Under the pieces are notes generated by a model. That model saw nothing but the letters and a program-made list of their open reading frames with translations, made no database searches and had not been told where the DNA came from. This document shows positions 1-29,908 of a stretch of 29,908 bases of DNA, piece by piece; positions within the stretch are counted from its first letter, which is position 1, and each line of letters starts with the position of its first letter. The position numbers were made by a program, and so were the translations under genes. The DNA lies in the NCBI RefSeq assembly GCF_003334315.1, contig NZ_QOWR01000056.1, one strand, 5' to 3'. Origin of the DNA: Escherichia coli (GTDB lineage Bacteria > Pseudomonadota > Gammaproteobacteria > Enterobacterales > Enterobacteriaceae).

Positions 1-149
1 GGTTGAGAAGCGGTGTAAGTGAACTGCAGTTGCCATGTTTTACGGCAGTGAGAGCAGAGATAGCGCTGATGTCCGGCGGTGCTTTTGCCGTTACGCACCA
101 CCCCGTCAGTAGCTGAACAGGAGGGACAGCTGATAGAAACAGAAGCCAC
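1..149 (-). CDS. insA: IS1 InsA N-terminal part (partial, runs off the window)
   Basis: GTG start at 147..149 on the minus strand; translation [49 protein letters not shown] matches the InsA N-terminus (zinc-finger CxxC...CxxC) from recall. Confidence 0.7.
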
Positions 150-204
150 TGGAGCACCTCAAAAACACCATCATACACTAAATCAGTAAGTTGGCATCAT
201 CACC
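1..204 (-). mobile_element. IS1 insertion sequence, left end (IRL plus start of insA), partial; continues beyond the window start
   Basis: Reverse complement of 1..204 matches the IS1 left end from recall (GGTGATG[A/C]TGCCAACTTACTGATTTAGTGTATGATGGTGTTTTTGAGGTGCTCCAGTGGCTTCT...), with one mismatch in the terminal inverted repeat. The bcsE reading frame changes character exactly at position 204/205. Confidence 0.85.
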
Positions 205-711
205 AAAAAGTGAACGGTATTCCTCAAGCAACAATGAAAATTGTTTATCGTTATTATTTCCGGGATTAATTACCAAAAGCGAACAATGGTTTAACCTGCT
301 CCATTTATTCATTTTATCCAACCATGAGCGAAGCCGCTCGGCAGGAATGTTTTGCCATGCGTTATTTGCGCAAACAAGAATAAAAAGGTAATTATGGGGA
401 TCAATAGAACACTGCAAATCACGGGTCAAATAGTATAGACCTTTTTCATGATTTAGCATTGAAAATAATTTTATTTTTTCCGGCCCTTGAGAATCATCTA
501 ATTGAAAGATTTTCGCCGGATCGCTGTCCATGCTAATGACCGCGACGTGTGCGGTTTCAGCCTGGGATGCAATTGTTTGATTCGCCAGACTGATAGCATC
601 TTCATGGCGATCGACGTTAAACCACCAGACGCCGCCTGCTGGCATATGTCGCAGCTCATCCCATAATGATGAGATACCGATAGAGAATACAGGGTCCACA
701 ATGTCCCTCAT
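205..711 (-). pseudogene. bcsE: bcsE 5' fragment (codons 1-169 of a ~523-codon gene) truncated by the IS1 insertion
   Basis: ATG at 709..711 on the minus strand; translation MRDIVDPVFSIGISSLWDELRHMPAGGVWWFNVDRHEDAISL...EEYRSLF matches the BcsE N-terminus. The six-frame ORF 178..711 continues 8 codons into IS1 (GDDANLLI) and then stops. Confidence 0.8.
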
Positions 712-983
712 GTCACCATTTTGTCTGATTATCAGTTTACTAGCGAAAGCTAAGAAATAAACCTACCATTGAAATTAAAACTTATCAGATTTAGCATGTG
801 AATCAATTTAGAAGGTCACAAGACGTGTGATTTTAGTCTTTTCGTTTTTAACTTTTTCTGTTGCGTAACGGAAAGTCAAAAAGTGAGCAAATTCCCGTCT
901 CGCCGTAAACAATAAACCGGCGAAATGCTCACGGTTAGAATTGTCTCATGAACGGTACAGTTATTTCATAGGGATCAAGCAAA

Positions 984-1172
984 ATGAATAACAATGAACC
1001 AGATACTCTGCCTGATCCCGCGATAGGCTATATCTTCCAGAATGATATTGTGGCGTTAAAGCAGGCATTTTCACTGCCTGATATTGATTATGCCGATATT
1101 TCCCAACGCGAACAGTTGGCCGCGGCATTAAAACGCTGGCCGTTGCTGGCAGAGTTTGCGCAACAAAAGTAG
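984..1172 (+). CDS. bcsR: Cellulose biosynthesis protein BcsR (YhjR), 62 aa
   Basis: ORF 984..1172, translation MNNNEPDTLPDPAIGYIFQNDIVALKQAFSLPDIDYADISQREQLAAALKRWPLLAEFAQQK; sits immediately upstream of bcsQ, divergent from bcsE. Confidence 0.85.
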   Translation: MNNNEPDTLPDPAIGYIFQNDIVALKQAFSLPDIDYADISQREQLAAALKRWPLLAEFAQQK

Positions 1173-1183
1173 GGGATTGGTGA

Positions 1184-1936
1184 ATGGCCGTACTGGGATT
1201 GCAGGGGGTGCGGGGAGGCGTGGGGACAACAACCATCACCGCCGCATTAGCCTGGTCATTACAAATGTTGGGAGAAAATGTTCTGGTGGTCGATGCCTGC
1301 CCGGACAACTTGTTGCGCCTGTCATTTAATGTTGATTTTACCCACCGTCAGGGCTGGGCCAGAGCGATGCTGGATGGCCAGGACTGGCGTGACGCTGGGT
1401 TGCGCTACACCTCGCAGCTCGATTTGCTGCCTTTTGGTCAGTTATCCATTGAAGAACAAGAAAATCCACAGCACTGGCAAACCCGGCTGAGCGATATTTG
1501 CTCCGGCTTACAGCAACTAAAAGCCAGCGGGCGTTACCAGTGGATTTTAATCGACTTACCGCGTGATGCCTCGCAGATAACCCACCAGCTGCTGAGTTTG
1601 TGCGATCACTCGCTGGCAATCGTCAATGTGGATGCCAACTGCCATATCCGACTGCATCAGCAAGCGCTGCCGGATGGCGCACATATTTTGATTAATGACT
1701 TCCGTATTGGCAGTCAGGTTCAGGACGATATTTACCAGCTTTGGTTGCAAAGCCAGCGCCGATTGCTGCCGATGCTCATTCATCGTGATGAAGCGATGGC
1801 TGAATGCCTGGCGGCTAAGCAACCAGTCGGTGAATACCGCAGTGATGCGCTGGCGGCTGAAGAGATACTGACGCTGGCGAACTGGTGCCTGTTGAACTAC
1901 TCCGGGCTGAAAACGCCAGTCGGGAGTGCATCATGA
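1184..1936 (+). CDS. bcsQ: Cellulose synthase operon protein BcsQ, ParA/MinD-family ATPase, 250 aa, intact
   Basis: ORF 1184..1936; deviant Walker A GVRGGVGTTT near the N-terminus. Codon 6 is TTG (Leu), not the TAG reported for K-12. Stop overlaps the bcsA start (ATGA). Confidence 0.9.
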   Translation: MAVLGLQGVRGGVGTTTITAALAWSLQMLGENVLVVDACPDNLLRLSFNVDFTHRQGWARAMLDGQDWRDAGLRYTSQLDLLPFGQLSIEEQENPQHWQTRLSDICSGLQQLKASGRYQWILIDLPRDASQITHQLLSLCDHSLAIVNVDANCHIRLHQQALPDGAHILINDFRIGSQVQDDIYQLWLQSQRRLLPMLIHRDEAMAECLAAKQPVGEYRSDALAAEEILTLANWCLLNYSGLKTPVGSAS

Positions 1937-4551
1937 GTATCCTGACCCGGTGGTTGCTTATCCCGCCGGTCAACGCGCGGCTTATCGGGCGTTATCGCGA
2001 TTATCGTCGTCACGGTGCGTCGGCTTTCAGCGCGACGCTCGGCTGTTTCTGGATGATCCTGGCCTGGATTTTTATTCCGCTGGAGCACCCGCGCTGGCAG
2101 CGTATTCGCGCAGAACATAAAAACCTGTATCCGCATATCAACGCCTCGCGTCCGCGTCCGCTGGACCCGGTCCGTTATCTCATTCAAACATGCTGGTTAT
2201 TGATCGGTGCATCGCGCAAAGAAACGCCGAAACCGCGCAGGCGGGCATTTTCAGGTCTGCAAAATATTCGTGGACGTTACCATCAATGGATGAACGAGCT
2301 GCCTGAGCGCGTTAGCCATAAAACACAGCATCTTGATGAGAAAAAAGAGCTCGGTCATTTGAGTGCCGGGGCGCGGCGGTTGATCCTCGGTATCATCGTC
2401 ACCTTCTCGCTGATTCTGGCGTTAATCTGCGTTACTCAACCGTTTAACCCGCTGGCGCAGTTTATCTTCCTGATGCTGCTGTGGGGTGTAGCGCTGATCG
2501 TACGGCGGATGCCGGGGCGCTTCTCGGCGCTAATGTTGATTGTGCTGTCGCTGACCGTTTCTTGCCGTTATATCTGGTGGCGTTACACCTCTACGCTGAA
2601 CTGGGACGATCCGGTCAGCCTGGTGTGCGGGCTTATTCTGCTCTTCGCTGAAACGTACGCGTGGATTGTGCTGGTGCTCGGCTACTTCCAGGTAGTATGG
2701 CCGCTGAATCGTCAGCCGGTGCCATTGCCGAAAGATATGTCGCTGTGGCCGTCGGTGGATATCTTTGTCCCGACTTACAACGAAGATCTCAACGTGGTGA
2801 AAAATACTATTTACGCCTCGCTGGGTATCGACTGGCCGAAAGACAAGCTGAACATCTGGATCCTCGATGACGGCGGTAGGGAAGAGTTTCGCCAGTTTGC
2901 GCAAAACGTGGGGGTGAAATATATCGCCCGTACCACTCATGAACATGCGAAAGCGGGCAACATCAACAATGCGCTGAAATATGCCAAAGGCGAGTTCGTG
3001 TCGATTTTCGACTGCGACCACGTACCAACGCGATCGTTCCTGCAAATGACCATGGGCTGGTTCCTGAAAGAGAAACAGCTGGCGATGATGCAGACTCCAC
3101 ACCACTTCTTCTCGCCGGACCCGTTTGAACGCAACCTGGGGCGTTTTCGTAAAACACCGAACGAAGGCACGCTGTTCTATGGTCTGGTGCAGGATGGCAA
3201 CGATATGTGGGACGCCACTTTCTTCTGCGGTTCCTGTGCGGTGATTCGTCGTAAGCCGCTGGATGAAATTGGCGGCATTGCTGTCGAAACCGTGACTGAA
3301 GATGCGCATACTTCTCTGCGTTTGCACCGTCGTGGCTATACCTCCGCGTATATGCGTATTCCGCAGGCGGCGGGGCTGGCGACCGAAAGTCTGTCGGCGC
3401 ATATCGGTCAGCGTATTCGCTGGGCGCGCGGGATGGTACAAATCTTTCGTCTCGATAACCCGCTCACCGGTAAAGGACTGAAGTTTGCTCAGCGGCTGTG
3501 CTACGTCAACGCCATGTTCCACTTCTTGTCGGGCATTCCACGGCTGATCTTCCTGACTGCGCCGCTGGCGTTCCTGCTGCTTCATGCCTACATCATCTAT
3601 GCGCCAGCGTTGATGATCGCCCTATTCGTGCTGCCGCATATGATCCATGCCAGCCTGACCAACTCCAAGATCCAGGGCAAATATCGCCACTCTTTCTGGA
3701 GTGAAATCTACGAAACGGTGCTGGCGTGGTATATCGCACCACCGACGCTGGTGGCGCTGATTAACCCGCACAAAGGCAAATTTAACGTCACCGCCAAAGG
3801 TGGACTGGTGGAAGAAGAGTACGTCGACTGGGTGATCTCGCGGCCCTACATCTTCCTTGTCCTGCTCAACCTGGTGGGCGTTGCGGTAGGCATCTGGCGC
3901 TACTTCTATGGCCCGCCAACCGAGATGCTCACCGTGGTCGTCAGTATGGTGTGGGTGTTCTACAACCTGATTGTTCTTGGCGGCGCAGTTGCGGTATCGG
4001 TAGAAAGCAAACAGGTACGCCGATCGCACCGCGTGGAGATGACGATGCCCGCGGCAATTGCCCGCGAAGATGGTCACCTCTTCTCGTGTACCGTTCAGGA
4101 TTTCTCCGACGGTGGTTTGGGGATCAAGATCAACGGTCAGGCGCAGATTCTGGAAGGGCAGAAAGTGAATCTGTTGCTTAAACGCGGTCAGCAGGAATAC
4201 GTCTTCCCGACCCAGGTGGCGCGCGTGATGGGTAATGAAGTTGGGCTGAAATTAATGCCGCTCACCACCCAGCAACATATCGATTTTGTGCAGTGTACGT
4301 TTGCCCGTGCGGATACATGGGCGCTCTGGCAGGACAGCTACCCGGAAGATAAGCCGCTGGAAAGTCTGCTGGATATTCTGAAGCTCGGCTTCCGTGGCTA
4401 CCGCCATCTGGCGGAGTTTGCGCCTTCTTCGGTGAAGGGCATATTCCGTGTGCTGACTTCTCTGGTTTCCTGGGTTGTATCGTTTATTCCGCGCCGCCCG
4501 GAGCGGAGCGAAACGGCACAACCATCGGATCAGGCTTTGGCTCAACAATGA
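1933..4551 (+). CDS. bcsA: Cellulose synthase catalytic subunit BcsA (GT2 glycosyltransferase with C-terminal PilZ domain), 872 aa
   Basis: ATG at 1933 (MSILTRWLL...) inside the longer six-frame ORF 1885..4551. GT2 motifs visible (DDG, DCD, TED, QRIRW) and PilZ c-di-GMP motifs RRSHR and DFSDGG. Length matches the K-12 protein from recall. Confidence 0.95.
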   Translation: MSILTRWLLIPPVNARLIGRYRDYRRHGASAFSATLGCFWMILAWIFIPLEHPRWQRIRAEHKNLYPHINASRPRPLDPVRYLIQTCWLLIGASRKETPKPRRRAFSGLQNIRGRYHQWMNELPERVSHKTQHLDEKKELGHLSAGARRLILGIIVTFSLILALICVTQPFNPLAQFIFLMLLWGVALIVRRMPGRFSALMLIVLSLTVSCRYIWWRYTSTLNWDDPVSLVCGLILLFAETYAWIVLVLGYFQVVWPLNRQPVPLPKDMSLWPSVDIFVPTYNEDLNVVKNTIYASLGIDWPKDKLNIWILDDGGREEFRQFAQNVGVKYIARTTHEHAKAGNINNALKYAKGEFVSIFDCDHVPTRSFLQMTMGWFLKEKQLAMMQTPHHFFSPDPFERNLGRFRKTPNEGTLFYGLVQDGNDMWDATFFCGSCAVIRRKPLDEIGGIAVETVTEDAHTSLRLHRRGYTSAYMRIPQAAGLATESLSAHIGQRIRWARGMVQIFRLDNPLTGKGLKFAQRLCYVNAMFHFLSGIPRLIFLTAPLAFLLLHAYIIYAPALMIALFVLPHMIHASLTNSKIQGKYRHSFWSEIYETVLAWYIAPPTLVALINPHKGKFNVTAKGGLVEEEYVDWVISRPYIFLVLLNLVGVAVGIWRYFYGPPTEMLTVVVSMVWVFYNLIVLGGAVAVSVESKQVRRSHRVEMTMPAAIAREDGHLFSCTVQDFSDGGLGIKINGQAQILEGQKVNLLLKRGQQEYVFPTQVARVMGNEVGLKLMPLTTQQHIDFVQCTFARADTWALWQDSYPEDKPLESLLDILKLGFRGYRHLAEFAPSSVKGIFRVLTSLVSWVVSFIPRRPERSETAQPSDQALAQQ

Positions 4552-4561
4552 TGATAACGCG

Positions 4562-6901
4562 ATGAAAAGAAAACTATTCTGGATTTGTGCAGTGGCTATG
4601 GGGATGAGTGCGTTCCCCTCTTTCATGACGCAGGCGACGCCAGCAACGCAACCACTGATCAATGCTGAGCCAGCTGTAGCCGCCCAGACGGAACAAAATC
4701 CGCAGGTGGGGCAAGTGATGCCGGGCGTGCAGGGCGCTGATGCGCCAGTCGTGGCGCAGAACGGTCCTTCGCGTGATGTGAAGCTGACCTTTGCGCAAAT
4801 TGCACCGCCGCCGGGCAGCATGGTGCTACGTGGCATTAACCCGAACGGCAGCATTGAGTTTGGTATGCGCAGCGATGAAGTGGTGACGAAGGCGATGCTC
4901 AACCTCGAATACACCCCATCGCCATCGTTACTGCCTGTCCAGTCGCAGTTAAAGGTTTATCTCAATGATGAACTGATGGGCGTGCTGCCAGTGACCAAAG
5001 AACAGTTGGGTAAAAAAACGCTGGCGCAAATGCCCATTAACCCACTGTTTATTACCGACTTCAACCGTGTACGGCTGGAGTTTGTCGGCCATTATCAGGA
5101 CGTGTGCGAAAACCCGGCCAGCACCACGCTTTGGCTGGATGTTGGGCGGAGCAGTGGACTGGATCTGACCTATCAGACCCTGAATGTGAAGAATGACCTG
5201 TCACACTTCCCGGTGCCATTCTTTGACCCGCGCGATAACCGTACTAACACCTTGCCGATGGTCTTTGCGGGTGCGCCGGATGTTGGGCTGCAACAAGCCT
5301 CTGCCATTGTCGCCTCGTGGTTTGGTTCGCGTTCTGGCTGGCGTGGGCAGAACTTCCCGGTGCTCTATAACCAACTGCCGGATCGTAATGCCATTGTCTT
5401 TGCAACCAACGACAAACGGCCGGACTTCCTGCGCGATCATCCGGCGGTAAAAGCCCCGGTGATTGAGATGATTAACCATCCGCAGAATCCTTACGTCAAA
5501 CTGCTGGTGGTGTTTGGTCGTGACGACAAAGACCTGTTGCAGGCAGCGAAAGGTATCGCTCAGGGTAACATTCTGTTCCGTGGTGAAAGCGTGGTAGTGA
5601 ATGAAGTGAAACCGCTGCTACCGCGTAAGCCGTACGATGCGCCGAACTGGGTACGTACCGATCGTCCGGTCACATTTGGCGAACTGAAAACCTATGAAGA
5701 ACAGTTACAATCCAGCGGTCTTGAGCCAGCAGCGATTAACGTTTCGCTAAACCTGCCGCCGGATCTCTACCTGATGCGCAGTACCGGCATTGATATGGAT
5801 ATTAATTACCGCTACACCATGCCGCCGGTGAAAGACAGTTCGCGGATGGATATCAGCCTGAATAACCAGTTCCTGCAATCCTTCAACCTGAGCAGCAAAC
5901 AGGAGGCGAACCGCCTGCTGCTGCGGATTCCGGTATTACAAGGTTTGCTGGATGGCAAAACAGATGTCTCTATTCCGGCGCTGAAACTGGGCGCGACCAA
6001 CCAGCTGCGCTTCGACTTTGAGTATATGAACCCGATGCCGGGCGGTTCGGTGGATAACTGTATTACCTTCCAGCCGGTGCAGAATCATGTGGTGATTGGT
6101 GACGACTCCACCATCGACTTCTCGAAGTATTACCACTTCATCCCGATGCCGGATCTACGCGCCTTTGCTAACGCGGGCTTCCCATTCAGCCGGATGGCGG
6201 ATCTGTCGCAAACCATCACCGTGATGCCGAAAGCGCCTAACGAAGCACAGATGGAAACGTTGCTGAATACTGTTGGTTTTATCGGCGCACAGACGGGCTT
6301 CCCGGCGATTAATCTGACGGTGACCGATGATGGCAGCACCATTCAGGGCAAAGATGCCGACATCATGATCATCGGTGGTATCCCGGACAAACTGAAAGAC
6401 GATAAGCAGATCGACCTATTGGTGCAGGCGACCGAAAGCTGGGTGAAAACACCGATGCGCCAGACCCCGTTCCCCGGCATTGTGCCGGACGAGAGCGATC
6501 GCGCGGCAGAAACCCGGTCAACGCTGACCTCTTCCGGTGCGATGGCGGCGGTGATTGGCTTCCAGTCGCCGTATAACGACCAGCGCAGCGTGATTGCGCT
6601 GTTGGCAGATAGCCCACGCGGTTATGAAATGCTTAACGATGCGGTGAACGATAGCGGCAAACGCGCCACCATGTTCGGTTCGGTCGCGGTGATCCGCGAG
6701 TCCGGTATCAACAGCCTACGTGTTGGCGACGTTTATTACGTAGGTCATCTGCCGTGGTTCGAGCGCGTGTGGTATGCGCTGGCAAACCATCCGATTCTGC
6801 TGGCGGTGCTGGCGGCTATCAGTGTGATATTGCTGGCATGGGTACTGTGGCGTCTGCTGCGAATTATTAGTCGTCGTCGTCTTAACCCGGATAACGAGTA
6901 A
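4562..6901 (+). CDS. bcsB: Cellulose synthase periplasmic subunit BcsB, 779 aa
   Basis: ATG at 4562 (MKRKLFWICAVAMGMSAFPSFMTQA..., signal-peptide-like) inside six-frame ORF 4475..6901; C-terminal hydrophobic anchor; 10 bp after the bcsA stop. Confidence 0.95.
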   Translation: MKRKLFWICAVAMGMSAFPSFMTQATPATQPLINAEPAVAAQTEQNPQVGQVMPGVQGADAPVVAQNGPSRDVKLTFAQIAPPPGSMVLRGINPNGSIEFGMRSDEVVTKAMLNLEYTPSPSLLPVQSQLKVYLNDELMGVLPVTKEQLGKKTLAQMPINPLFITDFNRVRLEFVGHYQDVCENPASTTLWLDVGRSSGLDLTYQTLNVKNDLSHFPVPFFDPRDNRTNTLPMVFAGAPDVGLQQASAIVASWFGSRSGWRGQNFPVLYNQLPDRNAIVFATNDKRPDFLRDHPAVKAPVIEMINHPQNPYVKLLVVFGRDDKDLLQAAKGIAQGNILFRGESVVVNEVKPLLPRKPYDAPNWVRTDRPVTFGELKTYEEQLQSSGLEPAAINVSLNLPPDLYLMRSTGIDMDINYRYTMPPVKDSSRMDISLNNQFLQSFNLSSKQEANRLLLRIPVLQGLLDGKTDVSIPALKLGATNQLRFDFEYMNPMPGGSVDNCITFQPVQNHVVIGDDSTIDFSKYYHFIPMPDLRAFANAGFPFSRMADLSQTITVMPKAPNEAQMETLLNTVGFIGAQTGFPAINLTVTDDGSTIQGKDADIMIIGGIPDKLKDDKQIDLLVQATESWVKTPMRQTPFPGIVPDESDRAAETRSTLTSSGAMAAVIGFQSPYNDQRSVIALLADSPRGYEMLNDAVNDSGKRATMFGSVAVIRESGINSLRVGDVYYVGHLPWFERVWYALANHPILLAVLAAISVILLAWVLWRLLRIISRRRLNPDNE

Positions 6902-6907
6902 TTGAAG

Positions 6908-8014
6908 ATGAATGTGTTGCGTAGTGGAATCGTGACGATGCTGCTGCTGGCTGCCTTTAGTGTTCAGGCAGCCTGTACCTGGCCTGCCTGGGAGCAGTTT
7001 AAAAAGGATTACATCAGTCAGGAAGGGCGCGTCATCGACCCCAGCGACGCGCGCAAAATCACCACCTCCGAAGGGCAAAGTTACGGTATGTTCTTTGCCC
7101 TGGCGGCTAACGACCGTGCAGCTTTCGATAATATTCTCGACTGGACGCAGAACAATCTCGCTCAGGGTTCTTTAAAAGAAGGTTTGCCCGCCTGGCTGTG
7201 GGGTAAGAAAGAGAACAGTAAGTGGGAAGTGCTGGACAGCAATTCGGCCTCCGATGGTGATGTCTGGATGGCCTGGTCATTGCTGGAGGCGGGGCGTTTG
7301 TGGAAAGAGCAGCGTTATACCGACATCGGCAGCGCGTTGCTAAAACGTATCGCGCGGGAGGAAGTGGTGACGGTGCCTGGGCTGGGTTCCATGTTGTTAC
7401 CGGGCAAAGTGGGTTTTGCTGAGGATAACAGCTGGCGTTTTAACCCCAGCTACCTGCCGCCGACGCTGGCGCAGTATTTCACCCGCTTTGGCGCGCCGTG
7501 GACTACGCTGCGCGAAACCAATCAACGTTTATTGCTGGAAACCGCCCCGAAAGGCTTTTCGCCAGACTGGGTGCGCTATGAGAAAGACAAAGGCTGGCAG
7601 CTAAAAGCCGAAAAAACATTGATCAGCAGCTACGACGCTATCCGCGTTTACATGTGGGTAGGCATGATGCCTGACAGCGATCCGCAAAAAGCGCGGATGC
7701 TCAACCGGTTTAAACCGATGGCGACATTCACTGAGAAAAACGGTTATCCGCCGGAAAAAGTGGATGTGGCTACGGGGAAAGCGCAGGGTAAAGGACCGGT
7801 CGGTTTTTCTGCCGCCATGCTGCCTTTTTTACAAAACCGCGATGCGCAGGCCGTTCAGCGCCAGCGCGTGGCCGATAACTTTCCCGGCAGCGATGCCTAT
7901 TACAACTATGTGCTGACCCTGTTTGGACAAGGCTGGGATCAACACCGTTTCCGCTTCTCGACAAAAGGTGAGTTATTACCTGACTGGGGCCAGGAATGCG
8001 TAAATTCACACTAA
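6908..8014 (+). CDS. bcsZ: Endo-1,4-beta-glucanase BcsZ (GH8 family), 368 aa
   Basis: ATG at 6908 ([21 protein letters not shown], signal peptide); the track ORF starts 2 codons earlier at a TTG. Length matches K-12 BcsZ from recall. Confidence 0.9.
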
Positions 8015-11000
8015 ACATATTCACACTTTCCCTCGGTCTGGCCGTCATGCCGATGGTCGAGGCAGCACCAACCGCTCAGCAACAGTTGCTGGAGCAAGTT
8101 CGGTTAGGTGAAGCGACCCATCGTGAAGATCTGGTGCAACAGTCGTTATATCGGCTGGAACTTATTGATCCGAATAACCCGGACGTCGTTGCCGCCCGTT
8201 TCCGTTCTTTGTTACGTCAGGGCGATATTGATGGCGCGCAAAAACAGCTCGATCGGCTGTCTCAGTTAGCGCCGAGTTCAAATGCGTATAAATCGTCGCG
8301 GACTACGATGCTACTTTCCACGCCGGATGGTCGTCAGGCACTGCAACAGGCAAGATTGCAGGCGACTACCGGTCATGCGGAAGAAGCTGTGGCGAGTTAC
8401 AACAAACTGTTCAACGGTGCGCCGCCGGAAGGTGACATTGCTGTCGAGTACTGGAGTACGGTGGCGAAAATTCCGGCTCGCCGTGGCGAAGCGATCAATC
8501 AGTTAAAACGCATCAATGCGGATGCACCGGGCAACACGGGCCTGCAAAACAATCTGGCGCTATTGCTGTTTAGTAGCGATCGGCGTGACGAAGGCTTTGC
8601 CGTTCTGGAACAAATGGCGAAATCGAACGCCGGACGCGAGGGGGCCTCTAAAATCTGGTACGGGCAGATTAAAGACATGCCCGTCAGCGATGCCAGTGTG
8701 TCGGCGCTGAAAAAATATCTTTCGATCTTTAGCGATGGCGATAGCGTGGCGGCTGCACAATCGCAACTGGCAGAACAGCAAAAACAGCTGGCCGACCCTG
8801 CTTTCCGCGCTCGTGCGCAAGGTTTAGCGGCGGTGGACTCTGGTATGGCGGGTAAAGCCATTCCCGAACTACAACAGGCAGTGCGGGCGAACCCGAAAGA
8901 CAGTGAGGCTCTGGGGGCGCTGGGCCAGGCATATTCACAGAAAGGCGATCGCGCCAATGCAGTGGCGAATCTGGAAAAAGCCCTCGCACTGGACCCGCAC
9001 AGCAGCAACAACGACAAATGGAACAGTCTGCTGAAAGTAAACCGCTACTGGCTGGCGATCCAGCAGGGCGATGCTGCGCTGAAAGCCAATAATCCTGACC
9101 GGGCAGAACGCCTGTTCCAGCAGGCGCGTAATGTCGATAACACCGACAGTTATGCAGTGCTGGGGCTGGGCGATGTGGCGATGGCGCGCAAAGATTACCC
9201 CGCCGCTGAACGCTATTATCAGCAGACCCTGCGGATGGACAGCGGCAACACTAACGCCGTGCGCGGGCTGGCGAATATTTATCGCCAGCAGTCGCCAGAA
9301 AAAGCTGAAGCGTTTATCGCCTCGCTCTCTGCCAGCCAGCGGCGCAGCATTGATGATATCGAACGCAGCCTGCAAAACGACCGTCTGGCACAGCAGGCAG
9401 AGGCACTGGAAAACCAGGGCAAATGGGCGCAGGCGGCAGCACTTCAGCGGCAACGACTGGCGCTGGACCCCGGCAGCGTATGGATTACTTACCGACTTTC
9501 GCAGGATCTCTGGCAGGCCGGACAACGCAGCCAGGCTGATACGTTAATGCGCAATCTGGCGCAGCAGAAGCCGAATGACCCGGAGCAGGTTTACGCTTAC
9601 GGGCTGTATCTCTCTGGTCATGACCAGGACAGAGCGGCGCTGGCGCATATCAACAGCCTGCCGCGCGCGCAGTGGAACAACAATATTCAGGAGCTGGTTA
9701 ATCGCCTGCAAAGCGATCAGGTGCTGGAAACCGCTAATCGCCTGCGAGAAAGCGGCAAAGAAGCTGAAGCGGAAGCGATGCTGCGCCAGCAACCGCCCTC
9801 CACGCGTATTGACCTCACGCTGGCTGACTGGGCGCAGCAGCGACGTGATTACACCGCCGCCCGCGCTGCATATCAGAATGTCCTGACGCGGGAGCCAACT
9901 AACGCCGATGCCATTCTGGGGCTGACGGAAGTGGATATTGCTGCCGGTGACACAGCGGCAGCACGTAGCCAGCTGGCGAAACTGCCCGCTACCGATAACG
10001 CCTCGCTGAACACACAGCGGCGCGTGGCGCTGGCACAGGCACAGCTTGGAGATACCGCAGCGGCGCAGCAGACGTTTAATAAGTTGATCCCGCAGGCAAA
10101 ATCTCAGCCACCGTCGATGGAAAGCGCGATGGTGCTGCGCGACGGTGCGAAGTTTGAAGCGCAGGCGGGCGATCCAAAGCAGGCGCTGGAAACCTACAAA
10201 GACGCTATGGTCGCATCCGGTGTGACTACGACGCGTCCGCAGGATAACGACACCTTTACCCGACTGACCCGTAACGACGAGAAAGATGACTGGCTGAAAC
10301 GCGGCGTGCGCAGCGATGCGGCGGACCTCTATCGCCAGCAGGATCTTAACGTCACCCTTGAGCATGATTATTGGGGATCGAGCGGCACCGGTGGTTACTC
10401 CGATCTGAAAGCGCACACCACTATGTTGCAGGTGGACGCGCCGTATTCTGACGGGCGGATGTTCTTTCGCAGTGATTTCGTCAATATGAACGTCGGCAGT
10501 TTCTCCACGAATGCCGATGGCAAATGGGATGACAACTGGGGCACCTGTACATTACAGGACTGTAGCGGCAACCGCAGCCAGTCGGATTCCGGTGCCAGCG
10601 TGGCGGTCGGCTGGCGAAATGACGTCTGGAGCTGGGATATCGGCACCACGCCGATGGGCTTCAACGTGGTGGATGTGGTCGGCGGCATCAGTTACAGCGA
10701 TGATATCGGGCCGCTGGGTTACACCGTTAACGCCCACCGTCGGCCCATCTCCAGTTCTTTGCTGGCCTTTGGTGGGCAAAAAGACTCCCCGAGTAATACC
10801 GGGAAAAAATGGGGCGGTGTGCGTGCGGACGGCGTGGGGCTAAGCCTGAGCTACGATAAAGGTGAAGCAAACGGCGTCTGGGCATCGCTTAGTGGCGACC
10901 AGTTAACCGGTAAAAATGTCGAAGATAACTGGCGCGTGCGCTGGATGACGGGCTATTACTATAAGGTCATTAACCAGAACAATCGCCGCGTCACAATCGG

Positions 11001-11469
11001 CCTGAACAACATGATCTGGCATTACGACAAAGATCTGAGTGACTACTCACTCGGTCAGGGCGGTTACTACAGTCCGCAGGAATACCTGTCGTTTGCCATA
11101 CCGGTGATGTGGCGGGAGCGCACGGAAAACTGGTCGTGGGAGCTGGGTGCGTCTGGCTCGTGGTCGCATTCACGCACCAAAACCATGCCGCGTTATCCGC
11201 TGATGAATCTGATCCCGACCGACTGGCAGGAAGAAGCTGCGCGGCAATCCAACGATGGCGGCAGCAGTCAGGGCTTCGGCTACACGGCGCGGGCATTACT
11301 TGAACGACGTGTTACTTCCAACTGGTTTGTTGGCACGGCAATTGATATCCAGCAGGCGAAAGATTACGCACCCAGCCATTTCCTGCTCTACGTACGTTAT
11401 TCCGCCGCCGGATGGCAGGGTGACATGGATTTACCGCCGCAGCCGCTGATACCTTACGCCGACTGGTAA
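7996..11469 (+). CDS. bcsC: Cellulose synthase outer-membrane/TPR subunit BcsC, 1157 aa
   Basis: ORF 7996..11469 with AGGA Shine-Dalgarno; signal peptide, Ala/Leu/Gln-rich TPR-like N-terminal two thirds and a Gly/Ser/Trp/Tyr-rich beta-barrel-like C-terminus; overlaps the bcsZ 3' end by 19 nt. Confidence 0.9.
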
Positions 11470-11550
11470 GTTTTCAGATAGCGCCTCTCTTAATGCCGCT
11501 GCGATCGGGTATACTCGGGCGGCAATCTGGGATTTCCGGGGGGAGACAAT

Positions 11551-13539
11551 TTGCGCGTAAGTCGCTCGTTAACAATCAAGCAGATGGCAATGGTGGCAGC
11601 CGTTGTCCTGGTGTTCGTTTTTATTTTTTGCACCGTTTTGCTGTTCCATCTGGTCCAGCAGAATCGCTATAACACGGCTACGCAACTGGAAAGCATTGCT
11701 CGCTCTGTCCGCGAACCCTTATCTTCAGCTATTTTGAAAGGCGATATTCCCGAAGCGGAAGCTATTCTTGCCAGCATTAAACCGGCAGGCGTGGTCAGCC
11801 GTGCCGATGTAGTGCTGCCTAACCAGTTCCAGGCGCTGCGTAAAAGTTTTATTCCAGAGCGCCCGGTGCCGGTAATGGTTACTCGCCTGTTTGAGCTACC
11901 GGTTCAAATCTCGCTGGGCGTTTACTCGCTCGAACGTCCGGCAAACCCGCAGCCAATTGCCTATCTGGTACTACAGGCGGATTCCTTCCGTATGTATAAG
12001 TTCGTGATGAGCACCCTCTCAACGTTAGTGACCATTTACTTACTTTTGTCGCTTATCCTGACCGTCGCCATCAGCTGGTGCATTAACCGCCTGATTTTGC
12101 ATCCGTTACGCAATATTGCTCGCGAACTTAACGCCATCCCAGCCAAGGAGCTTGTTGGTCACCAACTGGCATTACCGCGTCTGCATCAGGACGATGAAAT
12201 CGGTATGTTGGTGCGCAGTTACAACCTCAACCAGCAATTGCTGCAGCGCCATTATGAAGAACAGAACGAAAATGCGATGCGCTTCCCGGTGTCGGATTTG
12301 CCGAACAAAGCCTTGCTGATGGAGATGCTGGAGCAGGTTGTCGCGCGTAAACAAACCACCGCGCTGATGATCATCACCTGTGAAACCCTGCGTGATACTG
12401 CGGGCGTGCTGAAAGAGGCGCAACGAGAAATTCTGCTGCTGACGCTGGTGGAAAAACTCAAATCGGTACTGTCGCCACGTATGATCCTCGCGCAGATTAG
12501 CGGTTATGACTTTGCTGTCATTGCCAACGGTGTACAGGAACCGTGGCACGCAATCACCTTAGGTCAGCAAGTGCTCACTATCATGAGCGAGCGCCTGCCG
12601 ATTGAACGTATTCAACTCCGTCCGCACTGTAGCATTGGCGTGGCGATGTTCTACGGCGATCTCACCGCCGAACAGCTTTACAGTCGCGCTATTTCTGCGG
12701 CATTTACCGCTCGCCATAAAGGCAAGAATCAGATTCAGTTCTTTGATCCGCAGCAGATGGAAGCCGCCCAGAAGCGGTTGACGGAAGAGAGCGATATCCT
12801 TAATGCACTGGAAAATCATCAGTTTGCTATTTGGTTACAGCCACAGGTCGAGATGACCAGCGGAAAACTGGTCAGTGCGGAAGTGTTACTGCGTATCCAG
12901 CAACCGGATGGCAGTTGGGACCTGCCGGATGGCTTAATCGATCGCATTGAGTGCTGTGGGCTGATGGTTACCGTCGGTCACTGGGTGCTGGAAGAGTCCT
13001 GTCGATTGCTTGCAGCCTGGCAAGAGCGCGGCATTATGCTGCCCTTGTCGGTAAACCTCTCTGCGCTGCAACTGATGCACCCAAATATGGTGGCGGATAT
13101 GCTGGAACTGTTAACCCGCTATCGCATTCAGCCGGGAACACTGATTCTGGAAGTGACAGAAAGCCGACGTATTGACGACCCTCATGCTGCGGTGGCAATC
13201 CTCCGTCCGCTGCGCAATGCCGGAGTTCGGGTGGCGCTGGATGATTTCGGCATGGGCTACGCAGGGCTGCGTCAGCTGCAGCATATGAAATCGTTGCCAA
13301 TCGACGTACTGAAAATCGACAAAATGTTTGTTGAAGGCTTGCCGGGAGATAGCAGCATGATTGCTGCAATTATCATGCTGGCGCAGAGCCTGAACTTACA
13401 AATGATTGCCGAAGGCGTGGAGACTGAAGCACAACGCGACTGGCTGGCAAAAGCGGGCGTTGGTATTGCCCAGGGCTTCCTTTTTGCTCGCCCACTCCCT
13501 ATTGAAATCTTCGAAGAGAGTTACCTGGAAGAAAAGTAG
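11551..13539 (+). CDS. pdeK: c-di-GMP phosphodiesterase PdeK (YhjK): transmembrane/HAMP, degenerate GGDEF and EAL domains
   Basis: ORF 11551..13539 from a TTG start preceded by GGGGGGAGA; an alternative ATG lies at 11584. Degenerate GGDEF-position motif SGYDF and EAL-position motif EVL visible in the translation. Confidence 0.8.
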
Positions 13540-13564
13540 CTACCCCAAACTGATTACAAAACTT

Positions 13565-13618
13565 TAAAAAGTGCTGGTTTGTGCGAGCCAGCTCAAACTT
13601 TTTAACCTTTTTGTTTCA
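13565..13618 (+). terminator. Imperfect extended palindrome plus T-rich tract between pdeK and dctA; candidate pdeK terminator and/or dctA upstream regulatory site (CRP-like TGTGC-N6-GCTCA)
   Basis: ttaaaaagt-gctgg-tttgtgcga-gccagc-tcaa-actttttaa, followed by cctttttgtttc. Both readings are inference. Confidence 0.3.
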
Positions 13619-13685
13619 ATTATGATCCAGGTACATTTCTGTGATGTTGTCTGGGTGTTATTTTAAGGCCGCAGGTACCCCATAA

Positions 13686-15008
<1,323 letters not shown>

Positions 15009-15021
15009 TCTCATCACTTAT

Positions 15022-15109
15022 GCCCGCACTCCCTTCCCCGAGTGCGGGTGTTTGCGCATAATTGACCCCTGTGCCTGAACTTACCACCTGGGTGAGTTCA
15101 GGTTTATTT
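15022..15109 (+). terminator. Two tandem stem-loops downstream of dctA; the second is a strong intrinsic-terminator candidate
   Basis: Hairpin 1 at 15022..15049 (gcccgcactc / gagtgcgggt, 8-nt loop). Hairpin 2 at 15074..15102 (cctgaacttacc / ggtgagttcagg, about 12 bp) followed by tttattt. Confidence 0.5.
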
Positions 15110-15228
15110 CACTTCTTCCGTGACATTTTCATGTTCTTGCGGTCTAACACGAAGTGTTTTTAACGTCATTTAGACTGACCGACAACGGGCAGTTTTTTTA
15201 TTACCAGGATAGTTGATCAGGGGTTCAC

Positions 15229-16725
15229 ATGCAGGGCACAAAAATTCGACTTTTAGCGGGCGGTTTGCTGATGATGGCCACTGCTGGCTATGTGCAGGCA
15301 GATGCGCTCCAGCCTGATCCAGCATGGCAACAGGGGACGCTTTCCAACGGTTTACAGTGGCAAGTGCTGACCACCCCCCAGCGTCCCAGCGATCGTGTTG
15401 AAATTCGCCTGCTGGTTAATACCGGTTCGCTCGCCGAAAGTACACAACAGAGCGGTTACAGTCACGCCATCCCTCGTATTGCGCTAACGCAAAGCGGTGG
15501 CCTTGACGCAGCACAGGCGCGTTCATTGTGGCAGCAGGGGATCGACCCTAAACGCCCGATGCCGCCGGTAATTGTCTCTTATGACACCACGCTGTTTAAT
15601 CTGAGTTTGCCCAATAACCGTAACGATTTGCTGAAAGAAGCGCTCTCTTATCTGGCAAATGCCACTGGCAAATTGACCATCACACCAGAAACCATCAACC
15701 ACGCGCTGCAAAGTCAGGACATGGTGGCAACCTGGCCTGCCGATACTAAAGAGGGCTGGTGGCGCTATCGTCTGAAAGGGTCAACCTTGTTAGGTCACGA
15801 TCCTGCCGATCCGCTGAAACAACCCGTTGAAGCGGAAAAAATTAAAGATTTCTATCAGAAATGGTACACCCCGGATGCAATGACGCTACTGGTGGTGGGA
15901 AACGTGGATGCGCGCTCGGTTGTCGACCAAATAAACAAAACGTTTGGCGAACTGAAAGGCAAACGTGAAACGCCAGCTCCGGTGCCGACGCTTTCTCCGC
16001 TGCGTGCGGAAGCGGTGAGTATTATGACTGACGCGGTGCGTCAGGACCGGTTATCTATCATGTGGGATACGCCGTGGCAGCCGATTCGTGAATCAGCCGC
16101 ACTGCTGCGCTACTGGCGTGCGGACCTGGCCCGCGAGGCGCTGTTCTGGCATGTTCAGCAAGCGTTAAGCGCCAGTAACAGCAAAGACATCGGTCTTGGA
16201 TTTGACTGCCGTGTGCTGTATCTGCGTGCGCAGTGTGCCATCAACATCGAATCACCAAACGACAAGCTGAACAGCAACCTTAATCTGGTGGCGCGTGAAC
16301 TGGCGAAGGTTCGCGATAAAGGTCTGCCGGAAGAAGAGTTCAATGCGTTAGTGGCGCAAAAGAAACTGGAGCTGCAGAAACTGTTTGCCGCCTATGCACG
16401 AGCTGATACCGATATTCTGATGGGTCAGCGGATGCGTTCGTTGCAAAATCAGGTTGTCGATATCGCGCCGGAGCAATATCAGAAACTGCGGCAGGATTTC
16501 CTTAATAGCCTGACGGTAGAGATGTTAAATCAGGATCTGCGTCAACAGTTGTCGAATGATATGGCGTTAATACTGCTGCAGCCGAAAGGCGAGCCGGAAT
16601 TTAACATGAAAGCGTTGCAGGCGGTCTGGGATCAAATCATGGCCCCATCTACCGCCGCTGCGACCACCTCTGTCGCCACGGATGACGTACATCCTGAAGT
16701 GACGGATATTCCACCTGCACAGTAA
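15229..16725 (+). CDS. yhjJ: YhjJ, periplasmic M16-family (pitrilysin-like) protein, 498 aa
   Basis: ORF 15229..16725 with signal peptide MQGTKIRLLAGGLLMMATAGYVQA; identified from recall of K-12 YhjJ. No HxxEH zinc motif in the translation. Confidence 0.9.
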   Translation: MQGTKIRLLAGGLLMMATAGYVQADALQPDPAWQQGTLSNGLQWQVLTTPQRPSDRVEIRLLVNTGSLAESTQQSGYSHAIPRIALTQSGGLDAAQARSLWQQGIDPKRPMPPVIVSYDTTLFNLSLPNNRNDLLKEALSYLANATGKLTITPETINHALQSQDMVATWPADTKEGWWRYRLKGSTLLGHDPADPLKQPVEAEKIKDFYQKWYTPDAMTLLVVGNVDARSVVDQINKTFGELKGKRETPAPVPTLSPLRAEAVSIMTDAVRQDRLSIMWDTPWQPIRESAALLRYWRADLAREALFWHVQQALSASNSKDIGLGFDCRVLYLRAQCAINIESPNDKLNSNLNLVARELAKVRDKGLPEEEFNALVAQKKLELQKLFAAYARADTDILMGQRMRSLQNQVVDIAPEQYQKLRQDFLNSLTVEMLNQDLRQQLSNDMALILLQPKGEPEFNMKALQAVWDQIMAPSTAAATTSVATDDVHPEVTDIPPAQ

Positions 16726-16726
16726 T

Positions 16727-16766
16727 GCCTGATGGTGATGAGTTAGCACAACCATCAGGTATTTAT
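16727..16766. terminator. Stem-loop between convergent yhjJ and kdgK, possible shared terminator
   Basis: cctgatggt ... accatcagg, 9-bp stem with 14-nt loop, followed by tatttat. Confidence 0.35.
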
Positions 16767-16820
16767 GGATGAGCTGGATAGAGGGGTAACACTTTATCCA
16801 GCCTTTTGCATATGCTGCGT

Positions 16821-17750
16821 TTACGCTGGCATCGCCTCACGCGGGATAATCGCGCCGCGATACTGAATAACGGTACTTGCGGTCAGGTGCCCACGTTTCG
16901 CCGCGTCTTCCGCGCTGCCGCCTGTCAGACGTACCGCCAGATAACCGGCACTGAAAGAGTCGCCAGCTGCGGTGGTATCGATCACTTTTTCTTTCGGCAG
17001 TTTCACCGCCGGAACATCCACTAACCCTTCGCCAGCAATGGACACCAGGCAAGAATCCGCCCCGCGTTTCACCACCACTTCTTTCACGCCCGCGTTATGG
17101 GTGCGCGCAATGACGTCTTCCACCGGCTGTTGACCCCACAGCGCGTCTTCGTCGTCCAGCGTCAGGAAGGCGATATCCGTGCATTCCAGCATTTGTTGGT
17201 ACACCTGCTGTGTCTCTTCTTTGCTGGCCCACAGGCGCGGACGATAGTTATTGTCGAAAATCACTTTTCCGCCGTTGGCGCGGCATTCGCGCAGCAGGGA
17301 AAGCAGCTTTTCGCGGCTGGTCGGGCTTAAGATCGCCAGGCTAATCCCGCTCAGGTAGAGATAATCGAAATTCGCCAGCTCTTCGCAAATCGCCGCAGAC
17401 TGCTCACTCTCCAGCCAGAATTTGGCGGCGGCTTCGTTCCGCCAGTAGTAGAACGTACGCTCGCCGGTGCTGTCGGTTTCAATGTAGTAAAGGCCCGGCA
17501 GACGGTTTTCCATCCGTTGGGTCAGGGAAGTATCAACGTTCTCGCCGTGCCAGGCGTCCAGCATCTGCTGGCTAAAACTGTCCGTTCCCAGCGCCGTTAC
17601 GTAATGAACGGTTAATGCCGCAGGATCGACCTGACGGGCGATATAGACGGAAGTGTTCAGGGTATCGCCGCCGAAACCGCGCTTAACGTCCGCGCCTTTC
17701 TCGGAAAGCTCAATCATGCATTCGCCAATCACGGCAATCTTTTTGGACAT
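16821..17750 (-). CDS. kdgK: 2-dehydro-3-deoxygluconokinase KdgK (PfkB family), 309 aa
   Basis: ATG at 17748..17750 on the minus strand (MSKKIAVIGECMIELSEKG...), within the longer track ORF 16821..18098; length matches K-12 KdgK from recall. Confidence 0.9.
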   Translation of the reverse strand: MSKKIAVIGECMIELSEKGADVKRGFGGDTLNTSVYIARQVDPAALTVHYVTALGTDSFSQQMLDAWHGENVDTSLTQRMENRLPGLYYIETDSTGERTFYYWRNEAAAKFWLESEQSAAICEELANFDYLYLSGISLAILSPTSREKLLSLLRECRANGGKVIFDNNYRPRLWASKEETQQVYQQMLECTDIAFLTLDDEDALWGQQPVEDVIARTHNAGVKEVVVKRGADSCLVSIAGEGLVDVPAVKLPKEKVIDTTAAGDSFSAGYLAVRLTGGSAEDAAKRGHLTASTVIQYRGAIIPREAMPA

Positions 17751-17816
17751 AGTCGTGAACCTGATCTGTAAAAAATTAGCGTTAGTTTGCGCTGTGGTGG
17801 TTTGCTGGTCAACCAT

Positions 17817-17835
17817 ATTAAAACAGTGTTCCATT
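17817..17835. promoter_or_regulatory. Candidate KdgR operator upstream of kdgK
   Basis: attaaaacagtgttccatt matches the remembered KdgR box AATRAAAYRNYRTTTYATT at about 16 of 18 defined positions; 67-85 bp upstream of the kdgK ATG. Confidence 0.4.
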
Positions 17836-17906
17836 ATTTTTTTGAGCCAGAACGTATTCCTGAAAGATTCCGTTGTGGAGTGAGGAAATTTACCCCGGCC
17901 AGGCGG

Positions 17907-17933
17907 TAAAGTTCTGCCCTTACGCGCCGATAA
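17907..17933 (+). promoter_or_regulatory. Sigma28 (FliA) class 3 flagellar promoter for pdeH
   Basis: TAAAGTTC - 11 nt - GCCGATAA, essentially the sigma28 consensus (TAAAGTTT-N11-GCCGATAA), about 50 bp upstream of the pdeH ATG. Confidence 0.7.
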
Positions 17934-17981
17934 TCTTTGTCGAGTCCGGGCAGCATCACTTTTAAACACAGGACATCTTTG

Positions 17982-18749
17982 ATGATAAGGCAGGTTATCC
18001 AGCGAATAAGCAACCCTGAAGCAAGCATCGAGAGCTTGCAGGAACGGCGTTTTTGGTTGCAGTGTGAGCGTGCTTACACCTGGCAGCCGATCTATCAAAC
18101 ATGCGGGCGGTTAATGGCCGTGGAGCTATTAACGGTGGTCACGCATCCCTTGAACCCTTCGCAACGCCTGCCGCCGGATCGCTATTTTACTGAAATCACC
18201 GTCAGCCATCGGATGGAGGTTGTGAAAGAGCAGATTGATTTGCTGGCGCAAAAAGCCGACTTCTTTATAGAGCACGGCCTGCTGGCATCGGTCAATATTG
18301 ATGGCCCTACGCTCATCGCCCTGCGTCAGCAACCAAAAATCCTGCGCCAGATTGAGCGTCTTCCCTGGCTGCGTTTCGAACTGGTGGAGCATATCCGTCT
18401 GCCGAAAGATTCAACCTTTGCCTCGATGTGTGAATTTGGCCCGCTGTGGCTGGATGATTTTGGTACCGGGATGGCAAATTTCTCTGCGCTAAGTGAAGTG
18501 CGTTATGACTACATCAAAATCGCGCGAGAACTGTTTGTGATGCTGCGTCAGTCGCCGGAAGGACGCACACTCTTTTCTCAGCTTTTACATCTAATGAATC
18601 GCTATTGTCGCGGGGTGATTGTCGAGGGCGTAGAAACGCCGGAAGAGTGGCGTGATGTTCAGAACTCGCCCGCATTCGCCGCACAAGGCTGGTTTCTTTC
18701 ACGCCCGGCACCGATAGAAACGCTGAATACGGCGGTTCTGGCGCTATAA
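17982..18749 (+). CDS. pdeH: c-di-GMP phosphodiesterase PdeH (YhjH), EAL-only, 255 aa
   Basis: ATG at 17982 (MIRQVIQRISNPEASIESLQERRFWLQ...) inside track ORF 17937..18749; EAL-position motif ELL and DDFGTG motif visible. Confidence 0.9.
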   Translation: MIRQVIQRISNPEASIESLQERRFWLQCERAYTWQPIYQTCGRLMAVELLTVVTHPLNPSQRLPPDRYFTEITVSHRMEVVKEQIDLLAQKADFFIEHGLLASVNIDGPTLIALRQQPKILRQIERLPWLRFELVEHIRLPKDSTFASMCEFGPLWLDDFGTGMANFSALSEVRYDYIKIARELFVMLRQSPEGRTLFSQLLHLMNRYCRGVIVEGVETPEEWRDVQNSPAFAAQGWFLSRPAPIETLNTAVLAL

Positions 18750-18818
18750 GCTGCCTCATTTTCCGCCTGGCTGGACTATCTTTAGGACTGGCACAGGAAG
18801 AATATGAGGAAGCGAACG

Positions 18819-20879
18819 ATGAGCAAGGCAGGCAAAATAACCGCTGCGATTTCAGGGGCTTTCTTGTTGTTGATTGTCGTGGCGATCATTTTGATTGCAA
18901 CTTTTGACTGGAATCGACTCAAACCGACTATCAACCAGAAAGTCTCTGCGGAGTTGAATCGTCCGTTCGCTATCCGTGGCGATCTGGGCGTGGTGTGGGA
19001 GCGGCAAAAACAAGAAACTGGCTGGCGCAGCTGGGTGCCGTGGCCCCATGTACACGCGGAAGACATCATTCTTGGCAATCCACCGGATATTCCCGAAGTC
19101 ACGATGGTGCATTTGCCACGCGTAGAGGCAACGCTGGCCCCGCTGGCGCTGCTGACCAAAACGGTCTGGCTGCCGTGGATCAAGCTCGAAAAGCCCGACG
19201 CGCGCCTGATTCGCCTCTCTGAAAAGAACAATAACTGGACGTTTAATCTTGCCAACGATGATAACAAAGACGCGAATGCAAAGCCGTCGGCATGGTCGTT
19301 TCGGCTGGATAATATTCTTTTCGATCAAGGGCGGATCGCCATTGATGACAAAGTAAGCAAAGCGGATCTGGAGATTTTTGTTGATCCCTTAGGCAAGCCG
19401 CTGCCGTTCAGCGAAGTTACTGGATCGAAAGGTAAAGCGGATAAAGAAAAGGTGGGCGATTACGTTTTTGGCCTGAAGGCGCAGGGACGATATAACGGTG
19501 AACCGCTCACGGGTACGGGAAAAATAGGCGGTATGCTGGCGCTGCGTGGCGAAGGGACGCCGTTTCCGGTACAGGCTGATTTCCGCTCTGGTAACACCCG
19601 TGTTGCTTTTGATGGCGTCGTGAATGACCCAATGAAGATGGGCGGTGTCGATTTACGGCTTAAATTTTCTGGCGATTCACTGGGTGATCTCTATGAACTG
19701 ACGGGCGTTCTGCTGCCCGATACCCCGCCGTTTGAAACGGATGGTCGGCTGGTAGCGAAAATCGACACTGAAAAATCGTCGGTCTTTGATTATCGCGGTT
19801 TTAATGGGCGAATTGGTGATAGCGATATCCACGGTTCTCTGGTCTACACCACCGGAAAGCCACGACCAAAACTGGAAGGTGATGTCGAGTCGCGGCAATT
19901 GCGGCTGGCGGACCTGGGACCGTTGATTGGCGTTGATTCCGGGAAAGGGGCAGAAAAGTCGAAACGGTCTGAACAGAAGAAGGGCGAAAAAAGCGTTCAG
20001 CCTGCGGGCAAAGTGCTGCCTTATGACCGCTTCGAAACCGATAAATGGGACGTTATGGATGCCGATGTTCGCTTCAAAGGGCGGCGCATTGAGCATGGCA
20101 GTAGCCTGCCGATTAGCGATCTTTCTACTCATATCATCCTCAAAAATGCTGACCTGCGCCTGCAACCGCTGAAATTTGGCATGGCGGGCGGCAGCATTGC
20201 GGCGAATATTCATCTGGAAGGCGATAAAAAGCCGATGCAGGGGCGGGCAGATATTCAGGCTCGTCGACTGAAACTGAAAGAACTGATGCCCGATGTGGAA
20301 CTGATGCAGAAGACGCTGGGGGAAATGAACGGTGACGCGGAACTACGCGGTAGCGGTAACTCGGTGGCGGCACTTTTAGGCAACAGTAACGGCAACCTGA
20401 AACTGTTGATGAATGACGGGCTGGTGAGCCGCAACCTGATGGAGATTGTTGGGCTGAATGTCGGCAACTACATTGTCGGTGCGATATTTGGTGATGATGA
20501 GGTGCGGGTGAACTGCGCGGCGGCGAATCTGAATATTGCCAACGGCGTGGCGCGCCCGCAGATTTTTGCTTTCGATACTGAGAACGCGTTGATTAATGTT
20601 ACCGGCACGGCAAGTTTTGCTTCGGAACAGCTGGATTTGACTATTGATCCGGAGAGTAAAGGAATTCGGATTATCACACTGCGTTCGCCGCTGTATGTGC
20701 GGGGGACGTTTAAAAATCCGCAGGCTGGGGTGAAAGCCGGACCGCTGATTGCCCGTGGTGCTGTTGCTGCGGCACTGGCAACGCTGGTAACACCGGCGGC
20801 GGCGTTACTGGCACTGATCTCACCTTCCGAAGGGGAGGCTAATCAGTGTCGGACGATTTTGTCGCAGATGAAGAAGTGA
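18819..20879 (+). CDS. yhjG: AsmA-family inner-membrane-anchored protein YhjG (about 686 aa)
   Basis: ORF 18804..20879; ATG at 18819 (MSKAGKITAAISGAFLLLIVVAIILIATFDWNRLKP) matches the remembered K-12 start; an in-frame ATG 5 codons upstream (18804) has a better Shine-Dalgarno, so the start is uncertain. Confidence 0.8.
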   Translation: MSKAGKITAAISGAFLLLIVVAIILIATFDWNRLKPTINQKVSAELNRPFAIRGDLGVVWERQKQETGWRSWVPWPHVHAEDIILGNPPDIPEVTMVHLPRVEATLAPLALLTKTVWLPWIKLEKPDARLIRLSEKNNNWTFNLANDDNKDANAKPSAWSFRLDNILFDQGRIAIDDKVSKADLEIFVDPLGKPLPFSEVTGSKGKADKEKVGDYVFGLKAQGRYNGEPLTGTGKIGGMLALRGEGTPFPVQADFRSGNTRVAFDGVVNDPMKMGGVDLRLKFSGDSLGDLYELTGVLLPDTPPFETDGRLVAKIDTEKSSVFDYRGFNGRIGDSDIHGSLVYTTGKPRPKLEGDVESRQLRLADLGPLIGVDSGKGAEKSKRSEQKKGEKSVQPAGKVLPYDRFETDKWDVMDADVRFKGRRIEHGSSLPISDLSTHIILKNADLRLQPLKFGMAGGSIAANIHLEGDKKPMQGRADIQARRLKLKELMPDVELMQKTLGEMNGDAELRGSGNSVAALLGNSNGNLKLLMNDGLVSRNLMEIVGLNVGNYIVGAIFGDDEVRVNCAAANLNIANGVARPQIFAFDTENALINVTGTASFASEQLDLTIDPESKGIRIITLRSPLYVRGTFKNPQAGVKAGPLIARGAVAAALATLVTPAAALLALISPSEGEANQCRTILSQMKK

Positions 20880-20882
20880 TGA

Positions 20883-20911
20883 TAATTGCCGGATGTCTGA
20901 CATCCGGCAAT
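20883..20911. terminator. Perfect 14-bp-arm palindrome immediately after the yhjG stop; candidate terminator or REP-derived hairpin
   Basis: aattgccggatgtc-t-gacatccggcaatt; no clear U-tract. Confidence 0.4.
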
Positions 20912-20950
20912 TAAACAGATTTAGATTGTTGGCAAAGTGTGCTTTGTTCA

Positions 20951-21047
20951 TGCCGGATGCGGCGTGAACGCCTTATCCGGCCTACAAATCCTTGCGAATT
21001 CAATATATTGTATGGAAATTCAGGCCTGATAAGCGTAGCGCATCAGG
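20951..21047. repeat. REP (repetitive extragenic palindromic) pair forming a BIME-like element between convergent yhjG and yhjE
   Basis: gccggatgcggcgtgaacgccttatccggcctac at 20951..20984 and inverted REP-like aggcctgataagcgtagcgcatcaggc at 21021..21047. Confidence 0.6.
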
Positions 21048-21060
21048 CTTTTCACTCTTA

Positions 21061-22383
21061 TTACAACGACTGATGTCGCGTCTCATGGGTCAGCAGCAGG
21101 GCGATTAACGTCAAGCCAGCCATCGCCGCCAGATATAACCCCACCGCACCTAGCCCGTAGTTAGTCTGCAACCAGGCTGCGATATATGGCGCAACGGAAG
21201 CCCCGAGAATCGACGCTACGTTGTAAGAGAACGATGCTCCGGTGTAACGCACTTCTGTTGGAAACAGCTCTGGTAACAGCGCACCCATTGGCCCGAAGGT
21301 CAGACCCATCAGACTTAACCCCAGCAGCAGGAAGGCAAAAACCAGAATCGGGTTGCCAGAACCGAGCAGTGGGTTAAAGGCGAACAGCGCGAACAGGATG
21401 ATCAGCGTGGTGATGATTACCATGCTTTTACGGCGACCAAAGGCATCAGCCAGTAATCCAGCGACTGGCACCATCACGCCAAAACCAATAACTGCCATCA
21501 TCAACATCCACAACACTTCGTTACGCGGCAGGCCAAGCCCAACTGGCGCGGCGGCGGTACTAAAGGTCATAGAGTAGACCGTCATGATGTAAAACAGCGT
21601 ATAGGTTGCCAGCATAATGAACGTACCCAGTACGGTTACGCGAACATGTTTGGTCAGCAGCGTACCCAGCGGGATCTTCACCTGTTTTTTCGCTTTAGCG
21701 ACTTTCTCAAACACCGGCGACTCATGCAGCGACACGCGAACATACAGGCCGATAATGACCAGCACCGCCGAGAAGATAAATGGCACACGCCAGCCCCAGC
21801 TCATAAACTGCTCGTCGGTCAGTAGCCAGGAAAGCAGCAAGAAAGTGCCATTGGCAAAGAAGAAGCCAATCGGTGCGCCCAGCTGCGGAAAGGAGCCATA
21901 CAGTGCACGTTTGCGCGGTGGGGCGTTTTCAGTCGCCAGCAGCGCCGCGCCGCCCCATTCACCGCCTAAGCCCAGACCCTGACCAAATCGAGCCAGCGCC
22001 AGCAGCAGCGGGGCGAAAATACCAATCGTGGCATAGCCCGGCAGCAGACCAATCACCACGGTCGAAATCCCCATCGTTAGCAACGAGGCGACCAGCGTCG
22101 CTTTACGCCCAACGCGATCGCCAAAATGACCAAAAACGGCAGAGCCAATGGGGCGCGCGACGAAGGCGATGGCGAAGGTGGCGAGCGACTGTAGCGTTGC
22201 TGCCGTAGGATCGCCCTGCGGGAAGAAGATATGCGGAAACACAATAACGGCCGCAGTGGCGTAAATGTAAAAGTCGAAGAACTCAATGGCTGTGCCAATG
22301 AGAGAGGCGACAAGGACTTTATTACGCGAGTTGATCGGCGTGTATTCTTGCTCGTGGTCGAGTGTTGTGGCTGTTGCTTGCAT
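21061..22383 (-). CDS. yhjE: MFS-family transporter YhjE, 440 aa
   Basis: ORF 21061..22383 on the minus strand; multi-pass hydrophobic protein with MFS-type GxxxDRxGRR-like motif (GHFGDRVGRK). Confidence 0.9.
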   Translation of the reverse strand: MQATATTLDHEQEYTPINSRNKVLVASLIGTAIEFFDFYIYATAAVIVFPHIFFPQGDPTAATLQSLATFAIAFVARPIGSAVFGHFGDRVGRKATLVASLLTMGISTVVIGLLPGYATIGIFAPLLLALARFGQGLGLGGEWGGAALLATENAPPRKRALYGSFPQLGAPIGFFFANGTFLLLSWLLTDEQFMSWGWRVPFIFSAVLVIIGLYVRVSLHESPVFEKVAKAKKQVKIPLGTLLTKHVRVTVLGTFIMLATYTLFYIMTVYSMTFSTAAAPVGLGLPRNEVLWMLMMAVIGFGVMVPVAGLLADAFGRRKSMVIITTLIILFALFAFNPLLGSGNPILVFAFLLLGLSLMGLTFGPMGALLPELFPTEVRYTGASFSYNVASILGASVAPYIAAWLQTNYGLGAVGLYLAAMAGLTLIALLLTHETRHQSL

Positions 22384-22695
22384 AATCTTTTCTTATTTTT
22401 TGGCTAACGAATAGCCATATTACGCACAGCAAAAGTGATATTTCAATGTGTAACAAATCGCGGAAATGGTCAAAAATCAGGCAAAAAGGGGATAATGTTT
22501 AGGCCAGTGATTTTTCTTCTATGAAATGCTTCACATAATTTTATAAATAGTGGATAAAACTGGTTTCAGGTTAAATAAAAGTTACCAACTGGATTTATAT
22601 GCTGGGGTTATGAGTTGGAATGAAATTGTTTGCTCCCAAATAGATGGCTGAAGAGGCTCTGGGGACGAGTTTCAAGAGGTTATGTGCGCATTATA

Positions 22696-22792
22696 GCCGG
22701 ATGCGATGCTGGCGCATCTTATCCGGCCTACGGGGAGCCAGGCCGAATAAAATCGTATGCCGGATAAGGCGTTTACGCCGCATCCGGCCTAT
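22696..22792. repeat. REP pair (BIME-like) between yhjD and yhjE
   Basis: gccggatgcgatgctggcgcatcttatccggcctac at 22696..22731 and inverted atgccggataaggcgtttacgccgcatccggcctat at 22757..22792. Confidence 0.6.
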
Positions 22793-22793
22793 T

Positions 22794-23807
22794 TTAAGGC
22801 TGCGTTTTCCCCGGCATTCGCGGGTCGTCTTTATATTCGGCGGTGGCAATCCACGCCGCGCAAAACAGCGTCAAACGGGCGAAGAAGTAGAAAAATGCCA
22901 TCAGCCCCAGCACGGAACCAAATGCTGCGCCAGAGGGGGATTTCATCAACGATGGCAGGGTGTAGGTCATCACGATTTTAATCACTTCAAAACCAATAGC
23001 AGCCAGAAATGTTCCGCGAATCAGGGCTTTTTTGCGCGGACGGTGGCGCGGCAACCGCCAGAAGATCCAGAAGAAAAGCAGATAGTTGGCGAAGATGGAA
23101 ATCGCCAGGCCAATCAATCGCCACGTCGGTTTCAGCCACTCAATGCTGTTCAGGTGCAGGGCGCTAATAATCATTTGCTGCGCCGAACCGGCAACCGAGG
23201 TGATCGAAAGCGTCACAATCAGCGCAATCAACAAACCAATCAGCGAAATAAAATCTCGCAGATATTTTACCCAGAACTTCTCCTGATCTTGCGGCGAGCG
23301 TTCCCAGACATCGCGCGACTGGGCACGAATCGCTTCACGCAGGTTACCCATCCAGTTGATGCCGGAATAAAGTGCCACCGCCAGGCCGACAAGCCCTACA
23401 GTCGTACGCTGCTGAACGGCGGTGTTGATGGTGTTTTTCAACGTGGCGGCTAGCGTCGGATCGCTGATGTTTTGCAGAATTTTGTCGAAGATATCCTGTA
23501 GCAACATCGGATGGGAGGCCAGCACAAAGCCCCCTGCGGCAAACGACACCATCAAAATTGGTATCATCGACAAAAATGAGAAATAGGTGATAGCCGCACC
23601 AAACTGGTTACCCAGCCGATCGTTAAAGCGTTCTGTCGCGCGAATCAGGTGCGCAATAACCGGTTGGCGTTGGACTTTTTCGGCAGTGGTGGTGACGGTT
23701 TCCAGCGCCTGGCTAACTTTGCTGCCTTTCTCGCTATTATCCAACGGCTTAATCGGCTCGTGCTCCAGATCCTGGATGGGACGTTTGATCTCGTTTTCCT
23801 GCGTCAT
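22794..23807 (-). CDS. yhjD: Inner membrane protein YhjD (YihY/BrkB family), 337 aa
   Basis: ORF 22794..23807 on the minus strand, translation MTQENEIKRPIQDLEHEPIKPLDNSEKGSK... followed by multiple hydrophobic segments. Confidence 0.9.
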   Translation of the reverse strand: MTQENEIKRPIQDLEHEPIKPLDNSEKGSKVSQALETVTTTAEKVQRQPVIAHLIRATERFNDRLGNQFGAAITYFSFLSMIPILMVSFAAGGFVLASHPMLLQDIFDKILQNISDPTLAATLKNTINTAVQQRTTVGLVGLAVALYSGINWMGNLREAIRAQSRDVWERSPQDQEKFWVKYLRDFISLIGLLIALIVTLSITSVAGSAQQMIISALHLNSIEWLKPTWRLIGLAISIFANYLLFFWIFWRLPRHRPRKKALIRGTFLAAIGFEVIKIVMTYTLPSLMKSPSGAAFGSVLGLMAFFYFFARLTLFCAAWIATAEYKDDPRMPGKTQP

Positions 23808-23855
23808 CCGCTCTTTTGTCCTTCTGTCGTGGTCATTCTTAAAAAGTATAGTCGG

Positions 23856-24755
23856 TCAGTCCAGGTACTCTTTCATTACGCCAGCCAGCCACTGCATAAA
23901 CAGGTTTACACGCCGGGAAAGCTCCCGACGCTGCGGATAAACCAGCGAAAGGGAGAGCGGCTCGGCACGGTAGCCAGGTAATACTTCAATAAGCCGCCCG
24001 GCACGCAGGGCTTCGCGCACGGCAATGCGCGGGATCTGAATAATCCCCAGACCGGCAAGACCGGCGGTGAGATAGTTTTCGCTACTGTTTACCGTCAACA
24101 TGCCGCCAGACTTAAACCACTGGACGCCATTAACGCTGGCAACCTCAAAACCTAACGGATGTACACCCAGGTGCGGTGTATAACGCACTATTGCGTGTGA
24201 AGTCAGATCATCGGGGCTTTGCGGATAACCAAAGCGCGTCAGATAGTGCGGACTGGCACAGTTGACCATGGTCAGTTTGCCGAGGGGACGGGCGATAACG
24301 CCATCTTCCGGTAACGCGCCAGTGCGTATCACGCAATCAAAACCATCATGAAGAATATCTACCGGACGGTCATGGCTACTCAGTTCCAGCTCAATTCCCG
24401 GATGCAGATAGAGAAATTCCGACAGGCGCGGCAGTAACAGGCTTTTCGCGATTCCTGGCGGGATGTCGATGCGTAATTTACCGCTGATACTGGTGGCATC
24501 CTGTTGAAACAGACCGTCCAGTTCGCTGAGATTACTCAACACATCTTTTGCTCGTTGATAATAGGTCATGCCTTCTGGCGTGAGTTTGACCCGTCGCGTG
24601 GTGCGCTGGAGAAGCTGGGTGCCAAGTTGATGTTCCAGTGCCTGTATCTGGCGCGAAACACTTCCCTTTGGCAAAGCAAAGAAATCCGCTGCGCGGGAAA
24701 AACTTTCCAGCTCCGCGACTTTGATGAACAACTGCATTGCGTGAATTTTATCCAT
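23856..24755 (-). CDS. yhjC: LysR-type transcriptional regulator YhjC (about 299 aa)
   Basis: ATG at 24753..24755 (MDKIHAMQLFIKVAELESFSRAADFFALPKGSVSRQIQALE..., N-terminal HTH); the track ORF extends 24 codons further upstream to 24827 and neither start has a clear Shine-Dalgarno. Confidence 0.8.
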   Translation of the reverse strand: MDKIHAMQLFIKVAELESFSRAADFFALPKGSVSRQIQALEHQLGTQLLQRTTRRVKLTPEGMTYYQRAKDVLSNLSELDGLFQQDATSISGKLRIDIPPGIAKSLLLPRLSEFLYLHPGIELELSSHDRPVDILHDGFDCVIRTGALPEDGVIARPLGKLTMVNCASPHYLTRFGYPQSPDDLTSHAIVRYTPHLGVHPLGFEVASVNGVQWFKSGGMLTVNSSENYLTAGLAGLGIIQIPRIAVREALRAGRLIEVLPGYRAEPLSLSLVYPQRRELSRRVNLFMQWLAGVMKEYLD

Positions 24756-25274
24756 TTCTTTGACCGATTGTTGTTCACAGCGAAACAGTAACGCGCATAT
24801 CGCATTGTTTATTGTTTTTTCTAACATCTAATGCCGGGTTTCACAATGTTGTCATGCCGAATGTGGCGATTTCTCAGCAGGAAAAGGGCGGAATAGCTTT
24901 CTGAGAAAGGTGAATCCCCTTAAACAGAGCGTATTTTTCAGCGATTCCCTTTAAAGTGAACAGAGGACGTGTTGGCTATTTGTGCTTATTTTTGTCTCCT
25001 TGCCGTTTGTTATTTTGGCTTGTGGTCGCGGAATTTCATTTTTAATTGCATGCGTACTAACCAACAATATAAGGAAATCCTCAAAATTGTTTTAAATAGT
25101 GCCCTCGACATGTAATTTCAGGCGTTTAGCTGTAACTATTTATATCGGTAACTATTTTCTACACGTCATCTCTGTAGAATGGCCACCGCCAAATGGCGAA
25201 TTCTTATTTTTTCTCGCGGGTAATACCCTTCCACTACTTAAGTCTTTTTAACGTATTCAGGTGGAGATTCAGTT

Positions 25275-25877
25275 ATGCAAATAGTCATGTTTGACAGGCA
25301 GTCAATATTTATTCATGGAATGAAAATCAGTTTACAGCAGCGTATTCCAGGAGTGAGTATTCAGGGGGCCAGTCAGGCAGACGAGTTATGGCAAAAGCTG
25401 GAAAGTTACCCTGAAGCCTTAGTTATGCTCGATGGCGATCAGGATGGTGAGTTTTGCTACTGGTTGCTGCAAAAAACCGTGGTGCAATTTCCTGAGGTTA
25501 AGGTGTTAATTACGGCGACGGATTGCAATAAACGGTGGTTACAGGAAGTTATCCATTTTAATGTGCTGGCCATTGTGCCTCGTGATTCAACCGTCGAGAC
25601 ATTTGCGTTGGCGGTAAATAGTGCGGCGATGGGGATGATGTTTCTGCCTGGAGACTGGCGGACGACGCCGGAAAAGGACATTAAAGATCTCAAATCGTTA
25701 AGCGCCCGCCAGCGGGAGATTTTAACCATGTTAGCGGCGGGCGAATCAAATAAGGAGATCGGCAGAGCGCTGAATATCAGTACCGGAACGGTAAAAGCGC
25801 ATCTGGAATCCCTGTATCGCCGTCTGGAAGTGAAAAATCGCACCCAGGCGGCAATGATGTTAAATATCTCCTCCTGA
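25275..25877 (+). CDS. yhjB: LuxR/FixJ-family response-regulator-like transcription factor YhjB, 200 aa
   Basis: ORF 25275..25877; C-terminal LuxR-type HTH (LSARQREILTMLAAGESNKEIGRALNISTGTVKAHLESLYRRLEV). Confidence 0.9.
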   Translation: MQIVMFDRQSIFIHGMKISLQQRIPGVSIQGASQADELWQKLESYPEALVMLDGDQDGEFCYWLLQKTVVQFPEVKVLITATDCNKRWLQEVIHFNVLAIVPRDSTVETFALAVNSAAMGMMFLPGDWRTTPEKDIKDLKSLSARQREILTMLAAGESNKEIGRALNISTGTVKAHLESLYRRLEVKNRTQAAMMLNISS

Positions 25878-25886
25878 AGAGGATAA

Positions 25887-25924
25887 TTTTACAGCCAGCA
25901 GGAAGTTAGCGGCTGGCTGTAAAA
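25887..25924. terminator. 13-bp perfect inverted repeat between convergent yhjB and treF; possible bidirectional terminator
   Basis: ttttacagccagc - 12 nt - gctggctgtaaaa; the U/A tracts form the stem base rather than a trailing U-tract, so function is uncertain. Confidence 0.35.
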
Positions 25925-25927
25925 ATA

Positions 25928-27607
<1,680 letters not shown>

Positions 27608-27859
27608 TTATCGGCTTTTCTTTAAGGGTAGTCATTCGCTCCGCCTGGTGGGCGACAAAGCGTGCGGTGGATCACGTTTATTAACCTGTCAAAAAATATA
27701 ACGCACTAATATCAATGGAATTTATAAAAATACCGATTTGGTGTTGTTTTTCATTTTCAGAACATTCAATCCTGCTCTCGCCGCAATCATGATATGCCAT
27801 TCCTGATCTGGGTAATAGGCACAGGCTATCTTATTGATAGTTTATATTCATGTAATTGA

Positions 27860-27873
27860 TTGATTCCTATCAA
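27860..27873 (+). promoter_or_regulatory. FNR-type binding site upstream of yhjA
   Basis: ttgat-tcct-atcaa is a perfect match to the FNR consensus TTGAT-N4-ATCAA, about 107 bp upstream of the yhjA ATG. Confidence 0.6.
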
Positions 27874-27980
27874 AAAGCGTATCTCCCTGTTTTTTATGAT
27901 GGCTTTGTCTCGCAGAGACGTTTGCAGCATTCTGGAAAATTTTCTGGGTCACAATAACTCACCACCGTGAGGGAAGAATA

Positions 27981-29378
27981 ATGAAAATGGTCTCACGTAT
28001 TACCGCGATCGGCCTGGCTGGCGTCGCGATTTGCTATTTAGGGTTATCTGGTTATGTGTGGTACCACGATAATAAACGCAGTAAACAGGCCGATGTTCAG
28101 GCATCTGCTGTCAGTGAAAATAATAAGGTTTTAGGCTTTCTCCGCGAAAAAGGATGCGACTATTGCCACACGCCTTCGGCAGAATTACCCGCCTATTATT
28201 ATATTCCTGGCGCGAAACAGTTGATGGATTACGACATTAAGCTTGGATATAAATCTTTTAACCTTGAGGCCGTGCGTGCGGCACTGCTGGCTGATAAACC
28301 CGTTTCGCAAAGCGATTTGAATAAGATTGAATGGGTGATGCAGTATGAAACTATGCCACCAACGCGTTATACCGCGCTACACTGGGCGGGTAAGGTGAGT
28401 GATGAAGAGCGGGCGGAAATACTGGCCTGGATTGCAAAACAGCGCGCGGAATATTACGCCAGCAATGATACTGCTCCGGAACATCGCAATGAACCGGTGC
28501 AGCCCATCCCGCAAAAACTGCCTACCGATGCGCAAAAAGTGGCGTTGGGTTTTGCGCTGTATCACGATCCCCGTTTATCGGCTGATAGCACCATTTCATG
28601 CGCTCATTGCCATGCGTTGAATGCGGGGGGCGTCGATGGCAGAAAAACATCGATTGGTGTTGGTGGCGCAGTTGGGCCGATTAACGCGCCGACGGTATTT
28701 AACTCAGTATTTAACGTTGAGCAGTTCTGGGATGGTCGTGCGGCAACATTGCAGGATCAGGCTGGTGGACCGCCGTTGAACCCGATTGAAATGGCGTCGA
28801 AATCCTGGGACGAAATTATTGCTAAGCTGGAAAAAGATCCGCAGCTTAAAACGCAGTTCCTCGAAGTCTATCCGCAAGGTTTCAGTGGCGAAAATATTAC
28901 TGATGCCATTGCTGAATTTGAGAAAACATTAATTACGCCGGATTCCCCATTTGATAAATGGTTGCGCGGAGATGAAAATGCGCTGACGGCGCAACAGAAA
29001 AAAGGCTATCAATTATTTAAAGATAATAAATGTGCAACTTGTCATGGTGGTATTATTCTCGGCGGACGTTCCTTTGAACCGTTGGGGCTGAAAAAAGACT
29101 TTAACTTTGGGGAAATTACGGCGGCGGATATTGGTCGTATGAATGTGACTAAAGAAGAGCGTGATAAATTGCGTCAGAAAGTACCCGGTTTACGTAACGT
29201 TGCTTTAACGGCACCGTACTTCCATCGCGGTGACGTGCCGACGCTGGACGGGGCGGTGAAACTGATGCTGCGCTATCAGGTAGGCAAAGAGCTGCCGCAG
29301 GAGGATGTGGATGATATCGTAGCTTTCCTGCACAGTCTGAACGGGGTGTACACGCCGTATATGCAGGATAAACAATAA
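27981..29378 (+). CDS. yhjA: Tri-haem cytochrome c peroxidase YhjA (Ccp), 465 aa
   Basis: ORF 27981..29378 with GAGGGAAG Shine-Dalgarno; N-terminal membrane anchor; three CxxCH haem motifs (CDYCH, CAHCH, CATCH). Confidence 0.9.
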   Translation: MKMVSRITAIGLAGVAICYLGLSGYVWYHDNKRSKQADVQASAVSENNKVLGFLREKGCDYCHTPSAELPAYYYIPGAKQLMDYDIKLGYKSFNLEAVRAALLADKPVSQSDLNKIEWVMQYETMPPTRYTALHWAGKVSDEERAEILAWIAKQRAEYYASNDTAPEHRNEPVQPIPQKLPTDAQKVALGFALYHDPRLSADSTISCAHCHALNAGGVDGRKTSIGVGGAVGPINAPTVFNSVFNVEQFWDGRAATLQDQAGGPPLNPIEMASKSWDEIIAKLEKDPQLKTQFLEVYPQGFSGENITDAIAEFEKTLITPDSPFDKWLRGDENALTAQQKKGYQLFKDNKCATCHGGIILGGRSFEPLGLKKDFNFGEITAADIGRMNVTKEERDKLRQKVPGLRNVALTAPYFHRGDVPTLDGAVKLMLRYQVGKELPQEDVDDIVAFLHSLNGVYTPYMQDKQ

Positions 29379-29387
29379 TTAATTTGA

Positions 29388-29421
29388 TCGCCCGAACAGC
29401 AATGTTTGGGCGATTTTTATT
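29388..29421 (+). terminator. Rho-independent terminator of yhjA
   Basis: tcgcccgaaca-gcaa-tgtttgggcga (11-bp stem with one G-U pair, GCAA loop) followed by tttttatt. Confidence 0.65.
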
Positions 29422-29489
29422 ACGATAATAAAGTCTGTTTTTAATATTATCATGTTAAATGTTTATATTATAAAAAGTCGTTTTTCTGC

Positions 29490-29509
29490 TTAGGATTTTG
29501 TTATTTAAA
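29490..29509 (+). promoter_or_regulatory. GAD box (GadE binding site) of the gadA promoter
   Basis: Exact 20-mer TTAGGATTTTGTTATTTAAA, about 80-100 bp upstream of the gadA ATG. Confidence 0.8.
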
Positions 29510-29588
29510 TTAAGCCTGTAATGCCTTGCTTCCATTGCGGATAAATCCTACTTTTTTATTGCCTTCAAATAAATTTAAGGAGTTCGAA

Positions 29589-29908
29589 ATGGACCAGAAG
29601 CTGTTAACGGATTTCCGCTCAGAACTACTCGATTCACGTTTTGGCGCAAAGGCCATTTCTACTATCGCGGAGTCAAAACGATTTCCGCTGCACGAAATGC
29701 GCGATGATGTCGCATTTCAGATTATCAATGATGAATTATATCTTGATGGCAACGCTCGTCAGAACCTGGCCACTTTCTGCCAGACCTGGGACGACGAAAA
29801 CGTCCATAAATTGATGGATTTGTCGATCAATAAAAACTGGATCGACAAAGAAGAATATCCGCAATCCGCAGCCATCGACCTGCGTTGCGTAAATATGGTT
29901 GCCGATCT
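29589..29908 (+). CDS. gadA: Glutamate decarboxylase GadA, N-terminal part (runs off the window end)
   Basis: ATG at 29589 after TAAGGAG; translation [78 protein letters not shown]...; called gadA rather than gadB because it sits next to yhjA. Confidence 0.9.

Follow-up and report, generated by a model that had tools for sequence, protein, structure and literature searches.

An IS1 insertion after codon 169 of bcsE in an Escherichia coli contig, an apparently new allele of a recurrent kind

Introduction

Natural loss of cellulose through lesions in the bcs genes is well documented across E. coli, Shigella, and Salmonella. The O104:H4 strain of the 2011 outbreak is cellulose-negative, which is attributed to a natural frameshift in bcsE (PMC4287979). 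There a +1 C at codon 448 removes 78 residues from the protein; bcsRQABZC is intact. In K-12, cellulose is silenced by a single amber mutation in bcsQ (codon 6, TTG to TAG), which is repaired in AR3110 and which acts in a phylogroup A laboratory/commensal background. When bcsE, bcsF, or bcsG is deleted from AR3110 in a non-polar manner, the result in each case is a curli-only, cellulose-negative morphotype (PMC4287979). The effect of BcsE loss varies between reports, with BcsE described as “required” in AR3110 (PMC4287979) and as an “enhancer, needed for maximal production” elsewhere (PMC7439463); in other published work both BcsE and BcsF are enhancers, needed for maximal cellulose production. 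BcsG is the phosphoethanolamine (pEtN) transferase and also stabilises BcsA.

The N-terminal domain of BcsE (residues 1–217) is required for oligomerisation, BcsF-dependent membrane targeting, and stable assembly of the macrocomplex (PMC7439463), and BcsF docks on its central β-sheet (PMC11470070). Both c-di-GMP and BcsQ are bound by the GIL region, a degenerate REC-GGDEF tandem defined as residues 164–474 (PMC7439463); the C-terminal module has been solved as residues 217–523 (PMC7439463; PDB 6ybb/6tj0).

Here we describe a copy of bcsE, an accessory gene of biofilm cellulose production, interrupted by IS1 at the edge of a 29,908-nt stretch of Escherichia coli DNA (contig NZ_QOWR01000056.1, assembly GCF_003334315.1), referred to below as the window. 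Taken as a whole, the evidence makes it very likely that this is a simple IS1 insertion in a phylogroup-A-like E. coli, one that creates a bcsE null allele, is expected to lower bcsFG expression, and would leave the strain with little or no pEtN-cellulose. To a specialist neither the lesion nor its consequence is surprising, and no new mechanism is involved.

Results and discussion

Extent and context of the window

At one end the window opens within IS1; at the other it stops after 320 nt of gadA (29589–29908), a gene with a near-identical paralogue, gadB. Both ends thus lie in repeats, as expected of a complete short-read contig, and the window looks like one. That the remainder of IS1 is absent most likely reflects a limit of the assembly and not the biology of the strain. 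From position 5000 to its end (5000–29908) the window aligns at 100.0% with QL57EC, and also with several other E. coli chromosomes of 4.4–4.9 Mb. The genes from hmsP through ccp are all open at their annotated lengths. The 24.9 kb from bcsB to gadA matches more than 12 complete genomes at 100.0%, with isolates from pigs, chickens, frogs, a pangolin, seawater, and humans among them. These alignments show a bcsB–gadA haplotype that is, judged by sequence identity, very widely shared within its lineage.

The IS1 end

Positions 1–204 are the inverted left end of IS1 including the start of insA, as the initial annotation had proposed from the letters alone. On the minus strand, this stretch corresponds to IS1 nt 1–204, the IRL end (nt 565–768 of the element when read in window orientation), with 203/204 identity (99.5%), and it is cut by the window edge. 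The same IS1 stretch is annotated as an IS1/IS1A family transposase in related genomes. The terminal inverted repeat IRL, read directly from the sequence as GGTGATGATGCCAACTTACTGAT, occupies 182..204 on the minus strand; from 204 to 182 it agrees at 22 of 23 positions with the IS1 terminal repeat GGTGATGCTGCCAACTTACTGAT, as in members of the IS1 family. The 5′ part of insA lies at 1..149 (minus strand), with a GTG start at 149–147. Translated in frame, its 49 codons plus 2 nt between the GTG and the window edge end in ...TYTASQ. The GTG falls at IS1 nt 56, in keeping with the distance of about 55 nt from IRL seen in the IS1 family, and annotated IS1 copies have the same DNA over the insA stretch. 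insA and bcsE are read in the same direction.

Compared with 12 IS1 copies from related genomes, the sole mismatch is a T at window position 197; within the terminal inverted repeat, IS1 nt 8 is thereby A where the others have C. Of 20,395 E. coli records, 363 share this variant end, ATCC 8739 among them; T197 is thus a natural IS1 polymorphism, and a sequencing error was rejected on the same count. Strain 203740, the first record matched with the variant end, carries it at an unrelated locus. The A at IS1 nt 8 of IRL is also the base found at the equivalent position of IRR. A consensus scan of the junction for a hybrid outward promoter directed toward bcsR found none on the plus strand, and returned only the predicted insA promoter of IS1 itself, at 197–170 on the minus strand. 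T197 is the first base of the −35 hexamer in that predicted promoter.

The truncated bcsE

The bcsE reading frame begins with an ATG at 711–709 on the minus strand. Its remaining portion, 205..711, comprises 507 nt or 169 codons, equal to bcsE nt 1–507, and is 100% identical to the intact bcsE of strain 2013C-4991. The IRL end of IS1 follows directly after nt 507. According to the open reading frame list and alignment, the frame continues into IS1 as a hybrid ORF (178..711, minus strand) that encodes BcsE residues 1–170 followed by DDANLLI and ends at a TAG at 180–178. The product has 177 amino acids, 170 from BcsE and 7 encoded by IS1, and is thus about one third as long as the normal protein. 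A BLASTP comparison gave 170/170 identity with residues 1–170 of the 523-amino-acid BcsE (Pfam PF10995, CBP_BcsE). Because the terminal GGT of IS1 equals bcsE codon 170 (Gly), the junction can be placed only to within 3 nt (ACC, window 202–204). The earlier count of 169 BcsE codons followed by 8 IS1 codons therefore stands for the DNA, while the protein is better described as 170 BcsE residues and 7 foreign ones.

Reference BcsE does not naturally end near this position. It is 523 residues long, Pfam CBP_BcsE spans residues 6–514, and structures are available both for 217–523 and for the full-length protein (6ybb, 6tj0, 9fnn). With its ORF ending at BcsE residue 170 plus 7, the hybrid product retains almost nothing of the GIL region (164–474) and nothing of the C-terminal module (217–523), in agreement with the initial annotation, which had stated that the c-di-GMP-binding part is lost. 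What is missing includes the whole REC*-GGDEF* module at 217–523 with its c-di-GMP-binding RXXD I-site motif, together with the final 47 residues of the N-terminal domain, to which BcsF binds. Since it lacks both, the hybrid product should be non-functional, and from its coding capacity this bcsE copy is a predicted null allele, a pseudogene fragment.

The remainder of the bcs locus

The divergent intergenic (promoter) region between bcsE and bcsR, 712..983, is uninterrupted and collinear with an IS-free reference, from which window positions 205–1226 differ by one mismatch. Intact bcsR (984..1172, plus strand, 62 aa) encodes a protein identical to WP_001063318.1 of strain NT1N31, and intact bcsQ (1184..1936, plus strand, 250 aa) one identical to WP_000279528.1 of strain D72. 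The bcsA gene (1933–4551, plus strand) is open, with a product identical to WP_000025892.1 of strain NT1N31. Also on the plus strand, bcsB (4562–6901), bcsZ (6908–8014), and bcsC (7996–11469) are each open at the annotated length with only a terminal stop. The synthase operon bcsRQABZC is thus intact in the window, with bcsA to bcsC occupying 1933..11469. Codon 6 of bcsQ, at 1199–1201, is TTG and not the TAG of K-12, and BcsQ, BcsR, and BcsA are all identical to alleles annotated as intact. This bears out the earlier statement that the lesion is distinct from the K-12 amber, from which it differs in gene, operon, and type of mutation.

IS1 in bcsE of other genomes

The initial annotation had called the lesion strain-specific, which is correct for the exact junction and not for the kind of event. 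The junction after bcsE nt 507 was present in 0 of 5,426 complete E. coli genomes, and a junction pattern allowing the G/T variant and an offset of 0–1 nt gave 0 matches in species-representative genomes and metagenome contigs. IS1 was found in the same part of bcsE in at least 16 of the same 5,426 genomes, at no fewer than eight sites. Near the window site the element lies in the same orientation in 13 genomes and in the opposite one in 3, counts that come from two non-equivalent searches in which clonal relatedness was uncontrolled. Look-ups of exact products (the 177-aa hybrid, a version with the common end …GDAANLLI, and the NT1N31-type product) gave no match, and this negative carries little weight because the NT1N31-type product, which is present in RefSeq genomes, was missed too. 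In the literature we found no paper describing a bcsE::IS1 allele, only related natural bcs lesions.

The nearest of these insertions use a 9-bp target, CAAAAAGTG, that lies 1 bp from the window site and is occupied in six genomes, in both orientations. In NT1N31, NT1N34, D72, and S1-CAM-01-A, IS1 has the same orientation as in the window, sits 1 bp away, and is flanked by the 9-bp duplication of CAAAAAGTG; in MB10 and EC6 the element at this target is reversed. The NT1N31 and D72 copies of IS1 share only 95% identity. Elsewhere in the gene, IS1 occupies bcsE nt 462–470 in Q65, 468–476 in QL57EC, 521–529 in Ecol_517, 612–619 in Ecol_AZ147, ST540, B18271, and VG1046-3E9, and 1045–1052 in GmM062. 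LF3-1 carries an IS1 in the opposite orientation about 55 bp from the window site.

We inspected 12 bcsE::IS1 loci, those of 10 strains plus QL57EC and MB10. All 12 have a complete 768-bp IS1 followed by the distal part of bcsE, bcsF, and bcsG, with target duplications of 8 or 9 bp. These relatives share the element family and the gene with the window allele, mostly also the orientation and the position in the 5′ third of bcsE, and their N-terminal bcsE fragments run to about 150–205 codons (about 350 in GmM062). The window allele alone combines a junction after nt 507 with the T197 variant of IRL, neither of which occurs in the annotated bcsE::IS1 relatives.

A further difference lies in the rest of the locus. 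No second bcs lesion is visible in the window, whereas one was present in 10 of 15 relatives' loci inspected. The second lesions include stops or frameshifts in bcsQ and bcsG, a frameshifted and truncated bcsA, a second IS, and a deletion. In bcsQ, QL57EC carries W120* (G to A at the position of window 1543), NT1N31 a stop at codon 159, and GmM062 a stop at codon 24, while Ecol_AZ147, ST540, and B18271 have frameshifts. The three stops are independent lesions, and none is the K-12 codon-6 amber. Because many carriers also have bcsQ nonsense or frameshift mutations, bcsE::IS1 can be seen as one of several routine routes of decay. In QL57EC, the nearest haplotype, IS1 occupies another site in bcsE and bcsQ carries W120*, and for this reason the window allele reads as an independent event in a locus that often decays. 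Pseudogenes of the bcsE::IS1 type are already annotated in RefSeq genomes; by comparison with them the window allele is apparently new and its kind recurrent, one more instance of the repeated disruption of bcsE and its neighbours by IS1.

Simple insertion and its rivals

In the reading that we consider very probable, IS1 transposed into bcsE so that IRL came to lie directly after nt 507. By analogy with the relatives, the event was most probably a simple insertion that duplicated a target of 8 or 9 bp (AAAAAGTG or AAAAAGTGA), in which case the rest of bcsE would follow beyond the 768-bp element, with bcsF and bcsG after it. The far junction expected from such an event would join the IS1 IRR (GGTAATGACTCC...) to ...GGCAAGACCAAAAAGTG(A), and simple insertion would put ...CTGGCAAGACCAAAAAGTG(A) ahead of the IS1 IRR (GGTAATGACTCCAACTTA). 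The far side lies outside the window, whose edge is at IS1 nt 204, and this leaves room for a larger IS1-mediated rearrangement (a deletion, an inversion, or recombination between IS1 copies) in which distal bcsE, and perhaps bcsFG, would have been deleted or moved. There is a precedent at this very locus in VG1046-3E9, with a large deletion between two IS1 copies, and the inspected relatives are rich in IS1, with from 22 to at least 40 IS1-containing places per record. We nevertheless regard a rearrangement as unlikely, given that in 12/12 inspected loci distal bcsE follows directly on the IRR side, with a proper target duplication.

The window allele could also descend from the same ancestral insertion as those of D72, S1-CAM-01-A, and NT1N31 at CAAAAAGTG, with the 1-bp offset produced by a homopolymer error or deletion that reduced CCC to CC. 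The orientation is identical, and the junctions differ by a single C within a C-run (CACC/CAAAAAG versus CACC/AAAAAG, the slash marking the junction). Yet the T197 variant of IRL is absent from the IS1 copies of D72, S1-CAM-01-A, and NT1N31. The flanks also differ, with 23 mismatches to NT1N31 and 18 to S1-CAM-01-A in 3.1 kb, and the intergenic IS903B of D72 is absent from the window. The 9-bp target itself has been hit more than once, as shown by the opposite orientation in MB10 and by the 95% identity of the NT1N31 element to that of D72. Common descent with a one-base slip is thus quite improbable. A chimeric contig end that joins IS1 reads to an otherwise intact bcsE might be suspected from the two repeat-bound window ends, which are typical of a short-read contig. 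The join, however, sits exactly at the IS1 terminus, beside a proven IS1 target, and carries 204 bp of IS1, and the exact position of the join makes misassembly very unlikely indeed.

Polarity and predicted phenotype

IS1 insertions are classically polar, and polar IS1 mutations are known in the gal and lac operons. Under simple insertion, the preferred reading, ribosomes would no longer translate the distal part of bcsE. In the relatives, bcsE and bcsF overlap by 4 nt, as do bcsF and bcsG. Expression of bcsF and bcsG would be expected to fall because of the untranslated distal bcsE, these overlaps, and the polar nature of IS1, and polarity on both genes, which the initial annotation had considered likely, is plausible. 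As in the classical gal and lac mutations, IS1 lies in the first gene of an operon and the expected effect is Rho-dependent loss of downstream expression; unlike in those cases, polarity here is an expectation about genes that lie outside the window. As a counterpoint, some bcsFG expression could persist, driven by read-through or by transcription running outward from IS1.

With bcsE disrupted and bcsFG probably reduced, the strain should make little or no pEtN-cellulose despite its intact bcsRQABZC operon. On this analysis cellulose is expected to be strongly reduced and probably unmodified, which gives a predicted biofilm-matrix phenotype with cellulose reduced or absent. The closest parallel is the O104:H4 frameshift, likewise a natural loss of bcsE with intact bcsRQABZC. 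In contrast to the late frameshift of that strain, the window allele is cut by an IS at residue 170 and is probably also polar on bcsFG. As with the K-12 amber, a single lesion would account for the loss of cellulose; the window bcsQ is intact. A check for gene presence would miss this phenotype, since the synthase operon is complete. The case also bears on the prediction of rdar and cellulose phenotypes from draft genomes, in which contigs break exactly at such IS insertions.

Site preference and other IS events at bcs

The GC content of bcsE nt 391–510 is 30–33%, compared with 49% for the whole gene. IS1 prefers AT-rich targets, and the low GC of the site fits this preference. It is possible, though we hold this only tentatively, that bcsE nt ~460–530 is a true IS1 hot spot in which insertions are favoured by selection against pEtN-cellulose in commensal and livestock E. 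coli of phylogroup A. Consistent with this, the 9-bp target, 1 bp from the window allele, has taken at least two independent insertions, five IS1 sites fall within 70 bp, and second hits in bcs are frequent. In that case many convergent events would have occurred, the window allele among them.

IS elements also occupy other positions at the locus. A recurrent IS1 site lies in the bcsE–bcsR intergenic region, at window-equivalent 786–794 (CAGATTTAG), 75–83 bp upstream of the bcsE start. It was confirmed in 2013C-4991 only (locus L002, 3594–4361), and by match geometry (a 1,576-bp span in 3 pieces) it is apparently present in at least 25 complete genomes among the matches listed, which include human isolates of 5.4 Mb and animal isolates of 4.5–4.7 Mb. 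An IS1 at this position could break the link between the divergent bcs promoters or rewire them. D72 carries an IS903B in the same intergenic region besides its bcsE::IS1 (locus L008, 3901–4869). In HCP8S3_I1, IS1 lies in the 5′ end of bcsR with the duplication ATGAACCAG (locus L015, 3802–4569), and in strain 720632 it lies in the 5′ end of bcsQ with the duplication CGTGGGGA (locus L016, 4026–4793); bcsG is defective in both. VG1046-3E9 has two IS1 copies around a 152-bp bcsE remnant (locus L013, 2333–4019) and has lost the 5′ part of bcsE, bcsR, bcsQ, bcsA, bcsB, and bcsZ, into bcsC, through an IS1-mediated deletion.

Follow-up and report, generated by a model that had tools for sequence, protein, structure and literature searches.

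BcsQ is described in the literature as a MinD/ParA-like (SIMIBI) ATPase that, together with BcsR, is essential to the assembly and function of the BcsAB cellulose synthase complex. In K-12 derivatives the bcsQ gene carries a 17T>A lesion that replaces TTG with TAG, and a polar effect has been proposed for this amber codon (PMC5944007). Repair of TAG to TTG in strain W3110 resulted in the cellulose-proficient strain AR3110, as related in PMC7397504 and PMC5944007, both of which cite Serra et al. 2013. The BcsQ protein of E. coli 1094 was studied in PMC5727187, PMC7439463 and PMC7840130, and the substitution G14S is known to inactivate BcsQ (PMC5727187). BcsR, BcsQ and BcsG are essential, BcsG for secretion in strain 1094 (PMC5727187), and BcsE is needed only for maximal cellulose production (PMC5727187, PMC5944007). 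BcsE has two parts, an N-terminal domain (residues 1-217) and a REC*-GGDEF* module (residues 217-523); the latter binds BcsQ and, at the I-site R415xxD, c-di-GMP (PMC7439463, PMC5727187). When either residues 1-217 or residues 217-523 are deleted, the cytosolic subunits are not efficiently incorporated in the Bcs macrocomplex (PMC7439463). Strain ATCC 8739, which has a nonsense mutation in bcsE and an intact bcsRQAB, showed no detectable calcofluor signal, a result that its authors blamed on polarity on bcsFG (PMC5944007). Loss-of-function mutations in bcsRQABZC-bcsEFG were found in 74 of 76 common STs (PMC10881479).

The window, that is, the whole stretch of 29,908 nucleotides of E. coli DNA analyzed here, includes the bcsQ gene with the following features.

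1184-1936, plus strand: bcsQ, 250 codons, intact; a SIMIBI/MinD-like ATPase gene
1199-1201, plus strand: codon 6 of bcsQ, TTG (Leu); amber (TAG) in K-12, the difference being at window base 1200

The sequence at positions 1184-1204 was read as ATG GCC GTA CTG GGA TTG CAG, and translation of 1184-1936 produced a 250-amino acid BcsQ without internal stops that ends at a TGA at 1934-1936. The MG1655 gene (b3534), annotated as a pseudogene, reads ATGGCCGTACTGGGATAGCAG in a base-by-base comparison. The preliminary description, which had reported a TTG in the window and an amber codon at the same place in K-12, was thus accurate on both counts. The two genes differ, with no gaps, at five positions, nucleotides 17, 99, 582, 645 and 654. 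Nucleotide 17 is the sole coding difference (A, as part of TAG, in K-12 and T, as part of TTG, in the window; *6L), the other four being synonymous, and the BcsQ encoded in the window is residue-for-residue the repaired K-12 protein of AR3110. Its assignment as BcsQ follows from the model scores, the open frame, the P-loop and the gene context. It spans residues 1-250 of the 250 of NCBIfam NF007460 with 542.9 bits (cutoff 399) and scores 297.7 bits against TIGR03371 (cutoff 157.85). The P-loop GVRGGVGTTT occupies residues 8-17, includes Gly14, and is identical in the crystallized BcsQ of 6YBU. The bcsR gene lies immediately 5′ and bcsA immediately 3′, where the bcsQ stop and the bcsA start overlap in the ATGA at 1933-1936, an arrangement that agrees with the polar effect suggested for the amber codon of K-12. 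An exact-sequence look-up found the same protein, under the UniRef name BCSQ_ECOLI, on at least 1000 contigs. Nucleotide binding, interaction with BcsR and BcsE, and a role in cellulose secretion would be expected of this protein from its identity to that of AR3110 and its 99% identity to that of strain 1094.

The distribution of both forms of codon 6 was determined with a 61-mer query, window positions 1170-1230, centered on the polymorphic base, in 5,426 complete RefSeq E. coli genomes. The TTG form had an exact match in 3,552 of the 5,426 genomes and the K-12 TAG form in 349. The four genomes with the TAG form shown in a spread sample, ER1709, AML003_ev02, 11202 and MG-phbCAB-3-5, have laboratory-style names. 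Leu-6 is, then, the common state and the species wild type in E. coli. The genome of NT1N31 has the K-12 haplotype through bcsQ-bcsA, yet it carries TTG at codon 6. The K-12 haplotype thus also occurs with TTG in nature, which marks the 17T>A amber change as a point mutation private to K-12. An intact codon 6 is the species norm and, as such, an unremarkable feature whose use is as a marker of "not K-12".

The rest of the cellulose synthase operon was compared with MG1655, from which the bcs gene boundaries were taken.

984-1172, plus strand: bcsR (yhjR), 62 amino acids, intact; no nucleotide differences from MG1655; NF040717, 75.2 bits (cutoff 46)
1933-4551, plus strand: bcsA, 872 amino acids, intact; 22 synonymous SNPs and no amino acid differences from MG1655; NF008558, residues 1-872 of 872, 1794 bits
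4562-6901, plus strand: bcsB, 779 amino acids, intact; 7 SNPs and 3 amino acid differences (S165T, K184N, S224R) from MG1655; NF008325, 1386 bits (cutoff 922)
6908-8014, plus strand: bcsZ, 368 amino acids, intact; 10 SNPs and 3 amino acid differences (S63F, R92G, A365V) from MG1655; NF008305, 593 bits
7996-11469, plus strand: bcsC, 1157 amino acids, intact; 82 SNPs and 7 amino acid differences from MG1655; NF008520, residues 1-1157 of 1157, 2200 bits (cutoff 858)
11551-13539, plus strand: pdeK (yhjK/hmsP), a c-di-GMP phosphodiesterase gene adjoining the operon, intact; 2 synonymous SNPs relative to MG1655

End-to-end alignment with MG1655, which had no gap bases, revealed no indels or internal stops in bcsR, bcsA, bcsB, bcsZ or bcsC. 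All six bcsRQABZC products span the full NCBIfam equivalog profiles with scores far over the curated cutoffs. The earlier claim that the operon is uninterrupted was borne out, and a downstream lesion in bcsA, bcsB or bcsC, which would have contradicted it, did not appear in the alignment. The exact proteins are each found on 588 to at least 1000 contigs (at least 1000 for BcsB and BcsZ, 588 for BcsC), and BcsB, BcsZ and BcsC of the window are common natural alleles. BcsQ, BcsR and BcsA are presumably functional since they equal the proteins of AR3110. The gene that adjoins the operon is annotated hmsP/pdeK in strain cM2a and in MG1655.

The relation of the source strain to K-12 was apparent from the whole window. 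Positions 202-29908, which run from bcsE to ccp, are colinear with MG1655; the 29,707 aligned bases include 131 mismatches and are free of gaps. Of these SNPs, 125 fall within positions 1200-11042 (bcsQ-bcsC, about 1.3%), 82 of them in bcsC, and the other ~19.9 kb have only 6, at positions 959, 12864, 13083, 16170, 21259 and 25064. Against a backbone that otherwise resembles K-12, the cluster in bcsQ-bcsC stands out as a mosaic tract of the recombination type. The bcs tract is also mosaic among strains; NT1N31 is K-12-like in bcsQ-bcsA and window-like in bcsB. Many natural isolates, recovered from humans, pigs, poultry/chickens, frogs and seawater, share ~100% identity with positions 205-25000. 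The genome of cM2a, in which bcsE is intact, differs from the window at 2 sites over 24.8 kb. A K-12 lineage would be recognized by TAG at codon 6 and by near-identity to MG1655 across the locus, from which K-12 derivatives depart only by isolated mutations, and the window has neither. The source, as judged from these sequence comparisons, is very closely related to K-12, of phylogroup-A type, with a mosaic bcs tract, and belongs to no distant lineage. As a separate observation, an additional IS1 lies between rcdB (yhjC) and yhjB in cM2a (L005, 30091-30788), at ~25240 in window terms; it is absent from both the window and MG1655 and is another sign of active IS1 in the lineage.

Taken together, these data indicate, with a probability that we place at about 0.93, that the bcsQ gene in the window is an ordinary wild-type allele, that the bcsRQABZC operon around it is intact, and that the strain is a natural E. 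coli of phylogroup-A type, close to K-12 but not derived from it. Other explanations were weighed against this reading. The TTG could be a sequencing or assembly error that hides a true TAG, but only the general chance of a single-base mistake speaks for it; the exact 61-mer occurs in thousands of independent complete genomes, 3,552 in all, and the haplotype that surrounds codon 6 is not that of K-12, so that the probability of an error at this codon, the refuting possibility named in the preliminary description, is practically nil. The source could also be a K-12 derivative in which codon 6 had been repaired, by engineering as in AR3110 or by spontaneous reversion. The scarcity of differences from MG1655 outside bcsQ-bcsC (6 in ~19.9 kb) and the BcsQ, BcsR and BcsA proteins, which are those of repaired K-12, would agree with such an origin. 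However, repair of a single base would account for none of the other SNPs, and the window has 4 further synonymous SNPs in bcsQ, 121 more through bcsA-bcsC and the 6 elsewhere in 20 kb. Furthermore, the whole haplotype is common to wild isolates (humans, pigs, chickens, seawater), with 2 mismatches in 24.8 kb. A K-12 hybrid or a repaired strain was rejected as the origin on this SNP pattern, and any residual probability of a repaired K-12 is very small indeed. This agrees with the earlier statement that the source is not a K-12 derivative.

The operon could, on the other hand, be intact by open reading frame length and still be dead through missense changes in BcsB, BcsZ or BcsC. There are 13 amino acid differences from K-12 across the three proteins (3, 3 and 7, respectively), and missense SNPs have been speculated to lie behind the cellulose-negative strains BL21 and H10407 (PMC5944007). 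Nonetheless, the exact proteins are widespread, they score far beyond the equivalog cutoffs across the full profiles, the haplotype is common to many isolates from diverse hosts, and BcsA, BcsQ and BcsR do not differ from the functional AR3110 proteins. A silent death of the operon is thus quite improbable, and an ordinary, genetically intact bcsRQABZC is the reading adopted here.

The locus has a single visible lesion, upstream of the operon and on the other strand, where the window starts inside an IS1 element that interrupts bcsE.

1-204, minus strand: left end of IS1; the terminal inverted repeat ends at 204 and the first 49 insA codons run from a GTG at 149; the window starts inside the element and leaves out its other end and the target duplication
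205-711, minus strand: 5′ fragment of bcsE, codons 1-169 of 523, identical to nucleotides 1-510 of MG1655 bcsE; start at 711
712-983, no strand: divergent bcsE/bcsR intergenic (promoter) region, equal in length to that of MG1655; a single SNP, at 959

Positions 1-204 share 99.5% identity (203/204) with IS1 copies elsewhere that are annotated as IS1A family transposase. A terminal inverted repeat is followed by the insA frame, as in IS1, and positions 3-149 of the minus strand translate to the 49 residues of the InsA N-terminus. The match of bcsE to MG1655 ends after nucleotide ~507-510, where IS1 begins, so that the IS1 in bcsE that had been noted from the sequence is real. The resulting open reading frame, 178-711 on the minus strand, consists of BcsE residues 1-169, 8 IS1-derived codons and a stop. 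This product matches positions 1-169 of the 523 of the NF011619 profile with 355.8 bits, under the cutoff of 929, and is without the whole C-terminal module (217-523) and part of the N-terminal domain. The locus therefore has the six intact bcsRQABZC genes of a type II Bcs system and is without the intact bcsE (523 amino acids, with the REC*-GGDEF* module) that such a system also includes. The insA gene is on the bcsE strand; in other words, IS1 is co-oriented with bcsE. If a 9-bp (or 8-bp) direct repeat, (C)AAAAAGTG, and bcsE nucleotides ~502-1572, bcsF and bcsG are present beyond the window start, the event would be a simple insertion. At window position 197 the IS1 inverted repeat reads GGTGATGATGCC where the usual form is GGTGATGCTGCC (T for G, plus strand), and this variant end was not seen among the IS1 copies compared.

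The SNP in the intergenic region, at position 959, is an A in the window and a G in MG1655, 25 nucleotides upstream of the bcsR ATG in the leader/promoter region of this gene. NT1N31 and S1-CAM-01-A have the K-12 base, and no difference from the window was seen in cM2a. Consensus scans of positions 600-2100 for promoters and terminators gave results not clearly over those of shuffled sequences (2 vs. 1.6; 4 vs. 1.8), and an Rfam scan of the whole window had no matches at the gathering thresholds. An open reading frame of 115 amino acids at 961-1308 of the minus strand, which overlaps bcsR and bcsQ, was discarded as spurious.

Interruption of bcsE by IS1 was found in at least 13 of the 5,426 complete genomes, at sites after bcsE nucleotides ~510, ~531 and ~621 that lie within ~110 bp. 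In the relatives inspected the transposase is always on the bcsE strand, and bcsF and bcsG are kept intact. Set beside window positions 197-205 were 5300-5345 and 6085-6125 of L003 (NT1N31), along with L007 and L008. Those with IS1 at a nearly identical bcsE site have a simple insertion, with a 9-bp duplication, CAAAAAGTG, read in NT1N31. A 200-base query that spans the exact IS1/bcsE junction of the window had no copies in the 5,426 genomes. The nearest junction is that of the NT1N31 group, from which the window differs in being 1 bp shorter and in one base in the IS1 inverted repeat; the two junctions represent either independent insertions or one common insertion in which a C run later changed by 1 bp. 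Similarity matches of "100%" to window positions 1-2400 were considered as instances of the same junction and dismissed, as they are joins of three pieces. In one of them, 2013C-4991 (L001, 4511-5559), IS1 sits in the bcsE-bcsR intergenic region, within the divergent promoter region, and both bcsE and bcsQ are intact. Four human isolates with genomes of ~5.40 Mb have the same three-piece match over the same span as 2013C-4991, as seen by similarity search only.

Several of the genomes with IS1 in bcsE have a second bcs lesion. In NT1N31 (L003, 7081-7833) bcsQ has the nonsense change Q159*, equivalent to window nucleotide 1658; in Ecol_AZ147 (L007, 3692-4443) bcsQ has a frameshift; and in S1-CAM-01-A (L004, 7830-9685) bcsA is truncated beside phage-like genes. 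These second lesions are consistent with decay of the pathway after the loss of one component. The recurrence of co-oriented IS1 in bcsE, along with the IS1 in the intergenic region of 2013C-4991, might reflect a target hotspot, or convergent selection that switches off the BcsE/BcsFG arm with the core synthase operon kept, but we consider this interpretation unlikely. If it were correct, it would mean an IS-mediated, potentially reversible tuning of the amount of cellulose or of its pEtN modification, which surveys of draft assemblies based on open reading frames could miss.

The preliminary description also proposed that the route by which the cellulose pathway is impaired is not that of K-12. 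The candidate route is the truncation of BcsE at residue 169. The impairment itself is reasonable to expect, because of this truncation and because IS1 insertions are classically strongly polar on downstream genes. [quoted passage not shown] By analogy, a clearly reduced or negative calcofluor/Congo red phenotype is probable. The window starts inside IS1, and any 3′ part of bcsE, bcsF and bcsG would lie outside it; csgD, dgcC and rpoS, regulators needed for cellulose, are outside it as well. A less probable outcome, although one to be taken seriously, is that substantial cellulose is made despite the insertion, with BcsE acting merely as a booster and transcription from or through IS1 keeping bcsF and bcsG expressed, in which case the pathway would be tuned, not impaired. 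The location of insA on the bcsE strand makes read-through into bcsF/bcsG possible, and the inspected relatives have IS1 in this orientation with bcsF and bcsG intact. Against it stand the well-established polarity of IS1 and the second bcs lesions of several related genomes, which suggest that the pathway was already dispensable there. Published experiments point both ways, since BcsE serves maximal production and is not essential (PMC5727187, PMC5944007), but ATCC 8739, with its bcsE nonsense mutation, is calcofluor-negative (PMC5944007) and deletion of either part of BcsE blocks efficient incorporation of the cytosolic subunits (PMC7439463). Reduced or absent cellulose is the outcome that we favor.

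The significance of these findings is low, as an intact bcsQ is the E. coli default and the amber codon of K-12 is well documented as a peculiarity of a laboratory lineage. Their practical value is in annotation and strain typing; the window comes from a natural K-12-like (phylogroup-A-type) strain and not from a K-12 derivative. The core operon for cellulose synthesis in this strain is genetically competent, and any cellulose defect should be sought in the IS1 insertion in bcsE and its possible polarity on bcsF/bcsG. Just one by-product is of some mild interest, namely that IS1 insertions recur in a ~110-bp stretch of bcsE, in the orientation of the gene.

The locus resembles the described systems in different ways. 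It is like K-12 b3534 and AR3110 in the gene, its position in bcsRQABZC and its length, with BcsQ, BcsR and BcsA proteins identical to those of AR3110, and differs from them in the native TTG, the 4 synonymous changes in bcsQ and the 121 SNPs through bcsC, which make it a natural allele. In comparison with the BcsRQ of E. coli 1094 (PDB 6YBU/6YAR), a cellulose-positive commensal, 248 of the 250 BcsQ residues are identical, the differences relative to the 1094 protein being N171D and K249A; the P-loop, including G14, and the operon architecture are the same, but the bcsEFG region of the window, unlike that of 1094, is disrupted by IS1. The likeness to ATCC 8739 (PMC5944007) extends to phylogroup A, an intact bcsQ, an early truncation of BcsE and a suspected polarity on bcsF/bcsG. 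The lesions are nonetheless distinct, a point nonsense mutation in bcsE (303T>A, codon 101) in ATCC 8739 and an IS1 after codon 169 in the window. With respect to the survey in PMC10881479, the window adds a further lineage in which the bcs locus has a lesion and most of its genes are intact. That survey extracted open reading frames and looked for loss of function inside them, and its main text contains neither the term "insertion sequence" nor "IS1", whereas the lesion in the window is an IS1 insertion. All of this maps onto biology that is already known, namely the amber mutation of K-12 and its repaired form, the 1094 type II Bcs system, the bcsE mutation of ATCC 8739 and the frequency of bcs lesions. 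The locus is in keeping with published work in which E. coli lineages have often acquired such lesions independently.

Follow-up and report, generated by a model that had tools for sequence, protein, structure and literature searches.

The stretch of DNA analyzed here (the window) comprises 29,908 nucleotides of an Escherichia coli contig (NZ_QOWR01000056.1), and its open reading frame layout identifies it as the bcs/yhj region, as does a megablast comparison with every complete E. coli genome. From position 202 to 29908 the window aligns with K-12 MG1655 without a gap; this single block is 29,707 bases long and contains 131 substitutions and no insertions or deletions (99.56% identity). This block spans gadA to bcsE and is collinear with MG1655. 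The gene order given in Table 1 was established from the K-12 annotation together with gene-by-gene BLAST. An earlier note, made from the sequence alone, had assigned intervals to BcsA, PdeK and PdeH that prove to be exactly those annotated in K-12, and had described the region as one of known architecture. The latter is borne out by the collinearity with K-12 and by the identity of all three proteins with their K-12 counterparts.

Table 1. Genes and sequence features of the window, with coordinates, strand and the evidence used for each assignment.
Feature	Position	Strand	Basis
IS1 left end (IRL and start of insA), in bcsE; continues past the window edge	1..201	-	N-terminus of InsA encoded on the minus strand at 3-149
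bcsE 5′ fragment, codons 1-170	202..711	-	100% identical to K-12 bcsE nt 1-510
ORF of 170 BcsE residues plus 7 IS1-encoded residues	178-711	-	ORF layout
bcsR	984..1172	+	100% identical to K-12; NF040717 match
bcsQ, intact	1184..1936	+	NF007460, 543 bits vs cut-off 399
bcsA, catalytic subunit of cellulose synthase; PilZ c-di-GMP receptor domain at the C-terminus	1933..4551	+	Pfam GT2 and PilZ; NF008558
BcsA PilZ domain, aa 694-790	4012..4302	+	RRSHR nt 4018-4032; DFSDGG nt 4099-4116
bcsB, periplasmic subunit, docking partner of PdeK and DgcC	4562..6901	+	K-12 comparison, NCBIfam; interaction from PMC7397504
bcsZ, endoglucanase	6908..8014	+	K-12 BLAST, NCBIfam
bcsC, outer-membrane subunit	7996..11469	+	K-12 BLAST, NCBIfam
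pdeK (yhjK/hmsP), GAPES3-HAMP-degenerate GGDEF-EAL phosphodiesterase, TTG start	11551..13539	+	Pfam; NF008807
PdeK SGYDF, aa 317-321, in the position of the GGDEF active site	12499..12513	+	Opposite GGDEF of 5M3C and 4RNH
PdeK EAL domain, aa 415-648; EVL at nt 12880-12888	12793..13494	+	Pfam, alignments
dctA	13722-15008		K-12 annotation and BLAST
yhjJ	15229-16725		K-12 annotation and BLAST
kdgK	16821-17750	-	K-12 annotation and BLAST
pdeH (yhjH), stand-alone EAL phosphodiesterase; ELL at nt 18123-18131	17982..18749	+	100% nucleotide identity to K-12; Pfam; NF008617
Beyond pdeH, in order: yhjG, yhjE, yhjD, rcdB, yhjB, treF, ccp, start of gadA			K-12 annotation and BLAST

BcsA, PdeK, PdeH and BcsR show no amino acid differences from the K-12 proteins, and BcsB, BcsZ and BcsC carry three, three and seven, respectively. 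All 22 nucleotide substitutions in bcsA are synonymous, as are both of those in pdeK. Judged from the sequence, the pattern in bcsA argues for purifying selection that would have acted on the synthase until recently. The interval from bcsQ to bcsC (1184-11469) holds 125 of the 131 substitutions, and bcsC itself is 2.4% divergent (82 SNPs). Six substitutions fall in the remaining ∼19 kb of the aligned block, with three in the 16 kb from dctA onward. Because the substitutions are concentrated in this way, they suggest a recombination tract across bcsQ-bcsC, whose putative boundary would lie between bcsC and pdeK.

Several further features of the window were recorded. At position 959, in the divergent control region between bcsR and bcsE and 25 nucleotides upstream of the bcsR start codon, the G of K-12 is replaced by A. 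No families reached the gathering threshold when the whole window was scanned against Rfam. A 34-nucleotide inverted repeat with 94% complementarity (20952-20985 and 22755-22788) lies on both sides of yhjE and is REP-like (GCCGGATGCGGCG...). A 32-nucleotide direct match of 81% identity between bcsB (5738-5769) and pdeH (18153-18184) is most likely due to chance, and the repeat search of the window yielded nothing beyond these two pairs.

The synthase gene encodes all of the motifs expected of a c-di-GMP-responsive cellulose synthase. Pfam assigns Glycos_transf_2 to residues 277-447 (E 1e-23) and PilZ to residues 694-790 (E 2e-14) of BcsA, and the protein scores 1794 bits against NCBIfam model NF008558 (cut-off 992). 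The full GT2 signature (DDG, DxD, TED, QxxRW, HAKAGN and FFCGS) is present as DDGG at 312, HAKAGN at 338, DCD at 360, FFCGS at 430, TED at 455 and QRIRW at 493, each of which aligns with its counterpart in Rhodobacter sphaeroides BcsA (4HG6). The receptor motifs that had been read from the translation, RRSHR (696-700) and DFSDGG (723-728), fall inside the Pfam PilZ match, such that both RxxxR and (D/N)xSxxG are found within a PilZ fold, and they align with the RxxxR and DxSxxG motifs of 4HG6. Moreover, residues 260-800 are identical to the E. coli BcsA chains of solved structures 7LBY, 9B8V and 9FMV.

Upstream of bcsA, codon 6 of bcsQ is TTG (Leu) in the window, whereas in K-12 it is a TAG stop codon. 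This stop codon renders K-12 cellulose-negative. In NT1N31, the nearest genome that shares the IS1 insertion discussed below, bcsQ is annotated with an internal stop.

Three c-di-GMP signaling proteins had been described as clustered at this locus. All three are indeed present, but the number is an undercount, as BcsE is a fourth. The genes pdeK and pdeH are separated by dctA, yhjJ and kdgK, a gap of 4.4 kb. This short distance, together with the finding that a pdeH knockout produces more curli and more cellulose (PMC5635695), might indicate that the location of pdeH reflects cellulose-specific coupling and that the three genes constitute one co-regulated module. However, only pdeK has been reported to neighbor the cellulose operon across many species (PMC7397504). 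PdeH is a member of the flagellar regulon, not a partner specific to cellulose; it is a FliA-dependent enzyme of the EAL type, very abundant and without a sensor, draining the global pool of c-di-GMP (PMC5635695). We therefore regard cellulose-specific coupling as unlikely, and treat PdeH as a global rather than a local component.

The bcsE gene is the one c-di-GMP component within the window that is disrupted. It matches K-12 through codon 170 and then meets the left end of IS1, in which insA reads in the bcsE direction; the exact junction can be placed only to within about 4 bp. Among 5426 complete E. coli genomes, only 14 have IS1 joined to bcsE close to this position, none of them with exactly the same junction. 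NT1N31 has the same arrangement, with an annotated IS1 family transposase, and the insertion in that genome is accompanied by a 9-bp target duplication, CACTTTTTG. Relative to NT1N31, the junction in the window is offset by 1 bp and has T in place of G in the terminal inverted repeat of IS1 (GGTGATGATGCC instead of GGTGATGCTGCC). Either IS1 inserted here independently, at a hot spot, or the end has mutated.

The remaining BcsE fragment covers positions 1-170 of the 523 in NCBIfam model NF011619, and its score, 359 bits, falls short of the cut-off of 929. BcsE, a c-di-GMP-binding regulator of the GIL/REC*-GGDEF* type, carries two I-site-like c-di-GMP-binding motifs, R306ATD and R415TGD (PMC8892547). 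The break lies upstream of both, and the 170-codon fragment has neither; a full-length BcsE with the two motifs is not encoded in the window, and the 3′ part of the gene lies outside it. The earlier note attributed any loss of the c-di-GMP circuit to the bcsE disruption. This attribution is sound for the window, but the specific diguanylate cyclase, DgcC, and the CsgD and RpoS inputs are encoded elsewhere.

What such a disruption entails can be gauged from other strains. Non-polar deletions of bcsE, bcsF or bcsG in a cellulose-positive K-12 derivative each result in a curli-only colony morphotype (PMC4287979). Nonetheless, BcsE has been described as a protein that enhances cellulose production but is not strictly necessary for it (PMC8892547), and how large the phenotypic effect would be is for this reason uncertain. 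The O104:H4 outbreak strain provides a parallel, in that its synthase genes are likewise intact while the c-di-GMP-binding protein BcsE is inactivated (Richter et al. 2014, PMC4287979). In that strain, however, the lesion is a +1 frameshift at codon 448, whereas here IS1 follows codon 170.

It is also conceivable, though quite improbable, that a read-out promoter in IS1 drives the 3′ part of bcsE (REC*-GGDEF*, with both c-di-GMP sites) along with bcsFG, thus generating a split or deregulated BcsE instead of a simple null. A split protein of this kind would resemble the situation in organisms that have the two BcsE parts as separate genes. If this were true, the three intact proteins would operate in a circuit that is rewired and not broken. 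The reading we favor is that bcsE is inactivated by the insertion.

PdeK exhibits a domain series of GAPES3 (residues 36-155), HAMP (178-231), GGDEF (247-394) and EAL (415-648). The Pfam match to GGDEF is weak (E 1e-10), in comparison with that to EAL (E 4e-59). Over its full length the protein scores 781 bits against the HmsP equivalog model NF008807 (cut-off 733). Its motifs include SGYDF (317-321), EVLLR (444-448), SVNLS (500), EVTES (534), DDFGMG (564), KIDK (588), EGVET (621) and QGF (641). We aligned PdeK by using HMMER with the GGDEF-EAL proteins 5M3C, which we take to be PA0575, and MorA (4RNH), and with the EAL domain of MucR (5M1T). In these alignments SGYDF stands opposite the GGDEF of 5M3C and 4RNH, and EVLLR stands opposite EALVR/EALLR. 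The SVNLS, EVTES, DDFGMGY, KID, EGVE and QGF motifs are all opposite the same signatures in 5M3C, 4RNH and 5M1T. Thus, the degenerate GGDEF position and the EVL variant motif noticed earlier are both confirmed. With SGYDF in place of the GG(D/E)EF motif of diguanylate cyclases and a weak Pfam match, PdeK is not classed as a cyclase.

For EAL phosphodiesterases we inspected the E of EAL(xR), the N, ExxE, DDFG, the K of K(xD), EGVE and the Q. All of these residues are retained in PdeK, as E444, N502, E534/E537, D564-D565, K588, E621/E624 and Q641. A MAFFT alignment of the EAL domains of PdeK, K-12 PdeL (YahA) and MorA with PdeH includes among its invariant columns the E of EAL, the N, both E residues of ExxE, DDFG, the K, EGVE and the Q. 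PdeL, an active phosphodiesterase, likewise reads EVL in this alignment, and the variant is for that reason no sign of degeneracy.

Right after DDFGMGYAG (∼13261-13269, in the region of residues 571-573), PdeK has a three-residue insertion relative to MorA, PA0575 and MucR. The site corresponds to the loop 6/helix alpha-5 region that controls EAL dimer activation, and the insertion is identical in K-12.

The earlier note had left PdeK as a phosphodiesterase or a sensor, and experiments on the identical K-12 protein resolve this choice in favor of a phosphodiesterase. The cytoplasmic part of PdeK is highly active in vitro, and this activity is abolished by the E431A/V432A substitution, which converts EVL to AAL, and by E611A (PMC7397504). 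These mutations are numbered for a 649-residue protein; in the 662-residue numbering used here, which is offset by 13 residues, they affect E444/V445 of EVL and E624 of EGVE. PdeK interacts with BcsB and DgcC, and has been reported to owe its action solely to enzymatic activity, serving as a local sink that opposes DgcC (PMC7397504).

It is very improbable that PdeK is instead a catalytically inactive c-di-GMP sensor or receptor in the manner of LapD, FimX or CsrD. The degenerate GGDEF domain and the insertion after DDFGMGY could be taken in this sense, as could weaker matches to the LapD and CsrD models and the weak in vivo phenotypes of the full-length protein (PMC7397504). However, the LapD and CsrD matches are far under the cut-offs of their models while the HmsP equivalog threshold is exceeded, the metal and catalytic residues of the EAL domain are complete, and EVL occurs in the active enzyme PdeL. 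The in vitro activity and its loss in the two mutants refute the sensor reading.

PdeH consists of an EAL domain alone (residues 26-242, E 6e-32), in agreement with its earlier description as an EAL-only enzyme. All of the domains expected of the three translations (PilZ, GGDEF and EAL) were thus recovered by the Pfam search. The protein scores 462 bits against NCBIfam model NF008617 (cut-off 190), and its motifs are ELLTV (48-52), SVNID (103), ELVEH (133), DDFGTG (158), KIAR (179), EGVET (215) and QGW (235). The metal and catalytic residues of the EAL domain are as complete as those of PdeK, being present as E48, N105, E133/E136, D158-D159, K179, E215/E218 and Q235. As in K-12, PdeH departs from the signature at two positions: the Arg of EALxR is replaced by V52 (18123-18137), and the Asp of KxD is replaced by A181 (KIA, 179-181). 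The first of these, in the ELLTV motif, had been overlooked in the earlier note. The effect of replacing the EALxR arginine has reportedly been studied by mutagenesis of RocR. Nothing on loop 6 of YhjH turned up in a full-text literature search.

By motif alone the two departures look atypical, but this impression is overridden because the identical K-12 protein has been measured as active. PdeH is regarded as the master phosphodiesterase of E. coli, and its deletion in K-12 raises cellular c-di-GMP more than tenfold (PMC5635695). Among solved structures, the nearest to it in sequence are the degenerate, FlhD-binding EAL-like proteins STM1697 (E 2e-11) and YdiV (E 3e-9), yet the idea that this similarity and the two substitutions make PdeH a protein of that type, which binds FlhD instead of hydrolyzing c-di-GMP, is scarcely credible given the c-di-GMP increase upon deletion, the equivalog score, the complete set of catalytic residues, and the retention of DDFGTG and EGVE, both of which STM1697 and YdiV have lost.

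Taken together, the window almost certainly contains an E. coli type II cellulose (bcs) locus of the canonical kind, along with the c-di-GMP module known from it; of the c-di-GMP components in view, only BcsE is broken, and the sequence offers nothing that speaks against this reading. The gene identities, domains, motifs and insertion that enter this explanation come from the present analysis, and the enzyme activities and interactions come from the literature. BcsA would polymerize UDP-glucose only when c-di-GMP occupies its C-terminal PilZ domain (R696xxxR700 and D723xSxxG728). PdeK, a membrane protein whose GGDEF domain is dead (SGYDF) and whose EAL domain, of the EVL variant, is complete, would dock on BcsB and hydrolyze c-di-GMP beside the synthase, creating a local sink against DgcC, which is encoded elsewhere. 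PdeH would serve as the global drain of c-di-GMP. IS1 breaks off BcsE after codon 170, and neither RxxD c-di-GMP-binding motif remains in the fragment. The insertion might also be polar on bcsF and bcsG, both of which lie outside the window.

The locus closely resembles previously characterized systems. Its gene order and motifs are the same as those of K-12 bcsRQABZC-pdeK with its local c-di-GMP module of DgcC, PdeK, BcsB and BcsA (Richter et al. 2020, PMC7397504). The two loci differ in that K-12 combines a bcsQ stop at codon 6 with an intact bcsE, whereas here bcsQ is intact and bcsE is interrupted by IS1. No difference was detected from the K-12 pdeH (yhjH) gene (Sarenko et al. 2017, PMC5635695), which is 100% identical at the nucleotide level. 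Compared with the PdeK orthologues Yersinia HmsP and Salmonella STM3615, which are represented by NF008807, PdeK exceeds the model cut-off over its full length; as judged by this model, it differs from them by sequence divergence of the orthologue level only.

The description of the bcs locus in terms of three c-di-GMP proteins is already known, and the locus is a textbook one. The present findings are useful for predicting the biofilm phenotype of this strain and add little beyond annotation. BcsA, PdeK and PdeH are predicted to be functional because they are identical to K-12 proteins whose activities have been measured. The synthase, its PilZ receptor domain, PdeK and PdeH are thus of wild type, and bcsQ is intact, unlike that of K-12. 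Any cellulose defect should therefore have its cause in bcsE::IS1, which may be polar on bcsFG, or at some locus beyond the window. We infer that cellulose in this strain would be reduced or absent, and unmodified.

Follow-up and report, generated by a model that had tools for sequence, protein, structure and literature searches.

Conserved short gene junctions, putative translational coupling, and a nearly invariant bcsA/bcsB block in an Escherichia coli bcsRQABZC operon

In a 29,908-nucleotide stretch of Escherichia coli DNA (NZ_QOWR01000056.1, assembly GCF_003334315.1; hereafter, the window), the cellulose-synthase genes overlap or lie only a few nucleotides apart, which raises the question of what such packing says about their start codons, their translation, and the proportions of their products. 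The locus is a bcsRQABZC cellulose-synthase operon of the standard E. coli type (type II) with the annotated ATG starts; together with conserved short junctions and putative coupling, this constitutes the probable joint explanation of the data. The relevant features are as follows.

bcsR: 984..1172, plus strand; 62 aa, at the head of the bcsRQABZC operon (NCBIfam NF040717 BcsR, 75 bits; SD -5.7 kcal/mol)
bcsQ: 1184..1936, plus strand; 250 aa, intact (NCBIfam NF007460 matched over 1-250 of 250; SD -7.1 kcal/mol)
bcsA: 1933..4551, plus strand; 872 aa, cellulose synthase catalytic subunit (NCBIfam NF008558 matched over 1-872 of 872)
bcsB: 4562..6901, plus strand; 779 aa, periplasmic subunit (NCBIfam NF008325 matched from residue 1)
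bcsZ: 6908..8014, plus strand; 368 aa, periplasmic endoglucanase (NCBIfam NF008305)
bcsC: 7996..11469, plus strand; 1157 aa, outer-membrane/TPR subunit (NCBIfam NF008520 matched over 1-1157 of 1157)
Q/A junction: 1922..1936, plus strand; SD-like GGGAG (1922..1926) within bcsQ, a 6-nt spacer, and ATGA (1933..1936) forming the bcsA start and bcsQ stop
A/B junction block: 4539..4596, plus strand; about 55 nt of nearly invariant nucleotides from the end of bcsA to early bcsB
B/Z spacer: 6902..6907, plus strand; 6 nt, TTGAAG
Z/C junction: 7986..8014, plus strand; SD-like GGGG (7986..7989) and AGGA (7992..7995) within bcsZ, followed by the bcsC ATG at 7996
Spurious extended bcsA start: 1885..1887, plus strand; GTG, 16 codons upstream, within the bcsQ codons TGG TGC
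Spurious extended bcsB start: 4475..4477, plus strand; TTG, 29 codons upstream
Spurious bcsZ extension: 6902, plus strand; TTG, 2 codons, with TTG at this position in only 5/76 loci

All six proteins score above curated NCBIfam cut-offs (five equivalog models and the BcsR model NF040717, of the kind "exception"), with full-length matches for BcsQ, BcsA, BcsB, and BcsC; bcsA is also matched by PDB chains 7lby_A, 9b8v_E, and 9fmv_A. A script run over the window found no internal stop in any of the six ORFs, and the gene boundaries in RefSeq/PGAP, including the ATG starts, are those computed here. The genes bcsR, bcsQ, bcsA, bcsB, bcsZ, and bcsC follow one another in the type II order on one strand, presumably on one polycistronic mRNA. 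The operon layout is normal, already annotated in RefSeq, and already known. Divergent from the operon, bcsE is represented by its first ~169 codons alone (205..711, minus strand), being cut at window position 204/205 by an IS1 end (1..204). As the window ends inside IS1, the view of the bcsEFG neighbourhood stops at this part of bcsE, before bcsF and bcsG.

The junction distances are +11 nt for R/Q (bcsR stop to bcsQ start), -4 for Q/A, +10 for A/B (4552..4561), +6 for B/Z, and -19 for Z/C (7996..8014, with the bcsZ stop at 8012..8014); an earlier note on this DNA had given the ATGA at 1933..1936, the 10-bp and 6-bp gaps, and the 19-nt overlap correctly, as confirmed by script on the window. 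Among E. coli unidirectional gene pairs, distances of -8 to +6 account for 707 of 2,987 cases (24%) and +9 to +12 for 203 of 2,987 (7%), while -4 is the commonest distance overall (PMC10666635). Since each of these classes is common in E. coli, the bcs spacings are individually unremarkable and the layout is ordinary. What goes beyond chance is not any single spacing but the conservation of the spacings across orthologues. In a sample of 80 orthologous loci from other Enterobacteriaceae species (BcsA 74-99% identical), Q/A is -4 in 73/79 loci, Z/C is -19 in 69/74, B/Z is +6 in 57/76, and A/B is +10 in 61/81, with 12 more deviating only by a stop one codon earlier; the R/Q spacing varies from -1 to +18. 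Annotated distances in distant bcs operons are equally tight (0, -11, -4, -1, and -10 in Pseudoalteromonas; A/B +5 and B/Z -4 in Cereibacter), and the plasmid bcs genes of E. ludwigii are annotated with A/B at -4. Gene overlaps and short gaps are a long-standing, conserved trait of bcs operons. Tight spacing is not obligatory in the family, since a plasmid-borne bcsA/bcsB pair of E. coli is 63 nt apart.

Comparison with orthologous operons, which the earlier note had proposed as a check, thus yields spacings that hold and longer starts that are not conserved. Translation of BcsA from GTG 1885 and/or of BcsB from TTG 4475 is highly improbable, even though both extensions are open in frame in this window and a GTG occupies the homologous bcsA position in 43/79 loci. 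This GTG sits in conserved bcsQ codons, and a stop blocks the frame in 11 of those 43 loci, leaving the position present and open in only 32/79 orthologues; the TTG 4475 position is present and open in only 20/81 and reads TAG in nine. No upstream in-frame start of any kind exists in 26/79 loci for bcsA and 26/81 for bcsB, while the probability of finding an in-frame ATG, GTG, or TTG upstream by chance is 0.70 over the 24 open codons of bcsA and 0.83 over the 35 open codons of bcsB. Neither extended start has an SD (-1.9 kcal/mol at GTG 1885 and -2.2 kcal/mol at TTG 4475, versus -6.9 kcal/mol at the bcsA ATG), and for BcsQ, BcsA, BcsB, and BcsC the alignment to the NCBIfam equivalog model starts at residue 1, the one encoded by the ATG. 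The N-termini read from the bcsB, bcsZ, and bcsC ATGs are signal-peptide-like (judged by eye); a start at TTG 4475 would bury that of BcsB, of which PDB constructs begin at residues 24-26. Substitution periodicity in the extension regions gives a signal too weak to inform, the in-frame stops of orthologues being the better test. The view of the earlier note that both starts are artefacts is upheld by RefSeq, NCBIfam, SD, chance, and orthologue evidence, independently of the packing: the longer starts are artefacts of the ORF rule, are effectively refuted, and can be dismissed with confidence. N-terminal proteomics, another check proposed in the earlier note, could not settle the bcsB, bcsZ, and bcsC starts if the signal peptides are cleaved, as expected. 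The mechanical ORF list also offers TTG 6902 for bcsZ, a start absent from the earlier note.

The initiation signals at the junctions differ among themselves. In the classic overlap arrangement, bcsQ, bcsA, and bcsC have their own conserved SDs embedded in the upstream gene: the bcsQ SD is at or below -5 kcal/mol in 99% of 76 orthologues, that of bcsA (-6.9 kcal/mol) in 94% of 79 loci, and that of bcsC (-5.6 kcal/mol) in 80% of loci. The bcsZ start, 6 nt past the bcsB stop, has only a weak SD (-3.3 kcal/mol). The bcsB start lies 10 nt past a double or triple stop in an SD-less, A-rich, unstructured, and invariant region; its SD energy is +0.5 kcal/mol, an SD is absent in 96% of 81 loci, the A fraction of the leader is 0.47, and the initiation region is the most open of the six genes (P(unpaired) 0.58 vs background 0.42). 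RNAalifold folding of 32-36 diverse orthologues, which covered Q/A, A/B, and Z/C, detected essentially no conserved RNA structure (0, 2, and 5 pairs, respectively, with no covariation). A hairpin over the bcsA SD is E. coli-specific and shows up only when the sequence is folded singly. For Q/A, A/B, and Z/C, where no conserved hairpin covers the SD or AUG, the idea that coupling works by unmasking a structured initiation site was rejected. There is no Rfam match anywhere in the window, and no internal promoters or terminators were found at the junctions; shuffled sequences contain more promoter-like sites than the operon does, and the junction spacers leave no room for both a terminator and a promoter.

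Coupled translation in the bcs operon is plausible from its conserved spacing. Ribosomes finishing one gene would help to start the next via the short gaps and overlaps, and the embedded SDs would allow reinitiation as well as de novo entry at sites exposed by translation of the upstream gene. For bcsB, two routes may operate: ribosomes passed on by bcsA, and de novo initiation without an SD on the open A-rich leader, the latter to account for the roughly six BcsB made for each BcsA. The distances (-4, +10, +6, -19, and +11) have the pattern looked for in coupled co-directional pairs, with stop and start overlapping or only a few nucleotides apart, and are conserved in orthologues as described above. 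In experiments with other E. coli pairs, coupling is strict at overlaps and falls steeply with distance (PMC6728339; PMC10666635). A literature search, with Li et al. 2014 outside it, found no transcript, ribosome-profiling, or reporter data for bcs; its sole match on coupling concerned a different gene. BcsR and BcsQ are mutually needed for folding and form an R2Q2 complex (PMC7439463). In K-12, a bcsQ nonsense mutation abolishes cellulose, an effect that the literature ascribes to either polarity or BcsQ loss (PMC5944007); codon 6 of bcsQ is TTG here (1199..1201), unlike the K-12 TAG.

It is rather unlikely that the junctions have no functional coupling, with tight spacing reflecting compaction and an inherited old layout and each gene being initiated by free 30S. 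The SDs of bcsQ, bcsA, and bcsC are adequate, so that independent initiation could occur (-5.6 to -7.1 kcal/mol with bcsR included); de novo initiation without an SD is feasible in the open, A-rich bcsB region, spacings of this kind abound in E. coli, and in some operons downstream genes are expressed several-fold above upstream ones, which requires de novo initiation (PMC6728339). However, 13 of 14 overlapping pairs tested elsewhere were strictly coupled (PMC6728339), the Q/A and Z/C spacings are far more conserved than R/Q, and bcsZ has a weak SD and bcsB none. The opposite extreme, proposed in the earlier note, is that coupling fixes the Bcs subunit ratios by co-translational stoichiometry control. 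The interdependence of BcsR and BcsQ in a 2:2 complex (PMC7439463) is in its favor, but in the solved E. coli Bcs complexes a single BcsA is accompanied by as many as six BcsB (PMC7840130), with 1 BcsA and 6 BcsB chains in PDB 9b8v, yet the A/B junction is no looser than the rest. Rhodobacter sphaeroides has BcsA and BcsB at 1:1 (PMC7840130), and the A/B junction of its relative Cereibacter is equally tight. As reinitiation cannot exceed 1:1, the 1:6 ratio of BcsA to BcsB is not one that coupling sets; the proposal is unsupported in its simple form, and we regard it as improbable.

Synonymous-site constraint within the operon is concentrated at the A/B and Z/C junctions. At Z/C, synonymous entropy in bcsZ reaches its minimum in the final windows of the gene, as expected for dual coding. 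The A/B block comprises the bcsA codons GCT CAA CAA, the in-frame stops TGA TGA TAA (4549..4557), a spacer, and the SD-less bcsB ATG (4562), followed by AAA AGA AAA ... TGT GCA GTG GC. Nowhere in bcsB is synonymous entropy lower than over its first 10 codons (0.45-0.47, rank 1-2 of 770, vs 1.09 on average); in bcsA, the tail takes rank 8 of 863. Arg codon 3 of bcsB is AGA in 62/74 species (vs 1% elsewhere in the gene), the GCA codon occurs in 65/74 (vs 12% gene-wide), and the CAA codons occur in 71 and 69 loci (vs 19%). Such fixation even at synonymous sites is not obviously explained by selection for an open, A-rich leader. Tentatively, the block may be a dedicated translation-control element, although the chance of this is low: either an SD-independent enhancer for the ~six-fold BcsB excess or an sRNA/Hfq docking site, with RybB as a candidate, that tunes BcsB under envelope stress. 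A mini-ORF relay from the bcsA stop to the bcsB start via two ATGA (ATG ATG ATA ACG CGA TGA, 4548..4565) was set aside as speculation; it is not independent evidence, as it follows automatically from CAA-TGA-TGA and ATG-AAA. A BcsA-BcsB fusion by +1 frameshift was likewise rejected: no slippery or prfB-like motif and no fusion evidence was seen. In every locus the bcsB frame extends without a stop for 5 or more codons upstream.

Taken by itself, the proposition that the block is a sequence-specific regulatory site for an Hfq-dependent sRNA (e.g., RybB) or a protein, and not merely an open leader, is doubtful. Its synonymous sites are fixed far above gene-wide codon usage, and AAAAGAAAAC constitutes an ARN-type, A-rich motif. 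The 5' end of RybB is complementary to GCAGUGGC (4589..4596; an 8-nt seed match) and also to AAAGAAAA, which lies in bcsB codons 2-4; the duplex is predicted at -20.8 kcal/mol. RybB was identified by Rfam (105 bits) with a model that starts 3 nt in, so that its first three bases, taken as GCC, come from the genome sequence and lie outside the model match. Against this, the duplex energy ranks only ~310th of 5,962 window tiles (top ~5%), the seed 8-mer occurs five times in the window, no Rfam element lies in the window, and no link between RybB and bcsB was found in the literature search. In 9/74 species bcsB codon 11 is GCG, a change that disrupts the seed, and the remainder of the block is still conserved there. 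RybB pairing is an unlikely cause of the A/B conservation: the complementarity is real, it does not clearly exceed background, and the block is kept where the seed is broken.

For the layout itself these results have little consequence, as the boundaries are those of RefSeq and short overlaps are the commonest E. coli junction type. Reading tight packing as stoichiometry control is unsafe here, since BcsA:BcsB, the best-characterised pair, is 1:6. A search for what yields the BcsB excess from one mRNA would naturally begin at the invariant bcsB leader with its lack of an SD.

The type II operons of E. coli 1094, W3110/AR3110, and RefSeq contain the same six genes in the same order, with the same start and stop positions, and are divergent from bcsE, as here. 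Here bcsQ is intact, unlike in K-12, and bcsE is interrupted by IS1. With coupled pairs of the ATGA class, such as the E. coli pairs tested by Huber et al. (2019, 2023) and trpB-trpA, which is cited there, bcs Q/A shares the canonical ATGA overlap and the SD inside the upstream gene. Z/C has a longer overlap (-19). The A/B, B/Z, and R/Q junctions lie within the distance range of measurable reinitiation (+2 to +14 nt), and bcsB is without the SD that is usual at +9 to +12 spacers (PMC10666635). The F-type ATPase operon is similar in having a downstream subunit in several-fold excess (as with ~6 BcsB per BcsA) and an A-rich, unstructured initiation region. Within it, atpE relies on a translational enhancer rich in A and U. 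The operon is cited as a case in which one mRNA gives unequal amounts of subunits (PMC6728339). In contrast, bcsB has no SD at all, an enhancer role of its leader is putative, and the resemblance is one of functional analogy only.

The bcsRQABZC operon, which encodes cellulose synthesis, occupies the first part of the window. Script translation of the proposed genes places its boundaries as follows and found every junction coordinate claimed in the earlier note to be right.

bcsR: 984..1172, plus strand; 11 nt before bcsQ (R/Q junction)
bcsQ: 1184..1936, plus strand; NCBIfam match 1-250 of 250
Q/A overlap: ATGA at 1933..1936, plus strand, common to bcsQ and bcsA
bcsA: 1933..4551, plus strand; NCBIfam match 1-872 of 872
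bcsB: start at 4562, plus strand; separated from the bcsA stop by 10 nt
bcsZ: 6908..8014, plus strand; separated from the bcsB stop by 6 nt
bcsC: start at 7996, plus strand; overlaps the end of bcsZ (8014) by 19 nt; NCBIfam match 1-1157 of 1157

All six Bcs proteins score above the curated NCBIfam cut-offs (five equivalogs and a BcsR model of the kind 'exception'), and the ATG boundaries are identical in the RefSeq/PGAP annotation of a near-identical genome. The operon is well studied, and this layout is how it is already known and annotated.

The first 204 nt of the window, upstream of the operon, are the end of an IS1 element (1..204, the terminal repeat ending at 204), which cuts bcsE after about 169 codons and leaves a 5' fragment (205..711, minus strand). 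The same insertion is present in strain NT1N31 (RefSeq), where an IS1 transposase lies between two bcsE pseudogene halves; among 5,426 complete E. coli genomes, only 12 have an IS1-bcsE junction that covers the query, and in 4 of these the match is contiguous. The bcsEFG genes (pEtN modification, full cellulose output) are probably disrupted in the window's strain. Codon 6 of bcsQ (1199..1201) is TTG, as against TAG in K-12, so bcsQ is intact here; in the otherwise near-identical NT1N31 its annotation is that of a pseudogene interrupted by a stop. Positions 11551..29908 are ordinary E. coli chromosome, 100% identical to several complete genomes (hmsP/pdeK, dctA, yhjJ, kdgK, pdeH, yhjG, yhjE, yhjD, rcdB, yhjB, treF, ccp, and the start of gadA). 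An Rfam search of the whole window gave no match.

A mechanical ORF list offers longer starts for three genes: GTG 1885 (bcsA), TTG 4475 (bcsB), and TTG 6902 (bcsZ). Those of bcsA and bcsB are, as the earlier note had suspected, artefacts of a rule that takes whichever ATG, GTG, or TTG comes first after a stop: they lack a Shine-Dalgarno (SD) sequence, are absent from many orthologues, are expected by chance, and disagree with the RefSeq ATGs. Their SD energies are -1.9 and -2.2 kcal/mol, respectively, compared with -6.9 for the bcsA ATG. The chance of at least one upstream ATG, GTG, or TTG is 0.70 over the 24 open codons of bcsA and 0.83 over the 35 of bcsB, and 26 of 79 bcsA and 26 of 81 bcsB orthologues lack any upstream start in frame. 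An open GTG at the position of 1885 occurs in only 32/79 orthologues, a partial conservation due to its location within conserved bcsQ codons; an open TTG at the position of 4475 occurs in 20/81, and 9 have TAG there. Translated from the annotated ATGs, BcsB, BcsZ, and BcsC open with stretches that by eye resemble typical signal peptides and are expected to be removed by signal peptidase; BcsB constructs in the PDB start at residues 24-26.

Taken singly, the bcs spacings are not beyond chance; their non-random part is conservation. The commonest arrangement of E. coli gene pairs is an overlap of four nucleotides (-4), and among 2,987 unidirectional pairs, 707 (24%) are spaced by -8 to +6 and 203 (7%) by +9 to +12 (PMC10666635). 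For comparison, 80 orthologous loci were collected from Enterobacteriaceae (one genome per species, BcsA 74-99% identical), with starts and stops placed by tblastn. The spacings of the window are kept in most of these loci.

Commonest junction spacing in the orthologous loci (minus, overlap; plus, gap, in nt)
Q/A: -4 in 73/79 loci
Z/C: -19 in 69/74 loci
A/B: +10 in 61/81 loci
B/Z: +6 in 57/76 loci
R/Q: +11 in 38/76 loci (range -1 to +18)

In 12 further loci the A/B spacing is +13: the sequence register is unchanged, and TAA in place of CAA stops bcsA one codon sooner. Equally tight spacings are annotated in more distant operons: 0, -11, -4, -1, and -10 in Pseudoalteromonas, A/B +5 and B/Z -4 in Cereibacter, and A/B -4 on an Enterobacter ludwigii plasmid. 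An exception is one E. coli plasmid-borne bcsA/bcsB pair annotated 63 nt apart.

Several collected loci are irregular. Three Mangrovibacter species (L076, L078, and L080) have -1 overlaps at R/Q, Q/A, and B/Z. In Klebsiella spallanzanii (L048), a 1.3-kb insertion (12623..13929) lies precisely between bcsA and bcsB, which are 1,307 nt apart; its two adjoining minus-strand ORFs (135 and 236 aa) resemble, by eye, the two parts of a split TnpB/OrfB-type gene (IS200/IS605 family) that carries a zinc-ribbon motif. No bcsZ match was found between bcsB and bcsC in L030 or at the expected place in L067, and in Citrobacter koseri (L020) the Z/C region is irregular and the B/Z spacer measures 13 nt. BcsA matches 135 Escherichia plasmid records; in all seven of the matches listed, the plasmid has an additional, divergent bcsA (~54% identity across residues 130-835). 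Two plasmid loci were included, E. coli pLR-62-2_1 (L084) and E. ludwigii p11894_1 (L085); in the former, bcsB and bcsC are separated by a gene for a group II intron reverse transcriptase, with EAL and GGDEF genes upstream.

Coupled translation in the operon may reasonably be inferred and is plausible from its packing. Overlapping pairs of E. coli and Haloferax were strictly coupled in 13 of 14 cases tested (PMC6728339), coupling efficiency drops steeply with growing distance (PMC10666635), and co-expression of BcsR and BcsQ is required for folding and R2Q2 formation (PMC7439463). The nonsense mutation at bcsQ codon 6 in K-12 abolishes cellulose, through either a polar effect or loss of BcsQ (PMC5944007; PMC7397504). 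A literature search for tests of coupled translation in bcs found none. SD/anti-SD duplex energies, computed for the window and all orthologous loci, are -5 kcal/mol or stronger for bcsQ, bcsA, and bcsC in 99%, 94%, and 80% of species, these sites lying inside the upstream gene; the bcsZ SD is weak (median -3.3 kcal/mol). RNAalifold found no conserved RNA structure at Q/A, A/B, or Z/C, so that coupling by 'hairpin unmasking' is unsupported at those junctions.

The start of bcsB has no SD (median +0.5 kcal/mol; weaker than -3 in 96% of loci). Its initiation region is 47% A and the most open of the six genes, with a median P(unpaired) of 0.58 over -15..+12; random positions give 0.42 and bcsA 0.39. 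A codon-aware scan for synonymous variation along the operon detects nucleotide-level constraint at two junctions, the Z/C overlap, where it is expected from dual coding, and A/B. Within bcsB, synonymous entropy is lowest over codons 1-10 (0.45-0.47, ranking 1-2 of 770; mean 1.09), and the final ten codons of bcsA come 8th of 863.

Fixed codons at the A/B junction, with their gene-wide share among synonymous codons
bcsB codon 3: AGA in 62/74 orthologues; 1%
bcsB codon 6: TCC in 62/74; 14%
bcsB codon 10: GCA in 65/74; 12%
bcsA second-to-last codon: CAA in 71 of ~78; 19%
bcsA last codon: CAA in 69 of ~78; 19%

bcsA ends in three successive in-frame stops (TGA TGA TAA, 4549..4557), and the TGATGA keeps its register of -13..-8 from the bcsB ATG at both +10 and +13 spacings. 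In the three Mangrovibacter species, bcsA runs through the junction nucleotides in another frame (...GSTMMTMR*, around 12590..12631), reads the tandem TGATGA as sense codons, and terminates in an ATGA shared with the start of bcsB. This shows that the near-invariant block (4539..4596) is conserved as nucleotides, not as peptide.

A small RNA might account for such fixed codons. The query sequence used for the sigma-E small RNA RybB matches Rfam RF00110 (105 bits; the model begins 3 nt inside the query's 5' end) and, in 5,419 of 5,426 genomes, a locus between ybjL and rcdA that is nearly single-copy. Its nt 1-8 are complementary to GCAGUGGC (4589..4596) and nt 9-16 to AAAGAAAA in bcsB codons 2-4 (4566..4573). 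The GCAGUGGC 8-mer is also present in the ompA signal-peptide codons. The predicted duplex of -20.8 kcal/mol is only within the top ~5% of window tiles, the window contains five copies of the 8-mer, and the seed is broken in 9/74 species, where the remainder of the block is still conserved. A literature search for a RybB-bcsB link found none. With a match not above window background, RybB is a low-probability cause. A mini-ORF relay at A/B and a BcsA-BcsB frameshift fusion, also considered, contribute no independent evidence.

The proposal that tight packing controls stoichiometry is weak and, in its simple form, unsupported: the E. coli macrocomplex holds up to six BcsB per BcsA, a ratio termed 'noncanonical' and 'biosynthetically expensive' (PMC7840130; PMC11379886); the chains of PDB 9b8v comprise one BcsA and six BcsB. 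Reinitiation alone yields at most 1:1, so BcsB needs de novo initiation, or post-transcriptional or post-translational adjustment. The open, A-rich, SD-less leader is a candidate site for de novo initiation. Distant bcsB leaders are mixed, and four operons are too few for generalising: the type II bcsB of Pseudoalteromonas is likewise SD-less and A-rich, and the SD is weak in the E. coli plasmid copy (-1.4) and strong in Cereibacter (-9.5) and on the E. ludwigii plasmid (-12.6). Given the 6:1 BcsB:BcsA complex, the invariant SD-less bcsB leader is the sole item of possible further interest.

Follow-up and report, generated by a model that had tools for sequence, protein, structure and literature searches.

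The spacer between dctA and yhjJ of Escherichia coli is, on balance, best read as a compact junction, in which signals at the 3' end of dctA overlap with those at the 5' end of yhjJ and a terminator, a conserved stem-loop (hairpin 1) and promoters are set into one another. The terminator is a second stem-loop (hairpin 2) that is followed by UUUAUUU. In the comparison of sequences, hairpin 1 is the most conserved feature of the spacer, and its loop and 3' arm may double as elements of a promoter directed at yhjJ.

The window analyzed here is a stretch of 29,908 nucleotides from an E. coli contig (NZ_QOWR01000056.1), and all positions refer to it unless MG1655 is named; an MG1655 coordinate is obtained as 3697169 minus the window coordinate. 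On the + strand, the dctA ORF occupies 13722..15008 (3682161-3683447 on the minus strand in the MG1655 annotation) and ends with the TAA stop codon at 15006..15008. The yhjJ ORF follows at 15229..16725 on the same strand, and its ribosome-binding site CAGGGG and ATG start codon lie at 15218..15231 (+ strand), in the near-invariant block ACCAGGAnnGTTGATCAGGGGTTCAC. The 220 nt between the two genes (15009-15228) are 100% identical to positions 3681941-3682160 of K-12 MG1655, on the opposite strand. A 431-nt query over the region matched 5423 of 5426 complete E. coli genomes with at least 99% identity, under dctA and yhjJ. In these 5423 genomes the hairpin element was found at one place per genome, including when blastn was run in its sensitive mode, and a dispersed repeat of the REP/BIME type was ruled out because the element is single-copy. 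For comparison between species, a YhjJ scan with one genome per species gave 80 Enterobacteriaceae loci, 79 of which carry the end of dctA directly upstream of yhjJ, and Salmonella was added separately. Most of these species have a spacer of about 220 nt, a minority one of about 185 nt. More distant YhjJ homologues (41-45% identity) had no dctA upstream and no recognisable element, and are too divergent to decide the matter.

Hairpin 2 (15073..15103, + strand) supplies the stem-loop for Rho-independent termination of dctA and consists of 13 pairs, 6 of them G-C, and a 5-nt loop. Its fold has a dG of -21.1 (z = -5.1), and none of 200 dinucleotide shuffles was as stable. The U-tract TTTATTT (15103..15109, + strand) begins at the last stem position and contains the at least 5 T in 8 bases on which the terminator scan relies. 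The first-pass annotation had described two stem-loops, at 15022..15049 and 15074..15102, and both were confirmed on the + (dctA sense) strand by folding and shuffles. Terminator prediction, proposed there as a check together with the folding, gave two stable hairpins and one terminator-like site, since the consensus scan of 14500-15700 reported hairpin 2 only.

Published Term-seq data (Adams et al. 2021, PMC7815308, supplementary files 1 and 3) place a sense RNA 3' end, with a score of 65832, at MG1655 3682061 (-), which corresponds to window position 15108 and lies in the U-tract. This end comes from the LB OD 0.4 dataset, is unaffected by the Rho inhibitor bicyclomycin, and has a Rho score of 1.2 ('No') and an intrinsic-terminator score of 6.3, values above 3 predicting intrinsic termination (PMC7815308). 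The authors class it as 'orphan' (PMC7815308), a label due solely to its distance of 100 nt from the stop codon, since they count an end as 'primary' up to 50 nt. It is the sole sense 3' end in the lists for MG1655 36819xx to 36822xx, over all three Term-seq conditions. Hairpin 2 and UUUAUUU are thus the dctA Rho-independent terminator, the RNA ends at 15108, and the terminator was already present in the published 3'-end data. A single dctA terminus with no stable short RNA had been named beforehand as the result that would speak against a small RNA from this region; half of this was borne out, in that the lists for the three conditions contain one sense terminus in the spacer. The terminator itself is routine, and nothing in the present results would overturn current understanding.

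Between species, the segment running from CATAAT, a conserved hexamer upstream of hairpin 2, to the next conserved block falls into two classes. The first, of 57 to 77 nt (mostly 57-60), contains a hairpin whose sequence is clade-specific: at the position of hairpin 2, Escherichia has GCCUGAACUUACC...GGUGAGUUCAGGU, the Citrobacter freundii group CCUGAAACCGCCG...CGGCGGCGUCGGG, Klebsiella GGUCAUUCCCGC...GCGGGAAUGAC, and Enterobacter a weak AU-rich hairpin. The second class, of 23 nt, has no hairpin and includes Trabulsiella, Franconibacter, Pluralibacter, Superficieibacter and a few further lineages. Hairpin 2 is therefore absent in about 10 species, and equivalent, non-homologous hairpins hold the same place in most genera. 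Hairpin 2 thus evolves in the usual manner of terminators, being kept in most lineages and yet replaceable.

Hairpin 1 (15020..15051, + strand) is a conserved sense-strand stem-loop in the dctA 3' UTR, located 12 nt past the stop codon. Its Watson-Crick core pairs 15023-15031 with 15040-15048 (CCCGCACUC/GAGUGCGGG) around the 8-nt loop CCUUCCCC (15032-15039), and G·U, U·G and A-U pairs lengthen this core to 15020-15051. The fold has a dG of -20.4 kcal/mol (z = -6.4), which again none of 200 dinucleotide shuffles attained, against -19.2 for the minus strand; for both hairpins 1 and 2 the + strand fold is the more stable one. Rfam returned no covariance-model match up to E = 10 within 14500-15800 on both strands, and a known RNA family was consequently rejected as an explanation of the hairpins, as was a repeat element, the sequence being single-copy.

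The hairpin was kept in 79 of 79 Enterobacteriaceae species, at a constant distance from the dctA stop codon. In an alignment of 79 sequences (68 distinct rows, 10-pair helix), 94.2% of the cells are standard pairs, compared with 33-46% in controls where the 3' partners were slid by 1-3 columns. Seven of the 10 pairs are altered on both sides, with 58 compensatory cells in total, none of 500 shuffles attained any of the observed covariation measures, and RNAalifold found the same helix. The pairing depends on the strand: G·U pairs number 73 on the + strand versus 5 on the - strand, standard pairing drops from 94.2% to 84.1% when the - strand is read, and 51 of the 68 distinct sequences fold more stably on the + strand. 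The G·U asymmetry shows that the fold has been selected on the dctA sense RNA. Selection on an antisense RNA or on a protein-bound DNA palindrome is therefore not the cause, and hairpin 1 is a distinct structure under purifying selection.

Two small ORFs of 13 amino acids cross hairpin 1, one on the + strand (ATG at 15021 to TAA at 15060-62), whose ATG is replaced in Klebsiella, Trabulsiella and others, and one on the - strand (ATG at 15059 to TAA at 15020-15018), which in E. coli has AGGGG 6 nt upstream, a Shine-Dalgarno sequence that is not conserved. Both were rejected as coding since 1-nt indels in the loop shift both frames.

The sequence directly 3' of hairpin 1 is GUUUGCGCAUAAUU, so that the earlier observation of a U-tract behind the second hairpin only, where UUUAUUU follows, holds. 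The E. coli tail reads GUUUGCGC and that of most genera CUCCUGCG, without a U-tract in either case. The terminator consensus scan of 14500-15700 did not report hairpin 1, and the curated Term-seq lists for three growth conditions, which minor ends can escape, contain no sense 3' end following it. For these three reasons hairpin 1 is not a terminator, and is without detectable termination. That it could be a second, weak or backup intrinsic terminator in tandem, or a decaying ancestral one, would agree with its stable GC-rich stem close to the stop codon and with a tail that is somewhat U-rich (GUUUG) in the Escherichia/Salmonella/C. freundii clade. We regard this as very unlikely, given the CUCCUGCG tail in most genera and the lack of both a scan report and a sense Term-seq end. 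Hairpin 1 also does not resemble a relic, because it is frozen family-wide whereas hairpin 2 turns over quickly.

An RNA end does fall at hairpin 1 on the other strand. The Term-seq lists include, at MG1655 3682149 (+), an antisense 3' end that is minor (score 956) and corresponds to 15020 on the - strand, in a growth condition that differs from that of the sense end at 15108. Its position exactly at the base of the hairpin is as expected for an exonuclease trimming stop. We infer that hairpin 1 most likely serves dctA transcripts as a 3' barrier or stabiliser when they read through hairpin 2 or lose it to trimming. Where a species lacks hairpin 2, no stable structure other than hairpin 1 lies between the dctA stop codon and the region of the yhjJ sigma-E promoter described below. 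The first-pass annotation had proposed that the tandem structures might be a terminator plus an RNA-stability or processing element; hairpin 2 indeed proved to be a mapped terminator and hairpin 1 a distinct selected structure with a putative stabiliser role.

The conservation extends beyond the stem. Just downstream of hairpin 1 lies the near-invariant 10-mer TGCGCATAAT (15053..15062, + strand), every position of which is invariant or at least 90% conserved. It contains the -10-like hexamer CATAAT (15057-15062, + strand; predicted start around 15069), present in 78 of 80 orthologs with A2 and T6 invariant. Seventeen bp further upstream, in the hairpin 1 loop, lies a -35-like hexamer (15034..15039, + strand), which is TTCCCC in E. 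coli; 62 of 80 orthologs have TTGnnn. The remaining 18 with TTCnnn are Escherichia, Salmonella and the C. freundii group, and the TT of the loop is invariant (T26 and T27 of the alignment). The spacing between the two hexamers is 17 bp in 66 of the 80 orthologs and 18 bp in Franconibacter. The pattern TTG-17 bp-CATAAT is thus of the sigma-70 promoter type and directed at yhjJ, and the positions that do not vary, the TT of the -35 and A2 and T6 of the -10, are those on which a promoter depends. The promoter-like signal, like the sigma-E promoter and the third hairpin described below, goes beyond what the first-pass annotation had noticed.

How well the individual versions match the consensus varies. 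TTCCCC-17-CATAAT of E. coli has 8 of 12 consensus matches, and 9 of 12 are attained by 35 of the 80 orthologs. The consensus scan picked up TTGTCG-17-CATAAT in Enterobacter soli and TTGATG-17-CATAAT in Trabulsiella (L020 and L025), in both as the only sigma-70-type site near the spacer; under its stricter rule it did not report the E. coli and C. braakii versions (8/12). Yokenella has about 38 nt inserted between hairpin 1 and the 10-mer block, which reads GGGTATAATGG there: the -10 persists in a better form, TATAAT, and TGCGC is lost.

Indirect support for a start site comes from the filter of Adams et al., by which a 3' end preceded by a stop codon is kept only if a start of Thomason 2015 lies 21-200 nt upstream (PMC7815308). 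As 15108 passed this filter (supplementary file 3), a start site is implied within 14908-15087. The best sigma-70-like candidate within the 200 nt upstream of 15108 is TTCCCC-17-CATAAT; an alternative, AATAAT at 14964 inside the end of dctA, has 7 of 12 matches. No start site was found at the locus in the SMRT-Cappable-seq, Cappable-seq (both K-12 coordinate versions) and Kim 2012 data. We infer that TTG-17-CATAAT may act as a promoter toward yhjJ. The conserved TGCG upstream of CATAAT is not accounted for by a sigma-70 promoter; sigma-54, extended -10 and several transcription-factor motifs were compared by eye with TGCGCA and none fitted. A promoter firing straight into a terminator is odd, and one may speculate that a 5'-terminal hairpin could stabilise the transcripts that read through.

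The 10-mer could instead belong to the RNA. Together with hairpin 1, the invariant TGCGCAUAAU might form a cis-regulatory site on the dctA mRNA that controls its decay and is not a promoter, read by a nuclease (for instance RNase E cutting the AU-rich linker between the hairpins), by another factor or by a base-pairing small RNA. Such a site would explain why the entire 10-mer is conserved, including the TGCG that a sigma-70 promoter does not need, and would suit its single-stranded position between two stable hairpins, the selection of hairpin 1 on the sense RNA, and the capture of the intergenic region by RIL-seq as the target of one highly connected small RNA. Against it, the Term-seq lists give no sense 3' end for hairpin 1 or the nucleotides directly behind it. 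No partner was seen either, as the complement of the 10-mer has no above-chance match elsewhere in the window, the dctA leader included. Pairing of the UGCG tail with CGCA in the last dctA codons was tried and rejected: the coding partner changes (to CCCA or CACA) while the tail stays invariant, so that there is no covariation. In Yokenella only ATAAT survives, TGCGC is gone and the block no longer adjoins the hairpin, a pattern more in keeping with a -10 element than with an RNA site. Taken together, we hold a cis-acting decay site to be unlikely. The known RNase III cleavage of dctA, at MG1655 3683389 (Gordon et al. 2017), lies in the 5' part of the ORF and was set aside as unrelated to the 3' UTR.

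Another suggestion of the first-pass annotation was that the dctA 3' UTR gives rise to a small regulatory RNA. In a processed form of about 100 nt, this would combine hairpin 1 with a seed formed by the conserved single-stranded CUCCUGCGCAUAAU and with the hairpin 2 terminator; made from the internal promoter it would be an RNA of about 40 nt, essentially hairpin 2. The layout is that of 3'-UTR-derived small RNAs, with a structured 5' part, a conserved single-stranded 10-mer and an intrinsic terminator. The strong 'orphan' 3' end, the start implied within 200 nt upstream of it and the presence of 'yhjJ.dctA.IGR' in Hfq RIL-seq chimeras point the same way. The RIL-seq data themselves, which cover three growth conditions, give this intergenic region 14 chimeric fragments with one partner, a second-in-chimera (SIC) score of -1, meaning that it always comes first in the chimera, and a score of 3.6e-5 in the RIL-seq-based small-RNA classifier (Bar et al. 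2021, PMC8175672). This behaviour is target-like and not that of a small RNA. The U-tail UUUAUUU is moreover short and interrupted, and neither hairpin 2 nor the sequence leading up to it is conserved; the putative RNA would lack its terminator in the roughly 10 species where hairpin 2 is absent. The literature searched makes no mention of a short RNA from the dctA-yhjJ region. With this RIL-seq profile and no Rfam match, the suggestion gained no positive support, and a small RNA from this 3' UTR, processed or made from an internal promoter, seems improbable to us.

The part of the spacer downstream of the hairpins belongs to yhjJ. A sigma-E-type promoter lies at 15120..15148 (+ strand), with a predicted start around 15152-15155. 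Its -35 block GTGACATTT (15120-15128) and -10 block CGGTCTAAC (15140-15148) are strongly conserved across the family, and a 16-nt gap separates GTGACAT (15120-15126), the equivalent of GGAACTT, from TCTAA (15143-15147), the equivalent of TCAAA. The published sigma-E consensus is GGAACTTTT / (T/C)GGTCAAAA with an A/T-rich sequence upstream (Rhodius et al. 2006, PMC1312014), and the blocks at 15120-15148 agree with it, including the spacing of about 16 nt and the A/T-rich upstream region. In E. coli, yhjJ is a sigma-E regulon gene that is induced 8-fold by sigma-E (PMC2731931). In Salmonella it is among the strongest sigma-E ChIP peaks (PMC4577112), in which the authors recognised no consensus (PMC4577112). 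With the dependence published and the consensus tested here, 15120-15148 can be taken as the sigma-E promoter of yhjJ. The motif TTATTTCAC, which spans the U-tract of the dctA terminator and is conserved even in spacers without hairpin 2, would be the A/T-rich, UP-like region of this promoter.

ChIP-seq has placed a weak PhoB site, GAACATGAAAATGTCACG, at MG1655 3682037 (PMC10294691); it corresponds in reverse complement to 15119-15136, where it shares positions with the sigma-E -35. Further downstream, the yhjJ 5' leader contains a third hairpin followed by a T-run (15172..15199, + strand), which is terminator-like and weak in E. coli (dG -9.0, z -2.2). A hairpin occupies this position in 81 orthologs, with widely differing sequences and a mean dG of -12, and the consensus scan calls the one of Citrobacter braakii terminator-like. 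No Term-seq 3' end is listed at hairpin 3.

In the compact junction that we favour, dctA transcription ends at hairpin 2 and UUUAUUU, and hairpin 1 would protect those dctA transcripts that pass hairpin 2 or are trimmed behind it. The loop and 3' arm of hairpin 1 would double as the -35 and spacer of the sigma-70-type promoter TTG-17-CATAAT starting around 15069, and hairpin 2, besides terminating dctA, would form the 5'-terminal structure of any RNA made from that promoter. The sigma-E promoter at 15120-15148 provides the known induction of yhjJ by envelope stress. The position, loop and flank of hairpin 1 may be frozen because they also serve as sigma-70 promoter elements; such an overlay would account for the covarying stems, the invariant loop TT(G), the invariant -10 and the fixed spacing. 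If confirmed, the interlock would mean that overlapping 3' and 5' signals can freeze a hairpin that otherwise evolves fast, and that yhjJ, which encodes a poorly understood protease of the sigma-E regulon, has a second, non-stress promoter. Hairpin 1 is among the most constrained non-coding features of the locus across the Enterobacteriaceae, and gives a defined 3' element to dctA, a gene that is heavily controlled post-transcriptionally at its 5' end.

A bolder possibility, to which we attach a low probability, is that hairpin 1 and UGCGCAUAAU form a family-wide cis-regulatory module, or the body and seed of a conditional 3'-UTR small RNA. A factor could for example read the conserved loop and tail, the promoter pattern being secondary or coincidental. 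If this were true, the fate of the mRNA for the C4-dicarboxylate transporter DctA would be coupled to expression of the sigma-E-controlled periplasmic protease YhjJ.

Set against known systems, the compact junction shares features with several of them. The promoters of the sigma-E regulon (PMC1312014) are matched at 15120-15148 in consensus, spacing and A/T-rich upstream sequence; this likeness covers the part downstream of hairpins 1 and 2 and accounts for the conservation there, not for that of the hairpins. Hairpin 2 has in common with E. coli intrinsic terminators a GC-containing stem, a short loop, a U-tract and a Rho-insensitive 3' end, and differs in that its U-tract is interrupted and apparently overlaps A/T-rich sequence belonging to the following promoter; of these features hairpin 1 has the stem, without the U-tract or a mapped 3' end. 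Small RNAs derived from enterobacterial 3' UTRs are made either from an internal promoter (DapZ, MicL) or by processing (CpxQ, SroC). The dctA region resembles them in its 3'-UTR location, the use of the mRNA terminator, a conserved single-stranded stretch and a possible internal promoter, and departs from them in being target-like in RIL-seq and in the lack of conservation of the terminator and of the 5' single-stranded part.

Protective 3' stem-loops offer the remaining comparison. Transcripts terminated by Rho have been described as trimmed back to protective stem-loops (Dar and Sorek 2018, as cited in PMC7815308). Unlike REP stabilisers and other stem-loops of this kind, hairpin 1 is single-copy, is not a REP element, is conserved in the sequence of its loop and flank, and has no sense 3' end recorded at its base in E. 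coli. It shares with them a stable sense stem-loop devoid of a U-tract past the stop codon, and the minor antisense 3' end coincides exactly with its base. We found no description of the family-wide conservation of hairpin 1, or of its apparent interlock with a promoter, in the sources searched; both are of a known kind.

The yhjJ gene belongs to the sigma-E regulon (PMC2731931), and a match to the sigma-E consensus was found upstream of it at 15120-15148 (+), composed of the conserved blocks GTGACATTT and CGGTCTAAC, with a gap of 16 nt between the equivalents of GGAACTT and TCAAA. A Salmonella ChIP-seq study reported a yhjJ peak which, according to its authors, lacked a recognisable consensus (PMC4577112). 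The -35 of this sigma-E promoter is overlapped by a published, weak PhoB ChIP-seq site, GAACATGAAAATGTCACG, at 15119-15136 (-; MG1655 3682037), for which the authors indicated no significant change in expression (PMC10294691).

At 15172-15199 (+), the 5' leader of yhjJ carries a third hairpin with a T-run on its 3' side, the start codon lying about 30 nt downstream. Its position, not its sequence, is kept in 81 orthologs, with a mean dG of -12; the E. coli hairpin is weak (dG -9.0) and that of Citrobacter braakii generated a terminator-like call. No 3' end was found at 15172-15199 in the Term-seq lists (PMC7815308). This structure could act as an attenuator or as a leader stabiliser, or could mark where a short sigma-E-driven RNA ends. 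Further upstream, just 5' of the dctA terminator hairpin, lies ACCCCUG (15066-15072, +), the complement of CAGGGGU (15217-15223, +), the ribosome-binding sequence of yhjJ. This match is present in Escherichia, Salmonella, Citrobacter, Phytobacter and Kosakonia, and is probably coincidental, since it is missing from Klebsiella and Enterobacter.

Hairpin 1, the conserved stem-loop of the dctA sense RNA, is associated with a minor antisense Term-seq 3' end at 15020 (-; MG1655 3682149, +; score 956), listed under a different growth condition from the sense 3' end (PMC7815308). Position 15020 corresponds to the base of the hairpin when the opposite strand is read. In Yokenella regensburgei (locus L065, 2280-2500), hairpin 1 and the -10 block of the promoter-like element are separated by about 38 nt of inserted sequence, and the -10 block reads TATAAT rather than CATAAT; this is a natural variant in which the hairpin and the promoter-like element are uncoupled. 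Two other published features map within dctA, towards the 5' end of its ORF: a Term-seq 3' end at 13919 (+; MG1655 3683250), adjoining a predicted MgrR pairing site, and an RNase III cleavage site at 13780 (MG1655 3683389; Gordon et al. 2017).

In two loci encoding distant YhjJ homologues with 41-42% identity (L084, 2330-2500; L087, 1829-2068), the gene immediately 5' of the yhjJ homologue encodes a GAPES3 domain and is related to the pdeK N-terminus; dctA does not intervene. dctA may therefore have been inserted between pdeK and yhjJ in the Enterobacteriaceae.

Follow-up and report, generated by a model that had tools for sequence, protein, structure and literature searches.

Several proteins with an M16 fold, namely MPP alpha, the cytochrome bc1 core proteins 1 and 2, and the inactive M16B subunits, lack the zinc site and serve in binding or scaffolding. 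The closest described system to the locus studied here is that of the Escherichia coli YhjJ protein, which is devoid of the HxxEH motif of the family and has been renamed BipP (Park et al., PNAS 2025; PMC11789061). BipP attaches to NlpI, a lipoprotein adaptor, and by competition keeps the hydrolases MepS, MepH, and MltD from being delivered to the protease Prc; no proteolysis is involved. Overexpression of bipP raises the levels of these three hydrolases by stabilizing them and thereby allows a mepS mepM strain to overcome its growth defect; its deletion worsens the growth of endopeptidase mutants (mepS and mepS mepM). [quoted passage not shown]

Biochemically, wild-type BipP showed neither binding nor inhibition in vitro, and only a triple hyperactive mutant, BipP(N130K,N225K,Q284R), was active (PMC11789061). 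This variant slowed the NlpI-dependent but not the NlpI-independent degradation of proteins by Prc and pulled down NlpI, while Prc was pulled down only via NlpI; the hydrolase substrates compete with BipP for NlpI. In an AlphaFold model, R28 of NlpI sits in a pocket of BipP that consists of D30, A32, L47, Y389, A390, P414, and E415, and interface substitutions on either side (D30R, A32F, and A390D in BipP; R28D and I32Y in NlpI) abolish function. Low-resolution cryo-EM revealed extra density on NlpI at the predicted BipP site, and the structure of the complex is the AlphaFold model fitted into this density. The signal that activates wild-type BipP was not found by Park et al., and neither the metal content nor the peptidase activity of the protein is measured directly in the main text of their report (PMC11789061). 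The BipP mechanism rests on the study of a single laboratory; later papers, including a 2026 review, accept this account.

The gene analyzed here is located in a stretch of 29,908 nucleotides of E. coli DNA (RefSeq assembly GCF_003334315.1, contig NZ_QOWR01000056.1), referred to below as the window; the features of the locus are compiled in Table 1. The encoded protein is identical at all 498 of 498 positions (100%) to YhjJ of E. coli K-12 MG1655 (b3527, NP_417984.1), and 220 of 220 nucleotides upstream of the gene are the same in both strains. The open reading frame is bipP (yhjJ), the former YhjJ of K-12. Nothing in the protein differs from the K-12 BipP studied by Park et al. (PMC11789061); the strain differs from K-12 elsewhere in the window, by an IS1 element that appears to interrupt bcsE. 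The dctA-yhjJ-kdgK locus is common to the window and K-12: bipP is flanked by dctA on one side and by the convergently oriented kdgK on the other, with the bcs cellulose operon and pdeK/hmsP located upstream. Of 5426 complete E. coli genomes, 5423 contain a DNA match to yhjJ of at least 95% identity, and in many of them the identity is 100%. The N-terminus of BipP, a periplasmic protein (PMC11789061), reads as a basic start followed by a hydrophobic core and a VQA cleavage-type site.

Table 1. Features of the bipP (yhjJ) locus; coordinates refer to the window.
Feature	Position	Strand	Remark
bipP (yhjJ, b3527) coding sequence	15229..16725	+	ATG-to-stop ORF, 498 codons plus stop
Candidate sigma-E promoter: weak -35 TGACATT, 15-nt spacer, -10 TCTAA	15121..15147	+	consensus scan, inferred only
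Probable Sec signal peptide, residues 1-24 (MQGTKIRLLAGGLLMMATAGYVQA / DALQ)	15229..15300	+	read from sequence
NlpI pocket, N-terminal part: D30, A32, Q34 (within LQPDPAWQQG)	15316..15330	+	
HxxEH remnant H79-A-I-P82-R83	15463..15477	+	four alignments
Segment matching the E-x6-E helix, residues 155-169, both Glu absent	15691..15735	+	
Cysteine pair C327...C336, probable periplasmic disulfide (inferred)	16207..16236	+	clade-specific
NlpI-pocket residues Y389-A390	16393..16398	+	
NlpI-pocket residues P414-E415	16468..16473	+	
Variable, probably disordered C-terminal tail, residues 476-498	16654..16722	+	pLDDT <50; unalignable across clade
Terminator-like hairpin between convergent bipP and kdgK	16773..16802	+	

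Database names have not followed the published function. RefSeq lists the product as 'M16 family metallopeptidase' and the K-12 record as 'peptidase M16 family protein YhjJ'; the name bipP has not been adopted, and an NCBIfam scan yielded no BipP-specific model, only weak sub-threshold matches to YfmF and YfmH. The term 'metallopeptidase' implies an activity that the BipP sequence does not support, and the RefSeq name is still spread to thousands of genomes. A 2024 preprint counts YhjJ among candidate periplasmic proteases (bioRxiv 10.1101/2024.12.25.630354), and at least one infection-biology paper has based a hypothesis on the cleavage of host proteins on an assumed protease activity of Salmonella YhjJ. 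The original prediction, made from the DNA sequence, had called the function of YhjJ poorly defined, a statement that has been outdated since January 2025 (PMC11789061). Since both the missing motif and its functional consequence, a non-catalytic binding role, were already published in 2025, they are not new and our analysis carries no weight as a discovery; it has some practical value.

The same prediction held that YhjJ lacks HxxEH anywhere and reads GYSHAIPRI where the motif is expected, and both statements proved correct. A regular-expression scan of the whole protein, which contains five His residues in all, found no HxxEH, HExxH, HxxxH, or Hxx[ED]H. GYSHAIPRI corresponds to residues 76-84, and four independent alignments (HMMER pairwise, MAFFT, hhalign profile-profile, and a 42-sequence alignment) place HAIPR under the family HxxEH. 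Relative to PqqL (PDB 6OFT), HMMER aligned GYSHAIPRIAL of YhjJ with GVAHFVEHMMF, and MAFFT alignment with K-12 PqqL (HFVEH; H80/E83/H84) and PtrA (HYLEH; H88/E91/H92) put H79, P82, and R83 into the motif columns. When the profile of the YhjJ clade was compared by hhalign with that of double-length active M16 relatives, which are mostly PqqL-like, HAIPR again fell under the motif (probability 100%, E 2.9e-64), and the clade profile covered only the N-terminal half of these longer proteins. In the 42-sequence alignment, H, E, and H occupy the motif columns of all 30 other double-length relatives and of P0131, a Plesiomonas protein discussed below. Compared with the family motif, YhjJ has kept the first His (H79), while the catalytic Glu is replaced by P82 and the second His ligand by R83.

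M16 enzymes take their third zinc ligand from an E-x6-E pair located further downstream, of which the second Glu binds the metal; in the ERERNAVNAE segment of PtrA, this pair is E162 and E169. Among the active relatives in the 42-sequence alignment, the first Glu is present in 29 of 31 proteins and the second in all 31. The corresponding segment of YhjJ does not have a unique alignment: the 42-sequence alignment matches the first Glu to A159 and places the second within a deletion of four residues, the pairwise alignments (HMMER and MAFFT) give Q161/T168, and hhalign gives A159/Q163. In none of these versions is either position occupied by a clade-conserved His or acidic residue. H79 is kept in E. 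coli, and E155, H158, and D164 are nearby in the sequence; an alternative metal site formed by H79 with any one of these residues was rejected as improbable because none of them is conserved in the clade. Neither an equivalent of HxxEH nor an alternative metal site was found by alignment at the catalytic position. By these comparisons, BipP no longer has the catalytic Glu or two of the three zinc ligands, and it lacks the entire second half of the enzyme. According to the hhalign comparison and the structural model, BipP possesses only two domains, and the closed catalytic chamber, for which four domains or two half-size subunits are used, would be absent.

These data bear on the possibility that YhjJ is an active zinc peptidase with a non-canonical metal site, as one might expect from the RefSeq and K-12 annotations as a metallopeptidase or peptidase family protein and from the retention of H79 in E. 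coli. Sudhakar et al. (Autophagy 2019; PMC6693458) proposed that YhjJ from Salmonella is a secreted zinc protease that is predicted to cleave host autophagy (ATG) proteins at dibasic sites, and their report describes an LC3B pull-down of His-YhjJ and an altered LC3 recruitment in a sifA yhjJ mutant. In the passages considered here, cleavage is predicted from the Pfam domain, and no protease assay is shown (PMC6693458). Salmonella YhjJ (P0067) likewise carries the degenerate HAIPR and no HxxEH, and the proposed cleavage of ATG proteins is therefore unlikely, so that LC3 binding and the infection phenotypes would have to be explained in some other way. In the E. coli protein, Pro stands in place of the catalytic Glu, Arg in place of the second His, and the distal Glu is deleted or substituted. 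H79 becomes R, W, S, F, V, or T in other clade members, a drift that argues against a cryptic alternative site using this residue. Moreover, BipP leaves NlpI and Prc levels unchanged and acts non-proteolytically (PMC11789061). An active peptidase is already largely refuted by the sequence, and we consider it very improbable.

A non-catalytic M16 homologue that functions as a binding partner, as put forward in the original prediction, is borne out by the published experiments, in which BipP binds NlpI without proteolysis (PMC11789061). A Pfam search recovered a weak match to Peptidase_M16 (residues 46-158; E 1.1e-5, 25.8 bits) and a strong one to Peptidase_M16_C (residues 200-377; E 5.6e-24). 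The two homologous domains seen by Pfam, hhalign (probability 100%), and Foldseek make BipP a member of the M16 family by fold. An AlphaFold2 model of the window protein has a mean pLDDT of 86, with values below 50, and hence predicted disorder, only over residues 1-26 (the probable signal peptide) and 476-498 (the tail). Foldseek matched more than 50 M16 structures to this model with a probability of 1.00, in the order 3GO9 (TM 0.86/0.94), the first half of PqqL, FusC, and then the M16B subunits, MPP, and the bc1 core proteins. The comparison of a predicted structure with PqqL that had been suggested at the outset was made at the level of the whole fold, where the match is to the first half of PqqL. 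The best hit, 3GO9 from Yersinia pestis, is a BipP orthologue (E 5e-199, about 61% identity) whose motif position, HLLPR, is likewise degenerate; it was deposited in 2009 by structural genomics as a 'predicted insulinase family protease' without a functional study.

PqqL of E. coli and FusC of Pectobacterium are the best non-orthologous matches to BipP in both structure and sequence. PqqL and FusC are periplasmic, as is reported for BipP (PMC11789061), and share with it the fold of the first two domains; a DPxW-type N-terminus is common to BipP and many PqqL-like proteins. PqqL and FusC, however, keep HxxEH, the E-x6-E pair, and the second half that closes the chamber, none of which is found in BipP. 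MPP alpha, the bc1 core proteins, and the inactive M16B subunits, all of them fold matches of BipP in Foldseek, act in a complex that contains, or is descended from, an M16 partner, whereas BipP acts on a TPR lipoprotein that is unrelated to M16 proteins and serves a serine protease as adaptor.

Heterodimeric M16B peptidases, for which MPP alpha/beta, the Sphingomonas A1 pair, and the PA0371-PA0372 pair are models, are typically encoded by adjacent genes. Given its half-size, two-domain format and its Foldseek matches to 3ami, 4nnz, and 7v4y (E about 1e-19 to 1e-21), YhjJ might be the non-catalytic subunit of such an enzyme and close a clamshell with an active half-size partner. No M16 gene lies next to bipP in E. 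coli, however, or next to its relatives at three other loci (two distant orthologues and the Plesiomonas sister), and the closest relatives, by sequence and by tree, are double-length PqqL-like proteins. PqqL and PtrA are the only other E. coli proteins with M16 domains that Park et al. set beside BipP (PMC11789061). Both PqqL (931 amino acids) and PtrA (962 amino acids) are self-contained enzymes with four domains. We regard a role of YhjJ as an M16B subunit as highly unlikely. That yhjJ is a decaying relic without a function of its own, as the loss of the active site and the C-terminal half and the Pfam score of only 25.8 bits for the M16 N-domain might suggest, is ruled out by its conservation and by the phenotypes on record: an intact copy is found in 5423 of 5426 E. 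coli genomes, full-length orthologues can be followed to identities as low as 32% with 40 columns still invariant, deletion of the gene worsens the growth of mepS and mepS mepM mutants (PMC11789061), and it is under sigma-E regulation (PMC2731931, PMC4577112).

To return to BipP as a non-catalytic binding protein, all eleven residues named by Park et al. (eight pocket residues plus N130, N225, and Q284; PMC11789061) are present under the same numbers in the window protein, the pocket set being D30, A32, Q34, L47, Y389, A390, P414, and E415. Members of the clade are 32-45% identical to E. coli BipP and share 40 invariant columns. The pocket is conserved throughout the clade (n = 11): no member departs from D30, L47, A390, or E415, and A32, Q34, and Y389 each occur in 10 of 11 proteins; conservation at positions 389 and 390 does not extend to the 30 double-length relatives. 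In contrast, the former catalytic positions vary, with H, R, W, S, F, V, or T at position 79, P, S, A, T, F, or I at position 82, and R, Q, or K at position 83. The comparison shows purifying selection on the pocket residues and not on the former active site, the pattern to be expected if binding of the adaptor, rather than a metal site, is under selection. As a separate observation, each of the substitutions of the hyperactive mutant (N130K, N225K, and Q284R) adds a positive charge, and Lys at position 225 (window 15901-15903) is the natural residue in P0130 and P0132, the two proteins of the clade that diverge most.

Taken together, bipP very probably encodes a catalytically dead M16 homologue that blocks the NlpI-Prc system by binding. 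BipP would be a periplasmic pseudo-peptidase consisting of the first two domains, i.e., half of the clamshell, of a PqqL-type M16 metallopeptidase. [quoted passage not shown] With NlpI occupied by BipP, the hydrolases would therefore accumulate when DD-endopeptidase activity is limiting, and the outcome would be a homeostatic control of cell-wall expansion. NlpI binding, substrate competition, and the in vivo phenotypes are parts of this account derived from the literature (PMC11789061); our analysis adds the identity with K-12 BipP, the M16 fold, the selection pattern described above, and the finding that the first His is the sole catalytic determinant left.

Park et al. drew analogies between BipP and two other types of envelope regulators (PMC11789061). 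EnvC and NlpD, with degenerate LytM (M23) domains, are like BipP in using a dead metallopeptidase fold to regulate envelope enzymes; their fold is unrelated to that of BipP, and they activate amidases, whereas BipP inhibits an adaptor. In the YejM-LapB-FtsH system, whose folds are also unrelated, an anti-adaptor likewise tunes the proteolysis of an envelope-biogenesis enzyme; YejM blocks the contact between adaptor and protease, while BipP blocks that between adaptor and substrate (PMC11789061).

HMMER, run exhaustively against 1.84 billion cluster representatives, yielded about nine full-length clusters (50% identity) above 245 bits, followed by a sharp fall to about 120 bits, where PqqL-like proteins of about 930 amino acids appear. 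The BipP family is a small clade of half-length proteins. HxxEH is absent from all 118 full-length close homologues, the Salmonella protein (P0067, HAIPR) among them. In the list of the best 150 matches, it occurs within the first 200 residues of all 73 other long relatives and in none of the nine long relatives without a second half (eight full-length clade representatives and the 418-amino-acid P0124); with 73 of 73 set against 0 of 9, its absence from the BipP clade is not due to chance. Two cysteines that are nine residues apart, C327 and C336, occur without exception in the 11 clade members and also in P0131, and the alignment shows no equivalents of them in PqqL, PtrA, and the 30 other relatives. 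This suggests that they may form a clade-specific periplasmic disulfide; the main text of Park et al. makes no mention of this pair (PMC11789061).

P0131 (cluster of WP_435132562.1) is a 943-amino-acid M16 protein from Plesiomonas shigelloides whose first half is 36% identical to BipP. It shares with the BipP clade seven of the eight NlpI-pocket residues, both cysteines, and the WW and WDxPW signatures; unlike BipP, it possesses an intact HxxEH (GYAHFLEHMAF), an intact E-x6-E pair (SAERGVILGES), and a complete second half, and it is therefore presumably an active peptidase. In a neighbour-joining tree (Poisson distances, 200 bootstraps), a simple distance method that is to be read as indicative, P0131 is the sister of the short clade in 200 of 200 bootstraps, and the short clade is monophyletic in 200 of 200. 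We infer that the ancestor of BipP was probably an active PqqL-like peptidase of double length, from which the second half and the catalytic residues were lost, an origin that is not stated in the main text of Park et al. (PMC11789061). The Plesiomonas sister enzyme offers a natural comparison for how a peptidase became an anti-adaptor. Its gene (P0131/P0272; P. shigelloides CP195150.1) adjoins an OmpA-like gene and yigI-pldA-recQ, not the E. coli yhjJ context, and neither this gene nor those of two distant orthologues have nlpI, prc, mep, or a second M16 gene nearby. The neighborhoods of these three loci are unrelated, and the gene context is thus uninformative.

Five residues, W178, R181, D280, W283, and R333, are invariant in the clade and adjoin the hyperactive sites N225 and Q284. 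We mention with considerable reserve a scenario in which BipP descends from an NlpI-docked, active PqqL-like peptidase of the Plesiomonas kind and its vestigial cleft now senses low DD-endopeptidase activity; as a whole it is rather unlikely. It is no less doubtful that the binding of the adaptor would have preceded the loss of catalysis and that the signal in the cleft might be, e.g., a peptidoglycan-derived peptide. The five residues named above might line this vestigial substrate cleft, an assignment that is equally speculative.

With respect to its expression, yhjJ is reported to belong to the sigma-E regulon of E. coli, with an eightfold induction (PMC2731931), and to be a high-affinity sigma-E ChIP site in Salmonella (PMC4577112). 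The TCTAA element of the candidate sigma-E promoter ends 81 nucleotides before the bipP start codon; no sigma-70-type promoter was found by scanning the region upstream of bipP, and an Rfam scan of the whole window returned zero matches. The spacer between dctA and bipP contains two tandem GC-rich hairpins (window 15023-15048 and 15073-15103), of which one has the sequence CCCGCACTC...GAGTGCGGG followed by TGTTTG, and the other consists of a 13-bp stem followed by TTATTT. Both are probably terminators of dctA, and bipP is therefore probably transcribed from its own promoter.

Two further observations concern other parts of the window. On the minus strand, a 425-amino-acid open reading frame with a TTG start was listed at 16821-18098, whereas the annotated kdgK gene comprises only 930 nucleotides; the longer frame is therefore an upstream over-extension and not a gene feature. 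The window starts within an IS1 element, with 100% identity between its bases 1-201 and copies of IS1A and IS1B, which are found at a median of 10 copies per genome; in other E. coli chromosomes, the match to the window does not begin until base 202. The bcsE (yhjS) frame (178-711, minus strand) enters the IS1 terminal repeat and stops after 177 amino acids (...FGDDANLLI*). The IS1 junction and the truncated frame suggest that in this strain IS1 has interrupted bcsE, which encodes a cellulose regulator.

Follow-up and report, generated by a model that had tools for sequence, protein, structure and literature searches.

A sigma-28 (FliA) promoter of the c-di-GMP phosphodiesterase gene pdeH and its conservation across Enterobacteriaceae

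Introduction

Positions 17907-17933 on the forward strand of the window, a stretch of 29,908 nucleotides from Escherichia coli (contig NZ_QOWR01000056.1), are read here, with a probability of about 97%, as the class 3 flagellar promoter from which sigma-28 (FliA) RNA polymerase transcribes pdeH (yhjH). This promoter is already established, as it is identical with the annotated yhjHp/pdeHp, and no novelty is attached to the assignment itself. The motif has the form TAAAGTTC-N11-GCCGATAA and agrees with the consensus at 15 of 16 positions with a single mismatch; it is intergenic and co-oriented with pdeH. The preliminary description, made from the sequence alone, had proposed a near-perfect FliA consensus about 50 bp before the pdeH start within a 231-bp divergent region, and its sequence and coordinates were found to be exact: the spacer is 11 nt long, 48 nt separate the -10 octamer from the pdeH ATG (17982), and the region 17751-17981 measures 231 bp. 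The features of the region are as follows.

16821-17750, minus strand: kdgK, encoding 2-dehydro-3-deoxygluconokinase (NCBIfam NF052444, 528 bits)
17817-17835, no strand assigned: palindromic operator ATTAAAACAGTGTTCCATT of the KdgR type (and likewise of the PlaR type), lying 67-85 bp before the kdgK ATG
17907-17914, plus strand: sigma-28 (FliA) -35 element TAAAGTTC (consensus TAAAGTTT), included in the FliA ChIP-seq motif published for yhjH
17915-17925, plus strand: 11-nt spacer tgcccttacgc, of fixed length and variable sequence except for its first T (17915)
17926-17933, plus strand: sigma-28 -10 element GCCGATAA, a perfect consensus kept in 79 of 79 loci
17940, plus strand: inferred transcription start (T), 7 nt past the last A of the -10 octamer, as in RegulonDB yhjHp
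17940-17981, plus strand: predicted pdeH leader of 42 nt, with the Shine-Dalgarno sequence AGGA at 17970-17973
17982-18749, plus strand: pdeH (yhjH), encoding an EAL-domain c-di-GMP phosphodiesterase of 255 aa (NCBIfam NF008617 and RefSeq annotation)

The identity of the downstream gene is secured by the match of its product, with the N-terminus MIRQVIQRISNPEAS, to the NCBIfam equivalog NF008617 at 461.9 bits (cut-off 190). In a K-12-derived record, the gene order runs bcsQABZC, hmsP/pdeK, dctA, yhjJ, kdgK (minus strand), pdeH (plus strand) and yhjG, and continues to gadA. The window has the K-12 sequence around kdgK and pdeH; relative to the K-12-derived record ER1709, it carries single-nucleotide differences from about position 1765 (bcs genes) onwards, together with an indel that shifts the register, so that the DNA stems from a different E. 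coli strain. Within the species the region is nearly ubiquitous: of the 5426 complete E. coli genomes, 5423 matched a 1-kb query around the site with an identity of at least 95%, and 5422 contained the 111-bp promoter region, all but two of them at the same identity level.

Chance expectation and weight-matrix score

The motif stands out clearly from what the window would yield by chance. Allowing at most one mismatch to TAAAGTTT-N11-GCCGATAA, a single match was present in the window and none in 100 dinucleotide-preserving shuffles; under uniform base frequencies, the probability of 49/4^16 per position corresponds to about 7e-4 matches expected per window. With up to three mismatches tolerated, the pdeH site was still the sole match, against 0.17 expected.

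A sigma-28 position-weight-matrix scan, which had been suggested as a check in the preliminary description, led to the same site. The matrix was built in leave-one-out fashion from the 51 other FliA ChIP-seq sites of Fitzgerald et al. 2014 (Table 2, PMC4183435; 52 sites minus yhjH). The pdeH site scored 23.6 bits over a background of -20 +/- 8.5 bits, and the second-best site on either strand of the window reached 14.65 bits. Under leave-one-out scoring, the site ranked fourth among the 52 E. coli FliA sites, after tar, flgMN and motAB.

Weak FliA-like matches elsewhere in the window were located at 28574-28601 on the minus strand (the 14.65-bit site, inside ccp and antisense to it), at 23563-23590 on the minus strand (14.5 bits, around yhjD) and at 20042-20069 on the plus strand (12.1 bits, inside yhjG). 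No matrix hit other than the pdeH site exceeds 14.7 bits or coincides with any of the 52 published ChIP-seq sites, and these weak matches were set aside as probable background.

FliA occupancy and FliA dependence

The 28-mer TAAAGTTCTGCCCTTACGCGCCGATAAT (17907-17934) is identical to the FliA ChIP-seq motif printed for yhjH in Table 2 of Fitzgerald et al. 2014 (PMC4183435), where the site has a fold-above-threshold (FAT) score of 67. Occupancy was also certified by ChIP-qPCR in the supplement of the same study, with a value of 10.1 for FliA-FLAG versus 0.31 for the untagged control (p = 0.004). With genome coordinates transferred via the MG1655 record (pdeH at 3678420-3679187, minus strand), the ChIP-seq peak centre at 3677244 falls on window position 17948, at about +9 and about 28 nt downstream of the motif centre; the same offset was described by the authors for FliA promoters bound by the holoenzyme (PMC4183435). 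It is the only FliA ChIP-seq site within the genome interval spanned by the window.

Expression data point in the same direction. Normalised RNA-seq expression of yhjH was 511 in motile MG1655 and 2 in the fliA deletion, a significant difference that leaves a residue of about 0.4% without fliA (PMC4183435), and qRT-PCR gave 0.027 of the wild-type level in the deletion and 2.7 with pBAD-fliA (PMC4183435 supplement). Independent array data of Zhao et al. 2007 (PMC1935009) showed a change of -9.6-fold for yhjH in a fliA deletion and of +1.9-fold on FliA overexpression/induction; yhjH is listed there as a previously reported sigma-F-dependent gene, and the in vitro transcription set of that study consists of new candidate genes, with yhjH not among them. 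Of the 11 sites that FlhDC ChIP-seq uncovered genome-wide, none is reported at yhjH, and the gene is absent from the named FlhDC targets (PMC4183435). As expression is also close to nil without FliA, the FliA promoter appears to be the sole significant one under those conditions. The placement of pdeH in the late flagellar regulon, and the FliA dependence put forward in the preliminary description as its test, are thus both borne out by published ChIP and fliA-deletion data.

Conservation across Enterobacteriaceae

A PdeH protein scan of species-representative genomes returned 80 loci from 17 named Enterobacteriaceae genera, with protein identities of 67-92%. Upstream sequence was present in 79 of the 80, and the alignment comprised 75 distinct intergenic sequences, with the window as the reference for identity. 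In all 79 loci the best sigma-28 matrix match upstream of pdeH scored 19.0-23.6 bits and read TAAAGTT[C/A]-N11-GCCGATAA, that is, neither TAAAGTT nor GCCGATAA varies and every spacer measures 11 nt. The eighth base of the -35 element is C in 71 loci and A in 8, the consensus T occurring in none, while the first spacer base (T at 17915) is likewise invariant, which extends the conserved unit to TAAAGTTMT.

Compared with the window, the -35 element has a mean identity of 0.99 and the -10 element one of 1.00, and the spacer reaches 0.44; the 56 bp upstream of the -35 element (17851-17906) are the least conserved part of the region, with a mean identity of 0.40. Purifying selection has therefore acted on both boxes and on the spacer length rather than on the spacer sequence, which is the footprint of a sigma-factor site and not of general conservation. 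Counted up to the codon that corresponds to the E. coli pdeH start, the promoter lies 47-57 nt away in 78 of the 79 loci, and wherever a locus extends far enough upstream, kdgK is divergent from pdeH.

Several individual loci deserve mention. In Citrobacter amalonaticus S646 (L007:2795-2981), an insertion of about 187 bp, flanked by an imperfect 14-nt direct repeat (GGCGGCTACGCTCT / GGTGGCTACGCGCT), separates the conserved GAGTCCGGGC block of the pdeH leader from the Shine-Dalgarno sequence and lengthens the distance from promoter to ATG from 48 to 235 nt; it is missing from two other Citrobacter loci of the alignment (L006 and L014) and gave no family match in Rfam. A record titled Chryseobacterium sp. 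18061 (L061) contains a typical Enterobacteriaceae kdgK/pdeH locus, whose FliA motif is the same as that of Citrobacter sp. 18056 (L055) from the same study, and this assembly is probably mislabelled or contaminated. In Enterobacter sp. EA-1 (L074:2058-2360), merely a fragment of kdgK (residues 134-234) stands beside pdeH, which suggests that kdgK is disrupted there; the sigma-28 site before pdeH is intact and scores 19.6 bits. In the loci outside Escherichia, Citrobacter and Salmonella (L023-L081), the codon at the position of the E. coli pdeH ATG is AAG or AAT, and the protein alignment starts only at residue 2-5; consequently, these orthologues must start a few codons away, with the promoter-start distance still at about 50 nt.

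Transcription start and leader

The RegulonDB entry yhjHp (ECK120009896; start 3677252 in NC_000913.2) comes with an 81-nt sequence identical to window positions 17880-17960, which sets the start at 17940, or about 3679229 in NC_000913.3. The evidence codes of this entry, as given in the supplement of PMC4183435, are only HIPP, AIPP and non-traceable author statement (NTAS); as these are inferential, the start was deduced from the promoter position, not mapped. In the accessible parts of the genome-wide start-site data from Cappable-seq, Rend-seq, Romero et al. 2014 and Kim et al. 2012, no entry was seen under yhjH, under b3525 or at the expected coordinate, and laboratory MG1655 is often poorly motile; this absence does not conflict with the sigma-28 reading. 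Sigma-28 targets and pdeH are outside the coverage of the ROSE in vitro transcription paper. For the dissection of the two boxes, replacement of GCCGATAA by GCCGCTAA and of TAAAGTTC by TCCAGTTC is proposed.

The ACAGGA block of the pdeH leader is conserved in the intergenic alignment. A structured or riboswitch-like leader was considered and rejected, as its predicted folding does not surpass that of shuffled sequence (z = +0.94); Rfam returned no RNA family across the entire window. A terminator scan of 17500-18900 produced a lone terminator-like hairpin inside pdeH, which is within chance expectation.

The KdgR-type operator on the kdgK side

The other half of the divergent region contains the palindromic operator at 17817-17835, which ends 71 bp before the -35 element of the pdeH promoter. 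The 17-bp consensus of KdgR is AATRAAAYRNYRTTTYA, reportedly after Nasser et al. 1994. This consensus matches the window only at the box, on the minus strand at 17819-17835 with one mismatch (0.05 expected); the plus-strand reading at 17817-17833 has two mismatches to it. The KdgR motif length of 17 bp is documented (PMC4908373). All 75 distinct intergenic sequences share the core TAAAAC-N3-GTT, and the CC next to it is at least 90% conserved. The stretch AAAC-N3-GTTC within the box also forms the core of the PlaR box ATnTGAAACnnnGTTCAnTT that Shimada et al. 2019 published (PMC6958661), and in that study the kdgK region was a gSELEX target of PlaR (YiaJ) and kdgK mRNA was raised in a kdgR mutant. 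KdgR is referred to as a known repressor of kdgT and kdgK by Sastry et al. 2019 (PMC6892915). The element at 17817-17835 is therefore best described as a KdgR/PlaR-type operator of kdgK. The KdgR-like operator noted for kdgK in the preliminary description is hence present, conserved and consistent with published KdgR/PlaR control, and the picture of two unrelated regulons sharing a compact space is a fair one; no sign of interaction between them was found.

A candidate sigma-70 promoter of kdgK was located on the minus strand, consisting of TTGACC (17812-17807) and CAAACT (17789-17784) at a distance of 17 nt, both of which are conserved. In this arrangement the -35 element would be immediately preceded by the KdgR/PlaR box, which would occupy about -42 to -58 and lie off the core promoter. 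An alternative -10 element of kdgK, TAATAT (17820-17815, minus strand), would place the box over the spacer instead. The A/T-rich block at 17836-17850 has a conservation of 0.89.

Alternative explanations

A good FliA motif is by itself no proof of a promoter, as 30 of the 52 FliA sites in E. coli are intragenic and most of these have no detectable transcript (PMC4183435), so that the pdeH motif might be a chance or non-productive FliA-binding sequence of this kind. Its position does not fit such a sequence, being intergenic, properly oriented and 48 nt from the start codon; over 97% of pdeH expression disappears when fliA is deleted and returns with complementation (PMC4183435); and across 17 genera the two boxes stay invariant as the spacer drifts, in contrast to the intragenic FliA sites, which are reported to be non-conserved (bioRxiv 10.1101/2020.09.09.289983). 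This explanation is scarcely credible. It is also very improbable that pdeH is transcribed mainly from a separate sigma-70 promoter in the 231-bp region, with the FliA effect being indirect, for instance via FliZ or another class 3 product. A consensus scan of 17500-18900 gave no candidate for such a promoter, the segment 17851-17906 before the -35 element is the least conserved of the region (identity 0.40), and FliA is physically at the site, as evidenced by the ChIP-seq peak about 28 nt downstream of the motif centre. Furthermore, with an expression of 2 in the fliA deletion versus 511, no substantial FliA-independent promoter can have been active under those conditions.

A further possibility concerns functional coupling of the two halves of the region, either by KdgR/PlaR at 17817-17835 modulating pdeH or by FliA-driven transcription affecting kdgK. 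If this were true, signals derived from KDG or galacturonate would relieve KdgR/PlaR and tune pdeH, and breakdown products of pectin and the plant cell wall would thereby adjust c-di-GMP and swimming. In its favour, both modules share the 231-bp divergent region at every locus with enough upstream sequence across the 17 genera, and the kdgK region is among the PlaR gSELEX targets (PMC6958661). Simple synteny, however, explains the conserved adjacency equally well, and the 71 bp between the box and the -35 element are unconstrained DNA (0.40 identity). Moreover, pdeH expression follows FliA almost completely (PMC4183435), and neither yhjH nor pdeH is among the affected genes named in the PlaR/KdgR paper (PMC6958661). 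Coupling is accordingly regarded as very unlikely, and the KdgR/PlaR box most likely belongs to the divergent kdgK promoter and acts independently of the sigma-28 promoter of pdeH.

Proposed mechanism

FliA is made under the control of FlhDC and is freed from FlgM only once the hook-basal body is complete, so that its activity follows class 2 expression and the export of FlgM (PMC4183435; bioRxiv 10.1101/2020.09.09.289983), and yhjH is co-regulated with the flagellar genes (PMC3715855; bioRxiv 10.1101/2020.09.09.289983). In the sigma-28 reading, the polymerase carrying FliA recognises TAAAGTTC and GCCGATAA, 11 nt apart, and initiates at about 17940, the exact nucleotide being deduced. The product is a monocistronic-looking mRNA with a predicted unstructured 42-nt leader and AGGA as the ribosome-binding site, and PdeH appears alongside flagellin, motor and chemotaxis proteins. 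Lowered c-di-GMP stops YcgR from braking the motor and, through the YegE/YhjH module, holds back csgD activation (PMC3715855). By keeping c-di-GMP low, PdeH thus keeps the YcgR brake off the motor and csgD and curli off. Upon shutdown of the flagellar genes, pdeH expression drops and c-di-GMP rises.

Related systems and significance

The sigma-28 promoter of yhjH is reportedly the subject of papers by Ko & Park in 2000 and Park et al. in 2001. The E. coli promoter yhjHp/pdeHp of RegulonDB (ECK120009896) and the promoter in the window are the same object, and nothing is different at the locus. The class 3 promoters of tar-tap-cheRBYZ, tsr, flgMN, motAB-cheAW and fliC have the same TAAAGTTT-N11-GCCGATAA layout as that of pdeH, with no mismatch in tar and one each in flgMN, tsr and yhjH, and the expression of canonical class 3 genes collapses in the fliA deletion as it does for yhjH (PMC4183435). 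Different from these genes, pdeH encodes a c-di-GMP phosphodiesterase instead of a structural, motor or chemotaxis protein, and none of the 79 species has the consensus T as the eighth base of its -35 element, which is always C or A.

The other gene of the FliA regulon for c-di-GMP control of motility is ycgR, which has a FAT score of 67 like yhjH and falls in expression from 104 to 0 in the fliA deletion (PMC4183435). Its motif (TTAAGTTT ... ACCGATAA) is weaker than that of pdeH, and its product is the c-di-GMP receptor, acting as effector and motor brake, whereas pdeH encodes the degrading enzyme. According to a study on Pseudomonas putida (PMC5300878), BifA is likewise a c-di-GMP phosphodiesterase under the flagellar sigma factor; it is an unrelated protein from another genus, and its control by FliA is described there as partial.

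Recognising the pdeH promoter from raw sequence identified a true sigma-28 promoter and brought no new biology. What is added here is that conservation of the boxes and of the 11-nt spacing is absolute in at least 17 genera of Enterobacteriaceae, that the eighth base of the -35 element is off-consensus throughout, and that the public start-site annotation is still inferential. The promoter itself ties c-di-GMP degradation to the completion of the flagellum and is the basis of the published switch between motility and biofilm formation in E. coli.

Follow-up and report, generated by a model that had tools for sequence, protein, structure and literature searches.

The DNA analysed here, hereafter the window, is a stretch of 29,908 nucleotides from Escherichia coli (contig NZ_QOWR01000056.1) and is the reverse complement of the E. 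coli K-12 chromosome near 3.67 Mb; a window position equals 3697169 minus the NC_000913.3 coordinate. We focused on the 519-bp spacer between yhjC, also named rcdB, and yhjB, which corresponds to MG1655 NC_000913.3 3671895-3672413. The original prediction described this spacer as lying at 24756-25274 and carrying no annotated feature, and both statements proved exact when compared with RefSeq: nothing is annotated within it in the RefSeq record of MG1655, nor in a second K-12 record. The two genes and the three parts into which we divide the spacer are as follows.

23856-24755, minus strand: rcdB (yhjC) coding sequence, whose start codon ends at 24755
24756-24855 (about 100 bp), no strand: block A, the yhjC-proximal part, with blastn and nhmmer homology to all genera (alignment A5)
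24856-25055 (about 200 bp), no strand: centre, AT-rich and non-conserved, without a homologue outside Escherichia
25056-25274 (about 215 bp), plus strand: block B, the yhjB upstream region, homologous in all genera that have yhjB
25275-25877, plus strand: yhjB, with its ATG at 25275

With yhjC on the minus and yhjB on the plus strand, the genes form a divergent pair across a shared spacer. The LysR-type identity of yhjC is evident from the Pfam domains HTH_1 and LysR_substrate, which match its orthologues. The spacer was found in 5424 of 5426 complete E. coli genomes and is thus a core feature of the species. Its G+C content is 39.5%, compared to 52.3% for the whole window, and runs of at least four A/T occur at 2.1 per 100 bp as opposed to 1.0 in the window, which bears out the AT tracts that had been pointed out in it. 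Divergent spacers in E. coli typically measure 200-300 bp; the description of this one as unusually long was fair, yet its length is not extreme. According to the original start of yhjC at 24827 (323 amino acids), the gap would have been 447 bp, which is also the length implied by the Affymetrix probe-set name IG3669525_3669971.

In order to obtain information on the parts of the spacer that are under selection, we compared the locus with those of six other Escherichia lineages, E. fergusonii, six Citrobacter species, three Salmonella lineages, Intestinirhabdus alba, Kluyvera ascorbata, and Scandinavium manionii. Outside Escherichia, homology was detected only at spacer positions ~5-100 and ~300-519 (blastn, nhmmer profile). 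Four-fold degenerate sites of yhjC and yhjB diverge by 0.24-0.46 from those of the other Escherichia lineages, compared to 0.08-0.13 for block A, 0.02-0.18 for block B, and 0.05-0.07 for a core within block B (25174-25232). The divergence of the centre (0.40-0.64) equals or exceeds the four-fold-site rate. The same picture is seen within E. coli: the centre is just 90-95% identical in 1266 genomes, while the core is single-copy and at least 99% identical in 5045 of 5414 genomes. Taken together, divergence between lineages and identity within the species indicate that purifying selection acts on the two ends of the spacer but not on its middle; a sequence-specific function of the centre was not detected. 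One strain carries an IS1 element inside the spacer, whose insertion point falls in or near the centre by arithmetic, and strains exist that lack block A and the centre. We rejected a foreign or repeat origin of the centre, which is present in a single copy per genome and whose "plasmid" matches are all chromosome-sized records. The spacer measures 504-519 bp in six Escherichia lineages, 629-630 bp in Salmonella, and 898 bp in I. alba.

Closer inspection of block B revealed the following features.

25070-25083, no strand: palindrome-like TAAGGAAATCCTCA, with the cross-genus consensus TAAGGAATTCCTTA (alignments A3 and A6)
25111-25116 and 25130-25136, plus strand: motifs TGTAAT and CTGTAAC, respectively, columns invariant in alignment A3
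25127-25141 and 25143-25157, plus strand: the two copies of an Escherichia-specific direct repeat
25174-25232, plus strand: nearly invariant core of 59 bp, conserved as far as Kluyvera
25175-25180, plus strand: predicted yhjB -10 element TAGAAT, with a poor -35 element; the start site would be at ~25187
25187-25198: core element CGCCAAATGGCG
25198-25203: EcoRI site in the core
25201-25210: invariant core element TTCTTATTTT
25218-25228: palindrome GGGTAATACCC in the core
25228-25234: anti-Shine-Dalgarno-like CTTCCAC, listed with the core
25260-25277, plus strand: yhjB Shine-Dalgarno sequence GGTGGAGA and ATG, conserved in alignments A3 and A6

The palindrome at 25070-25083 is a candidate operator for a dimeric helix-turn-helix regulator. 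An RcsB box at this position was ruled out by hand comparison: only 9 of 14 positions match the RcsAB-box consensus, and the half-site spacing is different. The predicted yhjB -10 element reads TAAAAT in Salmonella, Kluyvera, and some Citrobacter, and its context GTA.AATGGC is invariant in the 17 taxa of alignment A3; the sequence of Kluyvera, which was added in alignment A6, is GTAAAATGAC. The predicted promoter scores below the threshold of our consensus scan, and it is probably activator-dependent. Neither a sigma54 promoter nor a second sigma70 promoter using TAATAC within the core fitted the required spacing upon hand inspection.

Experimental data on transcription towards yhjB come from run-off experiments, in which yhjB-sense transcripts were detected in vitro on the spacer probe set with both holoenzymes (EsigmaS/Esigma70 ratio, 1.58; Maciag et al., PMC3141248). 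The template had been digested with EcoRI, only partially according to the authors (PMC3141248). Given the EcoRI site at 25198-25203, a signal from a cut template hints at a yhjB-sense promoter upstream of that site, and in vitro there may be one upstream of the promoter predicted here. Among the entries listed in the Cappable-seq and Kim 2012 tables, we found none for these coordinates or genes, which is weak evidence. In Salmonella, yhjB is induced by indole. The SoxS marbox of Salmonella (GCACATTTTGTTAAA), ~320 bp upstream of yhjB, belongs to a portion of the spacer that was lost in E. coli and is irrelevant there; a supplement on MarA and SoxS in Salmonella does not mention yhjB.

The small palindrome that had been noticed at about 25187 is CGCCAAATGGCG, located exactly at 25187-25198. 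With one mismatch allowed, 0.4 matches to it are expected in the window and 2 were found, so by itself it is not beyond chance; it gains its meaning from conservation across genera. Conservation of the core as a whole, including the part downstream of the predicted start site, exceeds what a weak promoter needs. The invariant stretch after the -10 element might be read in either of two ways, namely as operators overlapping the start site or as leader RNA.

The second of these readings holds that 25183-25274 acts as RNA, i.e. as a cis-regulatory yhjB leader that controls translation or stability of the mRNA. Such control could be exerted by an anti-Shine-Dalgarno helix (CUUCCAC:GGUGGAG), by the hairpin GGGUAAUACCC, or by a single-stranded U-rich site for Hfq, a small RNA or ribosome standby. 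The core does lie downstream of the predicted -10 element and is conserved beyond the level of the yhjB coding sequence. In addition, UUCC is placed opposite GGAG of the Shine-Dalgarno sequence both by RNAalifold and in the single-sequence fold, and one compensatory pair is seen in Kluyvera, where GGG/CCC has become GAG/CUC. However, the folding energy of the putative leader is no better than that of shuffled sequences (z = -1.26), RNAalifold reports zero compensatory pairs in 17 sequences, and covariation in a structure that we specified ourselves, consisting of two small hairpins and the anti-Shine-Dalgarno helix, is not above that of shuffles, 151-177 of 500 of which reach it. Moreover, pairing in the first hairpin is disrupted in Salmonella, I. 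alba, and Kluyvera, the leader has no Rfam match, and transcription of the core is itself not certain. We consider a regulatory RNA leader unlikely, while noting that it concerns the role of the core alone and would be compatible with the main explanation given below.

Block A presumably holds the promoter, the 5' UTR, and a LysR-type operator of yhjC. Two features are of relevance here.

24818-24846, minus strand: predicted yhjC promoter, with the -35 element TTGTGA (24846-24841), a 17-bp spacer, and the -10 element TAGAAA (24823-24818)
24839-24856, plus strand: Pho box TTTCACAATGTTGTCATG, a weak PhoB site that overlaps the predicted yhjC -35 element

The predicted promoter, which would place the yhjC start site near 24811, scores below the consensus-scan threshold, and its hexamer positions are conserved as TTG.GA and TAGAAA (alignment A5). 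The only promoter-like site that the consensus scan did report in the spacer lies on the minus strand at 25095-25066, with 1.6 such sites expected by chance. In a control region of this kind, a T-N11-A dyad bound by the regulator would be expected close to the regulator gene.

The Pho box is bound by PhoB in vivo according to two independent published studies. A weak PhoB ChIP-seq peak was reported at MG1655 3672318 (~24851 in the window) with the site TTTCACAATGTTGTCATG (Fitzgerald et al., PMC10294691), and the same site was identified by ChIP-chip at -91.5 from the yhjC start (Yang et al., PMC3465305). Deletion of phoB left the RNA-seq counts of yhjB/yhjC unchanged (252/397 in the wild type compared to 218/408 in the mutant; PMC10294691), the gel shift was of low affinity, and the effect was small, with contradictory results from array and reporter (PMC3465305). 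The PhoB site is probably inert. Binding of further proteins has also been reported. In ChIP-chip, a region occupied by RNA polymerase and sigma70 (3669865-3670515 in v2 coordinates) extends across the whole spacer (Cho et al., PMC3923258). In the part of the ChIP-exo data considered here, weak peaks convert to 24820-24884, among them a peak at 24820-24836, and one of these peaks is marked "bound by RNAP" (Gao et al., PMC8464067). The region is furthermore flagged as H-NS-bound in PMC10294691 (citing Kahramanoglou 2011), and a silencing effect of H-NS on the spacer is likewise taken from citations. The G+C content given above lies well below average, a feature of H-NS-bound AT-rich regions. 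Overall, these occupancy data and the purifying selection at both ends support one of the two readings that had been offered for the spacer, that of nucleoid-protein-bound promoters for two divergent regulator genes.

Comparison with sister genera offers an explanation for the length of the spacer. Four Citrobacter species, among them C. amalonaticus and C. sedlakii, carry a gene for a short-chain dehydrogenase (SDR) of 252 amino acids between yhjC and yhjB. It is divergent from yhjC across ~120 bp and lies ~350 bp upstream of yhjB. SDR orthologues with 79-84% identity are present in C. freundii, Kluyvera, Pseudocitrobacter, and Scandinavium. K. ascorbata, S. manionii, and C. freundii all have the SDR gene beside yhjC, in divergent orientation, inside a yhjE-(yhjD)-yhjC neighbourhood; in S. 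manionii, treF is also found downstream of the SDR locus, and in Scandinavium the SDR slot is occupied and yhjB is absent. In C. rodentium, the SDR gene is a pseudogene with an internal deletion and clear similarity (tblastn E 1e-23 to 1e-37). E. coli block A corresponds in alignment to the ~120-bp stretch that separates yhjC from the SDR gene in Citrobacter and Kluyvera, and block B to the final ~200 bp before yhjB. Salmonella retains the entire spacer from the SDR gene to yhjB, with homology that reaches approximately to the stop codon of the SDR gene (nhmmer profile positions 867/909-1235), and E. coli retains just profile positions 1026-1230.

The most economical reading of this synteny is that divergent yhjC and SDR genes followed by yhjB came first, and that Escherichia, Salmonella, and I. 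alba have since lost the SDR gene. Thus, the spacer of E. coli is probably long because loss of the SDR gene joined two control regions. No SDR remnant with detectable similarity was found by tblastn and nhmmer in E. coli, Salmonella or I. alba; for the E. coli centre, this held even when tblastn was run with word size 2 and nhmmer with its filters off. The proposed loss in Escherichia is consequently argued from synteny and outgroups rather than from a relic in the centre, and the direction of the event in this genus in particular is what the comparison suggests. The centre could also have another origin, or be kept for H-NS bridging.

The latter idea can be extended to the whole spacer. Its length itself may have been selected, with the AT-rich centre maintained as a platform on which H-NS nucleates or bridges, or to insulate the two promoters from each other, and the SDR gene would then be a later insertion in Citrobacter/Kluyvera. 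This would agree with the similar lengths in the six Escherichia lineages and the long spacers of Salmonella and I. alba, with the reported H-NS binding, and with the lack of an SDR relic in E. coli. In contrast, three further genera, likely outgroups among them, have the SDR gene at this syntenic position, the C. rodentium pseudogene represents an intermediate state, and the homology in Salmonella starts at the SDR 3' end. The sequence of the centre is, in addition, unconstrained, and strains with IS1 in the spacer, or without block A and the centre, exist. On balance, we regard selection for length as improbable, somewhat more so than the leader RNA.

The other reading that had been offered for the spacer, a small RNA, did not hold up. 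A trans-acting small RNA encoded in the spacer, or one derived from the yhjB 5' UTR, could be invoked to explain the length of the spacer and the in vitro transcription in the yhjB sense, and the hairpin CGCCAAAUGGCG is followed a few bases on by a U-rich run. Yet the stem of this hairpin has just 4 pairs and fails the terminator scan, and the hairpin is not kept across genera. The consensus scan found no intrinsic-terminator-like site in the spacer. No match to Rfam was obtained for the whole window at gathering thresholds, and the spacer yielded only noise at E values up to 10. In the Term-seq tables, no 3' end falls in the spacer; the neighbouring 3' ends are at 3671519 on one side and, depending on the list, at 3682061 or 3696237 on the other, and the list of Rho-dependent ends jumps from 3671289 to 3674577 (Adams et al., PMC7815308), so that these tables are empty between 3671519 and 3674577. 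Given also the unconstrained centre, which evolves at or above the neutral rate, the lack of covariation and the empty MG1655 annotation, neither a discrete 3' end or terminator nor a conserved structure or known family is seen, and a small RNA appears highly improbable.

Equally improbable is a small protein or regulatory upstream ORF starting from the ATG at 25193 (33 amino acids in K-12, MANSYFFSRVIPF...), which in several lineages would be an N-terminal extension of YhjB: its N-terminal peptide MANSYF..RVIPF is similar in many taxa, it shares the reading frame of yhjB in E. albertii, E. fergusonii, three other Escherichia lineages, and C. amalonaticus, and it ends at a TAATG stop/start overlap in Salmonella, but 3 of 17 taxa have AAG or AGG instead of the ATG, the frame and end vary (frameshifted in K-12, fused in others, stopped in Salmonella), no Shine-Dalgarno sequence lies upstream, the conserved stretch lacks third-position variation and so points to constraint at the nucleotide rather than the coding level, and the annotated yhjB start has a strong conserved Shine-Dalgarno sequence and yields a protein that starts at the first strand of the receiver domain. 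A further ORF, with a GTG at 25099, is not conserved outside Escherichia. No ORF of the spacer shows a start, frame, and stop conserved across relatives together with a ribosome-binding site, in agreement with the original view that it contains no convincing ORF.

The spacer can be compared to several known systems. It is a member of a familiar class, i.e. long, AT-rich, H-NS-bound divergent control regions, with a LysR-type gene at one end. The csgDEFG/csgBAC spacer is an example of a long, AT-rich, H-NS-bound, multi-factor divergent spacer of E. coli, and multi-factor control of the csgD promoter has been described (PMC4797297). The spacer studied here resembles it in its length, low G+C content and reported H-NS binding, in the predicted back-to-back weak promoters of regulator genes, and in the several factors that appear in genome-wide assays. 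However, few factors are documented here, effects of PhoB are small or absent, and the centre is not conserved, indicating that it carries no specific operators. With respect to LysR-type divergent regions, rcdB/yhjC faces a divergent SDR gene across ~120 bp in Citrobacter, Kluyvera, and Scandinavium, which is the classical arrangement, and block A is homologous to that region. In E. coli, by contrast, this partner is missing, and the nearest gene on that side, 519 bp away, encodes another regulator. Similarity to gene-loss scars lies in the position of the centre, which is exactly where sister genera have a gene that has become a pseudogene in C. rodentium; unlike in such scars, no residual SDR similarity is present in E. 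coli, and a scar is suggested by position and synteny. Finally, the small RNA GadY from the same chromosomal neighbourhood likewise sits in a spacer between regulator genes. Its 3' end is mapped in the Term-seq tables (PMC7815308), in contrast to the spacer studied here, which has no such end, no terminator and no Rfam match.

Overall, our results suggest, with a probability of roughly three in four, that the spacer is a composite divergent regulatory region in three parts and not a gene. Block A would be the old control region between yhjC and the SDR gene, now serving rcdB/yhjC alone. It would contain a weak sigma70 promoter for yhjC, whose -35 element is overlapped by a low-affinity Pho box, and presumably a LysR-type autoregulatory site. 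The centre would be AT-rich filler free of constraint, in the position that Citrobacter, Kluyvera, and Scandinavium use for the SDR gene; this gene was most likely lost in the Escherichia lineage and also in Salmonella and Intestinirhabdus. Together with its flanks, this low-G+C filler may form the H-NS binding tract that holds both regulator genes low; H-NS over the tract probably keeps yhjB and yhjC at the low level that is reflected in RNA-seq counts in the low hundreds. Block B would comprise the promoter, operators, and 5' UTR of yhjB, starting with a weak promoter that probably depends on an activator, continuing with an initial transcribed region that hardly varies, and ending with the Shine-Dalgarno sequence.

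The occupancy of the spacer by H-NS, RNA polymerase, and PhoB has already been published. To our knowledge, the explanation by an SDR slot and the invariant core have not been described before, and both are modest points. Two separate proposals go further. The 59-bp core may be a yhjB-specific cis-regulatory element, acting as an RNA leader or through operators that overlap the start site and are bound by YhjB or a different helix-turn-helix regulator. Independently of this, a relic SDR promoter under RcdB control in block A may, following loss of the SDR gene, drive transcription across the spacer and into yhjB. We put forward this pair of proposals tentatively and consider it doubtful at present.

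These results bear on the further study of both regulators. The spacer can be struck off the list of candidate loci for small RNAs or small proteins, and the near-invariant core provides a defined target for work on the orphan response regulator YhjB. Moreover, the SDR of Citrobacter and Kluyvera is suggested as the ancestral target of RcdB/YhjC, which could help to assign the ligand and function of this regulator. If the capture of an SDR promoter by yhjB were true, the orphan regulators RcdB and YhjB would be wired into one circuit.

The reading frame of yhjC (rcdB) is open upstream as far as an ATG at 24827 (window 24756-24827), from which a protein of 323 aa would be produced. The MG1655 YhjC protein record now stands at version NP_417978.2, and the 447-bp gap implied by the longer start fits the name of an old Affymetrix probe set. 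The shorter start, which gives 299 aa, is supported by orthologues and by where the helix-turn-helix domain lies.

In E. coli strain HCP30S3_I2, an IS1A element lies within the yhjC-yhjB spacer (L020:657-1952) and extends its length to 1296 bp; converting the coordinates puts the insertion at about window position 25040, within or close to the centre, which is not conserved. E. fergusonii lacks yhjC entirely (L012:1924-2500), and its gene order is yhjD, a called ORF of 57 aa, and yhjB. In Escherichia sp. MOD1-EC7003 (L003:2548-3000), yhjC is reduced to residues 211-265; block A, on the yhjC side of the spacer, and the centre are missing, while block B, on the yhjB side, is intact. Under the name Limosilactobacillus vaginalis DSM 5837 there is a contig of 241 bp (L011:1-241) whose translation is 100% identical to residues 76-155 of E. 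coli YhjB; this is almost certainly assembly contamination.

In published Term-seq tables (Adams et al., PMC7815308), one 3' end, at MG1655 position 3671519 on the plus strand (window ~25650, minus strand), is antisense to yhjB, and another, at 3671289 (window ~25880), is associated with treF. Together, these ends suggest that transcription of the convergent treF gene reads through into yhjB on its antisense strand. The Rho-dependent list of the same study contains an "orphan" 3' end at MG1655 3674577, plus strand (window ~22592), which falls in the yhjD-yhjE spacer. This spacer (window 22300-22700) is another long AT-rich gap, with a G+C content as low as 0.33, and the treF-ccp spacer (window 27600-28000; G+C 0.34-0.40) is likewise long and AT-rich.

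Salmonella, Citrobacter, Kluyvera, and Scandinavium carry additional genes between yhjB, or the short-chain dehydrogenase (SDR) gene, and treF (L014, L016, L017, L018, L019, L021, L022, L023), namely a phage-lysozyme-like gene, a GNAT acetyltransferase gene, and a gene for a HEPN_STY4199 protein of 527-530 aa. They are absent from E. coli.

The SDR gene itself (adh_short, 252 aa) is divergent from yhjC and about 120 bp away from it in Citrobacter, Kluyvera, and Scandinavium.

Coordinates of the SDR gene in the collected loci
L017:1384-2142, SDR gene
L018:1375-2133, SDR gene
L019:1399-2157, SDR gene
L008:1860-2618, SDR gene
L021:3001-3759, SDR gene
L022:3001-3759, SDR gene
L023:3001-3759, SDR gene

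E. coli and Salmonella are without this gene. A decayed copy, now a pseudogene, lies inside the yhjC-yhjB spacer of Citrobacter rodentium (L015:1668-2146), where tblastn recovered two pieces covering aa 1-110 and aa 149-190 (E down to 1e-37). The LysR-type regulator RcdB/YhjC is likely to have had the divergent 252-aa SDR gene as its ancestral target.

Follow-up and report, generated by a model that had tools for sequence, protein, structure and literature searches.

Upstream of gadA, the 29,908-nucleotide stretch of Escherichia coli DNA analysed here (the window) carries a 210-bp intergenic region at 29379..29588, and the question that it raises is how much of this DNA serves gadA and how much belongs to the gene before it, ccp (formerly yhjA). 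A first-pass annotation, made from the letters alone, had described the whole region as a canonical gadA control region, beginning with an intrinsic terminator of yhjA and followed by an exact GAD box. The reading that we prefer, with a probability of about 0.93, is that the region consists of two independent modules, a ccp terminator and a gadA promoter activated by RcsB/GadE. The region of the predicted ccp terminator and the gadA promoter is already known and ordinary, and is the same as in the K-12 reference.

Identity of the ccp-gadA region

The last 609 bases of the window (29300-29908) are 100% identical to E. coli K-12 MG1655, and a window position is converted by subtracting it from 3697169, which gives the K-12 coordinate. 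The K-12 annotation names the flanking genes ccp (b3518) and gadA (b3517), with treF on the other side. The ATG of gadA (29589..29591) comes directly after the end of the intergenic region (Table 1). The identity of the ccp-gadA alignment over these 609 bases confirms that the downstream gene is gadA and, with the terminal gene fixed in this way, that the window ends in the acid-resistance gad region, both as first proposed. Complete E. coli genomes match the region in 5426/5426 cases, with at least 80% of it covered in 5412. Its GC content is 0.286, against 0.523 for the whole window, and drops to 0.189 in 29416..29489. Rfam scans (27400..29908 at E <= 1 and the whole window at gathering thresholds) found no known RNA family in the intergenic region. 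The minus strand also holds a 48-aa open reading frame (29510..29656) that covers the start of gadA; no feature is annotated at this place in K-12, and we discarded it as spurious.

Table 1. Features of the ccp-gadA region, in window coordinates
Feature	Position	Strand	Basis and remarks
ccp unit (promoter, CDS, hairpin)	27769..29433	+	Escherichia sp. E1V33 and E. whittamii lack the entire block (blastn)
ccp (yhjA) CDS, cytochrome c peroxidase	27981..29378	+	465-aa open reading frame; stop TAA 29376..29378; identical K-12 DNA is ccp b3518
Stem-loop, predicted intrinsic terminator of ccp	29386..29415	+	13 pairs (6 G-C), loop GCAA 29399..29402; terminator scan and RNA fold
U-tract TTTTTATTAC	29414..29423	+	Predicted RNA 3' end here; sequence and terminator scan; first two T are also outermost stem partners
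Two in vivo GadX ChIP-exo peaks	29424..29443 (-127.5), 29445..29465 (-106)	.	PMC4918353 Supplementary Table 3
GadX/GadW motif match AAGTCTGTTTTTAATATTAT	29431..29450	+	18/20 versus ChIP-exo motif AKGKCTGWTWTTWWYMYVAK
GAD box TTAGGATTTTGTTATTTAAA	29490..29509	+	Exact 20/20 match; -72..-53 from the transcription start
-35 element TTGCTT	29526..29531	+	16 bp beyond the GAD box, in agreement with PMC2887963
RcsB box GGATAAATCCTA, approximate limits	29539..29550	+	Published RcsB repressor box; overlaps -10; G/C difference at 29539
-10 element TACTTT	29549..29554	+	From the published transcription start and -35; 17-bp spacer; C at 29548 before it
gadA transcription start (+1)	29562	+	Four published primer ends; 27 nt before ATG
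Shine-Dalgarno AAGGAG	29577..29582	+	Sequence; 6 nt before ATG
gadA (glutamate decarboxylase A), first 320 nt	29589..29908	+	100% identical to K-12 b3517; cut by the window end

Elsewhere in the window, the DNA is that of a strain other than MG1655. About 125 substitutions relative to K-12 lie between 959 and 11042 (the bcsQ to bcsC side), compared to 5 in the remaining 18.9 kb (11043..29908), a mosaic distribution suggestive of recombination with a boundary near 11 kb. Positions 1..201 are the end of an IS1 inserted in bcsE (junction at ~201/202), a gene that runs from 711 down on the minus strand. Its product agrees with K-12 over ~170 aa, after which the reading enters IS1 and meets stop codons. 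Of 5426 complete E. coli genomes, 21 cover at least 80% of a 420-bp query that spans the junction. The bcsQ gene (1184..1936, plus strand) is intact, as its codon 6 (1199..1201) is TTG (Leu), while that of K-12 is TAG and the gene is annotated there as a pseudogene. The strain appears to be bcsQ+ but bcsE::IS1, and its cellulose synthesis is possibly disabled by another route than in K-12.

The hairpin downstream of ccp as a predicted terminator

The hairpin starts 8 nt past the ccp stop codon, on the same strand. Its RNA folds at -20.8 kcal/mol, whereas shuffled sequences reach -6.8 ± 2.3 kcal/mol (z = -6.08; 0/200 shuffles were as good). In the terminator scan, TTTATTACGA comes directly after the 29386..29415 stem, and the U-rich run TTTTTATT occupies 29414..29421, immediately 3' of it. 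The strong hairpin with U-tract that had been placed at 29388..29421 is thus present, at most 2 nt from where it was drawn, and the call of an intrinsic terminator for yhjA agrees with the stable stem-loop, the U-rich tract and the same-strand gene end found here. Like canonical Rho-independent terminators of enterobacteria, the element has a GC-rich stem of 11-13 bp, a 4-nt loop and a U-rich tract, all just past a stop codon; it differs from them in that the U-tract is interrupted (TTTTTATT) and in that it is a predicted terminator. Natural variants of the U-tract are one T shorter or have one T changed to C. Termination in both directions was also considered and rejected, as no T-run follows the stem on the reverse strand (CAAATTAATTA) and no convergent gene is present.

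Among eight Escherichia sequences, pairing is kept in 98.1% of cells, compared to 24-48% in slid registers, and the homologous hairpins fold at -16 to -22.6 kcal/mol. E. albertii and divergent E. coli both retain the pairing. Of the five hairpin substitutions within E. coli, two lie in the loop (29400, 29402) and the other three leave pairing intact (29386 G>A, 29407 T>C, 29411 C>T), being of the types G-U to or from G-C and G-U to A-U. Four pairs vary among the eight sequences, each on one side only, with 0 double-sided compensatory changes; the conservation of pairing is therefore supportive but not proof, as it could reflect low divergence.

The supplements of two E. coli Term-seq studies (PMC7815308 and PMC12207403) contain no measured RNA 3' end for ccp/yhjA or for K-12 coordinates 36677xx. 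This would favor the improbable reading that the hairpin is no terminator and is either a REP/BIME-like repeated extragenic element or an mRNA-stabilising 3' stem-loop only, since protection from exonucleases is also a role of stem-loops at mRNA 3' ends. The repeat family is ruled out by copy number: REP/BIME elements have many copies per genome, but the hairpin is found as a single copy in 5413/5426 E. coli genomes, at one place each and never more. The U-tract, with T at 7/8 positions directly 3' of the stem, speaks against a stabiliser only, and termination and stabilisation are compatible with each other. The missing 3' end is probably explained by the state of ccp, which is probably silent in aerobic cultures such as those of the Term-seq studies. 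Judged by title and abstract, a full-text literature search brought up no relevant report on a yhjA-gadA terminator. From sequence and conservation we infer that the hairpin would terminate ccp transcription efficiently and so would insulate gadA from yhjA read-through; this is the standing of the insulation that the first-pass annotation had asserted.

To a related proposal we give slightly less credence still, namely that the ccp hairpin terminates only in part or only under some conditions, and that induction of ccp lets some transcripts continue into gadA-gadX. The inducer would be anoxia plus H2O2, acting via FNR and OxyR. If this were true, glutamate decarboxylase and GadX would be expressed independently of GadE, and peroxide respiration would be linked to acid resistance. 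The two-module reading, in which the hairpin ends the ccp transcript, is the one that we carry forward.

Linkage of the hairpin to ccp

Two species bear directly on the question of which gene the hairpin serves. Escherichia sp. E1V33 and E. whittamii have no ccp, and in both treF adjoins gadA. Homology to the window (blastn) ends at 27768 in these species and restarts at 29434, and both retain the gadA control region from that position on (-128..+27), including the exact GAD box. Where ccp is gone the hairpin is gone too, and the gadA control region stays; this points to two modules that are independent of each other and meet at about 29433/29434. Judged by this comparison of sequences, the predicted terminator is part of ccp and not of gadA control. 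In place of window block 27769..29433, the ccp-less species carry ~150 bp of unrelated DNA between treF and the gadA promoter; the region concerned in Escherichia sp. E1V33 is 4177..4576 of its locus sequence.

That the hairpin is instead part of gadA control, for example as a far-upstream regulatory element, is very unlikely. The fragment used for GadX binding assays does begin at -176, which is the first hairpin base (PMC3050690), but the ccp-less species do without the hairpin and keep the gadA promoter, the GadX ChIP-exo peaks begin at 29424, past the stem, and a -101..+24 fragment gives both GadE activation and RcsB repression (PMC2887963).

Two further genomes show the region in altered settings. 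In the uropathogenic strain E. coli 536 (NC_008253.1), the annotation gives ccp as a pseudogene with a frameshift, and the hairpin and the gadA promoter are intact. In the clinical isolate E. coli GYB01 (NZ_CP125731.1), an IS1 (1628..2412 of the extracted locus) separates the predicted ccp terminator from the gadA promoter. Its target site is window 29428..29436, with a 9-bp target duplication (ATAAAGTCT), and the insertion point coincides with the module boundary at 29433/29434. The IS1 borders the GadX motif on its left, where the duplicated copy leaves the motif intact beside gadA.

The gadA promoter and the gadB alternative

The start of gadA transcription is fixed by two independent pairs of published primers, of which -101/+24 (PMC2887963) end at 29461/29585 and -176/+77 (PMC3050690) at 29386/29638. 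All four ends give +1 = 29562, and the ChIP-exo distances give 29561. The core promoter, TTGCTT-17-TACTTT, agrees with the sigma-70 consensus TTGACA-17-TATAAT at 6/12 positions, short of the threshold of at least 9/12, and is absent from the scan list. Such a poor match is expected of an activator-dependent promoter. RpoS involvement is marked "Yes" for gadA in published data, which fits sigma-S dependence. In the AT-rich spacer the scan lists three sigma-70-like sites (29441..29469 on the plus strand, 29474..29446 and 29453..29425 on the minus strand), which were treated as chance, since 7 sites were found where 5.0 ± 2.3 were expected. In a supplementary expression table of PMC4918353, gadA has FPKM values of 2266.61 and 26.12 (log2 ratio -6.44).

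Upstream of the GAD box, the GadX/GadW ChIP-exo motif AKGKCTGWTWTTWWYMYVAK (PMC4918353) has its sole match in the window, where 0.07 matches are expected by chance. The two GadX peaks, given as 3665749-3665768 and 3665727-3665747 of NC_000913.2 (PMC4918353 Supplementary Table 3), were mapped by a shift of +1977 to NC_000913.3 and then by the conversion given above, and their stated distances from the transcription start agree with 29561/29562. The evidence for these GadX sites is ChIP-exo. The AT-rich intervening DNA had been described as typical of the gadA promoter; its low GC content stands, but the DNA is not merely typical promoter sequence, as the mapped GadX sites lie inside it.

The control region shows no difference from the K-12 gadA promoter (PMC2887963), with which it shares the whole intergenic sequence, the box position, the 16 bp to the -35 element, the RcsB box and the 27-nt leader; the strain differs from MG1655 elsewhere in the window. 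With the E. coli gadBC promoter it has in common the exact GAD box, CTTGC in the -35 element, GATAAATCCTACTTTTTT, the Shine-Dalgarno sequence and the 99 nt from box start to ATG. What sets the gadBC promoter apart is the sequence between box and -35 element, the DNA before the box, details of the 5' UTR and the first codons; its upstream neighbor is pqqL, with a hairpin of its own, versus ccp at gadA. That hairpin, in the K-12 pqqL-gadB interval just past pqqL, reads GCCCCGTCAAC...GTTGGCGGGG and is followed by ATTTT (4330..4420 of the extracted locus, minus strand). Both gad promoters lie behind a terminator-like stem-loop of a same-strand upstream gene, and the two hairpins are unrelated in sequence.

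This likeness raises the alternative that the downstream gene is gadB and the region the gadBC promoter, the outcome under which the first-pass gene assignment would have had to change. The GAD box, -35, RcsB box/-10 and Shine-Dalgarno elements are common to both promoters at identical spacing, and the region query finds two matching places in every E. coli genome. We nevertheless regard the gadB assignment as hardly tenable: the upstream neighbor is ccp and not pqqL, the identity to K-12 gadA is 100%, and three features are of the gadA type: the 16 bp that separate box and -35 element, the 5' UTR, and the opening codons, which read MDQKLL where gadB has MDKKQV. The two genes differ in codons 3, 5, 6 and 9, among others.

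The GAD box and its conservation

The GAD box of the E. coli K-12 gadA promoter was reportedly a subject of Castanie-Cornet & Foster in 2001. The earlier claim of an exact 20-bp box at 29490..29509 proved correct: the reference 20-mer, as quoted in PMC4918353, is matched at every position, and this is the sole match in the 29.9-kb window even when 3 mismatches are allowed. None of the dinucleotide-preserving shuffles (0/100) matched. The box is also where it is expected relative to gadA, as its centre at -62.5 and the 16 bp (29510..29525) to TTGCTT fit the published description of a box centred 63 bp upstream of the start and 16 bp upstream of the -35 element (PMC2887963). In that work, the box is bound by the RcsB/GadE heterodimer while GadE alone does not bind, the RcsB plus GadE DNase I footprint covers -76..-50 (window 29486..29512), and the M1 point mutation of the box abolishes activation (PMC2887963). 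An in vivo GadE ChIP-exo peak at 3665681-3665709 of NC_000913.2, labeled "Act" at -64 (PMC4918353), corresponds to window 29483..29511, and the GadE signal at gadA is weak (S/N 1.48). GadE occupancy and the requirement for the GAD box were thus published on identical DNA, and our part was the coordinate mapping.

A scan for the exact box in one genome per species found eight Escherichia loci, which come from E. albertii, Escherichia sp. E1V33, E. whittamii and two representatives named E. coli. The exact 20-mer also occurs in three unrelated metagenome-assembled genomes (Lentisphaeria, Bacteroidales), and these non-Escherichia matches were treated as chance. Read by eye from its first base, the 20-mer gives the frame L-G-F-C-Y-L and may be coding in these genomes; the frame resembles a Sel1/TPR-type repeat motif. 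Across ~300 Gb, an exact 20-mer match is in itself no evidence for a GAD box.

When ten gadA- and gadB-type Escherichia promoters were aligned, the GAD box, CTTGC, GATAAATCCTAC-T6 and TTAAGGAGTT were invariant, while the 16-bp spacer beside the box varied freely. The invariance of the box in the scanned loci is circular because an exact box match selected them; that of CTTGC, GATAAATCCTAC and TTAAGGAGTT is free of this bias. Six further comparisons, with E. coli genomes chosen by blastn similarity to the region and not by the box, gave 0 substitutions in the GAD box, -35 element, RcsB box and -10 element. Five of these six were among the most divergent in a spread of the 210-bp intergenic matches listed, and one had the weakest 52-nt hairpin match.

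The chance that the 20-mer is an accidental match in AT-rich DNA, without function, is practically nil: the three metagenomic occurrences lend it some color, but no shuffle matched, K-12 gadB carries an identical box at the same position and spacing, footprint, ChIP-exo and mutational data exist for identical DNA, and published mutagenesis refutes it (PMC2887963).

Proposed mechanism and meaning

The ccp gene is under FNR/OxyR control. In the two-module reading, the first module (29379..29433) would be the 3' end of the ccp transcript. Its GC-rich 13-bp hairpin and U-tract would release the ccp mRNA ~40 nt past the stop codon, and this release may keep FNR/OxyR-controlled transcription from running into gadA. 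The second module (29434..29588, -128..+27) is the gadA promoter, with a weak sigma-70/sigma-S core. Here the RcsB/GadE heterodimer on the GAD box switches gadA on, with the GadX/GadW sites at ~-106 and ~-128 assisting activation. At high concentration RcsB represses gadA via the box that overlaps the -10 element, and H-NS silences the AT-rich DNA of the promoter. For this second module, the steps come from published experiments of other groups on DNA with the window's sequence. The activator centre at -62.5 is typical of class I activation, so that the activator probably touches the C-terminal domain of the RNA polymerase alpha subunit.

The value of these results is mainly one of annotation. 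They assign the terminator, whose function is still a predicted one, to ccp and not to gadA control, identify the gene at the window end as gadA and give exact coordinates for every published control element. As a discovery they carry little weight, because the GAD box and the gadA promoter are textbook elements of glutamate-dependent acid resistance in E. coli.
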